In this document: in pieces, positions 1 to 64,000 of the stretch
Position numbering within the stretch: the first letter of the stretch is position 1
Layout: every line of letters starts with the position of its first letter
Assembly: GCA_010093705.1 (NCBI GenBank)
Contig: MU006089.1
Location: 1,366,455 to 1,430,454 of the forward strand
Direction of reading: 5' to 3'
Source of the DNA: Patellaria atrata CBS 101060
Taxonomy: Eukaryota
DNA: 64,000 nt
Notes under the pieces: model-generated
Told to the model about the DNA's origin: nothing
What the model saw: the letters and a program-made list of their open reading frames with translations, nothing else
The model's database searches: none
Program-made: the position numbers and the translations under genes

Positions 1-796
1 GATACTTTTCATTAACATCTCGAAGAATGTTCTTCCTGGTTCGCCAGGCGGTACAACTCGGATAAGGTCATAGCCTTTCTCAATACATTATGATCCTTCA
101 TCCGGTATTGGACCTTTGTAAGTCACTTGGAGCCAGTTTCGAACATTATTAATGTCAGTTGTGCTAGCTGCAGGCCTTCCTTTGAGTCTAGAGAACATCT
201 CAATCAAGTGGGCTGTCAAAGAATTAGTGATTGTATGTCGCCAAAACCGCTTATTATACAAAAATCATGAGAGATGAAGGACGTGTTAGCAGAACAGATC
301 TCTTTGACTTGACTAACATTCGGGGTGTCTGGGTCTCATCCCCAACCTCGAGGTAGCAAATGTTTCGAGAAATCGATGAAGAAAGCCCAACTGATTCATA
401 TTGACTCACCATTGTTTTCCAACTTCACAGTCAGCTTTTTTAATATTTCCATCCTGCCCTCATTCAGTATTGGTGAATCTTGCTTCATAATTCTTTTGTC
501 AATATCCTTCAATTGCACTTCAAGGCAGCATTAGAATTACTCTCGGGTAAAGTGACCCAAATCTACGCACAACAAATGCATCATTTGAAGAGGCCATTAA
601 TAAGGAGAACAGCTGGATGACCTTTGAATCTCCAGGGTTGGTCACGTTTCTCTTGTTTCGATATAAATGCGGGAACTGATGTCGACATCGGCTGTGCCGG
701 CAGAGGAAGCGGTACAGGAGCTAGAGGTAGTTCCATGCGCGAAGTTGAGCAAGGAGAGTCTACTTCGGACGAACTCTGCGCATCTGACATTTTCAT
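1..796 (-). pseudogene. Degenerate DUF6594-like fungal protein gene, runs off the left edge
   Basis: Manual minus-strand translation across frameshifts: QPWRFKGHPA / FSLLMASSNDAFVVRRFGSLYPRVILML / LEVQLKDID, then RPAASTTDINNVRNWLQ...EGS*CIEKGYDLIRV with an in-frame TAA at 88-90. Resembles the recalled DUF6594 pattern GYP-F---MAS--D----RRF--L--R--L. Confidence 0.6.
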
Positions 797-1542
797 GTTT
801 GTTTTGGTGCAAGATTGATTGGTATGCTGATATTCTTAGGGTAATATGTTGAGCTTTGTGGGATCCGTTCTGTTGATTGATAATTGAATAACGGTCTAAG
901 TTCTTTTTATCTCCTACGCAGCACAGGTTGTCAGAAACAGGGGGAATGACAGAGCGTGGGGTTGTGAAGATGAATTAGAAGGGTTATCGCTTTTCCTCCT
1001 TATGTTTTAAGCACAGAGGAGCAGATTCTAAGCCGCTTCGTTGTGACCAACAAACCTGAGCAAGCCTTGCGTTGCACCAGACGGATCTGCATGTACTCTA
1101 CTCTGCCTCAGCTCGGGAAACATCTCGACAGGTATAGGAATTGCGGGTGAAGGCCTGATTCCACGCGAAGCGAGATGATTTCCATACGGAAAGGGTCAAA
1201 GCAGGGCGTTGAAAGGTCAAGTTGAACATGAAATAGGAACGTTGTGTCCCCCCTGCGGCATCCGATTCTTCGTTAGATGTGTACTCTTGACCGTCCAGAT
1301 TACCTAATTGGTCTAATCCCAAGCTCTTCAATTTGTCGATGCAGCTTTCCGTACATGGGCAACGTTTCTGCACCACTATAATTAAAGAAGTCAACCAGCC
1401 ATTATTGAACCTTCGATCGCCCATTCACCAAGAGCAGAGGGGAAAAGACAATGCAATACAATGCGGATAGGCGAAAAGCTCGGAGTGCTTTCGAATGAGT
1501 CTACTGACTGAGCCCCCTCGTGGCTTCGTGTGGAGTCCGCAT

Positions 1543-1715
1543 TGTCATGACTCAACCTCAGATGAAAGCTGAAAAGTATATTGCTATATGTACATGAAGC
1601 TTAAACTTAAGGAAAGAAAGTGTTGAGACAGCATATGCTGTTCTACTAAAGTATAGTATGACTAAGCCGCTGGATCATCCAAGGCACTTATACCTATTGA
1701 GTCTAACCCGTGACA
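1543..1715. mobile_element. Solo LTR (copy 1) of an LTR retrotransposon
   Basis: 173 bp bounded by TGTCA...TGACA and flanked by a 5-bp target-site duplication CGCAT (1538-1542, 1716-1720). Near-identical copy at 50198-50363. Confidence 0.9.
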
Positions 1716-3513
1716 CGCATAAAGAGCGTAGAAGCCTTACACTGCTGCACTGTTTGTTTGTTCATAGAGCACATCCCTTTGCGCAAGGCCTTTTTTTGAA
1801 TCTCGTCTTCCTGACCGTGGTACAGTGCGAAGGCCCCTTGTTGGATAAAAAACATGAATGTCAACAACGCCTTCCTTACCGCAAAGAAGATGAGTATGAT
1901 GGAAGATGAGAGTGAAGATAAAGATGATGATTCCGACACCTCAGGTTAGAGGATTGCGGATGAAGAAGTGAGACAAGGAAAGATCGGGATAAATGGAACA
2001 AGCAGCCGATGCCAGCGACGCCCCGACCAGAGCAAATCCCCACATTTTGCTATTTTACATATCATCAACTCCCTTTCGCATATATATCGACATCAACATT
2101 CAACACCTGCAATCATATGCGCCAATGACGAACACTTCACCAAGTGATGCTATGTGGCCGTTGCCTCATCACTCACACACTTCTTCATCTCCGGGGTTTC
2201 AGTCGATCGCGCTCAGTCTCAGTACAGAGTACCACTATTCTCACCATAAACCTCATGCTTACCCTCAAGACCCTGCTACACATTATTATGGTGGATCAGG
2301 TCAGAGTACGGTGTATCCACCCAATCCTTAACCCCAAAAGTATGAGCTCCTTCAGAATGTGAAGTCAATCATACAGTGAGGATCCAACCAACTATTAAGA
2401 ACGTTCTCCCATCACGGCATCTCCCTCCAAGTAATTTCCAGTATCAGTCTCTTCCACAGCTCTCACCTTCTCATCAGAAAACTTATCCATACTCGCACCA
2501 GGGCCAAGGCTATGCTCCAGTGGACAGACCGATCCCTTTCCCAGACCTCGTAACCAGCACTACCCATTCCATCAACATTATACCTTACAAACCCCTGCCG
2601 TCTTTGCATGTCTATATTCACATCGCGTTCCGTCATACGGATACTGTAACAGCAAATTGAACGATTTTAGTGAATTGTCATATCACAACTATACTCTTGC
2701 ACGCTAGATTTCGGAGGGAACCCACGAGCCTAACATTTTAGCAACTTCGGCGGCGATGAAGACACCTTGGGGATATCAGATCACTGCCTTACTAATTGTA
2801 TGGATTTAGCTACTGTTACTAACGGTCACAGGAAAAAGGAGCAGCTTCCTCTCAACTCACTCATTTTCTCACCATAGAAGGTGTATTAATTTGCGTTTCC
2901 GACGATATTCTGTACAAGATGAAATATACTAATCGGTGCCCAGCACAGAGCATCACAGCTAGGATCCAATAAACTGTTTGATGTCCGAATACGACTACCG
3001 TTAAAATCCTCTTTCAGGTGACTTCGTTCGTAAACGGTTCACATCCCAAACCCCGTGAGTGGACCATGCATATTGGGCAATTTCCACAATGAATAACGCA
3101 GTATTCGATGCTGTGTCAGTGCGAGTTTAAGCATTAAGTGTGATAGAACGTCCTGAGTCTATTTAAACCTCTCGGCACTATATTCCACCTTAGAGGGCCA
3201 GCTCCTATACGCTGCAGATTGCTTGTCACACGCAGTTCAACAACAGACCCCAAAAAAAAATTCGTATTCAACTGCATGAGTCTTATCGCACTCATGGATG
3301 GAAATTAGTCTGAGGAGCTTACAACATATAAGCCTTGTAATGGCGCGCTCGCTCAGTGGCTCTCTGTTGAGTTTTGTCTTATTCCCTCGTCTAGCTTCAT
3401 CGTATTCTTAAAGGCTTTTTCACTCATGTTCGTACAATACAGTTTGCAGATTACTTACAAGCAATTTGCTAACGGTGGTGGCAGATCAGTTCTTTCACAC
3501 CACAAAGCCTAAC

Positions 3514-5433
3514 ATGCTATTTCTTCTTAGGTGTAGCCCCTTCTTGTGGTGGTCGTTTCTATTTAATTACAGCCATGGCTTACTTGGACTACCATCTCTA
3601 CTACATGCACCTCAAGGTTGGTATCTTAATGGTTTAGATACCGTTCCAAAACTACACACCCGTGGTATCCAACCGTTCGAATTACTACTGGGATATACGA
3701 ATAATGGCAGTACGTATGTTAACATCAGCATCGGAATACCTCCCCCCCCCAACAAGCAAGTCAGCGTTGAAATCGACCTTTTCGAGGTGTGAATGGTCGT
3801 AAATCAGCAAGTCCACTTTACGAACATAATTGAAACGGTAAAGCCGTATGTTCTTGGGGCACATATGATGATGCATCATCCAGTAGCGCAAAAATTTCTC
3901 TTTACGGTCTCTCTAACGGGTCCTTTATCAATCTATCAATCTTCAGCAATTTTTCCGAGCCTAGTGTGGACGTTGGATATTATGGGTATGACCTACTTCA
4001 TGTAGGAAATATCGCACTTGATAATCAACTCTTCGAATTTCATTATCCTTCATACCATGGAGTGGGTTTCCCATCTCCAGACGAACCTCCAATTTAGTCT
4101 GCAACCCGTATGGGAACTCTCGGTTTGCTCCCATTTCAAGAGAGATAATCAAGTGCAGAACTTGCCCCTTTCCACGAATGACTCGAGTCGTTCTTCTCTC
4201 TTAGCTGGCCTCGATAACTACGGAATAATAAGTAATCCTCCGTTTGGTATTTGGTTTAACCGTCTGAATATATCCACCGGAACTATGTTAATTGGGGCAT
4301 TGGATAGAAGAAAATTCGAAGGCCAACTTCATGCACTACCCACGGCTGCGAATCCAAATTCAACAGGGTGCGGTGGAGGCTGTAAAAATCTGATGAATAT
4401 ACATCTACCAACGGTCGAGAACGGTATAAATGGACCCACAATGGAGACCCACAATGGCTAGACCAGCTGGGAAATAGCAGAAAGCCAACAAATCTATATA
4501 TCTTTTAGGTCTCCTTACTCCTTACTGAATCCTATCGTTGTTTATGATGTCCGAAGAGCTCTAATCGATTTCGATGATCCACAAGACGATGCTATGCCGC
4601 ATGAGCTCTGTGGTAATATTAATTTCAATAAGTCTATCGTTATTCCATTCGAGAGAGAGATGATGCTCAGAATCCCAGTCTTTAGACTTATATTCCAAAA
4701 TGGCACGTCTGAAAATAATGAATCTTTATGTAGCTTAGGTCTCATCTCGACGGATCAGAATGGTCCTGTTAATGGTCGTTTATATCTTGAGTATAATTTC
4801 CTGCGCAATTTGTATATGTCCTTTGACCACCGAAAGCTGAATACACGTATCTCTGTCGCACCGGCGCGATTCGATACTCAAGACTCAAATATTATACCGA
4901 TCACCGAAGACGTTTGGAACTCGGTGTCAGACAATCCAGGTGATTATCTCCTGGGAGCGATTACGAATTCCAAACCAGACCTCAGCCGTGCAGACATTGC
5001 TGGGTTATCAGTAGGGCTAGCAGTCGGTACAATACTAATTATTTTTGCAGTGGCTATATATTTCCGCCGCAAACGAATCATTATGTTTCTGAAAAGAATG
5101 ACGAAAAATTTACCAGTAGCCGAGTTAGGATCTGATGAACAGAACAGGTCCGGTAGAAGCTCCGGGCGAGTCACACCAGGTAACAGCGGAGATGTTAGCA
5201 CCTCTACATGGGTTGTAAGAACTTCCGGAGATAAGCCAAAAATTCACGAGGTTCTTGCTATAGAACCCGAGAGTCAACGTGCTTCGAGTCATACCTCAGC
5301 AGCAGATGAGGGAAGGCCAGAAACGGGCGATTCAGATATTGTAACTTCTCTCACGGTTCCAATAAGATACAAAGGGATAAGTCCCTCCAATTTTCTTTTC
5401 TTACGCTATTGTGCTAATATACTCAAACTATAG
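3514..5433 (+). pseudogene. Disrupted pepsin-like (A1, yapsin-like) aspartic protease with a C-terminal TM segment
   Basis: Fragments YVNISIGIPP..VSVEID, CSWGTYDDASSSS, GYYGYDLLHVG, MGTLGL, FGIWFN..GTMLIGALD..KFEG, LEYNFLRNLYMSFD..ISVAPA, and TM IAGLSVGLAVGTILIIFAVAIYF. Stops at 3790-3792, 4095-4097 and 4459-4461 plus frame changes. Neither DT/SG catalytic motif is intact. Confidence 0.7.
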
Positions 5434-5575
5434 GGTTGGCTTACCAAAATCATAGATTGATCGGAGGACGGTTGGATCATGATCCGTGAATATATACGCC
5501 CGATGTCTCAATCAAGATCTAATCTGATGAGACCTCTGCTTCGCCATACCTTGCTTATATATATTTTGCGACCCT

Positions 5576-6849
5576 TTAAATACCAATAACCTCTCTGATC
5601 TTCTTAGTCCAAGGATAACCTTGCCAGAAGGAGGCCCGGTTAGGCATGCCACCGTTTGCGGTCCAGAAGTTGACGGGGCTGGGGTTTCTTCTCGCGGTTG
5701 GGTTGACACCGACATCGATGAATCCGTATAGACCGCTCTCGACGGTATTGCCCAACTGAGTGATCTGAACGACTGGGTTGTCGCCCCCACCCTGGCCTTG
5801 TTTGAAGAGCTGGTCCTGGCTGTTCAGGGTTAAGGCTTGCGTGTTTGTGTTGTATGGAGCCGTCTTCTCAACAGATGAGAGGAGATTTTGGTCAAAATAG
5901 AATTGACCAACGTGAGAGATGGTACCTCCTTGGATGGTATTATTAGGAAGCTTGGTGGCGCCATGGTGGATGATGGCTATTTGGGTTCTTAGCATGATCG
6001 AAAAAAATCAAAGGGAAAGAGAAAACATACTGTGGAGATGATTTGGGCGGCCGGTGTAGTGGCCTGGGACGACGGTGATAAAGCTGGCAGTTCCGTTGGC
6101 GCTTGTCGCCTGGAGACCGCGCAGAGCGGAATTGTTGATTTCTTGAGGAGCAGCGAGTCCCACTCCGTTTGTTTTGGCAACAACTCCGGTATAGACGCCC
6201 TGGAACATGTAAGCACTGCAACAGATGATAAGAGACGTGCACCTACGGTAGAGTTGCACCCCCATAGTTCAACATATATGTTTGGAATCGGCTTGCAAGT
6301 CGATACGTCAATGACGTTGATATCCAAGTTGAGTTTTACTCCCTGGGTACCCTCGAGGACGTCTGATCGGATAAGTTCACCGGATACCCCTGTCACATAT
6401 TACTATCGAAATTTCATGAAGTGTAGAATACTACCTACAATATGGGCCCTCGGTAACTTCAGGATCGGTAACACATGCGGCCCGCTGGCGCTCCTCAAGC
6501 GGTCCTCTGGGGAGGAGGTTCTCGTCCGCGCCTAACACCGGATCGATCTCTCGCGCGTGGACTATGACGGTAAGCTAAATTGCATACCGCCTGCAGAACC
6601 ATTGGCTTACTCACTCGGTGCGTGGCCCAATTCTGCCCTAAGCGCATTCGCCCTCTCCAGACGTCTTGCGAGTCTGTGCTTGTAGTATCCGCTCTCATGG
6701 AGCTCGCGGGTACAATCAGCAAGCGTTCGGCGACTTGGATTTGCAAGATGCTCTGCTCTCTTCTGAACTTCGGCATGGATATCGGCGCCTGGGTGGGCGA
6801 CTACGCCTCCCGTGAGTGCGGCACACAGCACAACCTTGAGAAGCTGCAT
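5576..6849 (-). CDS. Secreted intradiol ring-cleavage dioxygenase-like protein (multi-exon)
   Basis: Signal peptide MQLLKVVLCAALTGGVVA followed by HPG. Motifs PEVTEGPY, VELWGCNST-GVYTG, LRGLQ, PGHYTGRPNHLH (candidate Tyr/Tyr/His/His Fe ligands) and HVGQFYFDQ. Confidence 0.88.
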
Positions 6850-7624
6850 TGCGAGAGGATGAGAAATGACAGTGTGAAAGAAGTGAGTAACAGGTTGGTA
6901 TAGCGGCAGCCATAGATATATACTTTAGGGTTCCCGGACTTGAGAGTCTCAACAGGTGGCTCAGTTTCGCATACGCAGTTCATCAATCTCTGTCTGCCGT
7001 TCCAGTCACTGGAATTGAGATAATCTCTAAGTCTTGGTTCTCAGGCGTGATATAGTCTATATCCTGGCCTTTCACCAGTCATCAATAATTGTTGGATTCT
7101 GAATGGTCTCAAACAAATGAGTCTTCCTTGCCAGCCTTTATGGTACATTGGTGCGCTAGACCCAGTTGACCAGTTTCTGAATTATTACGTCGCCACCCTC
7201 ACAAGGCCTATAATCACAGGGATAACTGCTAGACTTTGCCAACATTCAAGTTCAATCAATTTGAGGGAGGTCGAATTGACTTCACTTGCGAAAGGAGGAT
7301 TTTAGATGAGCTTGAACTTGACCGACAGGGTTTCGGGCCGGATTGATTACAATTGAATTGAGAGGGATTGGTTGGTGATAGGTCATTTAAAACACAATTG
7401 ATCGTCAGCTCGACTCTAATAAGGTGGAAAACATGTTACATGCTTAAGCTTCCTCTCTTAATTCCTTATTAGATTGAGGTGATCTGGAGGTGACCATCTA
7501 TACTGGGGTATTGCACGTGGTAGTTCTAGGGGAAGGATCTTCTGGGGTAATATAAATTAAAGCGGGGGACCGCACGTGGCTGTAGCCTTAGATACAACGC
7601 CTATAGGGAAATTAAAATAGTTTG

Positions 7625-8015
7625 CCGCCGGCATTTGACGTCGGATTTCGGACTACAGTAACGCATTTCGGTAAGAGCATTTAGTTCTCTTTCTTACGTT
7701 CTTCTAACTTCTCTTCTTACCTTCTCTTCCTTTAGATCTCCTCCCTACCTTCTCTCCTTAGGTTCTCGAAACAAAGACCGGGGTCCTTTCCTTGGCTGAG
7801 CTGCTTCCGTTGATTATAATATCCTATAAATTGTTGGAGGGATGTAGAGATGACAATCTATATAGATACCTAGAGTGAGGGCACCATACGCACCATTCCT
7901 GTTCTGGTCCGAAAATCTCCGGCCGATGAGCAGGAGAGAGGAAGAGAGATATCCCCGAGCAATGCAAATCAAGATCGCTTCACCGCCGGGAATTTAGACA
8001 TCGGTTTTCGGACTA
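7625..8015. promoter_or_regulatory. Duplicated CGG-N4-CGG element in the divergent dioxygenase/tyrosinase promoter (candidate Zn2Cys6 sites)
   Basis: ccgccggcatttgacgtCGGatttCGGacta (7625-7655) and ccgccgggaatttagacatCGGttttCGGacta (7983-8015); both are followed shortly by cggtaag. Confidence 0.5.
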
Positions 8016-8280
8016 GTCCGGTAAGGAACACCAGGTCCAACCGGCCAGGACGGCGTTAAATTCGGCCTTCTGCCGCCAGTTGGAGATCATGTTGCTGTCT
8101 AATCTCATGGACGGTAATGACGAAAAAGCTTCTAAGATTGTCGAAAGTCGAATGATACTCTAAACTCTGTCTATCGTCGGGAATGCGGAAACGTGGAAAA
8201 GGATGAATGGGGTATAAAGACCTTTGACAGTGCTTCGCAATCTTCTGTCACTCACTTATGCAATAGGGAACTCATTCGCT

Positions 8281-9554
8281 ATGGCTTCATTGTTTCGCAC
8301 GAACACGCTCTTGCTCTTATGTCTTGCGTCCAGCGCATTTTCTGCCTGCACAACAAAGGCGAGACGTCAAGCATGGTATACCCCTTCTATCTTCCTTAGG
8401 GACAATGGACTTGAAAAACTAAGCGGCTCTTGACAGGCACACTCTGAGCAACACCGAGAAGCTCGAGTACATCAACGCTGAGCTTTGTCTGATGCAGAAG
8501 CCGACGAAGCTCGGTCTCCCTGGCTGCAAAACGAGATTCGACGAACTGCAGGCTGTGCATCAACTTCAAGCATATTCGACTCATTTCGTGGTATGCGAAC
8601 GAAGCCATCCATGGCAGAGGCAGGTGTTGCAACTTTGAAAATGATGTTGACGTGGAGTAGGGCGCTTTTCTTCCCTTCCACCGCCTGCTTATGCAGTCAC
8701 ATGAAGATGCTCTCCGAAACGAGTGTGGCTACACTGGCCATCAGCCGTAGGTGGTGCCTACACATTACCCGATGGTCGAACGCTCACCTTGAAAACACAG
8801 GTACTGGCAAGAGCAAATCGATGCGGGCAAGTTCTCACAGTCTGTCCTCTTTGACAACACCTACGGCTTTGGTGGCGATGGCTCGGGGCGCGGAAACTGC
8901 ATCTCTACGGGCCCGTTCGCCAACTACACCAATCATATTGGGCCAGGGTATCAGCTTACGGACCACTGCATTGATCGCAAAATCAACAATCAGATCAGCT
9001 CAAGTTCATCGCAGAGTAACGTGAACCAGTGCTTGCAGCAATCTAGCTTTGCCACGGCCTGGCCCTGCATCGAAGGGTTGCCTCACGTTGGAGGACATGC
9101 AGGCGTTGGGGGTCAGGTGAGTGGGATGTCAATATCCCAATAACTTCATAACTAATGCTTGTCAAGATGCAAAACGGAGTTTCCAGCCCCGGAGATCCTC
9201 TCTTTTACCTCCATCATACCTGGCTAGACAAGATCTGGGCAGACTGGCAAGCTCGGGACAAGGCGAAGCGTATAATAGACATCAGTGGCACGAACATCGG
9301 ACCGGATAACTCCCCTGGATTCCCACCAAGGCCCGCAAATATCCCGTAAGTTTCCACTCGTTCATGATATTGACAACGGACGGTCCCAGGCTCATATTTG
9401 CTCTAGGAAGCCAACAGGTGCCGCGGGCGATCCAGGCACCACAACCACTCTGAGCCATGTGTTGGACATGAAAGGAAACTCGATGAACAAGACTATCGGT
9501 GATGTCATGGACATTGCAGGCGATTTTCTGTGCTACGAGTACGTTGAGCCTTGA
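8281..9554 (+). CDS. Secreted tyrosinase / di-copper centre protein (multi-exon)
   Basis: Signal peptide [22 protein letters not shown]. Cu[26 protein letters not shown], Cu[38 protein letters not shown]-terminal LCYEY. Canonical GT-AG introns. Confidence 0.9.
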
Positions 9555-9971
9555 GAGATTGTCACTGGGGGTGTGGATCAGGATTAGTCAATTTCTTATC
9601 CTGCGCTACGTGCCAACATAGTCGTCCTACCAGACGTCAAGATAAAGATATGTACTCTCGCTTCGTCATGGATTTGTCCAATTTCCAACGAATCGGAGTG
9701 TTTAATGAGGTATGCGGTCCACTGGTGCTCAAATTTGCGTGCTCGCTGTAAACATGGGCCCCCTGGAAAAGTAATATATGACACATGGAGGCGTCACCCT
9801 ACGATATATTGAATCTAAAGTTGACCTCCTTGGCACATGAGGGGGTGGATAAATTGGATGAATGCAAATTGAGGGGTTTAGAACTAATCAGCAGCCTGCG
9901 ACTGACAAAGACATAAGTTAGCGCGACTGTTCAGACGTCTCCCCCGTTCTTTCCCGACCCATCACCCAGCT

Positions 9972-11492
9972 ATGCTCTCCGATCCGGCCGTGGACCACCT
10001 CGGTCTTCAGGAGGCTCACATCATGCCGCAGCCGTGCGTCGCCGGGGCCTGTGACAGCTGCCATCGGGTGAAGGCGCGCTGTATTCGCGGCCCGAGCAAC
10101 CCAGGCCGTTGCACCCGCTGTATCCGTCTCGGCCACGTGTGCGACATTCTTCGAAATGTCCTGCGACGAGGCCGCCGCTCACACTCGAGCTCACGCGGAC
10201 TGGTGTGGGTCAATCAGACGCGGCTATATAGGACTCAGGCCCCCAAGTCCGGCAAACAACAGGAACGCTACCTGTCCCCTACCCGCTCTATAGAGTCTGA
10301 CCACCGCGAGCTGGTCGTCTTCCAGTCGGTCTCGCCTCCTTCACCCTCCTCGCTGCTCGAGAGCCATCTTAGTGGACAATGTCGCCTCTCAGACGAAGCC
10401 CTCTTCCAGTCCATGCGTAGCATCGACCACTTCCTAAGCTACTTCGTACTCGGGCCTAGCTTTTCCACTAACTTCCAATCCTTAGTGGAAATCGGCTTAT
10501 CTGAATACAGGGAACTCGTTCGGGAAGGCTGCTTGGCCTGTGCGGGAGCCGTATTTCATGCTCGAAGTAAGAAATCCGGCTTCGATAACATCAACTTTGA
10601 ACGGAGCGCCGTTGGCCTCCGCAAACTGCGCCGCGGAAATGTGACCAAAAGAGACACTGGGGCATTTTTAGCCCTGGGATTGACCTTAGCGACGTTCGAC
10701 CTCATCACATCCGGCACCTCAGCGCACATGATCACCAGATTTACCTTGTCGCTCATAAACCTGTCGCATCCCTCTATCTGGATGGACCCTTGTATGCAGT
10801 CGGAGCCCCTATGCCTTATCTTTATGGACACAGTCGAGTGCCTGTTACGGCGACAGATTCCGGTCATCAGATATAGAGTCCGAGACCCGTATCTCGTCGA
10901 TCGGTTGATCGGTCTCTGCTCGCCCTTGCTGCCCATCATGTACGATGTTTGCTGGCTTGCTTACGAATCTAGATCCAGAAGTTCACTACTGCAGCAATTG
11001 AGTCCTAACTTATTTGATGATCTGAACGAGCTCGTGGCGTCCTGGCGTCCCCGACCATCGCCGGACTTGTTGAGCAAATTCTCGTCCCAGGAAGTAACTT
11101 GCATGCTAACCCAGGCGCGCGTCTTAAGGATGGCCGTCTCCCTGGTGCTACATCGACTGAAATATCCATTCGGGGTAGAGGACCGAATGGCTACTCGACT
11201 CTCAACTGACATCCTCTCCGAGTGCGCCATCTGTTCCAGCATAGTAGGAGAGGCGGACAAGCTCCCGCAGACATTATTCCCCTGGATGATGGCTGCGATC
11301 GAGGTCACGTCACCGGAGAAGAGATTGATGCTTCTGGGAATGGAGCTTCCGAAGAGCCGAGAGATTTTGAGCGTGCCGACGGCAAAGATGAAGGAAAGCA
11401 TTCGCTTTGTGTGGGATATTAGAGATGCTGGGTATGCCACCTCCCTATTCGATATCCTCGAACAGGCGCCCATCTACGTCGTCCCACTTTAG
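9972..11492 (+). CDS. Zn(II)2Cys6 transcription factor (intronless; start may be 10023)
   Basis: ACDSCHRVKARCIRGPSNPGRCTRCIRLGHVC binuclear cluster. C-terminal fungal TF domain (MDTVECLLRRQIP, VDRLIGLCSPLLP, LFPWMMAAIE). Confidence 0.92.
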   Translation: MLSDPAVDHLGLQEAHIMPQPCVAGACDSCHRVKARCIRGPSNPGRCTRCIRLGHVCDILRNVLRRGRRSHSSSRGLVWVNQTRLYRTQAPKSGKQQERYLSPTRSIESDHRELVVFQSVSPPSPSSLLESHLSGQCRLSDEALFQSMRSIDHFLSYFVLGPSFSTNFQSLVEIGLSEYRELVREGCLACAGAVFHARSKKSGFDNINFERSAVGLRKLRRGNVTKRDTGAFLALGLTLATFDLITSGTSAHMITRFTLSLINLSHPSIWMDPCMQSEPLCLIFMDTVECLLRRQIPVIRYRVRDPYLVDRLIGLCSPLLPIMYDVCWLAYESRSRSSLLQQLSPNLFDDLNELVASWRPRPSPDLLSKFSSQEVTCMLTQARVLRMAVSLVLHRLKYPFGVEDRMATRLSTDILSECAICSSIVGEADKLPQTLFPWMMAAIEVTSPEKRLMLLGMELPKSREILSVPTAKMKESIRFVWDIRDAGYATSLFDILEQAPIYVVPL

Positions 11493-12441
11493 GCAAGTAG
11501 TATGAACAGGGAGCGGCCGCATCTAGTATGACAGAAGTTGGAAGCGAGCAAATCCAGTTCGGTCACCTTCGCTGGAGAAGAACGTGACTGAACGTAGAGT
11601 AAGAAAGCTCTTAACTGGTCTAACCCCGTCTAAACCAGGAAGGAGGCTTACTCTCATGCAAGTTCGACGAATTGATCGCTGGCTCTTCACTTCCGCATCG
11701 AAAAAAGTTTTAAATACAGAAATAGCGTTTCGCTGCATTCTGACATCAACCAAGAGAACAAAGGGTAAACCCCTGACGACCCTTATGAGATTTAGCATCC
11801 TCGGCATGCTGTTAAACCTGTTGTATTATAATTAATAGTAAAATGTAGTAGATTACAAAGCAGTGCTCTGCAATCTTTCCCCTCTTTACAAACCTGCAAA
11901 GTTTGTGTATCTCATCTCTCAATCATCTTGTTCAAAACGACCCAGCTCTCGCTTTATTGAGCAACCTCAGTTGGTATTGGCTGTTTTTTAAACACGTTGT
12001 GGAGGTAAAGGACAGCGAGTTGACTTTAGCTATATGCACAGCTTCGACGGTGATGACGACGGTATCGACGAGGTGGATTACCTTATTATTAACATTAATC
12101 TCTCGGGAATAGGAATTATCAGGCTAATATGAGGACCCGAGAAGCTATAGAATCTGTGCGATTCAATAAATAGAATCCTGATTCTCAAATTAGACTCCCC
12201 ATCATAGAATCATACGTCCAAAGTATATATTCTATAGACTAGGGACGAAGCCTAAGTCAATTAATCCCTATCAGATTTTCCCGCCGCAAGTCTAGTAGTG
12301 GTCGTCATCAAAATCTGGGTTCGGAGTCCTCATTCTTGGGGTTTCTCTTCGAAACCTCTTCCGCCTTATCGCATCTTGACATCTCGGGCATGCTTTCATC
12401 TTACAGCCGGGGCACTGCTGTAGATAAGGCCAAACCTCATA

Positions 12442-12685
12442 GCACCATTAAAACCCTCTCACAGCCCACCAACTCCTGGGGAGAAAGTCGGGTTCCTAGT
12501 CATGGAAGGCCCTATGGGCTTGCACCACGGCAACAAGACGTGGATTGTTTACTCCGCGAGTTACTGCGGAACGGCCAGCTATGCTTTAGCCCTTTTGAGC
12601 TATGACGGTAGAGGTGACCCAACACTATCCGGCTCATGGACGAAGTCTTCCAAACCGGTATTTAAGTCAGAAAACGGGAACTACG
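12442..12685 (+). pseudogene. GH43 glycoside hydrolase relic (internal fragment)
   Basis: LSQPTNSW / MEGPMGLHHGNKTWIVYSASYCGTASYALALLSYDGRGDP..SWTKSSKPVFKSENGNY parallels the intact GH43 at 13820. It is frameshifted, lacks an N-terminus and stops before the GxGHN motif. Confidence 0.8.
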
Positions 12686-12689
12686 AAGA

Positions 12690-13042
12690 GCCTGGGGCTC
12701 TTGTACGACCGTAGTCGGATAGAGGTCTTACCGTCGGGCACGGGGATGGCAAAGTCTGGACCCGGGTTCCGTCGGATTTTCAATACAGCTTCTACACACG
12801 CGCGTCCGCCGAGTTTGGGTCGTTAAGTGGGTTGCCTCTGATATCGCGGTATCCTCGGTCGTGATAAACTATGGCGTCGCTCTGACCGTCCTCGGATACA
12901 GTAAAGGAGTTGTGGCCAGGACCCCACTGGTTAGTCTTTGCGTTGCTGACGAAGATGGGACTCCGGGACTTTCTTCAAGACGCGGCGTTCATGAGGTTTG
13001 AGGACGCGGAGGTGGTTACTATGCCTACGCAATAATTGGACT
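12690..13042 (-). pseudogene. Second GH43 relic (arabinofuranosidase-type C-terminal part)
   Basis: Manual translation: NYCVGIVTTSASSNLMNAAS*RKSRSPIFVSNAKTNQWGPGHNSFTVSEDGQSDAIVYHDRGYRDIRGNPLNDPN..RV*KLY*KSDGT/PDFAIPVPDG. Three stops fall at expected W/Q/W codons, plus a frameshift. Confidence 0.8.
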
Positions 13043-13819
13043 ATTTTCTTATTGACCACTACTATCCTATAATATTAGGACTAACTATCTAAATCTAATC
13101 TAAAAATCTCTATTTGAAATTTTAAGTTAATATCTCTTACAATTAAAAGGTTATTAAGGTTTTTCTTTTCTTAAGATACCTAGAAAAAGCGTGCACGGAC
13201 TGTCCAAGACTTCTATTTTCTACACTTATTTACCGTAGTTCCTTCGAGTAGTTCCTCCTCTCTGCAACTATATTTCTTTATAACTCAACGACAACATAGG
13301 TTTGTATGCTGATCACAATGTTATATTTTCCTACCAAAGACATAGATTTTCTAAAGCGGTTTTCTACTACGTTGTCGCAGAGTGTTCTTTTAGGGAAAAA
13401 CTGCGTTACTTGGTCCACCAATCATCGGGAACTGTATCGCACAATTATTGGAGGTTTTTCAAGACTTCAATCTACGCATCTCATCTCAATTGGCCAGGAT
13501 CCCAGCTGTAGCCTAGACAATGGGCCGAAGGGCAACTCCGCTGGCTTGAATCTGGCGGACTTTCATAATCCGGTCAGTGTTATATAGTTCTATGGAAGAA
13601 TTCTCTGAACCTGAATACTGACATTGTCTAGACGAGTCGTAAATTGAATAGACTGGGAATGGATATTCATATTATTGCGATGATGGCATATTCATTTCCC
13701 CAAAGCAGGGTGCCTCCAGTTTCCCAATCGTTATTCTTATCAAGTATATATGGAGCCTCCAGTTCTAAAACTCCTGGTGTCATCATTGAATCGAGAAGTC
13801 AACATCGTAAATTGTGGCC

Positions 13820-14842
13820 ATGTTCCTTTCAAGATACTTCCTCATCCTAGGGTCGCTCCTCACGCTCTCCCTGGGCGCAACATTTACAAACCCCCTGAAA
13901 AATCCCAATGGAAGCGATCCCTTCATTGTCTGGGATGGCAATTACTACTACCTCCTAACCACTACGTGGAACAATGTCCAGATGACCAGGGCTAGGACGA
14001 TCAATGGTCTGAAAACCGGCGAGACAAAGGTTATTTATTCGGATTCCACGAGCAGCAGGTGTTGCAACGTATGGGCTCCGGAGGTACATTATTTTGGTGA
14101 TCGATGGTACATATATTATACGGCCGGCAACAACAAAGACTTGAACGGCCAGCGCGTGCATGCACTTCGTGGTGGCGCTACTCCCTGGGATGCTTATACG
14201 TACGTACGACAGGTAACTCCTGATTGGGGTATCGATGCATCAACTCTTCGGCTTCCACAAGGCAATTATCTCGTTTGGTCCTGCTTCTCACCCGCCGGTC
14301 TCCAATCTCTCTGCGCGGCTATGTTGAATAATGACTTTGTGTCCATCGGAGCCTCCCGTGTCATCTCCGAGCCTACATTGGCCTGGGAGCGTGTGCGCAA
14401 TCCCGTTAATGAAGGCCCAGCAGCCTTATACCATAGTAACAAGACATTCATTGCATATAGCGCTAGTGACTGCTGGAGTTCGAGCTACCAACTTGGGCTA
14501 TTAACGTGGAATGGTGGGGATCCGTTACAAAAGTCTTCGTGGTCTAAGTCTGGTCCACACTTCTCCAGTGCAAATGGCAATTACGGCACAGGACACAACG
14601 GGTACATGTTCTCAATATTACAAGGGGTGCAGTAAATACTGACAATCTTCTTTAGGTTCTTCGTGTCCCCAGATGAGACACAAATTTGGAATGTATACCA
14701 TGCCACTGCCGATCGCAACGGCCAGTGCGGTGGTCAACGTTACACAATGGTCAAACAAGTTAATTGGAACAACGACGGCACCCCAAATTTCGGCGTTGCT
14801 GAGCGTCTGGGAACAACGCTTCAGGGCCCTAGTGGGGAATAG
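13820..14842 (+). CDS. Secreted GH43 glycoside hydrolase (arabinofuranosidase/arabinanase-like)
   Basis: Signal peptide; SDPF, CCNVWAPE, WGIDAS, VNEGP, YSASDCW, GTGHNG|FFVSPD. Intron 14602-14655; stop TAG 14840-14842. Confidence 0.92.
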
Positions 14843-16589
14843 GTATTCTATCATAGTTATCGGAAGTTTGACAGCTTTTATCCTTGAATGCTAACACACA
14901 TTTATAAATGTGTCGAAAAAGACGAATGATATTACATACCCTGTGCTAGAGCTTCATCGATAAAGGTCTTTCTATCATCTTAAAGTCAGAAAGTCCCCTC
15001 TAGAGATGTAGCACCACCAAGTAAGATATCCGAACTTTGAGGCCGAATGCGTTATTGCCTCTTAACTGCCGCAATACTTACATTACTTCACGCAGCAACC
15101 AGCTATCTTTAGTACACTTACTTTTCCTGATTTTTTGACGGACGTTCAGCAAGGACGAAAATTATGGCTTAGAAGTCACAGGAAGGACGGCAAACATAAG
15201 AAAATGTACCGTCTCCGCAGTATAGCTGCTACCAGAATACACCCTAAATAACGATGGTTTTAGACTTAAATGATTCTAGTAAGAGGAAGTGGCGAGCTGA
15301 ACGCTGGTTTCTTCTTCCAACTTAGAAATATTTACCTGTCTATGGGTATCGTTCTAACTTTTGAGACCTCTATGCCCTTAGAGACGCTCGAATATTGGTA
15401 GAACGGTGGTATAGAGGTTCAGGTACGTTAATGACAATGCTATAGCTGGAGAAAACTTATCTATACCCGGGTGGAAGTGCTGTGACTCGATTTAGTAGAG
15501 TACGCAAATCTTCGACCCTCCGTATAATCCAGCTGATGACGCGTAGATTTCTGAGTTTTCATATTCTCGTATTCCTATGTGTTATCTACCGGCGATGTTC
15601 TATTGAAAAAGAGGAAACTAAATTCATAGATAGTACGTTTGCCAGGGTTGGCTCGAAAAGGAGATCAGATCTAAGACTAAAGTTCTTAGCAGTTGTACTT
15701 GTCACGTTCGTGAGTTCAAACCTTTCCCAAATTCAAACATGCCCAACCTGATGCAAGAATAGGTTCACTTTATCTCATTTATTGTGCTTAGGTATATGAC
15801 GTTGAACTGGGGTATTGAATTAAACGTCTGGACTGTCCATCCAGCAAGGTATACAAAATCTGTTCAGGTCAGCGCGAGCATCCATTAAAATTGCCCTAGG
15901 CACATTTTCGGTTCAAGGTCTCTCAACCAAACTATAAACATTCAACAACTAGTATACATGCTAACAATTTCATTTGTCAAGGTTGTAATTCCCTCTTGGT
16001 TTTGGCATATTTTCGTCCCCTCAATACGATTAATGTCGTAGACGATTTCTTTATCTTAATCTTGTCGATCCCCTAGATTCAGAAGCTGGTATAGCTGAAC
16101 ACGAAGATGGAGATTTTATTCATTTTCACCACAGGTCTTTTATATCATCTCTGATTATCTCGGTTCTTCCCGAAATTTCTACAATAGCCAAACTCCCATT
16201 TTCCATTTCTCATCTGTACCCAAATGTTAGTTGTTTTCAAATCAAACCCCCGAAAGAGCTTACGAACTCCGCCAAGTCGCACCTCTTGCGTCGCATTTAT
16301 GGCCAATATCGCGTATCAGTTAAACCTTCTAAGTAACACGCTGAACTTTTAGTATTACGTAGGTGCGTCGGGCTGGGACAAATAATTTCCGACTGTATAC
16401 CATATTTTCTGGCCTTTGACTTCAAACGCTACCGCATGACTATTAGGGTAGGTTTTAACCCATTTCTTTTGGTTGTGATAGTTACAAGAAAGAGCAAAAC
16501 GCTACGACAAATATCCACATATCAGGTTCTACTCCCTGCAGTAGTCCTGCAGTAGCGTCGTGGATCAAAGATAAGAAAATACGGTGCTT

Positions 16590-16628
16590 GCTGACACCCC
16601 TGTAGCTAACTTTTCTGACACCCCTGTA
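16590..16628. repeat. Short direct repeat CTGACACCCCTGTA x2 upstream of the MFS gene
   Basis: gctgacacccctgtagctaacttttctgacacccctgta read directly. Confidence 0.6.
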
Positions 16629-16929
16629 TCCCAATCTCTTACTATTATGCGTTTTTCTTACGAGGAATCCATAGAGTAAGAGAACGAGCATTACGTTATA
16701 TCTTCTTACGAGTTGTGAGCAAATACATCTTATAGTGAGCAAACTATGCGTGTAATATACTGGATTTCGCGTGCATTCGTGCTGGCCAGCATTCTTCAAA
16801 ATAGGTCTCAATCCAATTAAGTACAGGCCCACTTGTTTTATTTTTTTTATGCCTCTATAGTTCATCTTCGTTTATATTGGGCGCTTGTCGTGTGTGTGAC
16901 ACATCTAAGTTGTTTTACATCGCATCAAA

Positions 16930-18992
16930 ATGTGCTCTGGTCCAAGTCGTCAAACTGGGTACGATGCCTCAGGACCGGTTCGGCAGGAATCAGGCATAGG
17001 CGTTACTCATGAAACGAAAGAAACCGTTGCGGAGCATTCCCCTTCTATGTCAGGGCCGGACGAGCGCTTAGACACTATTGGTGACTATCCAAGTGGCGTC
17101 TTGCTGATATTCATTGGCGTAGCCCTTTTGATGAGCGTGTTTTTGGTATGTTTCCTCTCCAGACATGTGATTGAGCTTATTGTACCGCTCACACTCGAAG
17201 GTCGCTTTAGATATGGTTTGTACAAATCTGATGTGGTTAATAAGATCCTAATTTCAGGAAGACTATTGTAGCAACTGCTATACCGAGGATAACAGACGAA
17301 TTCAAATCCATCGATGAGGTTGGATGGTATGGCTCAGCGTTCTTTCTAACTCTGGCTGCATTTCAGTCGACCTGGGGCAAACTATATCGATATTGCAATT
17401 TGAAGTTCTCTTTTCTTATTGCAGGATTGATATTCGAACTAGGTAGCTTGATGTGCGGTAAGCTCCCCGAGATTTCCATTCATCTAGCGGTACTGTAACA
17501 ATATAGGGATCGCAAAAAGCAGTACCACCCTAGTCGCTGGACGTGCAATTACCGGCTTCGGTGCGGCCGGATTATTCGGCGGTAGCTATACAATTATAGC
17601 CTTCATTGCTTCGCCGGAGAAAAGGCCTGCGTATACCGGCTTGGTTGGCACAGCATACGCTATTGCGAGCGTAGCAGGGCCCCTTCTAGGCGGCGTTTTT
17701 ACGGATACAATCAGCTGGCGATGGTGGTACTGTACAGTTCCAAACTCCTTAAAAAAATTACATTAGCTCATTCAGGAATAAGCTTTCTTATAAACCTACC
17801 GATTGGAGGTGTAGCCCTTGGTTTAATCCTACTATTGTTCAAACCTCCAACCTCAGCAAGGCCCACTGAAGCGCCTCTTAGGGAGATTATTTTGCAACTG
17901 GACCTCCCAGGGACTATTATCGTTCTTGCTTGCCTCTTATGCTTTCTCCTCGCTACACAATGGTCGGGCGTAACACGCACCTGGGATTCTCCTAATGTAA
18001 TTGCAGTCTGGGTTTCATTCGCCGGGTTACTGCTCGCTTTCATCTTAATCCAAATCCGGCAGCAAGAAAGGGCCGCCCTCATACCACGTATTTTGAGGCA
18101 AAGGGCTCTTGCTGGTGTATGTGCTTTTGCATTTTTGTACGATCTTGAACACCTTCTACTGAACGTGTATTGACCAACTACTAGTCAAAACGGCACAAAT
18201 TTCCTCGTCACTTATTATCTCCCCATCTATTTTCAAGTTATTATGGGCGCTACTGCAGCTCAAAGTGGAATCTACAATTTCCCTCTCATTGTGGGATCTT
18301 GTGAGTCTTCTGCATCTTTTCCATCCGCATGCTTTCCGCTCAAACTAACCCCACGCTGAAGGCGTATGCGCTGCTCTTTCCGGCATCTTAATCGTCCGTA
18401 TAGGCTATTATACCCCATTCATGGCGTTCGGCAGCGCTCTCTTCCTGGTAGGCGCAGGTCTACTATATACTCTGGATATTAACACTCCACTGAAGTATTC
18501 TATCGGTTATCAGGTGATTCTCGGTGTGGGCCAAGGGATTGGTATTCAGATGGCGGTGATTACCGCTCAGGCATACTCCCGCGTCCAGGACCTCTCAGCA
18601 TCAACAGCCATTGTACTGTGTAAGTTTTGATTCCCGATCTGTAGTGCAGCTTACAGACCGCTGACGGTATGTCCACAGTTTTTCAGATGATGGGTGGCAC
18701 AGTGTGTGTTTCCATGGGCCAGTCGACGTTTAGTAACCGATTGGTAAAGGATCTCGCCAGCAGGGCGCCATGGATCAATGCAGAAAGTGTGTTGGGGACA
18801 GGAACGACAGAGTTGAGGACGGCTTTTCCGGCTGGTGATGTCAGGTTGATCCTTGAGAGCTATATGTTTGGGTTAAGAGATACATTTGCGCTAAGTGCTG
18901 CCCTCACCGGATGTTCATTTGTAGCGAGTTGGGTTGCGCCAATTAGGAGTATCAAGAGCCTAGGCGAAGCTGATACCAGTATAAGCGTATAA
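16930..18992 (+). CDS. MFS drug:H+ antiporter (DHA2/14-TMS, toxin-efflux type), multi-exon
   Basis: [85 protein letters not shown]. Confidence 0.9.
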
Positions 18993-19621
18993 CTCAACCT
19001 TAGAAATAAAAACATGAGATTGTAATGGTTTACGATGGGGTTAGAAACTCTGTTACTGTAATACATGGAGCACTTTCCAAAGGATAGTCCCCTGTACGGA
19101 GGTATCCAGAGCTTGATTGCTTCAGGAGTGCGAGTGGGTTGCTTGATTTTCTCGTGTAACCGGAGAAATGATTAAAAGTGGCCAGTCAAGGGTGATCTCT
19201 CTGGCGTTGCTACTCCTCAGTGTAAATTTCAGAAAAGCTAGACCACAGTGTAACCTACAAAGGAGACAAAATAATCACTTTACCGAAAGAAGCCCCACCA
19301 AGGTCCGTAAGACAAGGCCGGTAGGTTTCGTGTAGGTCACCAAATTCTAAGACGAGAAAAGTAGAAATAGAAAATGAGCCGTAGAAACACTTGAGCTGAC
19401 GGTAGTACCATGCGCGAACCCTGACTGTCTTCGTAACCCCACAATGTGTTAGAATCACCTATTATACCAGAAATTCATTCATACCATTCCGCATTGGTAG
19501 TAAGCCCTCAGACACGGTTTTCGAATAGCCCGATTTTGCTACACAAAATACACAGGAGAGTAGACGACTGCCGTCAACTTTATTTTGAGCGAAGATAATT
19601 TGACAGAGTTCAAAAATGTTG

Positions 19622-21615
19622 CTAGTGCCTAACCACTACTCGCACGCCATGGCTACCCTCAGCAGGATAAGGAATGATCATGTCCGAGTTCATATCTACG
19701 TCCCTCGCTCGCTCGGTGTCATAAAGCTCCAGTGTTGGACAAGTCTGGGTACCGGTGCCATCATATAAGTCGTACTTGCGGAAGATGCCAGCAATGATGG
19801 TAAAGAGCTCTTGCCGAGCGAGATTCATTCTGAGCATCAATTAGCACCTAAGACACGTTTCTAGATTGGGAACGCATAGGAGGAAACTGAATGTAAACAT
19901 ACCCAAGACAATTTCTGGTCCCCTTCGCGAAAGCAATTAAGGATTTATCCAACCGCGGATTCTCAATCCACCTTTCAGGAATGAACTCGAAGGGATCCTG
20001 AAATACCTCGGGATTCGTATGTAATACCCACGTGGTCATATTCATCGAAGTCCCTGCCGGTATATTGTAATCTTCGCCCGTCTGGCTGTTTTTATACACA
20101 ACATCCTCGTACGGAGAAACTCGCGGTAAGCGGGACACCACACTTGGATGTAGTCGTAAGATCTCCTGAACAACGGCACCAAGGTACGGGAGGGCTTCTA
20201 CCTGGGAGTAGGTCGGAACGACTTTGGGTTCGTGGATGGCGGCAACTAGCTCTGCTCGGAGCTTTTTGAGTGAGGCGGGATTCGCTAGAAGCTCGAAAAC
20301 GGCGAAACTGAGAGTCGTACCGGTAGTATCCTGACCAGCAAGAACGGTGAGCTGGGCTTCATGGCCGAGGCGCGCAGTTGTCTTTTCCTCTGGGGGTAGA
20401 TTACTATGGAGGATTCCATAGAAAATGGTGTCCTTACCGGCGTCGGGATCGGGTGAGTTTCGAATGTCCTCCACTTGAGCTTTCCAAACCTGTGAGCTAT
20501 TAATTAAATAGAGTGACTGATGGATGGTTAAACAAGCGTACCTCTTGCATTTTCATAAGATCGAAAAGACCAGGTGCCAGTATGCGACAAAACCATCTCG
20601 GACTGGCCTCCAGGAGCGGACCAAGCCAAGGAAAGTGCATCAGTGCGTGATTCATCTTAAAAACAGAATCGACCGCTTTCATGAACGGCATATTATAGTC
20701 TGGATAGTCAAGGAAGTTTGTAGAATTACCAAAGGCATATTTTGTAATGATGTCACTTGTCGCTGCTTTGAAGACGTAGTTAAGCGACATCACCTCACCT
20801 GTCTTACTTGCAGATTCCATCCGACCCAGTATTTTCTCCAAGCTAATGGTTATTATAGGCTCTAGTTTCCTTATACGCGCACTCGAAAAGAAGTTGGCTA
20901 CCGCGCCCCGTCGCTGTCGATGTACATCATGCTGGATTGTCGCTACCATCGAGTTTTTGGCTGACTTAGATTAGTGGCTACATTCAAGAAGATTAGACAA
21001 GATTGAATACTCATCGTCCGCCTCCCAGTGAATCGATACTTGTTGGTTTTCTTTGTCGCGCCGGGAAATATATCGTCAATGAAATTTGGGTCATTGCAGT
21101 GGATTTCATGAGGATTGATACGGATGAGTGGTCCTTGATTTTTACTCCTACGTCAATTAAGAATACAAAAATTAAGCTTTGTCCGGCTTACCGTATTCTT
21201 TATGAAGCTCGGCTATCTTGAAAATGTACTTTCCCCCTAGCCAGACGTCGTAGTAAGCTTCGTACCATGTGGTCATTGCTATACATTTCCACTTAGTAAT
21301 GCAGTTAGAACAAGAAGTAGTCTTTACTGACCGGCCAATTTTGGGCCAGGTATCTTTGCAAGCGGGTCGAAGTATACTTCAAATCAGATTAATCGGGATT
21401 CTCTTGAAACTCGGTTCGAAAATCGTACAGCGATAAATAGCACCACAGATGCAGAAAACAGGCCATCCGACGGCTACAATACTCAACGTTACCGCACTGG
21501 TCAAGTCTTTCTCTTTCCATTGCTCGAACCCTCGGAGGATGCCGGTCCCGTCTAGAATCGTGGCATAGGTGAAATTCTCCAAGGATTTTTCCAAGAATTG
21601 CCCATATGAAATCAT
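19622..21615 (-). CDS. Cytochrome P450 monooxygenase (multi-exon; start uncertain)
   Basis: TM anchor then YRLYFDPLAKIPGPKLA. I-helix LAGQDTT, EILRLHP (ExxR), FIPERW, heme motif FAKGTRNCLG|MNLA. Confidence 0.93.
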
Positions 21616-22308
21616 GATGATGACGCCCGCTTTTTGTCAACCGGAAGGAGATGATAGCATAGGATGGGAGCATACGGTATGGGACTTTTTGCCCAAGCTC
21701 CATATATGTTCATTTTCTCTCCTGCCATTGGGACCTTGACGGCTTCACTTAGAACTACAGGAAAGCATAGGTCTAGAAAGAGTATCAACACATCCATGCC
21801 TAATTAGTTTTGCACTTCCAGTAATGGATACTGACAGTTGCTCTGAGTTATCACAAAGGTGTCGTGGAGTTTGCTGGTCAAAGTAAGCTTAAGGAAAGTA
21901 TGGTAAGCAACAGGGGAGTAAGCGAGGTGTTTAGTTCTATTTCTGGACTAGCATGGATAAGCAACATAGGTTAATGGGACCACTTGAACGTAGGTACACA
22001 GTAACACCTGACCCCGATTTCTGTATGCATATGTGACCCTAAGTAATTGTTCAATATGAGCCTCAAGCGCTACTGCACGTGTAAGTACTACTATTCCCGA
22101 CTTTACTCACTAACACCAGCATTCGTGATTCCGCATGGAGAACGAGATGCGCTTACCACGTTCCATGTCCTCACACCGGATTTTGACCTTAGAATACAAA
22201 CTCCTAGGAGTCGGTTATAAGTCGATATGACTGTTTCTTTGAATAGAGTTTCTCTCTCGCTCTTTCTTTGCTTTGATTCGAGACGAGTACTCGAACTTTT
22301 AATACAAG

Positions 22309-24105
22309 ATGATCGTTAGTCATCGAGCTATACTGGCCGTTTGGGGGCTTTTTTGGGTTTCCGTTGGCCATTCGGCTGTCTTGAAACCCTACAACGTCAC
22401 CAAAGACTGCTACTATCTTCCACAGGACCAAGAGTGGCCGAGTGTTTCCGAATGGGCTCAACTGAACAAATCAGTCGATGGCAGACTTATAGCTGGTAGG
22501 CCAATGGCAGAAGTTTGCCGTCGCTCTACATTTCAATCTGAATCATGCGCCGACCTTAAGAAGGAATGGATTCTCGCCAATCCACAGTATGTTCAACCAG
22601 TGATACTACAGAGCTTTGCTCACACTTGCTACAGTTTCCAAGATCCAGTCTCTTTTTACAGCCCGTACTGGCTCAACAACACGTGCAGTCCTTTTGCGGA
22701 TGCTGATGCACCATGTGATATGGGGAACCTCCCTTCGTACGCCATCAATGTCAGCAGTGCTGCGGATGTTGCCGCGGGCCTCAGGTTCGCCCGCACAAAG
22801 AACATCCGCTTAACCATCAAGAACACCGGCCACGATTTCAATGGGCGCTCCTCAGGCCAAGGTGCCCTTAGTCTCTGGATGCACAATTTGAACGACATAT
22901 CCTTTTTCGACTACATCGGTCCCACTTATCTAGGGCGAGCGGTGCGCATGCACTCTGGTGTGCAAGCCTGGGATGCCTATGCCGCAGCAGGCAGAGAGGG
23001 CGTACGAATGGTCGGTGGGTTCTGTCCTACTGTAGGTCTAGTAGGTGGGTATGTACAGGGCGGAGGACACGGGCCGCTTGCTCCAATGTACGGTATGGCG
23101 GCTGATAACACACTGGAGTTCGAAGTTGTGACCGCGGACGGGAGACATTTGAACGTGAGCGCGACACAGCACCCTGATCTATTCTGGGCCTTGAATGGTG
23201 GCGGGGGCGGAAACTATGCGGTAGTCCTTTCTCAGGTCACTAAGGTCTTTCCTGATGGAATTGTGGGTGGTGCAACCCTCACGTTCAATAAGTCTGATAC
23301 GCCGGCCGAGCAGGAGCCTTTTTGGGATAGTGTCACAGCATGGCAGAAGCATCTGCTTACCCTGAACAGCGAACCTGGATTTCAGGCTGTATACACTGTG
23401 ACGAACTTCAGCTTCCAGATCAATTTCCTGACTTGGCCTGGGAAGACGAAAGAACAAGTTAATTCTTCTCTGGCGCCCTTCCGAGCCGAATTGGACCGGA
23501 GGAATATCAATTTCACACAAGTAGTAAGTGATGACAGTGGGTATCATAAGCATTTTGCTCGATACACACCCGGCCTACCGTTCGGAAAGTACGTCGTATT
23601 TATGATACTTGGTGGTCGGCTCATTCCTCGACGTACGTTAGAGAATGATGCAGAGGGGTTAACTACTGCCATCAGAAGCATAACAGAGGATGGAAGATAT
23701 ACGTACAATGGGATTAGTATGAATGTGTCACACGCTCGTGCCGGCAACGAACCAGGGGCAAATGCGGTATTGCCTGCGTGGCGGGATGCAGCAATCAGCT
23801 CCAATATCGTCGTTGAGTGGCACCCAGAGAAGGGGGATACACTTGACATGTTGCTCGCGACACAAAAGGAGATGAACGATGTCATGGTCCCGCAGCTGGA
23901 AATGGTGTCGCCAAATAGTGGAACGTATATGAATGAAGGGACCTTCGATTTAGCAACGTGGAAGGATGATTACTATGGAACAAACTACGATAAATTACTA
24001 GAAATCAAGAAGAAGTGGGATCCGGATATGATATTCTATGGAAAACCGAACGTTGGAAACGAATATTGGAAAAGGATGGCTGATGGGAGGCTGTGCAGAG
24101 CCTGA
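22309..24105 (+). CDS. FAD-linked oxidoreductase, berberine-bridge-enzyme-like, with signal peptide
   Basis: IKNTGHDFNGRS (covalent-FAD His), GFCPTVGLVGGYVQGGGHG, DLFWALNGGGG, GTYMNEG, YYGTNYDKLLEIKKKWDP. Probable 48-nt in-frame intron 22587-22634. Confidence 0.93.
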   Translation: MIVSHRAILAVWGLFWVSVGHSAVLKPYNVTKDCYYLPQDQEWPSVSEWAQLNKSVDGRLIAGRPMAEVCRRSTFQSESCADLKKEWILANPQYVQPVILQSFAHTCYSFQDPVSFYSPYWLNNTCSPFADADAPCDMGNLPSYAINVSSAADVAAGLRFARTKNIRLTIKNTGHDFNGRSSGQGALSLWMHNLNDISFFDYIGPTYLGRAVRMHSGVQAWDAYAAAGREGVRMVGGFCPTVGLVGGYVQGGGHGPLAPMYGMAADNTLEFEVVTADGRHLNVSATQHPDLFWALNGGGGGNYAVVLSQVTKVFPDGIVGGATLTFNKSDTPAEQEPFWDSVTAWQKHLLTLNSEPGFQAVYTVTNFSFQINFLTWPGKTKEQVNSSLAPFRAELDRRNINFTQVVSDDSGYHKHFARYTPGLPFGKYVVFMILGGRLIPRRTLENDAEGLTTAIRSITEDGRYTYNGISMNVSHARAGNEPGANAVLPAWRDAAISSNIVVEWHPEKGDTLDMLLATQKEMNDVMVPQLEMVSPNSGTYMNEGTFDLATWKDDYYGTNYDKLLEIKKKWDPDMIFYGKPNVGNEYWKRMADGRLCRA

Positions 24106-24545
24106 ATGAGTCCCTAGAGTCCCTAACTTGATGAGTATCCAAGTAGTGCTTGATATACACCAATGTGGAGAATTCTAGGATTGTTCCGCTCTGTATTTCT
24201 TTGGAAAGGGTGTGACGCTACATAAGTGAGTTGTCGAAGACTTCTGGTACTTTTTTCAGCGTTCAAACACTATAGTAAAATGAGACAAGTATCTACCAAC
24301 TGAAGAATTTTGGAAAATTGAGAGCTAACATATTTTATCGAAGTAGTTCATATCCTCCTTCTTCATGCTAATTGCTCTACAATAACACAAAAACCTTCAC
24401 TTTGATTGTCATCAATCATTGACCCAGTCACCAGCCTACTTCAGAAATGGAGACTAAACAGCTGCGCAAAGTGCATAAATCAAAGTCTCAGTGCTCATTG
24501 TTACTGGTCAAGGCTCCTTGAGGCTGCATATCATAACTTCGAACT

Positions 24546-25367
24546 TCACCACGGCTTCTCCTCACCTGTGTACAACCAAAATTTCCCACTCGACTTCGTC
24601 CTGGTCGCATTATCAATAACTTTTACCACCCCCTTTATACTCTCTTCCGTCGTAATCTCCGCTTCCTTGAACCCGAGGGCTACTGCACCGTAGTTTCCCA
24701 GATCTGTTTGCACCCAACTGTTGTAGTCGTTAGCACAAGCACTCGCTCTGATTTTATACTAGTCATAATCCAACCAGAGGTTCGCAACTTACCCGGGATC
24801 TATAGGGAATGTGCACACATGCTCCTCTTCAAAGTGCATCTTGAGCGTCAGATAGTTCAAGGCCGCTTTGCTGGTACCATACGCGCCACTAGGAAATGGG
24901 CGGGTATCCATCTCTGATAAACTTCCAGCGGAACTGCTCATGGTCACAAACTTGGGAGATTTGGCCTCTAGAAGGAGTGGTAAGATTGCCTGCCACAACC
25001 ACACAACACCGTAGACATTGACATCCAAGTGCCTCTGCAGGTCCCAGACATTGAGCTCCGAGACTTTAGGCCAAATCTGGCTGATACCGGCGTTGGCAAT
25101 GACCAAGTCGACATGTTTGATATCATGTCTGGTGATTAGCTCATTTACCGCATTGGCGGGATCTGTCGCATTGGTCCCTTCTATTTTAACGAGCACGAGC
25201 CGAGAGCCCTCTCCAGTTGGAAGCGAGAGCAGCGCTTTTGAGGACGCAGACTTGATGTCGCGGTTTGCAGCGATGACGGTGTGGTTGGGCTTGTTTAGAT
25301 AGTATTGGAGTAGGGCCTTGCCGAGGCCTCTGTTAGCGCCTGTGATAAGGACTCTATAGTTCGACAT
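24546..25367 (-). CDS. Short-chain dehydrogenase/reductase (Nor-1-like ketoreductase family)
   Basis: VLITGANRGLG, IANAG, SSSAGS, YGTSK (YxxxK), IDPG|WVQTDLGN. Last exon ends KPW-TGA at 24546-24548. Confidence 0.92.
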
Positions 25368-26040
25368 TCTATCATGGAATAGGATAGTAAAAAGCAACCG
25401 ACGGATGTGCACAACTAAATCTCTTATCCTTGAAGTACCTCGCGAGGAAGGATTGAGAAGCATTGTCGGGTGGGAGATATATCCGCGACTGTGACGCCCT
25501 ATTATCGACATATGAGACTTATCAGAGGTTGGCTTGAGATTTACAATGGTTCCTCTCTAGTGGGACCAGAGACAAAAGAGTGACATTGAGAAGAGCATTA
25601 CTTCCAATAACCCCTCCGCTTACTGCTTACATGTACTTACCTTACATTAACTATCTATGTGTATTACTTCCCTGCATAGCTTACTGACGATGACCAGGGT
25701 GTAATCGTACTAAAAGGGAATCCAAGACCCCTTGCATAAAGCTTAGATCTACCCTAATTGTCAAAGTGTAAGGTAGTATTGAGTGACGGGTGTTTGTAAT
25801 AACTGATAGAAGCAGAAGTTTGTCCCTGCTACTTGACTGAATCTTCGTGGCCTTAGCTCTGCTCATCTGTTGTCTATTCACATGAAGATAACCCATATGT
25901 AAACTTGAAAATTAATGATAGAAAGTTTTATCATATATCCTAATAACTTCAACCTTCATATGGTCGAATATACCAAACTATTCTAATGACTACATATGTG
26001 ATGCATTAAATCTTCGAATGTCTTACCAGCCACCAGCCGA

Positions 26041-27130
26041 TTATCCCTTCAAGGTTCCAAGGAAACAATCTTTCACGAATGCAGCCTGCATTTCCAACAC
26101 ATCCTGAAACTCATTACCAGACAGAACAGTCAGGTGGCCTTTGCCCTTAGCAAGATACAGTTTCTTCGGCTGCGTAAACTCCTGGAAAGCGTCAATCTGC
26201 TCCTCTGGTGGGGACATCTTATCCAGCTCTGGAACAACCATCATGACCGGCATCGGTGCCACCAGACTTAACATCTCCTTCGGTTTCCAGACTGCCATCT
26301 TATAGTAGCTCTGTAGTGTGATCCTATTCACATAATTTGGTGGCGTATGATCGTCTAGATTACCCATGAATGTATACGCCTCTAGACCACCTGGACCTCC
26401 CGCTCCGGCCATTCCGATGGGATTTTCACCCTTGCTATTGAAGGGTGGGAGCGTGAAAGGAGAGTTTCCTCTGAGTTGAGAATGCCGGTCTTTCATAAGT
26501 TGCGCGGTGACTTTGGTCCAGCGATCAGGTTTGTAAAACTTAAAGATTGGGCACACCATAATTAGGGACTTAGCGCGTTTATCGAGTGCTGCGGTACACG
26601 CGCTGACGGTGGCGCCGAAAGACATGCCCCATAACGCAATGCGATTCGGGTCAACATTAGGTAGAGCGCTGACATGAGTGAGAATATCTGCTTAATGTCA
26701 GCCTTAGAGATACTATATAAAATTATAAGGGCCATTGTTGTGCGCAAAGAATGCCATATACTTCTTAGGTCACAATTAGGGAAGAGTAAATATTCATACC
26801 TGACAAGTCCTCAGCCTGTTGGTTAGGATCAATCTGATTGCGTGGACTCCCGTCACTGTCTCCGATGGAACGTGGATCATATATTACAACATTGTAACCT
26901 AAGGATTGAAATCCCTCAGCGACCTCTGGTAGCAACATTTCCTTGACACAATTGAACTAGATTCTTAATCAGTCTTCCTCTCTAGTATATATAATAGCTC
27001 AGTGGTTTCTTACACCTGGGGTCATGATGATGACGGGTGCTCGCCCGTCAACAGCGTACAGCCATCCCCTAAGTTTCAGGCCGTCTATAGTCTTGAATTC
27101 GACCTTCTGGTATCTTTTGGCGGGCGCCAT
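26041..27130 (-). CDS. Alpha/beta-hydrolase, polyketide transferase/release enzyme type (Af380/GrgF-like), three exons
   Basis: MAPAKRYQKVEFKTIDGLKLRGWLY..IIMTPG|FNCVKEM..YDPRSIGDSDGSPRNQIDP..|VDPNRIALWGMSFG (GxSxG nucleophile), PELD (acid), GKGHL (His). Confidence 0.88.
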
Positions 27131-28088
27131 TAGTGCCTAAGTGTTAGAGAATACTATATTATACTAAAGGGAAGAGAAATGTCACGAAAATACAGACGTG
27201 ACAGATAGAGAAATTCGCTGAACAGAAGTTCAAAAGCAAAGGTGAGTGTTGACCGAGGGTATGTGTCTATCATTGTATACGGTTAGTGGAACCAATATCA
27301 GAAAAGTATGATAGTTCTCGGCAACATTCAACACCCTGATGATGCCATATGGAACTGCCGCATCATATCGAGCATGATCTCGGACTAGGAATATCGTTAA
27401 CGTATCAGCTTCCATATTAAGGCACGAAAATAGGTTAACCCCGGAAAATGATTGCGTCCATAGCTGCCGTGTCATCAGCTTATGGTAATACAAATAGGTC
27501 AAATGCCACACGTAGTAATAGTGATTATTTAGCCGCATATAATTACCTGCTGGTGCCCCCCAATTAAGCTAGGAGGGTATAAGCCCTGCAGTTATAGTTG
27601 GTGCTCCTCTTTTACAGGATAGAATCCTTCAGGAATGCATCGCATATGACAGTAAGGTAGAATAATTTTGAAGTGAAAGACTGAAATGAGCAAATCATAT
27701 CAATAGCGTATTATATCTTTCCCCGCAAATTAGATTATAAATTATCATCCATGAGATGCAGCTTGGAAGTTCACTAAACTGTGTTATCCATAGAAGTCCG
27801 GTACCTTGACGACTATCTGAGCCATAATCGCTGACTAGCTAGTGCATGATTACTAGTAATAGGAGTACAGGGTTTCGTATACTTGAAATGAGTAAGAATC
27901 CAATTGGCGTAGATTTCCTGACTTTCCGGCGGCTCTTACTATCAATGAGGCTCTACGTATGGGACAAACTTCCGAGCAGACATGGACATGTTTGGGAATA
28001 GATAAATCATCTGTTCTCCTCAGTTTTCGAGTATCTACAGCACAACAGATTTTTGCGAACCGAGGAGGATCCCACACTGGAGGACTCA

Positions 28089-31000
28089 ATGGCAAATACC
28101 GCGGACGAATACCAACAGGAGCCGATAGCCATTGTTGGCATCGCCTGCCGTCTTCCAGGCGGTAGCACTTCTCCGCAGAAGCTCTGGGAGTTCCTTGAGA
28201 AAGGGGGTATCGCATCTAATAACGTCCCCGAGAACCGGTTTAACATCAGAGCGCATTATGATGGTTCTCACAAGCCAGGAACAATGCGCCCATTGGGGGG
28301 CATGTTCCTCGAAGATGTAGACCCGGCCGATTTCGACGCGTCATTCTTCGAAGTGTCGCGTATGGAGGCCATTTCTATGGACCCCAATCAACGTCAAATG
28401 TTAGAGGTGGTGTACGAGGGTTTGGAGAATGCTGGTATCACGCTAGAGACGATGAATGGAGCGCGTGTAGGATGCTTCGCAGCATCGTATGCTTCAGGTA
28501 GTTCTAAAATTTTCCTGAGCTGAACTGGTGAAAAATACGAAGTCAATTGCTGACCATAGGTTTCTACCAACAGATTATATGGATATGCAAAATAGGGATC
28601 CCTTGGATCGACCGGATAGTATCGTTGTCGGAGGAGGTCGTGCCATCTTGGCGAACAGACTGAGCCACTTCTTGAATATCAAAGGTCCGAGCATGACGAT
28701 TGATACGGCCTGCTCCGGTAGCTTAGTAGGAGTTGATGTTGCGGCGCGGTACCTCAAAAGTCGCGAAATAGACGCGGCAATCATTGCTGCCAGCAACTTA
28801 TATCTAAGTCCGGAACACGTGATGGACAGGGGTGGAGTTGGTGCCGCCCATTCCCCGACAGGGTTGTGTCACACTTTTGATATATCTGCGGACGGGTACG
28901 TGAAAGCTGAAGCTGTCAGCACTGTCATCCTCAAAAGATTGAACGACGCCATCAGAGACAAGGACCCCATTAGAGCCGTGATTCGAGGATCGGCGACGAA
29001 CAGTGATGGAAGGACTCCTGGTATTGCAAATCCCAGTTCAGAGGCTCAGGCCACTGCTATTCGCGATGCATACGCCCATGCTGGCATTACCAACTTTAAT
29101 GATACCGGATATCTCGAATGTCATGGCACCGGTACACAGGTAAATTCCCAGTTGAAAGACGAGTTCAGTTCGGCAAGGAATAAACTAATCATCATCTTCC
29201 AGGCCGGTGACCCTGCAGAGGTCGGTGGTATCAGTTCGGTATTTGCAGCAACACGGTCCGCAGACAACCCTCTCATCATCGGCTCGATTAAAAGCAACAT
29301 CGGCCACGCGGAACCTGGAGCAGGCATTTCTGGACTCATAAAGGCCATTTTCGCTATAGAAAAGGGCATTATCCCAGGAAACCCGACCTTTATAAATCCC
29401 AACCCCAAGATTGATTTCGCAGGCTGGAGAGTTAAGGCCTCCCGTACAGCGATTCCATGGCCTTCCTCAACTTCCATACGGCGTGCTAGTGTCAATTCTT
29501 TCGGCTATGGCGGGTCGAATTCGCATGTAGTTCTTGAGGAGCCTAAACTTGCTATTGGCTCGAACCATAAGTCTTCGTACATCGATGAGGATGACGATTT
29601 TCTGTCTGATGACGGGGAGTCCATCAGACCGTTCACACTCGTGTTTTCAGCCAATGATGAGCAGTCACTGCGGGCCAATGTTCGGACAATCAGCAATCAT
29701 CTCATCAATCCACGAGTCAAAGTCAGCTTGACAGATCTTGCATATACCCTGAGTGAGAGGAGGACGCAGCATTTCCACAGAGCTTATGTTGTTACGCGGG
29801 ACTTGCATCTAGATGAGAACGCATTTGTTTTCGGGAAAAAACATTCAGAGAAGCCGAGAGTAGGGTTCGTTTTTACGGGTCAGGGGGCGCAGTGGCCGCA
29901 GATGGGGAAAGATCTCCTGGAAATTTTTCCATCGGCAAGAGTACTTCTACAGGAGCTTGATCAGGTTCTCCAGAGACTTCCAGATCCACCCACGTGGTCA
30001 TTATTGAGTGAGTGAAGCTCGTTTCTTTCGATTCGTCTGCTAACAAACTCAGGCGAGCTTTCGGAGCCTCGAACAGCTGAGCATTTGCGACAACCTGAGT
30101 TTTCTCAGCCCCTAGTCACAGCACTGCAGTTAAGCGTCCTCTCTATCTTAGAAGAGTGGGGTATCCAACCTCACAGTGTTGTCGGCCACTCTTCTGGCGA
30201 AATAGCGGCTGCTTATGCGGCTGGATTTCTCTCCAAGGCTGATGCGATCAAGGCCGCTTTCTACAGAGGGCGCGCTGCTACGAACTGCGAAAGTGAAGGC
30301 GTACCGACAGTAGGTATGCTTGCAGTTGGAGTAGGAGCAGACACTCTAGCTCCGTACTTGCGTGATTACCAGGACTCCGCTTGGATTGCTTGCTACAATA
30401 GTCCTAGCAGCTTGACGATCTCAGGAAAGCTAACATCCCTAGAATCTTTGAAACGTGCTCTGCAGGCCGACAACCATTTCGTTCGGCTTCTGCAAGTCAA
30501 TCTCGCATATCACTCACAGTTAATGGATGACATCGGGAAAGAGTACGAACGATTACTAGACCAAAGCTTCGACCCACTCGGCGGCTCGAAAAGCATATTA
30601 ATGTTTTCTTCAGTCACTGGGAAAAGGATGAGTGAAACAGCTGATGCGCGTTACTGGAAAACTAATATGATTTCGCCCGTTCGATTCGATGAGGCTGTCA
30701 AAGAGATGGTTTCCGGTCAAGATGCTGCTAACTTCCTCGTCGAAATTGGTCCAAGCGGTGCCCTTGCAGGGCCAATTGCGCAGATAAAAAAGTCTATATC
30801 CAGCCTGGGAACCGACCTTACATACTGTGCGTCATGGTCAAGGGGCGCAGACGCCGCAACATCTATCTTCGATACGGCGGGCCGTCTGTTTGTTGGAGGT
30901 GGAGCCGTCTCCATGGCTAAGGTCAACCAGTATGAGCAGGGTGAGATTAAACCAGCTGTTATCATAGACCTTCCAAACTACATCTGGAACCACTCCACCA

Positions 31001-34000
31001 AGTACTGGCACGAGAATCACGTAAGCAAGGACTGGCGCTTCAAGAGATTTGTGCACCATGATCTACTTGGTAGCAAGATCATGGGAGCCTCGTGGGGTGC
31101 TCCATCCTTTAGGAGGCTTCTCAAACTTAAAGATGTTCCCTGGCTTAGAGACCACAAAGTGGGTACCGATGTGGTCATGCCCGGTGCTGGCTTCATCGCG
31201 ATGGCCGTCGAAGCCATCTACCAAATGAAACAGTCTATTGAACCGAATGAAAGCGTTAACTCTGTCAACGATTTATGCTACCAGTTTCGAAACGTGCGCT
31301 TTGACAAGGCGCTCGTAGTTGAAGAAGATAGGCAAGCTAACATAATGCTATCATTGACACAACAGCCCGGCAGCAAAGACTGGCACGAATTCAGTATAAC
31401 GTCTTCGACTGACGATGTTTTCATGCAACATTGTTACGGATCTGTCCGCACCGAGGAACCCGTCAAAGAATTTGCCCCCAAGTCTGTGTCGGATCCCCTC
31501 AAGTATCCCACTTCAGGCCAACAGTGGTACAAAGCTCATGATGAAGCTGGGTATGGATTTGGACCAGCATTTCAGAAGATTCTCAAAGTTGAGTCTAAGA
31601 GTGGGGATCGTCGCTGCCGCACATTATTATCATTGTCTGATCCTCCTTCAGAATGGGAACCCCAATCATCCTACCCTATTCATCCAGCTTCGCTTGACGG
31701 TTGCGTTCAGACAGTCACTGCGTCCCTCTGGGCTGGAGAGCGCAGCTCAATGAATGCGGTGCTAGTTCCCGCGATCATCGATGGACTTATTATTAACAAG
31801 GTTCGTCGTGGTCTCACTGAGGCTGTGTCCAGCGCTATTACAGAATACAGCGGTAGAGGACGTCCTGACGATCCCACGAGTTATTTCTCGAACACTTCTG
31901 TCTTTGACTCGAAGAGCGGGGAGTTTCTGATGCAAATATCTGGTATGCGTTATGCTAAGTTAGATACTGGCACTTCGAACTCCAATGAGGCCCATACCTT
32001 CGAACAGGTATCGTGGAAACCGGATATCACATTCTTGACTCAGGAGCAAATGATATATCTTCCCTCCAAGAACTCGGCCTCGAAGGTAGACCTCATCATC
32101 GACCTTATTTCGCACAAGAGACCAGCCCTGAAGGTATTGGAAGTCAATCTCGAGCCTGAAGACCTTTCCAGTATTTGGTTCGAACAAGGTGACGCTTCAG
32201 CCAGAGCGGCATATATTGAATACAGCCTTGCATCTTCAGATGCTAAAAACCTCATCAATATTCAGACAAAACATGATTCAAAAAGAAACACTACATTTAA
32301 CCTACTCAACACCTCCAAGGAAGGCCTTGGACTGCCACACGGGGTCTACGATCTTGCCATTGTAAAAGCTGGGAGCTCCTGGACCAGAGGCCTTTCAAAT
32401 GTCCTAAATAGTTTGAAATCCCTCCTTTTTGAGAAAAGCTATGTCGTATCCATCGTCTCAGGTCCTACTTCGGCAAGTTCGGAAACGGATTCGAGTGAGG
32501 TTACGATTGCTTCTGCAAGCCCGACAAACAAAAGCACTAGCGGCAGGGCCAGCCCAGATAGCTCAAACACAGAATACTCGGATCCTGGGGAAGTTGCCGA
32601 CGAAAAGATCAATGACTCAATAGAGCTCAAAGGAAGTACTTTTGCAACTATAGAAGAAATCATGTCGAGCGAGCAAAAGTTCGAGGGCCCTGTTAGCTTG
32701 GAACAACTTATGGCAGCACACGGGTTCAGTTCGATCTTAACCATCTCAGATACCTACGATCTTGCTGCAGTTGTATCAATTCCTGATATTAGTGATAAAG
32801 CATCATACTCTCCTCAAGCTCTTTGTGTTACTCGTCTCTCCAAGCAAACACCTCCGATGACTTTAGCCCTGAAAAAGACCTTAGAGAAATCCGGCTGGAA
32901 AATTACAGAGCACGTACATCCTTTCCATAATATCCCATCCCGAAGCACCCTTCTAATTCTGGATGAGCTTTCCGCTCCAGTTCTCTCACGAATCAATACT
33001 ACCCAATGGCAATCGCTCAAGAGTTTGATAACCACTGGGAACAACTTACTTTGGGTAACTAAGGGTTCGCAATATAATGTTACAGAGCCGGATAACGCAC
33101 TAGTTCACGGACTGTTTAGGACAATTCGCATGGAGGATCCAAATGCAAAACTCGCTACTTTGGATGTTCATTCGAGTACCAGTCCTGCAACCGCAGTTGC
33201 TATTGATTTAGTGCTCAAGTCTATTAGGAAAGATCAACCTAAGAATTTCGGGGAATTTGAATTTGTGGAACGACACGGTATTCTTTATATTCACCGACTG
33301 ATTCCCGATGAGCATATCAACAAGTTTAGGATGGATGAGAGACTGGGGGCTGAACCTGAAATCAAATCTTTACACGACGCCGAGGTGACGGTCATGCTCA
33401 GGGCTGAGCGTAAGGGTACAATTGATAGTCTTGAGTTCTGCGAAATAGCCATGACAGAGCTTCCAGTCGGAAATAACAGAGTAGAGGTTGAAGTTATCGC
33501 TGCCGGTGCAAATTTTAAAGTAAGTTCATCAGTTCCTAGATAAGGCTGTTATACTCACAAGTGGAAATAGGACGTCGCAGTGACAATGGGAATTGTTCCA
33601 GAAAATGAATTTACTCCTGGCTTAGAGGGCTCCGGTATTATTAAACGTCTTGGACCTGAAGTCAAAAAGTTAAAAATCGGAGATCGAGTTTGCTTTCTTA
33701 ATAATGGAAGCTTTGCCAATCGCGTTCAAGTACCTGTAGAACGTATACACCTCATCCCTGACTCAATGTCGTTTGAAGACGCAGCTTCAATTCCCTTAGT
33801 ATATCTGACCTCTATCTATTCTCTCTTCGATATTGGGAACCTACGAAAAGGCCAATCTATTTTGATACACTCGGCTGCTGGCGGGCTCGGCATAGCTTGT
33901 ATCCAACTCGCTCAGTATATAGGGGCTGAGATCTATATTACCGTAAGCACCGAGGACAAGCGCCAGTTCTTAGCAGACAACTATGGAATTGCTTATGAGC

Positions 34001-35703
34001 GTATGTTCTCATCCCGCACCACTAACTTCCGTAAAGAGATACTGGCCGCTACTAATGGACGTGGAGTTGACCTTATTGTGAATACTCTTACTGGCGAATT
34101 ACTTGACGAGTCATGGCGAGTTACTGCCGATGGAGGAACGATGGTGGAACTGGGCAAAAAAGATATAGTTGGTCGTAATCGATTGTCCATGGAACCCTTC
34201 GACCGCAACTGCTCGTTTAGGGCAGTGGACTTCTCATATACCAGAGACATCTCAGATCAGCTAATTTCAAGGTTGGCAATGCATACCTGTATCTCGTAGT
34301 TACATTGCTAATATGCTTCTCTATATGATCAGTCTTCTATCGCGAACATTTGAGCTGATCACAGGCGATCATGTCAAACCCATCCGCCCAATCACTACAT
34401 TTGGATTCGACGAAATTCGCTCTGCTTTGGCATATATTCGTAGTGGAAGACACATTGGAAAGATTGTGATCACGAATGGAGCGAATCCTTATGTTCAAGT
34501 TCCAATCAGGCCGGCAATCAGAGGGCTTTCCCTTCGTTCAGACGCCTCCTACTTGATAATTGGCGGTCTTAAAGGTCTCTGCGGCAACCTAGCAATTCAT
34601 ATGGCTATTCACGGTGCTAAATACATTATTGCTGTTTCACGTGGTGGTTTACAAGATGATGCGTCCAAGAAGGTTATTATGAACTGCGCGGCTTGGGGTT
34701 GTGAGGTCAAGGAAGCAAGAGGTGATGTTGCAGATTTTCAGTTCATGGATGGCGTATTCAAGAAGGCATCACCAGCTATCTCAGGCGTTATTCAAGGGGC
34801 CATGATACTACGGGTACGTAATCTGATCTTTTGAAAATTAACAATGCATTGACGAAACAGGACAAACCTTATGAAATTATGACGCTCGAGGAGTATCAGG
34901 CGGCCATCTTCAGCAAGGTCCAAGGCACATGGAATTTGCATAAAGTCACTCTAGAGCAGAAGCACCCACTTGACTTCTTCACTATGCTCTCTAGCATCTC
35001 TGGTATTATAGGCAAGAAAGGCCAATCCAACTATGCTGCAGCAAATACATTCCTCGATGCATTTGCCACGTATCGTAGGTCCCTTGGTCTCTGTGCTAAT
35101 GCGGTAGACCTTGGTCTCGTCGAGGACGTAGGTTACATTGCTGAGCAAGGGGGAATGGAAAGCCACTTCGATAAGACGCAATGGATCCCGATTCTCGAAG
35201 GTACTCTCCGCAAGATAATAACCTACTCGATCTTGCAGCAGACAGCGCCGATAAATAAGGTCAGCGGCGCGCAACTCGTCACGGGAATTGCCTTTCCCCT
35301 CCCCGATAACTCTGATCTGATCAGAGACGCTCGATTCGGATATCAGTTTGGGCAAAGTGCATCTACCGGTGGGGGGAAAGTAGGGAGCGACGGCGATCAG
35401 ACCATCCGTGCGTTCCTATTAATGCATAAGTCAGGGGCGGCCCGTCCCGCAATGGTCAAGATAGCCGTTGAGCTTATGAGCACGCAATTCAGCAGAATTC
35501 TTCGGCTGGAGAGCGAGATAGAGCCCGCGAAGCCGCCGATGGCATACGGGTTGGATTCTTTAGCGGCAGTTGAGCTCCGGAACTGGGTCAGGATGGAACT
35601 AAGCGCTGATCTTAGTACGCTGGACATCACCAACGCGAGCTCGCTGGTTGCGCTATGCGAGAAGCTTGTTTCCAAACTACCTGAAGCTGAAACTGCAAGC
35701 TAG
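28089..35703 (+). CDS. Highly reducing iterative type I PKS: KS-AT-DH-(degenerate MT)-ER-KR-ACP
   Basis: KS DTACSGS, ECHGTGT, NIGHAE. AT GHSSGE, LAYHS. DH LRDHKVGTDVVMPG, HPASLDG. MT-like region LKVLEVNLEP lacks GxGxG. ER LIHSAAGGLG. KR GGLKGLCG, LR|D, QSNYAAAN. ACP GLDSL. About six introns (~28498-28572, 29140-29202, 30008-30052, 33520-33570, 34272-34332, 34814-34860). No TE or R domain. Confidence 0.96.
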
Positions 35704-37098
35704 ACTAATATAGGTATCTCTATACTATCAATGAGACTACGATAAGGATCATGGAAATTTCGGGCGAGATACCGGTAGCGAAATCAACTTAGACCTCGGG
35801 TTGGCCAACTGGTGGGTGTCGAGTGTGCGTAGCATTGGGGTTGCCAGACTGTCTGCTTGACATTCAGCCGGAACAATGTTCCCCACAGAAATCGACGAGT
35901 ATGAGAAATCTGTGATTAGATATAGCAAACAATTGCTTTGATTTATCAGTAATTCTCATTTTGAAATTTTGCGGTGCAAAAGCGCGTCTGAGGGTGTGGT
36001 GGAATCCACCTACACAATCGGACGAGCACCCTCCAGATGAGTCTGATCGGCAAATGCTGTCTACAATAGGTTGGGGAATTGGTCGTATCTATGCAAAGAC
36101 GGATCGACTTCCAGGTAAGGTCAGATCAATGTTGTACAACAGTACCTTAATAAGCACTCCTTGAGGTGGAAAGCTCAAGTTTACAGTACCCAAAGTATCA
36201 CTTATTGTACATTACGTACGGACTACTACTGAGGTGTACTGTACTTGTACGTATGAGTAGCTTATTCGCACGGAACTGATGGCATTAGCTTAACCTGATC
36301 GATCGTTTGTGTTCACCAAAAAGTTATTATCTCTTCTCCATTTAATATTGCTGGACATGTACAAACGGTAGTCTCTAACAACGTGGGGGCAACACGTGGG
36401 GAAGGTGTGGCAATAGTTCTATCACAAGCACGGACTAGGACTAGAACTAGTTTGCTTAACTTCAATCATAATCCAACTGCAACACCAGCTCACATTGATT
36501 CTTACCCCTGAAAGAAGGTTTTCTCCCCGCGAGGTCTGATTTATTGTCAATGAACGGCGAGTACTTGCTACCGTAGAGCCCTAGCATATTATCATATTCA
36601 CCGATTGGGGAGCCGAGTATAGACTTAGAACCTATCAGATATACAGATGAAGGGATTACAGTACATACAGATCCTTACTGTACATATAGTTGATTTTCAT
36701 TCTTATCACTATGTGCAATATGTCTTGGGTCACCTAATGGAGCAGCAGCACTACAGTACTATGACCCATGATCGTAGGTAGATCTTGTTTCAAAAGATAG
36801 TCCTTCTTTGCCTTTCCCAAATTCTACTTTTCTTGCAGCTCCGCAGTGCCTCTGCTCAGCCTATCGGCGCTCTAGGAAAACGCCTCCAGTCTGAGAGCCG
36901 CGTTCAAACAGAACGGTATCTGATACCGGAAGGTGCTGTTGAAGTAGTGGCATTACTTTTGTACTCTGAGGTTCAGTTCTTTTTCTGTCGAATCGGTGCC
37001 GTGTGCTGGTGTATTTTGCCTCAACCCTTTCTTTTAGGATTCATAGATCCCCAATCAATGCATCAGATTGCGTCCCATAGGAAACGAAGGATTGTACT

Positions 37099-38306
37099 AT
37101 GGAACCCGAAGAGCCTTTACCCACTGACTCGGTGGAACGACGGAGGATACAAAATCGAAATGCTCAGCGCAAATTCCGTTGTAAGTGTTTTCGTATACAA
37201 CTGTAGAAGTATAGTACAATTACAAGTACCCTAACCACTTGTATTAACGACTCTGCTCTCCCCAAGACAAACGAAGCCTTGACAAAGCGGTTCAAGCCAG
37301 CCAGCAGGATTCGGCACCGAAAACCACGACTACGTCTATGAACGCGCTCGGGTCTGATTTATGGCATGTGCAAAATCATAGTCATCTAATGACAGAGGGT
37401 TTCGTCTCTTCCGACGGTCAGCTTCAAACCCCTTTCAGCTCCACAGATTTTCATGAAGCATTTCCCGCAAGCAGCACCACAATAGATGATTTCCGGTACC
37501 CCACACCCGAGGCAGAGGTCTGTATCCTCCCTGGATTCAACACGTCCGCCGTCCTCCCTTCACCTTCAATATTTCGAAATACTAGCCAAGAATCTCCCGT
37601 CGAAGCAGTAGGAGCTATATCTCCCATCAATGCCTCCCCACTAAATGACCTCACTCAAGTAAATCTCTCAACGTCTCCTCTTGATCATTATCATATAACT
37701 CATAATCGTCAAACTTGGCTGCCGTCTGGACATTCGACACATCTATTTACTCCAAGCGGGCTTCAGACTGGAAATTTGCAACAAACCGGTGTCTCTAACT
37801 CAGAACTTGATGCATACGTTAGGCATACGCTAGTTATAAATCGAGATTCTTCTAATTCTGCACTTCCTTTCGATGATTGGTTACACACTTTACATATAGC
37901 TGCACAGAAAGGTCACGATCGAATAGTGCGTATACTTTTAGAGAGAGATGTTGATATTCACGAAAAAGACAGTGCCGGTAAATCAGCATTACACTTTGCT
38001 GCAATGGAAGGGCATGAAGCAGTGGTGCGTTCGCTTCTTGCACATGGCGCTCGAGTTGACGAAGCTGACTTCGAGGGCCGTACGAGCCTTCATTGGGCAG
38101 TTCTCCGGCGTCATGAGAGCGTACTCAGGATACTCTTGGATCAGACGCGTTTGGATCACGGGTCGGGCATCGACATAGCCGATAACCATGGGTGGACGGC
38201 GCTGCATGCGGCAGTTGAGAAAGGCTTTGAGGCTGGCCTACAGTTACTACTACAGCATGGCGCCAATCATAAGATCAAGGCAAAAAGATGTACTAATTCT
38301 ATATAA
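37099..38306 (+). CDS. Basic-region plus ankyrin-repeat transcription factor (ToxE-like bANK type)
   Basis: Exon 1 (37099-37180) MEPEEPLPTDSVERRRIQNRNAQRKFR is a bZIP-type basic region not shown in the ORF track. Intron 37181-37266 joins it in frame to ORF 37338-38306, which has four ankyrin repeats (LHIAAQKGH, ALHFAAMEGH, SLHWAV, TALHAAVEKG). No clear leucine heptad follows the basic region. Confidence 0.85.
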
Positions 38307-39064
38307 GCATGAATAGAGATAAAGACATGCAACAACAGCGAGATAGAGTGCATCCTCCCTTCTACTACTTAACCTTGAGAAATCGCGCATATTACCTTGT
38401 TTGAAAGTTTCTATCCCACAATGCTTATTTTAAGATAGAAAAACATGCTAATCAACGTTTATTAGTCTTTATCGCCGTCTTACTTTTAGTTTTCGTTCTA
38501 ATGACCACAGAAAGGTGGTTCCTCTGAAAAGCAGTTAGTTCTACAAATATCAACCCATCTATTCATACATCCCCAAAGGAGTATGTATGGCTTCCCACGT
38601 TTTCATCCAATATATTGGCTGGAAATACACCCTTCAAGTTGGCGAACAGTGTCTAAAAATGGCCTCCAAGTGGAGGTAAGGCGTCTCATTTGCGAATCGT
38701 GCCAAATGGATTCTCCAGGTCCGGTCTACATATCACTGACAAATCACGAGAAATATCGAGATCAGATCAGCCACATACCGCAACCTATATGTGTGTACTA
38801 TTGATATATTGCTATTTGAAGTTCTACACGCAGGAGAAATGCATGAGTGTTTAGAGGGTGCTAATGTCCTTTCCAAGAACTTACAAACTTGTATAAGTCG
38901 AAACAAGCTTAAGAGACTGGTATACTAGAACCAGGCATCTCAATATGAAAGGGGGGTAGTTCATGCTTTAACAACCGCCTTAAATGCCGATGTAGCGTCG
39001 AGACGAAAAGATGAAGCGTCTCTACTGTTGTTTCGCTCGGTGCTGTGCGTGCCTCCAACTACAT

Positions 39065-41400
39065 TCACTCATCCTCAAACTCGATAAGAGCAGTGCCAGC
39101 TTTGCACATGTCCTATCGGAATTAGTAATTAGGCCTAAAAACTACAAAGTAATCGGAATCAACTAACCCCTTTGTTATGAACGACTTTCTTCACTACCCC
39201 ATCGACGGGACTTCTAATCACAGTTTCCATCTTCATACTCTCGATAACTACTAATGGCTGGTCTTTCGTTACAGTTTCACCTTCTGAGATCTCTACTCTT
39301 ATTACCTTACAAGGCATTGGCGCCACAACACTATTTTTCACGTCTTTGATCCCTAACGCATTTTCAGCCCACTTAGGGACTTCAAGTTGAAATCTGTACT
39401 GCTTCCCTTGTTGAAAAATAATGAGACGGTCTTCATCCCGTATAAAGGTGGTGGAGAGTCGCGTATGAGGATAGAAGGAAGTAATCGTTTGGTCTGCGGA
39501 TGATACATTTACTGACGTATATTGAACATCATTGACCTTAATGTCATAGGTATTTTGTGCAGTCTGATTAACACCAACTGTAGTTGGAATGCTATCGCCT
39601 TTTCCATCCAGCGGAAGCTCAAGTAAATGAAATACTCGTTGCTGGTACCCAACACCAAATCCTATTAGGGGATCAGAGATGTGCGAAATGGAATCGACAT
39701 TGGAAGACATTGTCTCTTCAATGAGCAGACCTATGCCGGCTTGAGCGAATACCTCAGGTTTTGTAGATTCGAATTTAAACAGTTCTTCCTTGTGCTTTTC
39801 AATATATCCTGTTTCGACATCACCAGCAACAAAGGCCGGACTAACACAAAGGCGTTTCAAAAACTCGATATTAGTTACTGGGCCGGCTATTTCATAGGCT
39901 TCTAAAGAGGCCCTCAGTTTCCGTAACGCAGCCTCACGACTCGGTCCTTGAACTATTAACTTTGCAATCATTGGGTCGTAGTGGGAAGACACCTCGTCGC
40001 CGGAGATGAAGCCTGAGTCGATACGGACTGTTTCTGTAGGAGTGGGTATACGCATGTGCAAAAGCTTGCCCGAATCTGGGACGAAGTTCATGTCTGGGTT
40101 TTCAGCGTAGATTCTTGCTTCTATAGCCGCTCCCCTAACAGCAATTTCCGCCTCGACTTCGTCTTGTGTTAGGGGAAGCTTGCCTCCTTCTGCAACGATC
40201 AGTTGCCACCGGACCAAATCCTGTCCAGTGACTAGTTCTGTCACTGGATGTTCAACCTGCAATCTTGTGTTCATTTCCATAAAGAAGAATTTGCCCGTAT
40301 CGTTGTCAAAGATGAATTCGACGGTGCCTGCACCTTCATAGTTGACTGCTAGTGCAGCAGCCCGAGCTTTTCCCCAGATGTCCTTCCGTACTGCCATATC
40401 CAGATCTGGCGCTGGGGACTCCTCTAGGATTTTCTGGTGTCTCCTCTGTACACTGCAATCTCTTTCACCTAAAGCAACGCAATTTCCGTGTTTGTCGGCG
40501 AAGACCTGGACCTCAATATGCCGGGGTTTAGTGATATACTTTTCCACCAACATTATCTCATCGCCGAAGGAGTTAAGAGCTTCTGATTTTGCGGAGGAAA
40601 GCTGATCCATGAACTCGTCCGCCCTCCTAACGATGCGCATGCCTTTACCCCCTCCGCCCTTAACCGCCTTTAAGAGAACAGGATATCCGATCTTCTCCGC
40701 TTGGTCTTTCAGGTGCGTAGAATCTTGATTCTCCCCGTGATACCCAGGTATGCACGGTACGCCTGCTGCAATCATAATATCCTTTGATCGACTGCACTAT
40801 GTGAGCGGTTTCGCAAACACTTCAGCTTCAGGGTCACCCCTACCTTTTACTGCCCATTGCTTCGATCGCTTGCCACGGTGGGCCAATGAATGTCAAACCA
40901 GCTTCTGTGCATTTCCGCGCAAAGTCGGGGTTTTCGCTTAACTAGAAAAGGTCTCAGAACCGATTTCTTGTGCTTACTTGACCGCGTGACGTACAAACCC
41001 ATACCCTGGGTGGATGCCTTGACAGCCTTCTTCTTGCGCTATCTCAATGATTCGATCACCATTAAGGTATTGATTAGATTCCCCAAGGTTGACGGAAAAG
41101 GGTGAACTGAGGGCATGTTGCGAACGAGCGTCAGGTTCGGTATATAGGGTGGTGGTTCGTATGCCATACTCGGAGGCAGTTCTGCCGACTCTCCTGAGCG
41201 TACCTGTCAGACAATAGACCAAATAACTCAGGATAGGGAATTTACAGAGCTATTTCTCCACGGTTCGCAATCAAGACGGAGGTCAGCGGTGTAATGCCCG
41301 TAGTTGCTGTGGAGTTGACTCGTCGCGTGCCAATGGGAGCATTGCGGCTCAACAGGCGCGCAAAATATCGAGGATTGCGGAACGACAGTGAGGATTTCAT
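39065..41400 (-). CDS. mccA: 3-methylcrotonyl-CoA carboxylase biotin-containing (alpha) subunit, mitochondrial
   Basis: Presequence-like N-terminus, [55 protein letters not shown], biotin motif ESMKME; multi-exon. Confidence 0.88.
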
Positions 41401-42020
41401 TGTATGGGAGAAAGTCTTTCAGTAGATTCGCTTTAGATACATGTTGACACAGTGCACCATCATTCGGATCCCCATGAAGTCCAACGGGTGATTTCTTGAA
41501 GGAACAACCGTTGACCCGCGTCTAGCCGGTCCATAGGGAAGGAACTACAGTAAGCAACAAGGGAAACCTCGGAAGGTAAACAGGCATGACTTCACAGTTC
41601 ATCTAGGGGAGGACCACCATCCTGTTTGACGGCCATCCTGTCGAGTTTGTGAACTACCACTTATTATTTGTAGACTGGCAGATTGCCATGCGACACGCAA
41701 CCGCTCTGGCTAGTTCTGCTACGAGTGTACCCGGCTAAACGAACATGAAGTGATCCTTAAAGTGAAGCTTTAGGAGACAAAAAGACGTGAGAACATCACA
41801 TAGAAAGTTGCGCCACTCGAGCGGACAAACAGCTTTTCGTTATCCTTTCCTACAGTCAACAGTCCGAGACATCCAATCATTCCAATTTCCTCCTGCGCAT
41901 TAGGACATACCTTTCCCGCAGACGGCACGAATCTACTCATATCATTCAACCGCATGGTAGGCACAAGTTCGAGGCGGACGGCCCCGGAATCTGGCTGTAA
42001 GGCCTCTTTCTATACTAAGG

Positions 42021-43349
42021 ATGTCTGTTTACGAGGATTCTGGTGATGAAGGGCCAACATACGACTTCTTATATGTGGAAGACGACTACGGCATAGCAGT
42101 AAGGAAACTCCAGTTATCCCGCCACCTCCATAGTTATAACGACTAGGATTCTTAATGGGAAAAAATGCTCATAGTTTGATAGGATGATCTCGCCGAGCAC
42201 GCAATTGCGTCCCCAGTGTTAACTCTCGAAGACGGAGATGGATCCGAGTACGACCTCTTTGACTACTTCAATGACGTCGAATATCTAAGTGACAGTGGTT
42301 GGAACGATGGCTGCACCGTCAGAGACCAAGACAACAATACCTTGGGACCGACATCCGGGCGAAAACGAAAGATATCTATAAAACAAACACAATACATGAG
42401 CGGGGGACTGATCAACGCTTCCTCTCAGCAACAATTCCATGAAGAACCAGTTTCCCCTATACCAACGGTACGCTTTCGGCGAGCAGGTACTAGATCCCCA
42501 AAACCTCCAACACTTGATACGGAGGTCGTAAAAACATACACCGCATTCAAGAACTGGCGAGAGAAGTATGCGTGCGCTAAAGGTTTTCCAATTTTTTCGG
42601 GTGTTGAGGGCGACCTAGATATTGATACTATCTCAACCCAATCGGATTCAGGGATATCACCTATAGAAGAGGTCCAACGTAATATACCATCTAATGAGCT
42701 CGGAATGGATGACCTTCGAAGCGCACTTCATCGAACCCTTGCAAACTCCGGTGTGCTTCCGAAGGGCATAGATGAGACGACCCTTTTGAAGTTTGTAGCC
42801 CGGATGCTCAGCGGAGATGGTAACGCAGACGACATCGCGGGTCAATTAACAGATGATTTACTCGGCCCTAAAGAGGATGATGCTACCGCAGTTGGAATCG
42901 GCGCATGGATCTCACAGATACGGGATTCGGAAGACCTTGGCGACGGCGAAAACGATATCGATGGACGAAACCTTCAGCATCCATCAAGCCCATCATCGGA
43001 TTCAGACAAGGCGTCTCACAGTGTAGCAATTCCGGAGGATGGGAATAATCAGCCGCCAACCCGCTTGATTAATGTGAAGGATAACTCTTCTCCATTATCA
43101 TCAAACCACTTAAGACAGAGTACGAAAATACAGTTCTCGGATACTGGTGTCTCAAGCCCACAGATAGCCCTTAAGGAGTTGCTTGGACCCATGCTCACAG
43201 ATGAGAGCATTGACGCCTCCGAGCTCGTGTCAACGTTTCCAAGAAATAGATACAAACGCAAACTTGAAATATTAGATTCAAACAAGGAATCAAGCCGGGG
43301 TAGGAAGCGCTTCGCCTACTCTCCCGCAGAACAAAGTAGGAAGAGCTAA
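42021..43349 (+). CDS. Hypothetical acidic/low-complexity fungal protein
   Basis: Exon 1 MSVYEDSGDEGPTYDFLYVEDDYGIA, intron to 42182, then DDLAEHAIASPV joining the 377-aa ORF. Confidence 0.65.
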
Positions 43350-43448
43350 GGCAATAGGTGAAGAAGCGATGGCAAGATAATGTTTGTTGAATTATCCTCA
43401 TCCCTGAAGGTATTTACAGCTACAAATGTTTTCTTTCCGTTGGTGATT

Positions 43449-43545
43449 GCTCTGGATATAGTCTGGCTCTGAATATAGTCTGGCTCTGAATATAGTCTGG
43501 CTCTGAATATAGTCTGGCTCTGAATATAGTCTGGCTCTGAATATA
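43449..43545. repeat. 17-bp minisatellite (GCTCTGAATATAGTCTG), about 5.7 copies
   Basis: Directly visible tandem array. Confidence 0.95.
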
Positions 43546-44281
43546 ATCAAGTTCCGGATATAGTCACTTCGTCTACTTCCGAGTTTCAATTGTTCATCAG
43601 ACGAGTGACTTTTCCTATACCATGCCCAGTCTCTTTGAAATCATGCATTCTCGCACAAGAAATCAAAATATCTGAACCTTGTGTTATCTATTTGGTAACT
43701 TTTCCACGGCGGTTCGAAGTTAGTCCACACCCTGTATAATACAAATCATATCTCCCTACTCATAATCACTCGTAGTATACTCTTCCATGAAAACAGTCAC
43801 ACTAGATTTTGGGAAGTGCAACATATGCGCACCCAAATATACAGCATGATATATCATGGTTTCCGACGGTGATGAAACAGGATCAAACCAAAAGAATAAT
43901 TCTACACATCAAATCAATGTCAGTATGTATTAATACTATAATATCCCTTCGTGCTCTCGAGAGACTCGTCTTCCATTGGGACATCATAAAAAAAAACACC
44001 TAAAGACTTGTCACTGAATTTGAGGGTACTCCTGAGATGTCAGAGGAACACCCACGAGGCGACAGGACAGATATATGATAAAAATGTATACTGCAAACGG
44101 TAGTTGTGATAAAAGAAAATTTATGAATCCAAGTATGCATCCATAGATTCTCAACCCCGGTTTACTTTCAATAGATAAATGTCAATTTGCTCTTCTGAAT
44201 AATTACATTTATTTTGCTATCATGACCGAGCTAAGTGCTCTTAATGTCATGCTTACAGAAGTAATATACAGGAACAAATGA

Positions 44282-45869
44282 TCAATCAAGCACGGCGCCC
44301 TCCCTTTCAGCTATTTCGGCGGATTTTGGCGACTCTGGCATCTTATGTGTGCGTTCGATTTCCTCTATTGTCTTCTTCCCTTCATCCGTAGTCGCATCAA
44401 TAACACCTTGCTCCAGGCTCAACATACCACCCTCCGACAATTTCTCTACTACCTCTTCGGCTTCACTAACACTCATCTTGCCCAACACCTTGTTCACCTC
44501 ATCCAGCTTTCCGCTCTCAAGAGCGCGCTGTAAGCCTGGTGTGAAAGAGTCAAAAATCTGGCGAGCATGGTACAGTGCTTGCTCTTCCTCTGTTTGGGGT
44601 GGAGCGCTATCGGGGGTAATCGGGGGCGGAACGGCGATGTTTATGCTCGTGCCAGGGTTGACCGCGTGGAGTTGTATTTGCTCGACATCTCCTGAAGCAG
44701 GATTTTCAGCACGCTCTTTAAGGATCTCAGCAGTGCGAGAGCGGATGCGAGCATATGTAGAGTTAACATCGTCGATGAAGAGCTTTTGGGCCTGATGATC
44801 TTTTGTGGTGATCCTGAAAATAGGTGTTAGCAGTAATTTATACAGGCCTAAACCACAAACACCCTGGGGGAAATTGTTACCGTTTAAAGAAGAGTGCGAC
44901 ACCATCACGTCCAAGTTGCCGACAATACTGGATGAGAAGTCCCTGATGGACGCATTGGCGGGCGTAATTGTCTTTTCCGTCCATTTGGGAATTGAACGCT
45001 TCAACCAGAAGACCGTCAGTCTCTGTTTCTTTAAGGATCGGGGGGTTCTGCTGGATGAATTCTAGGCTCGTTCTATAGTCTCCCGCCTTTATTTTCGCAA
45101 ATTCTTTTCCCAACTTGCTCGCTTGCATACTATCCTCATTCACGTCATCGGCCGCTTCCTCAACGTCTGCATCTGCTCCAGAAGACTGACCGGTGTCCGT
45201 TCGAGTAAGGGGATCACGCTTTTCGGCTCCTGGGTTTAATAGCTCTACAGTTTCCGTCGGTTTCTTCGCTAACTCTTGCGTTTTGGAAACATTGGAGAAG
45301 TCGAACCCAGTATGAATATCGTCACTCGTGATATGCTTCCTCTCCTCTTTTTCCAGCGACGCCAACTTCTGAATCAACTGCCCCTGCAAGCCTTCAACCT
45401 CCTTCCTGTGTTTCTCTACCTCACCAATGAACGCTTCAAGCCTATTCTCCTGTTTTGCCTCATCCACGGACGTCTTAACCTGGTCTATTAGCGCCGCCAT
45501 CATCTTAGAGAAAGTGGGTTGTTCTTTGACATGCTGATGCACGCCTTCCGGTGGTGTTGGGGGTTTGTCCTTGACTGGGTCTCCTGCCGACTCTATCAGA
45601 GCCTGGAAGACGATTTCGTCTGCGGATTCAGAGCTAGATCGGTGTGATTTGAGAGCTGTGAGCAGATTATCAATACGCTCGAGAAGACCATCGTTGATGA
45701 TGCGTTCATATTTGAGAGTTGTGATTTGATGTCGCCGCTGTTGTCTTTCTTGGTGGATTTGATTCTGTTTGGCTCGGATGAAAGAACGTTTATCAACGTT
45801 GGGGTGGACTTCTATATCGCTATCGTCTGAAAGCTCGAGAGCATCCCATTTTGAGTAGTCTACGGGCAT
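44282..45869 (-). CDS. CDC37: Hsp90 co-chaperone Cdc37
   Basis: MPVDYSKWDALELSDDSDIEVHPNVDKRSF signature; HQGLLIQYC; one intron ~44814-44880; C-terminal LQRALESGKLDEVNKVLGKM. Confidence 0.95.
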
Positions 45870-46485
45870 AATCACCTCTGTTGTTCGAGTGTCTGGGTAA
45901 GGCGGGGTTGTCGAAATCGTCAGGCTATCTATAATCAAAAACCAACAACCTAAGAAGGGAATTCGGTACTACGTTAGACTCGTGATGATGCTATGATTTG
46001 TTTCTACGGGTACAAAACCGTTCAGCCAGTGAGGGAATTTGAGAGTTTACAGGAAAGGAACGAACAACAATGCATGCGAACTCAAGAAAAAGGTATGCGA
46101 CGAGTAATGAGTAGAAGGCACCGCGGGGAAACTGATGGAAGCACAGCGATTACTAAGGTAAGCTCGGACTTGTTACAATAAAGTACCTTACCGTATCGAT
46201 GTTTTAGAATTACTGTACTTTACTGTAACGTCACCGAACTGCACTGTGCAGTACTACCGAGGTTTTAGCGAGGTTTTAGCGACATCGCAGACAAGTTCCC
46301 GTCATCAGGTGTCGTAGCTAAGAACTTATTCCTTACTCCTTCCAGCTTCTTCTGATTCCATCTCACTCGATCTTCTGCGCCTTAACCTATCTCCGTCCGG
46401 CCCAATGTTAGCAACAGCTCTACAATCTATCCGATGTGCGATATTCGACCTTGAGAACTCCGACTAATCCGCGGGCGCGCAAGCC

Positions 46486-48922
46486 ATGCGCGGCATAAAA
46501 GCTCTAAAAGCCTTCCAGCGAGCTGCTACACCTGCACCATTCTCGAGAGTAAATATCGAGCATTCTGTAGCGCAAAAATGGGGGAAAAGATCTCTCCCTC
46601 TTCGAAATTGCTCCCGATCTTTTACTTCCTCAACCTTCCTCTCAACAATATGCTACCCACATCTCCACCCTTCTACTTACAACAGGATATTGAAGGCCAC
46701 CCTCTCATATCCGTCGCGGTTTATCTCCACATCACCATCTCGAGCTGAATCGCGTCAGAAGTCATACGCAGAAGAAACTGGGTATAAAGACTCCGAGGAT
46801 GCTCAAGACGCAGACGAGCAGGCATTTGGCAAGACTGAGAAAGCGAGCCAAGCGGCAAAGCTTAACCTCAGTGCCCGTCTCAGTAAGGATGGATCTGCTG
46901 GCGGAAAAACTGGTAGCGGTTGGTCGGAAATCTGGCGCCTGATCAAGATTGCAAGACCCGAAGCGAAAACACTAGGCATTGCTGTGGTCTTCCTTCTCGT
47001 GTCTTCCTCCATCACCATGTCTATACCATTTTCGATTGGAAAAATACTAGATATCGCCACGCAGTCTGAGGACCAAAAGGGGACGTTGTTTGGATTAGAT
47101 CTTCAAACATTCTATATCGCACTTGGAAGCATCCTTGCTGTCGGAGCTGCGGCCAATTATGGGCGTATCATCATCCTCAGGATAGTTGGAGAACGAATAG
47201 TGACTAGACTTCGATCCCAACTCTATAGGAGAACATTCATTCAGAATGCGGAATTCTTTGATGCCAATAGAGTGGGTGATCTTATATCCCGATTAGGATC
47301 CGACACAATAATCGTCGGGAAAAGTATCACGCAAAATCTCTCCGATGGCCTACGGTCCTTCGTAAGTGGTGCCGCGGGATTGTCGCTTATGGGCTACGTG
47401 AGTTTGAAATTAACAAGTATTTTGGCCTTGATGTTCCCTCCCGTTGCGATCGGGGCTTTCTTCTACGGGCGAGCGATGCGAAATTTGAGTCGAAAAATTC
47501 AGAAGAACCTTGGTACACTGACAAAAGTTGCTGAAGAGCGTTTAGGCAATGTTCGAACCAGTCAGGCATTCGCGGGTGAGATTCAGGAAGTGGGCAGATA
47601 CAATCGCCAGGTCAAACGCATCTTCGAACTGGGGAAGAGAGAAGCAATAATTAGTGCGACATTCTTCAGTGCCTCCGGATTCGCAGGGAACCTGACTGTA
47701 CTTGCACTCTTGTACGTGGGTGGAGGTATGGTCAAGTCGGGAGCCATCAGTATTGGAGAGTTATCTTCATTCTTGATGTACACTGCCTACGCCGGATCAA
47801 GTCTTTTTGGCTTGTCTGGCTTCTATTCTGAATTGATGAAAGGGGTTGGTGCTGCCAGCCGCCTTTTCGAACTGCAGGACCGCAACCCAACAATACATCC
47901 TACAGTGGGTGAGCCGGTGAAATCAGCGCAAGGGAAAATTGTATTCGAAAACGTCTCTTTCAGTTATCCTACTAGACCTGCCGTAGTGATATTCAAAGAC
48001 CTTAACTTCGAAATCAAGCAAGGCATGAATGTAGCCATCGTCGCGCCAAGCGGTGCCGGTAAGTCTACAGTAGCAAGTCTACTTCTGCGGTTTTATTCTC
48101 CTACATCAGGAAGGATTACTATAAATGGAAAGGATATCCAGACGATGAACGCAAAGCAATTAAGGAGGAAGATAGGTTATGTCGGACAGGAACCTGTACT
48201 GTTTTCGGGCACAATCGCAGAAAACATTGCGTATGGAAAGCCAAGTGCTACCAGAGCAGAAATTGTCGCTGCTGCCAGGAAGGCTAATTGCCAGTTTATT
48301 GGTGATTTTGTGAGTTATGCGCCATAGCGAGACGACAGCCTACTAACTATTTCTTTAGCCCGATGGGCTTGAGACCCACGTCGGCGCTCGCGGGACGCAG
48401 CTATCAGGAGGTCAAAAGCAACGCATCGCGATTGCGCGCGCCCTCCTCAAACAACCCGATATCTTGATTCTCGATGAAGCAACCTCAGCTTTGGACGCTG
48501 AATCTGAGACACTGGTCAACCAAGCGTTGGGCAAACTGCTCCGTGACAAGAATACAACTATCAGTATCGCCCATCGGCTTTCTACTATTAAGCGTTCCGA
48601 CCAGATCATTTGCATCGGATCCGACGGGACGGTAGCTGAACAAGGCCCCTATCACCTGCTAAGCGCAAATAAAGAAGGCGCCTTCAGCAAGCTCATGGAG
48701 TGGCAGATGAGTGGTGGTGATGTAGGTGGGTCAGACCGAGGTCCTAAAGCGGGCGTAACAGAGCATGAAGAGATCGAAGCAGACCTAAGTGACGAGGTTG
48801 AAGTAATCGATATTGACGATGCTTCTGATGATGCCGTCGAAGAGGAGGGTACGAAAGTGAGACGTAAAGATAAGACCAGTGGTGAGGAACTTCTAGAAAG
48901 AACTAAACCAAGGGATGGATGA
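46486..48922 (+). CDS. MDL1: Mitochondrial half-size ABC transporter (Mdl1-like, ABCB)
   Basis: Presequence, TMD with GDLISRL, Walker [40 protein letters not shown]; intron 48310-48358. Confidence 0.85.
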
Positions 48923-50055
48923 GTTATCCTAAGGTGCTTGGTATCTAACAAGGCGTTTTCGGGTATCCATGATAGGAACGGTCACTGTTTAAAGCTTCTT
49001 GCTGGAAGTACATGTATAGATAGTATTAGCATGGCTCGGCAGCGTCCTGCAAGGTGTACAGTATCTCTTCTCATACACGTATTGGTCTATCTCGCCGGGT
49101 AGCGAGTGATTATTGCCTCAATCTTCCCAGCTTCGACTGGAATAAGAACTGCGCGCTGTATAGTAAGTGATCACGACAGCCCGCCTTGATATACTTGTAG
49201 GCCAATTCGGTATCCAAGAGATGAAGTTTAGATCAAATGGAGGTCATAGTTATATAATGCCATTAGTATTACTCTGTACTTACTGAATAACCCTAGGTTG
49301 TCTATATTGAATGCGTGACATGACGCAACTGAGCGATAATGTCGTTCTAGCCGCGAGAATAATAATATAAGTACAGCCGAAAGTATCTCTGATATCTCTA
49401 GAAGAGTATTTAATGAACTATTATTATCCCTATACAGACTTTAGTAGGCTATTAGGATGATAATATTCGTTATATCATTCTGTAACCTGCACCCCGTTTA
49501 TGAATCGTATATACTTATTATATACCGTTACCCAATTTCACTAATAAGTGTCTATATCTATGCTTCTTCTGTTAAATTATAGAAATGCTTCGCTCTATAG
49601 TCTCTCATCTATCGCGGGTTTACGGCCCTATTCACCTCTCACAACCAGATCGAAACGCAACCGTGAAATATATTCCTTTACATAAAGGCCCTGTGATAAC
49701 AAGTCCTGTGAATTTTTCAAATAGCTATCCTTCGCCTCCAAGCCACCAGGTCAGTTTCCTGAAAAGCCTTGCCAGCAGCGTATGCAGCTTCAGTGAGTTT
49801 AGGAAATTCCTGTACATAGGGCTTTATTCCACTACATGTCAATTGGATTTTTGCATCTTTGCGATTCTGGACCGGCCAAGTCCTCATTTTCAACTCCGGT
49901 ACCGCTCTCTCTCTTGTCAATATTCCCCTGTCTGTAGCAGACGTGATAGTTCCAGACGGTACACAACACTAGTTCGTTAATACGGGGAGCACCCCTCTAG
50001 AGTCTATTTTGGTTTATACCTCCGTAGAACAGGATGCTATAGGTGTACATCGAAC

Positions 50056-50143
50056 TAAGGAGGAAGAAGGTAAGGAAGAAGGTAAAGAGGAAGAAGGTAA
50101 GGAGGAAGAAGGTAAGGAGGAAGAAGGTAAGGAGGAAGAGGTA
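50056..50143. repeat. Purine-rich 15-bp tandem repeat (TAAGGAGGAAGAAGG) in an AT-rich degraded tract
   Basis: About six imperfect copies visible directly. Confidence 0.85.
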
Positions 50144-50197
50144 GAGTGGCTGAGGAGGAGTATAGAGGAAAATGAAGAGACGGGATTAGTAAAGGAG

Positions 50198-50363
50198 TGT
50201 TATGGCTCAACCTCAGATGAAAGGTATATTGCTATATGTACATGAAGCTTAAACTTAAGGAAAGAAAATGTTGAGACAGCATATGCTGTTTTGCTAAAGT
50301 ACAGTATGACTAAGCCGCTGGATCATCCAAGGCACTCATACCTATCGGGTCTAACCCGTGACA
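50198..50363. mobile_element. Solo LTR (copy 2), same family as 1543-1715
   Basis: 166 bp TGTTA...TGACA with 5-bp TSD AGGAG (50193-50197, 50364-50368). Confidence 0.9.
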
Positions 50364-50959
50364 AGGAGAGTGAAGGGCATTATAAAGGGGAACTACAGGT
50401 GAGACTTATACAGTAATAGGTAATGTAGTTCTTCTGTCATTTTATGAATGTTAGTTTAGAACAGAGAACGGTGCTAGAGCATCCACTATGTTTGCACTAT
50501 AGCTTAAACGAGTGTCTAAAACATGAGCAATCTTATGTATACATCTATTCTAATACCTCCACTTCATTGAGCAGGAGATTCTATAAGATTTTTACCGTAG
50601 ATTGAGACCAATCGAGTGGAAGTATGTTTAGATATTTTTTAGACTATCCGAATAAGCAAAGTTTATCATGAATCGCAGGGTTTACAATAACCAGCGACTG
50701 AAAAGATGGACAACAAAGAACATGTTACTTTAAATGTACTGTGCATAGCCAATAAATCCTAAAAATCAATGACGGTAGCATTCTATTCATGATCACAAGT
50801 AGAGTACAAACATACGATGTATAGATAATCGTAATAGGGGTATGTTCAAACAAGTACTTCTTCAGCTTTTAAATAGGGATTTTAGGTATATCGACTAGAT
50901 TGATCTTACTTGCTCAGCTCTACCTTATAGAGGCAGGTAATGTTCTTGTATCGTGTTGA

Positions 50960-52340
50960 CAAGCGCTCATCCATTCACCGTGGCTATACCAGGCAGAAAA
51001 TCTAACCAGTAGAAGTACACAAGCTGTTAGGGAAACGTACCAGGATGCACGACCTGCGATAGGGTCCACATTTTTTAACCAAGTGTCCCAGTACCGCTTA
51101 TGCGAATTTTTCCCATACTCCTTTACACCGTACGAGTTCTACCATCGGAAAAATGGCTAATGGATCATAGCAAATGGGACATTCGTCGTCAAGCGATCTT
51201 CTTTTAATGTGTTTTTGAGCGCAATGCGGTGTCATCACGGTCTGGAGTGTTAATTTCGAGGCGATCAATGATGGCGGTTCACTATGGGTAGAGGAAGTCC
51301 GATCCGATTCGTAAGGTGAGTTATTTGGGAGTGAAAGAGTTCCAGTGGACTCAATGGAGCGCGATCGATTAGTATCAGTAGCCACGGATAGTCTAGGGAC
51401 GATAAGATTTGACGCGTCGTCGACCGCGCGATCGCAATGCGGAGAACTGGCGCTTGAATTTGAGGAACGGGTAAGGCTTTCAGTGGAGGAGCTGATTGAC
51501 GAAGGACAAGGGCTAGTTAATAAAAGAGAAGATCTTTCTTGAATGGTCGACCTGCTGTTGCTGATAGATGACCCCGCTGAGAACATGCCAGACGACAATC
51601 AGATTCCGGAAATCCTTCCATGACGGTCTGAAGGGGTCAGTATAGGAGAACGCGCGGTAGATGGCGATAGAGCTTCCGGCCTCTCGACTCTGTGGGAGCT
51701 ATCAATTGTTGGATTACTTCGAGGAAGGATACTTGTATTTTGCGTCGAAGGCAGGTGAGCAGTCCCCAATGTTGTAGCATAACTTTCATTTCTCCTCCTT
51801 GTGATATTGGTTGTTAGTGTAACTGTTTTCATCACTTCCTCTAAACTTGTATGCTGCTTTACTTGATCCCGAGGTAAAGCATATTGCTGCTCTGTCGAGT
51901 TGAAGAGATCGTCCTGGGATATGGCCCATGCTCGCCGATTGTCGAATGCACGCTGAACGGGGGTTGATTGTCTTCCGGCTGGCACACTGCGCTCTGGAAC
52001 GAAGTCCGGGCGGGAAGAATGGTTATAAACGCTGCTTCTTCTGTCACTGGGTTCCGCACGAACAACCATCTCCCATTTAGAAGCAACCTGAGTGATTTGC
52101 GGCTGGTGGTAATTGGGCCGGAGAAGATATCAAGCAAGCTTTTCCAGAGTCTCTCTCATCGTTTCTAATGAAGGCTCCTTCTGCGAGAGATCCTTCAGCA
52201 ATTCCATCGCAGAAGCTCTATTCGATGCATTGATTGTGTTCATACACCGCCGACGTTTGCTAGGGAATATCCTATACATGATATAGCACCTTTAGCGGGA
52301 TTCTTGATCTCGAGGTGCTCCGTAGGGTCTCAAACTAATA
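50960..52340 (-). pseudogene. Degenerate RING-finger domain protein gene
   Basis: C-terminal RRSLDDECPICYDPL..LVRCK then a frameshift to YGKNSHKRYWDTW (Tyr where RING Cys are expected). In-frame stop at 51599-51601; broken N-terminal CIGYS/KRRRCMNTIN segment. Boundaries approximate. Confidence 0.55.
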
Positions 52341-53915
52341 GAACTAGAGAATGAATGACGGATAGAAAAATAATACACCATAACGGATGATTGCTTGCAA
52401 CGGGAAAAAACCAAAGGTCAACCAGGGATTTTAGCTAATGTACTTATATGAGGCTCTTCACAGGATCCCAAAGGGCATCTTTAAGTGTAGGGAACAGTTG
52501 CTTACCCGTGAAGACTACAGCGGTGCCGGATTGCGGCACAGTGTCACCGCTTCTAGAGAGGAAACGCATGACTTACTAAGGCTGTGTGAGCTCGAGCAGG
52601 GAAAGCCAATAACCCTCGATAGAATCTTGCTACTTGACATCGTTGCCATCATGGCCGTGAATACCTGCGCCTACGGCGGCTGACACCCGTGCCGCACTGC
52701 TACCTGGTCGTATGCGTCGTCTTTACGGAGTACGTGCTTAGGACCAAAAAGTGAGGTTTTAAATGAAATGCAATCTGCTCCAAGTAGTATATATCCATAC
52801 GGCGAAAATGATGTCGGAATCAAGCCTTTTTAATTGGTGAAGCGGGAGCGAGAGTCCTCCGGAAAGAACTTAGCCACAGGTTTTTTGAAAAATACAAAAG
52901 TAATAAGTGAATGACCTGGAGGCCTCAATCGGTATGCTCTGAAATAAACCCTTCAGTTTCTGCTTGGGCGTGCTGGGTTCCCGTCATCTCATACTCTTAC
53001 TGTAGGTTAGAACTACCCGGAGGCTCTCCTTACACAAGAATGCCGGATCTCAGAACATTGACTTACTACCATGATGGGTCGTCCATATTTCATGTACCGT
53101 CCAATGCATTTTTTGAGGACAAGGTCCGGCGTCTAATTTTATCGGTTTGCAGACTGTAAAGGACACTTCACGTTGTGCACCATATGATGTCCTTGCATTT
53201 CGGACCCATGTGAACTGGTAGGCATAACTGGTGTAGAATTAAGCCCATATTTATACTGACGTTGTCAATTGAATTCAAGAGAAGGACAATTAGGTTGTTT
53301 TAAGGTAGAGAGCACGCTAGAACTAAAGTAGAACTAGTACCTCCCGTAAGCTAAGGTAGAACCAGGTAGCTGACCTTTTATTTTAAGATATTGACTGCGC
53401 AGTATCATAAGGTATAGAGACTGTGAGGTAACTGAGGTACCTTAAGCGGTAAGATAAGATAGTTCTAGTGTATGGAATACAGTACGTACCCCTTTTACCT
53501 AGGTTGTACTCACTGACTCTACCTTAGCACTACGTCATACTCCTCCTCACAGCCAGCAGCTTCTGTACAGTATCACAAGGTACAAACACCAGAAAAGGTC
53601 AGGTATGAACTCCACAATACTCCGTCCCTCATGCGGGCTTTATTAATTTTATAGAACTAACGGCGATCGTACAGTAGATCCCACACCAGAAACGGAAGGT
53701 CACATCATCAGTCAACCTACGACGATTGATGAACAGGGAGGGGAGCGTGGAGGAACCGGAGGAGCTGGAGGAACCGCTTCCCAGATCTCCCTAAGGTACC
53801 CTACTCACCATCACATCACGTAAGGTAGCTGAAGGTTTCAAGCCTATTTTATATGCAGTAGAATCATCACGAAGTACTCTTTACCCTCTATGTCTGTTTC
53901 ATTGATACCATAAAC

Positions 53916-56900
53916 ATGTCTTATCAAACTTTTGGATGGCTAGCCGTCGGACTTGCTAGCTCTCTGCCAGCGACACATGCTCAACACGATTTCACGCAGT
54001 ATGTGAATCCATTCTTAGGATCTGAGGGAGTAATTCCTGGTCAAGCATGTAATAATTGCCTCTCTACTGCCTACTTCTCACCATCTTGGTTCATTCATCG
54101 CTGATGTTTAATAGTTGGTGGAGGAGACATCTTCGTTGGCGCTGCTCTTCCATTTGGTGTCGTCAAACTGGGCATTGATACTTATGAGTTTCCTACTAAC
54201 ATCAGCACACTGAATGGTGGATACACCCCTAAAGGAAAGGTCACGGGAATTAGCATGCTTCATGAGTCCGGTTAGGCGCACACCTATTCATCGAACCTCA
54301 GACTTAATGCTTAAGAATCTCGCTAGGCACGGGGGGTGCACCTAAATACGGCTTCCCAGCTCAGATGCCCCTGACTACGATTGAAGCTCCCGTAAATTTA
54401 TTAGACAACGAGACATACTGGCAAGGGCGTGTGAGTACCGAACAAATGCTATGATTTCGATCGCTCATTTTACGCCAGGTTGGGTACGATGTAGCCAGCG
54501 TTGGTTATTTTAAAACCAACCTTGAGAGTGGAATTACAGTGGAACTCTCAGCTAGTCGACATGCTGGCATACTAGAGTACACATTTCCAGAAGGTGAAAA
54601 GCATATCTTAGTCGATACATCACATGTTAGTCTGTGATGTGTGAACCTCGACTCGGGTTATATCGTTGATCAATGTTCAGTATCTTCCGTACCCAAATAG
54701 AGCGTACGACTCTCAGTTTTATACCGGCGGGGAGCTTGAGATACTCCAAAATGGGAGTTTATACACAGGATACAGTAGCATTGCAAATGGTTGGAATTTA
54801 GGCATGATGGACTCTAAACACGCTCGCCGCACTAGACTCTAATTCACTAAGGTACCCCTGTTATCATCTATTTCTGCGGAGAGTTTGATAGCGTCCCCAA
54901 TGATGCGGAGGCTTTTACTGGACGAAATACGTTTCCAGTTGGCAGGCACTTTCGAAGTTTCAATAATGGAACGGTTCCAAACCCCATATTCGAGGGCACA
55001 ACTGCACGCTCGGGACCTCTAAGTAATCGAGTCGGTGCTGTCTTTAGCTGGAACAATTCATCATCCGTAAAGATTAGATCCCGCATAGGCGTCTCTTTCA
55101 TCTCAACAGAGCATGCATGCGCTTTCAAAAACGATGAAATTCCATCGTGGGAAATAAGTCCCGTAGTCCAGGCCGCTAGGGATGAATGGAATAGGGATGT
55201 CTTCTCGAAAATTCAAGTTCCTGTTGATGAATCAGCCAACAGGACAAGACTGGCGATGCTCTATTCATCTTTATACTTTTCACACCTCATTCCGTCAAAG
55301 AGGGACGGGGAGAATCCCCTCTGGCAATCCGATGAGCCATCCTGGGACGACTTCTTTACTATGTGTAAGTGCTCGTTCCGTTGTTGTAACCTTCTTATGC
55401 TTAATTTGTATCCAGGGGATCTGTTCAGGAACCAAGTCGCGCTGTGGCTTCTCATACAGCCAGCGTATTATGAGGAAATGATTCGGTCATTGATAGACAT
55501 ATGGAGGTATATACTGTTCTCATAGACTTTAAAAACCTAAACTCATACACAGTGACTGATCAAATCGTGAAGACATGAAGGATATTTACCGGATGGTCGC
55601 AGTGGAAACTATAACGGACTCGTCCAAGGTGGTTCGAATGCAGATAATGTAAGGATACAAAACCCCTGGTGTTTTTCATTCTTGCCCTAACGGGCGTATA
55701 GGTACTGGCAGATGCATATGTCAAAGGCTTACGTGGTGCCATCAATTGGACGGACGGATATCTGGCCGTGAAAAAAGATGCTGAAGTACTTCCTTATTTT
55801 GACTTCAACCCAGTTGCTCCACTAGGAAGTTTAAAGGAAGGACGAGGTGCCTTGGATGACTGGATACCACTGGGCTACGTTTCAGCAGATCGCAACCACT
55901 TGTGTGTTTCCAAATCCGTGGAGTATGCATTGAATGATTTCTCCGTCAGTCAAATCGCGGCAGGTGAGATGCCTGGTGATCAAGATATCTACATGAAGCG
56001 ATCCGCTGGGTGGCAACTTATCTGGAACCACGACGCTGTTGTAAGAAACTTCAAGGGGTCCCTTGCTCCTAGATTTTCAAACGGGACTTTTGATGAAACC
56101 TATGATTTGACACAGTGTGGTGATTGCAACTGGGCTGATTATTCCTATGAGGCTACACCTTTCGGTATGTTTCTTCTGTATATGCTGACAAAATCTTGCA
56201 ACATTGAAATATTAACCGGTTGTGGTAGAATATTCCTTTGTTGTGCCTCATGATATGGAGAACCTGATTCAGTTCATGGGTGGAGTTTCCCATTTCGAAG
56301 ATCGTCTAGACTATATTTTCCAGCCCAACACCAGCAATGCGGAGCTCGGTGCTAACGGGCTAGGAATCACCTCAATAATGAATATTGGGTATTCAAGTTA
56401 CATCCCCAAGCCGAATTATACTAACACCTGGAAGTAACGAACCCGACTTTGCTACTCCCTACCTTTACAACTACATAAACAAGCAGTATAAGAGTGTTCA
56501 ACGTTCTCGCTCGCTTGGCTACCAATACTTCTCCAATACTACAAATGGCATCCCAGGAAATTCTGACGCCGGAGCACTGAACACCTGGCTCGTCTGGCAA
56601 ATGCTCGGTCTCTATCCCATAGTAACCACGCCAGTATATCTCCTCCAGTCCCCCTGGTTCCCGGATATTAATCTCACCGTAAACCATAATCACACGTTAC
56701 GAATTCGGGCTTCGGGACTGGATGATAGCGATGGTAGGCAAGGATATTATGTCCAGAGCGTGGAAATCAATGGTCAGCCGTGGACGAAGAACTGGTTTCA
56801 ACACAGCGATCTAGATATCATGACTAGAGGCGGTGAAATCGCTTTCGAGCTGGGACCAGAGATGACAATGTGGGAGACAGGGGAAGTACCACCAAGTCCA

Positions 56901-56939
56901 GGACATGTTGTTCTAGGGGATAGTACGGGTGGATTTTAA
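53916..56939 (+). CDS. Secreted GH92 alpha-1,2-mannosidase-like protein (multi-exon)
   Basis: Signal peptide, YVNPFLGS, PFGVVKLG, HESGTGGAPKYG, LPDGRSGN..QGGSNAD, VSKSVEYALNDF, NEPDFATPYLY, PGNSDAGALNTW. Confidence 0.92.
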
Positions 56940-57174
56940 TGTCTTGCAGCTATTGCAGAATATCTTTGTACAAGTACAACCTTTCTCTCAAGATTAATTA
57001 CGCATCAAGCCGATAAAAAACCTCTTGGCCATTCTCATAGCAAGCAATTGATATACCGTACAATGTGTGAAGCGCGGAACACCACGCTATATAAATGGTC
57101 CCATTGAAAAGCCCATTGATGACAAGAAACAATCATCAATATGAGGATGAAGTGAGGAATCAACGAAAAATATC

Positions 57175-57999
57175 TTACCGTTTCCGGCCTGCTCCAGTCA
57201 CACTAGCTGGCACCATCCCACCCAATTCCGTAAGTTCTTTTTCCAGCTCCCCCTTCCTCCGTAGCTCTTTCTCCAACAGCTCTTGTACCTCTAACTCAGC
57301 CTTACGTAGCTGTTCTATGATATGATTTTCCATCTGCTTAGAATAAGGATTCCCTGGTGTGGGATTATCCGGCAGCTCCATCGTCTTCTCAAACCCTATG
57401 CCAACGTCAAAAGGGGACATCTTGCCACCACCGTGCGACTTACCACCCTTGTTCACCCCCCGAGTCGACGATGTTGCTTTGCTGGAGACGTTTTTAGCCT
57501 CAAGGTAGTCCCACTGACTCTCATCCGTCAGAGCATCCCATAACGCCTCGGTTGGCTCGTTAAATTCTATAAACTCGACGAGCTCACTGCGAACCATATT
57601 CGCCTCTTCCTGGACCTTTCGTTCCGCTTCCGTCCCAAAACGCTCAAGCTGGAGATAGTGTTGTCTGTACTGCGCTTTCTCGGACGAGTAAGGTTGAAAG
57701 ATTAGCCGGATATCGACGTTGAAACCTCCCCATCCGGTCTCGTTGACTTCAAAGGGTTCTTGTTCGATCGTGCGGTTTGGATTAGGGTATGTTTGGAAAA
57801 TCTTGAATGAGACTTTGGACAGCCAGGCCGAAAGACAGGGATCGCCAGGAAAGGGCCGCACATAGACCCGCCACCCGTTCGTGTGGTCTGCTGGAGTGTT
57901 TGGAGGACGATTGGTAGAATCGAGACGCCACGCTTCGGAGCCTATGATAAAGCGACGGGTTATGCGCTTATTTTTCACTCGTTTGGTGCCGGCGGCCAT
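57175..57999 (-). CDS. YAF9: YEATS-domain protein Yaf9 (NuA4/SWR1 subunit)
   Basis: KRVK..FIIGSEA, HTNGWRVYVR, KVSFKI, PFEVNETGWGGF, IEFNEPTE, C-terminal coiled coil. Confidence 0.85.
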   Translation of the reverse strand: MAAGTKRVKNKRITRRFIIGSEAWRLDSTNRPPNTPADHTNGWRVYVRPFPGDPCLSAWLSKVSFKIFQTYPNPNRTIEQEPFEVNETGWGGFNVDIRLIFQPYSSEKAQYRQHYLQLERFGTEAERKVQEEANMVRSELVEFIEFNEPTEALWDALTDESQWDYLEAKNVSSKATSSTRGVNKGGKSHGGGKMSPFDVGIGFEKTMELPDNPTPGNPYSKQMENHIIEQLRKAELEVQELLEKELRRKGELEKELTELGGMVPASVTGAGRKR

Positions 58000-58882
58000 T
58001 GCTTGTGGCTTTCTTCGGAATGGTGCAAAATTGTATGTAGAGTAGAGTCCGTGGCACGCCGGCGATAGCTTGTATAAATTATCACGAATGTGGGTATGGT
58101 ATGGGTCGCGCAATATATCTTGTTTTATCGATTGGTGGTTTGAAGCTGGAATGACATCTCTTTGCTTTTAATAGGACCTTTTGATTCTATATCCGTTGGT
58201 ATGATCCCCTGGTCATCAGCCCCATTCGTTGCTTCGGAATCTTCCTTTGGTGACCACAAACCGAATCCTCGATACGGATGTCTGCCTCTCTCTAGGTATG
58301 TGCCCCTCTCGTACCGACAGGACAGTCTTTTCCGATTTCGGAACCCTGCGTTTAATGTTGCTTCAAATTATACGTCCTTTCTCTTATTGTCTGTTTGGCG
58401 TTTGGCAAAGCGGATACGTCCTCTGTTTGAATGGGTCCTTGACAGCAATCATTCAGTATGAAATTTCTTCCGCTCGACGTTCTCCTAGTCAGTTCAAGAG
58501 CTTGGGTTTCAGAAATGGAGTTGGATGTCTGTAGTTAAGGTGCACCGTATGCTTGCGGGCTCAAGGAATGCGTAGTATGTGAGTTGAACGAATCAAGACA
58601 GATGTGTGAATGTTTGTAGAGGTTGGTTTGAGGATAAGGCTGTTGTATGCTGTTTTGATTGAAGACGCGTCCGGAAGTTAGAGTAGGTACCGTATACTGT
58701 ATCGTATACTGTGCCGTAACTTATACTGTACTGTACGTAACGAATTGAGGCTCTGTGAGGCTTAGCTCACTAGACTAGAACTAGATGCAGCCCTACCCGG
58801 CATTGGAGCTATGACTCCCGTATCCTCGTCATCAATACCTTGCAACGGATTTCCATCACCATCCCGTCACCTCTACAACAAC

Positions 58883-59995
58883 ATGGCCGCTGTAAAAAAG
58901 AGATTAGTCGTTTGTGGTGGCAATGGATTTCTAGGTAAGAGTGTTACTTCTGCATCTGTCTTATATTCTAGCTGAATTGGCTTTGAAATATTGACAACTT
59001 GTCACTATAGGAAGTCGTATATGTAGAGCTGCTGCTGCCAGGGGATGGAATGTCACCTCCATAAGGCACGAAACCTACCTCCATGACCGCCCCTCGTTAT
59101 TCTCATCGTCTTACACGCTTATAGTCGTTCAGGTGAGCCTTCTTGGTCCTCCGTCACATCTTCCCCAGAACCACCACCGTGGTCGAAGAATGTCTCGTGG
59201 GAGAAGGCCAACATCCTTGATCCTCCAACGTACATTCCTCTCCTCGACGGCGCTGATGCAGTCGTACACTCTATGGGAATTCTGCTCGAAGCAGATTACA
59301 AGGGTGTGCTTCAGGGTAAGGAGTCCCCAATCAACGGCCTTCGTCGTGCCTTTAGCGGCGGAAAGAAAGGAAGTCAGAACCCATTAGAACGTAAGCCGGA
59401 TGAACCACTGGTACCACAGGAGGATGACGGTCAACTGACCTACGAAATCATGAATCGAGACTCCGGTATGCACTTTCTTTAAACCGTAACCTTCAAGCCT
59501 CACAGTCCATTTATTCTCCATTCGAATATGTTAATACTTTAACTTGTATGGCTACTGACAAGCTACGTAGCAATTACGCTTGCTCAAGAATCAGCTTCCC
59601 TTAAAGTCCCTACCTTCCTCTATATATCTGCTGCTGGAGGTGCTCCAATCCTTCCTCAACGCTACTTGACCACGAAACGTGCCGCCGAGTCAACCATCTC
59701 CTCCTCGTTCCCGGAGATGCGCAGCATATTCATCAGGCCAGGTTTTCTTTATGACTCCAGCCGCGCCTTCACCATTCCTATGGCTGGTCTAACTGCTCTA
59801 GGTGCGGCCGCAAATACAATCACAGGGGGCATTTTCGGCGAGTTTATGGGCGCAGCTGGTGTGAAGCCTATCAAGGCTGACACAGTGGCAGATGCTGTAG
59901 TAGAAGCCATTGAGGATGCAGCGACAAAGGGTTCGATAGAGACTGAATTGATCGAGGTTCTGGCCAATAGGGCGTGGAGGAGGGGTATGCTCTAA
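58883..59995 (+). CDS. COQ11: NAD(P)-binding atypical SDR, Coq11/YLR290C-like (multi-exon)
   Basis: LVVCGGNGFLG|SRIC, SRSGEP, VVHSMGILLEADYK, TYEIMNRDS, YISAAGG..RYLTTKRAAE, IRPGFLYDSSR. Confidence 0.8.
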
Positions 59996-60708
59996 AAGTC
60001 AAGTCTATGGAGTAGGAAGTGTACATATTATAGAAATAAGTATAATCTCCGTTCAGCATGGCATACCCTTCTCGTTAAAGCAACCTGCTCCAAACGAAGA
60101 GAATCTCTCATTGCGACAAACACTGGAACCGAACTACTACAGCAAGCATTAAGTTCTTGCTCCACAGGGCATTATTTATCAGTTCGGTTTACCAGGTACT
60201 GTGGAAGTACCATTCAATGACTATTCTTAGAAGGGATTCCAATTTCTCCGTACGCAGTGAGCTACTTCAAAACACAACTGAAAGATGCACAGAGGGCTAA
60301 CTATACCTCCCTTGTAGGGTAGGTGAGCCCCTAGGTCTAAATTTTCGCCAGTACAGCACGCACATAATGACCCCGGGAATGCGAAAGGAGAGGGAAGTAT
60401 TACTTTTTAGTGTAATACTTCGCCGCAGCGCTACCATTGTCTTCTATATGGCGAGAGCCATATCTTACTATACGCTTAGAGCCGTGGAAGAGCGCCGACC
60501 CAGTTGGTCAGTACTTATAAATGAGAATTCTGCATGGCGTCGCATCTAGTAATATGTCGATAAGTGTTATGTGGACAGGATAAGAGAATGAGATTGATTG
60601 GGGCATGTTGTGCAACGGAAGAGAAAGCTTTGGAAAAAGAAATCAAGTTTATTGATTTACAGTGAATTTAGCATAATATGGACCTTCAGACATATGCTCA
60701 CGACGCGC

Positions 60709-62736
60709 CTATGATCGGGATAATGATGGACCAAGTGATTTCATGATTCTCTCTCTCCGCTGCTGCCTCTTCTGAGTCCATGCTATGTGAGGTGTTTCGG
60801 TATAACCAAGTGCTTGTCGGACAGTAACCTGTGACGATTCTCGCCAACCACGCCAACTGTTGTTCTCCAGCCCCTGAGCCCACTTCTCAATATTAAAACA
60901 CAGCTGTACTCCGTTGATAGGACGATAGATTCTCACGTTTCCCCACAGAAATATGCACAACTCCTTTCTATGCTCTCCCGACAATGCCAATAGTCGTTGC
61001 GGTACGTGGAACAAGCCGCCGGGCCAGAACTTCTCAATACGGTCGACCATGGTTTCGAGCTCTAAGTGTATGTTTGCGTTCGCGCGGCGGTCCAGCAGCG
61101 CCGTGGCCTTCAGTGGGCCGTACAGGATCCAGAGCCGCGTGCGAACTGTTCGCTTCACGAACTCAACGTCAATTGGAACGCCATGGTCGCCAAGAAGACA
61201 CACAAGACGGAGCCCTCGATCGAAGTTATCAAGGAATACGTCCGGTCGCGGCCCGTTCGCTGCGTGAATGAAACCCCAGGAAACTATTGCCCCTTGAAGG
61301 CAACGAGAAAAAAGTACTTCGTAAGGATTACGCCAATTAGCAGCAACACATGGAGTTTTGAACGTATGTGGAAACGTAGTCGTTTGGGTGGAATGTGGTA
61401 GAGGAAATTTTTTCAAAGAGCTGGGTCCGTATGCTTTAACGAGAAAAAGCAAGAGCGCTTCGAGTTCCTTGAAACGCCAGGATTGGCCCAAACGTCGGAT
61501 GAGTTCTCTCCAGCGAAATGGCGCTATTTTTGTTTGTCTCGTCGTGATGTTTTTGAACATGCTAATGACAAAAGATAGATCGTCTTCAGCATATGTACTA
61601 GGTGTTCCTGGACCTGAAGTCTGAGCTCTCATACCCTGCACTCTAGGCCTCAATTGGTACCTGAAGATACTATTTAATGACGGGGAGGCGACCCACACGT
61701 TGTTCGCAACCATAGCGTCCACCGTCCCTCTCAGCCTAGAGAGGTCTGAAGCTCGGCTATAATGCTGCAAGAGTAAATTCCAGGACAGATAGTTCCCCCT
61801 TGGATCTCTCAGCGCCAGGATAGACAAAGTAAGGTGGACATTCGCCCAGTCCTTCGCTTCAAGATACTGATCTAGCAAGCGGGATTGCAAATTCGAATCC
61901 TCCCAGTTGTCCGGGTGCTGATCACTAGCAAGTAGATATTGAAGTACGGTCCAATCCTCCGCCGCAAAGCGCTCGACGGCTTTATTGAACATACAGGGTT
62001 GCGAATAGATCTTAAACTCCTGTAAATGGTTTAATCGTTGAGCGAGGCCTTCACGAGATTCAACACGAGCAGCTATTTCTCGCATTGCAAGAGGTCCTAT
62101 CTCTTCTATACCAATCATTGCCAGTCCCTGTGTGATGGTTTCGAACGAGATGGCCGAAGTGGCAAATAATCTAGCGCAAAGGGAGTCATTCAATTGCCGC
62201 TTAGGTGTGACCGAGTGGACTTTTCCAAGTCCTCTAATAACTGCTTCGCGCAACTTAGTCGGATAAAACCGTACCTTCGGAGATAGGGGAGCAGAATCTG
62301 TGTCTTTTTTGAAACCCGGAGTTGAGACGATCCTTTCCTTACGGGACTTACGCGAAGTTGGTGTCCTACGTCCCCCTTCTGCTGAGTGGAAAGGAGCTTC
62401 ACGATTCCATCTAGCGCTACTTGTCTTCAACGATCTATTAAATTTTTTTCGACCCCTTCCCAGCTCATTCGTGGAGATAGATCCCAACGACAGATCCGCC
62501 TCGATGTGGTCTCTTCCTTCTCTCCCCTGCACTCTAGTACGTGTGTCTAGTCCGTCATGATTCTCTGTTAAGATAGTTGCAGTGGAAAAGGTCTGTTTCC
62601 ATGAATGAAAAGCGTCGCAAAACCATAAAGGCGAGGGAGTAGCTGGATCGTGGGATGATGATGACGATATTACAAGTCTTCGTAATGCCCTTACTGCCAG
62701 TGGTCTGGCGAGGAGCCTATCCAGAGCTGTTCGCAT
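60709..62736 (-). CDS. Probable mitochondrial PPR-like / helical-repeat protein
   Basis: 675-aa intronless ORF with presequence-like start (MRTALDRLLARPLAVRALRRL) and segments CARLFAT, IGPLAMRE, SDQHPD, WRELIRRLG, AIVSWGF. Family call is from memory. Confidence 0.65.
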   Translation of the reverse strand: MRTALDRLLARPLAVRALRRLVISSSSSHDPATPSPLWFCDAFHSWKQTFSTATILTENHDGLDTRTRVQGREGRDHIEADLSLGSISTNELGRGRKKFNRSLKTSSARWNREAPFHSAEGGRRTPTSRKSRKERIVSTPGFKKDTDSAPLSPKVRFYPTKLREAVIRGLGKVHSVTPKRQLNDSLCARLFATSAISFETITQGLAMIGIEEIGPLAMREIAARVESREGLAQRLNHLQEFKIYSQPCMFNKAVERFAAEDWTVLQYLLASDQHPDNWEDSNLQSRLLDQYLEAKDWANVHLTLSILALRDPRGNYLSWNLLLQHYSRASDLSRLRGTVDAMVANNVWVASPSLNSIFRYQLRPRVQGMRAQTSGPGTPSTYAEDDLSFVISMFKNITTRQTKIAPFRWRELIRRLGQSWRFKELEALLLFLVKAYGPSSLKKFPLPHSTQTTTFPHTFKTPCVAANWRNPYEVLFSRCLQGAIVSWGFIHAANGPRPDVFLDNFDRGLRLVCLLGDHGVPIDVEFVKRTVRTRLWILYGPLKATALLDRRANANIHLELETMVDRIEKFWPGGLFHVPQRLLALSGEHRKELCIFLWGNVRIYRPINGVQLCFNIEKWAQGLENNSWRGWRESSQVTVRQALGYTETPHIAWTQKRQQRRERIMKSLGPSLSRS

Positions 62737-63098
62737 CAATTTGAAGTTCGGGATAGAGTGAAACCATGCATGGCCTTTGTGTTGGATATTAATAGCAAGT
62801 GATGGGAGGGCAGATTACGCATTGAGATCGGCTGTAAGCACTTATATTTGTGCGAGGATAGTTATTAAAAGGAGTGTAAGTTAATGGTCATAAGTAGTAT
62901 GGGCATTCATAGTTTCTTGAAAGTAGCGGAGGTTAGATATTTAGATACCTCGCTGCCAAGCACGCGGTTCTTCCCGGTCGAACGACCAACCTCACGACCT
63001 CAAACAATCGAACCTACAGTAAGTAACTCATCAATTACAAAACCCTCTCTCCTCTCCAATCCACCTCACACACATACTCAATCCATCTTGAATACACA

Positions 63099-63723
63099 AT
63101 GGCGCAAAAATGGGGGTAAGTGACATATGTCTGAATCCAATCCCATATTGAAGGAGCTTCGTCGAGCTCCATTCCGTACCGTAGCTCTCTCCGCTCTTTG
63201 CAAACCAACACTGAACCGCACGATACAGTTTCGTCAACCGCCCCAATCGCGTACCCGAATATCAACGTATGTTCCAAGCTCATGATGGCAAGCGACAATG
63301 GGTTCAGGTGCGTCGCTATACACGATCCATTTCCACAACCAAACTCCGCCCGCTCGTACACTCCTAGATTACTCAAGCTCGTTGGTTGCTTCATAATTAC
63401 AACACTACTAAAGGGATTCATAGACTCCTCGAAGCAAGTTCATGCTCTACCCGTATTATGTCATCCTATGGGGAGGCTTTGCTGGTATGCTTCCCATTAC
63501 TTCCTCGACATTTCGCACTAGCACCATCTTCCTTCCTCCTGAAATACGCAGATACTAATCCTTTAATCTCCACCTCAGGCTCGATGTATATGATGGGTCG
63601 CATGACTTTGGTATGGCTCCGGAACGTCCAGTCGCTTCTTGGCAGTTTATATCGGGGTCAAGACTGTTCAAGTTCCGCTAATCAGTCAAATAGGGCCATA
63701 AGACCTGGTTCGGTCAAGGTTAG
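63099..63723 (+). CDS. COX7: Cytochrome c oxidase subunit VII-like small protein (five exons; absent from the ORF track)
   Basis: Exons 63099-63115, 63229-63307, 63424-63484, 63579-63610 and 63694-63723, all GT-AG, give MAQKWGFVNRPNRVPEYQRMFQAHDGKRQWVQTPRSKFMLYPYYVILWGGFAGSMYMMGRMTLGHKTWFGQG*. Confidence 0.8.
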
Positions 63724-64000
63724 AGCGTGTCAATTCAATTCGGAGATTTTTCATTTGTGTCTCTATTATCGGATGGAAGATATCGTTTACCATCGACACC
63801 TGTACAGAAAGATTTCATCTTATACAAGGGATCATTCATCCCCGGCCACAACCTTCCAAACTTGTCCCAGTGAACTTTTGAACCTATGCAAGGATATATC
63901 ATGTTTACTGTGAACCGATTCCAATGACGAATTTTCCTAAAAAACCGACTACGACAACGCAAACGCATTGAACTACTGTATTAATCCCTACTTCTAACTT

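Follow-up and report, generated by a model that had tools for sequence, protein, structure and literature searches.

Which product does a compact fungal polyketide locus make, and does it belong to a described pathway? This question is raised by positions 16930–38306 of the window, a stretch of 64,000 nucleotides from Patellaria atrata CBS 101060 (contig MU006089.1). The preliminary description had recognised a highly reducing polyketide synthase (HR-PKS) cluster that it could not assign to a known product, and a literature search by species name showed no metabolite paper among the 25 titles listed of 26. Exon-coordinate modelling gave seven genes and one shared promoter:

16930..18992, plus strand: MFS drug-efflux-type transporter (562 aa, 8 exons, 7 introns; MFS_1 and TRI12 Pfam matches on exons)
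19622..21615, minus strand: cytochrome P450 (551 aa, 6 introns; P0314)
22309..24105, plus strand: BBE-like FAD oxidase (582 aa, 1 intron; FAD_binding_4 and BBE)
24546..25367, minus strand: SDR (248 aa, 1 intron; adh_short)
26041..27130, minus strand: DcsB-type trans-acting thioesterase, predicted lactone cyclase (306 aa, 2 introns; Ser114, Asp247, His276; P0001)
27131..28088, no strand: divergent promoter common to hydrolase and PKS, from the gene models
28089..35703, plus strand: HR-PKS, KS-AT-DH-(dead MT)-psiKR-ER-KR-ACP (2423 aa, 6 introns)
37099..38306, plus strand: bANK transcription factor (373 aa, 1 intron; basic region 14–27, C-terminal ankyrin repeats)

The cluster is intact from the start codon of the transporter (16930) to the stop codon of the transcription factor (38306). 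All introns, 24 in total, are GT-AG, the spliced models hold no internal stops, and Pfam backs the assigned class of each of the seven genes; the catalytic motifs are kept, as the preliminary description had claimed, and its two divergent pairs (P450/oxidase and hydrolase/PKS) were borne out as well. The hydrolase and P450 models equal the deposited proteins P0001 and P0314, both of which are predictions, not cDNA. In a comparison spanning 18401–38400, one contig from sequence runs (two of two probably DNA, one sample) matched 18401–25713 with no differences and no joints; it covered nothing beyond this part and is uninformative on splicing or expression. The cluster boundaries were placed by gene type and are thus putative. 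On the right, the expected carboxylase gene was found (biotin carboxylase, 39162–40796), which we take to be mccA, but the supposed gene-poor gap on the left measures just ~2 kb after a GH43 ORF (13811–14632). None of three ORFs tested within this gap had a Pfam match.

The hydrolase had as its top PDB match 7D78, 'The structure of thioesterase DcsB' (sequence E 2.6e-131; structural Z 45.9, rmsd 1.2 Å, 297 residues aligned at 64% identity), and its identity to DcsB was 64–65% over ~300 aa. Ser114, Asp247 and His276, presumably the counterparts of the DcsB catalytic triad, align in register with DcsB and were invariant in all 46 aligned homologues, and the sequence flanking them is nearly unchanged. 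In a quick tree of 60 rows, the hydrolase grouped with DcsB orthologues in a 35-row clade (SH-aLRT 100). The structural runners-up were GrgF (PDB 6LZH; Z 37.6, rmsd 2.1 Å) and a third match at Z 34.2. GrgF shares the fold and the family of PKS-partner hydrolases, but its identity is just 40% and its nucleophile is Cys, where the alignments place Ser114 in the window enzyme. Judged by its sequence, the hydrolase belongs with the DcsB-type Ser thioesterases and not with the GrgF type. In gregatin formation, GrgF fuses chains and its PKS partner bears an MT, which has to be active. That a GrgF-like enzyme fuses chains to a furanone here, as in the gregatin pathway, a route to which the second rank of GrgF among the structural matches could point, is barely credible, given the low identity, the different nucleophile and the dead MT of the window PKS.

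P0019 is near-identical to 7D78, and the neighbouring Beauveria locus tag encodes a PKS 61% identical to the window PKS. We found in the latter the KS Cys/His/His, AT Ser, DH His/Asp, ER nucleotide, KR LRD and YxxxN motifs and the ACP Ser. The MT has no Pfam match and a degenerate SAM motif, in agreement with the earlier reading of a dead MT, an LRD-type KR and an ER with its NADPH motif. Besides the Beauveria partner of DcsB, the PKS matches BcPKS10 (62%), Asp2 (56%) and Bathelium P0270 (65%). Domain identities to the Beauveria PKS, with which it shares the motif set, are 78% (KS), 63% (AT), 52% (DH), 66% (ER) and 72% (KR); its DH is 48% identical to that of Asp2. In iterative PKSs, neither chain length nor reduction pattern follows from identities of 56–61%.

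When a paralogue from the same genome served as root, the window PKS was sister to 40 rows, mostly without known product, that include the Beauveria PKS (supports 0.996 and 1.0), and Asp2 sat just outside this group. Midpoint rooting, in contrast, put the window PKS on the Asp2 side; in both rootings it lies on the path between the Beauveria PKS and Asp2. It occupies a branch of its own, 0.8 and 0.93 changes per site from these two references, with no close characterised sister. The rows in the trees were selected for likeness to the window, with a single outgroup and fast support values; Af370, GrgA, AlnA and the brefeldin PKS are not among them.

What leaves the PKS? An unmethylated reduced chain, released in trans, oxidatively tailored and possibly closed to a lactone, as proposed earlier, is in line with a DcsB-type hydrolase and this PKS. 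The polyene, pyranone and furanone options offered alongside became less likely, because the hydrolase is DcsB-type and the PKS falls between two synthases of ten-membered lactones. Asperlin sets a precedent for release of a linear acid followed by oxidative lactone formation. That the hydrolase frees a linear (poly)unsaturated acid, from which P450, oxidase and SDR then build a small pyranone or furanone lactone, would suit the set of P450, FAD oxidase and SDR, matches the earlier reading and finds room in a hydrolase superfamily in which, by their names, simple hydrolases and transferases occur. We nevertheless consider it quite unlikely: the closest characterised hydrolase, at 64–65%, is a cyclase, and a pure polyene is at odds with an ER whose motif is intact and which is conserved as in relatives (63–71% identity).

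Ring size is a separate matter. Among the 106 positions at which the window hydrolase differs from the DcsB orthologue are residues 201–211; family-wide conservation reaches 90% or more for G206 and F210, which are both altered in the window enzyme. DcsB is promiscuous in chain length. Together with the isolated branch of the window PKS, this would fit the same chemistry with a different ring as its outcome: a lactone of 8, 12 or 14 members, or a dimeric macrodiolide. We regard such an outcome as unlikely, as the surroundings of the catalytic residues are nearly unchanged and both characterised brackets yield ten-membered rings: decarestrictine has one. So has aspinolide (PMC9592644).

The remaining enzymes fit oxidative tailoring. 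The P450 carries I-helix, ExxR, PERW and heme-Cys motifs and is 50.5% identical to the aspinolide-cluster P0328, 62% to Bathelium P0316 and 65% to Endocarpon P0318; none of the 25 hits drawn from 1091 candidates, in a weak, word-limited search, was a Beauveria or Cordyceps P450. An additional upstream first exon of the P450, starting from 21703, is possible. In the oxidase, we found the His and Cys motifs of covalent FAD attachment and a hydrophobic N-terminus, a putative signal peptide. Its closest structure is MtVAO615 (E 1.8e-115), and it is 44–49% identical to four homologues, three of which lie on contigs with a related PKS. The SDR has TGxxxGxG, NAG and YxxxK motifs, with carbonyl/keto reductases as closest structures (best E 2.8e-17). 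The MFS protein is likely an exporter.

We consider it probable that the locus is a decarestrictine/aspinolide-type cluster, in which a trans-acting enzyme closes an unmethylated pentaketide to a ten-membered lactone, or nonenolide, that is oxygenated, redox-tuned and exported under bANK activation. The HR-PKS would make an unmethylated C10 pentaketide by programmed reduction and, by analogy with its relatives, leave a hydroxyl near the methyl end. The hydrolase, classed by homology, would load the chain on Ser114, where the chain hydroxyl may close the ring. The P450 would then introduce oxygen, giving either an epoxide or an allylic hydroxyl. FAD oxidase and SDR may set alcohol and ketone states, for example an enone, which is the least certain step. 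The MFS protein would export the product, and the bANK factor would activate the genes. The verdict that the cluster is unassignable thus holds in part: its family can be assigned (hydrolase 64–65% to DcsB, PKS 61%/56%), but the match does not give the exact product.

The regulator was analysed along with the promoters. Its ankyrin region matched PF00023 (E 8.9e-25; three stretches pass alone, and four repeats were counted by inspection of the model), inspection revealed no leucine heptad downstream of the basic motif 14–27, and the intron acceptor lies at 37266 or 37296, either of which keeps the frame. The bANK class, as outlined in PMC4109984, has a basic region, no zipper and C-terminal ankyrin repeats. 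ToxE, Aps2 and Apf2 share this architecture and a gene position within their cluster; according to the same text, they differ in controlling cyclic tetrapeptide NRPS clusters, and promoter boxes vary among known members. Neither the Api-box (one mismatch allowed; 2 seen versus 3.1 expected) nor the Tox-box (0 versus 0.1) was enriched, ACGT cores were at chance level (13 versus 12.9), and no 9- or 10-mer was common to at least three of the five intergenic regions. The lack of a common promoter motif would suit a cluster that is decaying or never expressed, which is very improbable for seven open genes with canonical introns and catalytic motifs, two of which (hydrolase and P450) have 82%-identity relatives in metagenome records.

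Related pairs of PKS and hydrolase occur widely among ascomycetes, and the two accessions were consecutive in seven of the eight organisms looked up. Bathelium mastoideum, Hypoxylon sp. FL1284, Botrytis (BcPKS10) and Colletotrichum truncatum have a PKS at 62–65% with an adjacent hydrolase at 60–68%; literature searches linked none of these pairs to a product. In Bathelium mastoideum, the order of PKS, hydrolase, two genes and P450 has the spacing seen in the window. C. truncatum (pair at 63%/67%) is a nonenolide producer, the compound not being tied to that pair in the abstract that reports it. Of 45 metagenome pattern matches, one proved to be a relative; its contig, at 1161 bp, was too short for synteny. 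Nor is the gene set with its ankyrin regulator unique: a second cluster, elsewhere in the same genome on contig C3, holds six of its seven gene types.

A bolder reading, which we hold to be fairly unlikely, treats the pair as an early-branching DcsA/DcsB relative. A ring of another size, or a dimer, would result from the altered thioesterase segment 201–211, and the oxidase would convert it to a reactive enone or epoxy-lactone not described before. If true, the window cluster and its C3 paralogue would testify to an old PKS/thioesterase/P450/SDR/oxidase module under bANK control and form a natural pair for probing ring-size control. Closing medium rings by chemical means is difficult, which makes a diverged DcsB homologue a useful candidate cyclase. 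With a ten-membered lactone as the probable product, the cluster supplies a concrete, testable product class for this fungal lineage; nonenolides are being studied as antifungal and herbicide leads.

The window cluster is an identical copy of no characterised cluster. A syntenic, high-identity match, named earlier as what would remove its novelty, was found in part, the core pair matching at 61–65%. The decarestrictine (dcs) cluster of Beauveria bassiana (DcsB, PDB 7D78/7D79) likewise has an MT-less HR-PKS adjoining a trans thioesterase, and the likeness seen lies in this pair (hydrolase 64–65%, PKS 61%), whose members, with the DH at 52%, are not near-identical orthologues. According to PMC9699552, which cites the DcsB work, A. 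nidulans has served as host for expression of this dcs cluster. For the aspinolide (asp) cluster of Trichoderma arundinaceum and Aspergillus ochraceus, P0185 and P0328 were matched by organism, length and two-gene spacing to asp2 and TARUN_4153. Deletion of asp2 removes the ten-membered ring (PMC9592644). The cluster table lists a 306-aa hydrolase, a 513-aa P450, a 586-aa FAD oxidoreductase and a 236-aa SDR (PMC9592644). Likeness to the window thus comprises the PKS (56%), the P450 (50.5%), a ten-membered lactone product and, by listing and length, hydrolase, FAD-linked oxidoreductase and SDR. What sets the asp cluster apart is a second PKS along with an acyltransferase, three P450s, an FAD monooxygenase and an adjacent Zn2Cys6 gene (PMC9592644). 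In the window, a single PKS and a single P450 are accompanied by an MFS and a bANK factor, and neither a second diketide PKS nor an acyltransferase was present among the seven genes and the scanned flanking ORFs. Given this different gene set, a butenoyl ester is not expected. Since both the PKS and the ring-closing hydrolase are close to ten-membered-lactone makers, the cluster is most likely a new member of this known pathway family.

Exon-level gene models for 16930–38306 comprise seven genes that yield stop-free proteins after splicing, with all introns GT-AG, and each gene class was backed by a Pfam match. This confirms the real and intact seven-gene cluster of the preliminary description.

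Genes of the cluster (gene model and Pfam match throughout)
Within 16930–38306: MFS transporter, 562 aa
Within 16930–38306: P450, 551 aa, model = P0314
Within 16930–38306: BBE-like oxidase, 582 aa
Within 16930–38306: SDR, 248 aa
Within 16930–38306: alpha/beta-hydrolase, 306 aa, model = P0001
Within 16930–38306: HR-PKS, 2423 aa
Within 16930–38306: ankyrin regulator, 373 aa

P0001 and P0314 are deposited predicted Patellaria atrata proteins, identical to the window models. Of the borders proposed earlier, the biotin carboxylase gene on the right stood, whereas the "gene-poor gap" on the left spans just ~2 kb. Further left (8400–14632) lie a tyrosinase-domain exon (8793–9140), a fungal transcription factor gene (9906–11489) and two GH43 genes (~12424–12711 and 13811–14632), which were taken as outside the cluster. 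To the right, housekeeping-type genes (biotin carboxylase, Cdc37, ABC half-transporter) occupy 39162–48919, and the ORF list includes a short ORF (49973–50242) that encodes glutamate-rich repeats in tandem.

Among solved structures, the top match of the window hydrolase was the DcsB crystal structure 7D78 (E 2.6e-131; GrgF, E 5.9e-65). Its AlphaFold model (pLDDT 90.7) superimposed on 7D78 ("The structure of thioesterase DcsB") with a Z of 45.9 and an rmsd of 1.2 Å over 297 residues (64% identical), and on GrgF, the next match, with a Z of 37.6 (40% identical). Ser114, Asp247 and His276 were invariant in all 46 aligned homologues. While GrgF employs a Cys nucleophile, the window hydrolase has Ser114, and a gregatin-type fusion is scarcely credible. 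A fast ML tree built on 60 rows placed the hydrolase within a clade of 35 that holds DcsB orthologues from Beauveria and Cordyceps (SH-aLRT 100), inside which no closer tie to these orthologues was supported. DcsB is the enzyme that forms the ten-membered ring in decarestrictine C1. Compared with the DcsB orthologue, the window enzyme is changed at 106 positions, and its residues 201–211 (window 26498–26530) depart from the family consensus, with replacements at G206 and F210, both conserved in the family at 90% or more; this divergence speaks against the ten-membered-lactone reading given below. Linear release, with a small lactone made afterwards, is unlikely. Two metagenome records, P0002 (hydrolase) and P0315 (P450), are 82% identical to the window proteins (next matches 64–68%) and probably come from a more closely related fungus that carries this cluster.

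The PKS keeps catalytic motifs in every domain except for the methyltransferase; there the SAM motif is degenerate, likewise in 6/6 relatives displayed, which bears out the methyltransferase described as dead. That the cluster is decaying is very unlikely. By sequence, a methyltransferase-less, fully equipped reducing PKS stands beside a DcsB-clade Ser thioesterase.

P0262, the Beauveria PKS at the locus tag adjoining P0019 (near-identical to 7D78), shares 61% identity with the window PKS across 2421 alignment columns. In Trichoderma arundinaceum, a PKS (P0185, 2337 aa) and a P450 (P0328, 512 aa) lie on the same contig, two accessions apart. Table 1 of PMC9592644 gives 2338 for asp2 and 513 for TARUN_4153; from organism, lengths and spacing we infer that P0185 is asp2 and P0328 is TARUN_4153. 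Identity to the window proteins is 56% (PKS) and 50.5% (P450). According to PMC9592644, the ten-membered ring of aspinolide needs asp2, and the co-expressed asp cluster also holds a hydrolase, an FAD-linked oxidoreductase and an SDR. In two FastTree trees with a paralogue of the window's own genome as outgroup (47 rows, 45 taken from match lists; rows selected by similarity to the window, fast supports, with Af370, GrgA, AlnA and the brefeldin PKS left out), the window PKS was sister to 40 rows including the Beauveria PKS (support 0.996 and 1.0), with the Asp2 group as next branch out. A midpoint-rooted tree drew it towards Asp2; under both rootings, its place is between two synthases of ten-membered lactones. 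Its DH domain is just 48–52% identical to the two reference PKSs and, to our knowledge, the programming of an iterative PKS cannot be read at 56–61% identity; another ring size, or a dimer, retains a small but appreciable probability.

Most likely, the cluster makes a C10 ten-membered lactone that is P450-oxygenated, redox-adjusted by oxidase and SDR, and MFS-exported. Five ketide units would yield a C10 chain hydroxylated close to its methyl terminus, and the DcsB-clade thioesterase would close the ten-membered ring. The lone P450 may hydroxylate or epoxidise, reactions that PMC9592644 proposes for the asp P450s. The BBE-like oxidase (nearest structure MtVAO615; His and Cys flavinylation motifs) and the SDR might interconvert alcohol and ketone, and the MFS protein would export the product. 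The ankyrin regulator satisfies the bANK definition (basic region plus ankyrin repeats) of PMC4109984. Neither known bANK box (Api-box, Tox-box) was enriched in the cluster promoters, so that bANK control is suggested by position alone.

A second candidate cluster is present in the same genome (G000:C3, ~1,801,300–1,818,800; pieces L007:1330–9999 and L008:1–8729), with a P450, an SDR, a BBE oxidase, a basic-region/ankyrin factor and a divergent hydrolase/HR-PKS pair. By tblastn piece, identity to the window genes is 31–59%, with 43–62% given for PKS pieces and 37–43% for hydrolase pieces; no MFS match was found in the 28 kb searched. Immediately to the right of the C3 PKS, at the contig end (L008:9489–9998, L009:1–8131), come ORFs of retroelement type (RVT_2, retroviral SH3-like), together with one for an OrsD/DEAD helicase.

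Searches returned 345 hydrolase matches among 436 candidates and 3329 PKS matches among 7999 scored, with many organisms common to both among the matches listed (best 120 of each). In eight organisms picked for having both, PKS and hydrolase accessions were consecutive in seven and two apart in the eighth. Bathelium has PKS, hydrolase, two intervening genes and then a P450 homologue (62%), spaced as in the window. Three of six BBE oxidase homologues lie on contigs with a related PKS (Trichoderma ceciliae, Astrocystis, Sclerotinia nivalis); for two of the six examined, no related PKS link was found. With the C3 cluster, the gene set including an ankyrin regulator proves to be a recurrent one and not unique to this locus, and the PKS/hydrolase pair is common elsewhere. 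Colletotrichum truncatum encodes such a pair (P0129/P0018) and, according to the abstract of PMC9389607, produces the nonenolide truncatenolide; Botrytis BcPKS10 (P0287) belongs to the same PKS group. Both are candidates for gene-to-compound links.

No study of the window cluster was found in the open-access literature, a coverage that leaves subscription journals and MIBiG outside. The aspinolide cluster proper is ruled out, the seven-gene cluster being without a second PKS and an acyltransferase. No Beauveria P450 occurred among 25 matches of the window P450, which weakly hints at tailoring unlike that of the decarestrictine (dcs) cluster. The cluster had been called not assignable to a known product; this holds insofar as no identical characterised cluster was found, but not for the family, since PKS and thioesterase, the two testable features, place it by homology in the DcsA/DcsB-type family. 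By analogy, it would work like dcs and asp.
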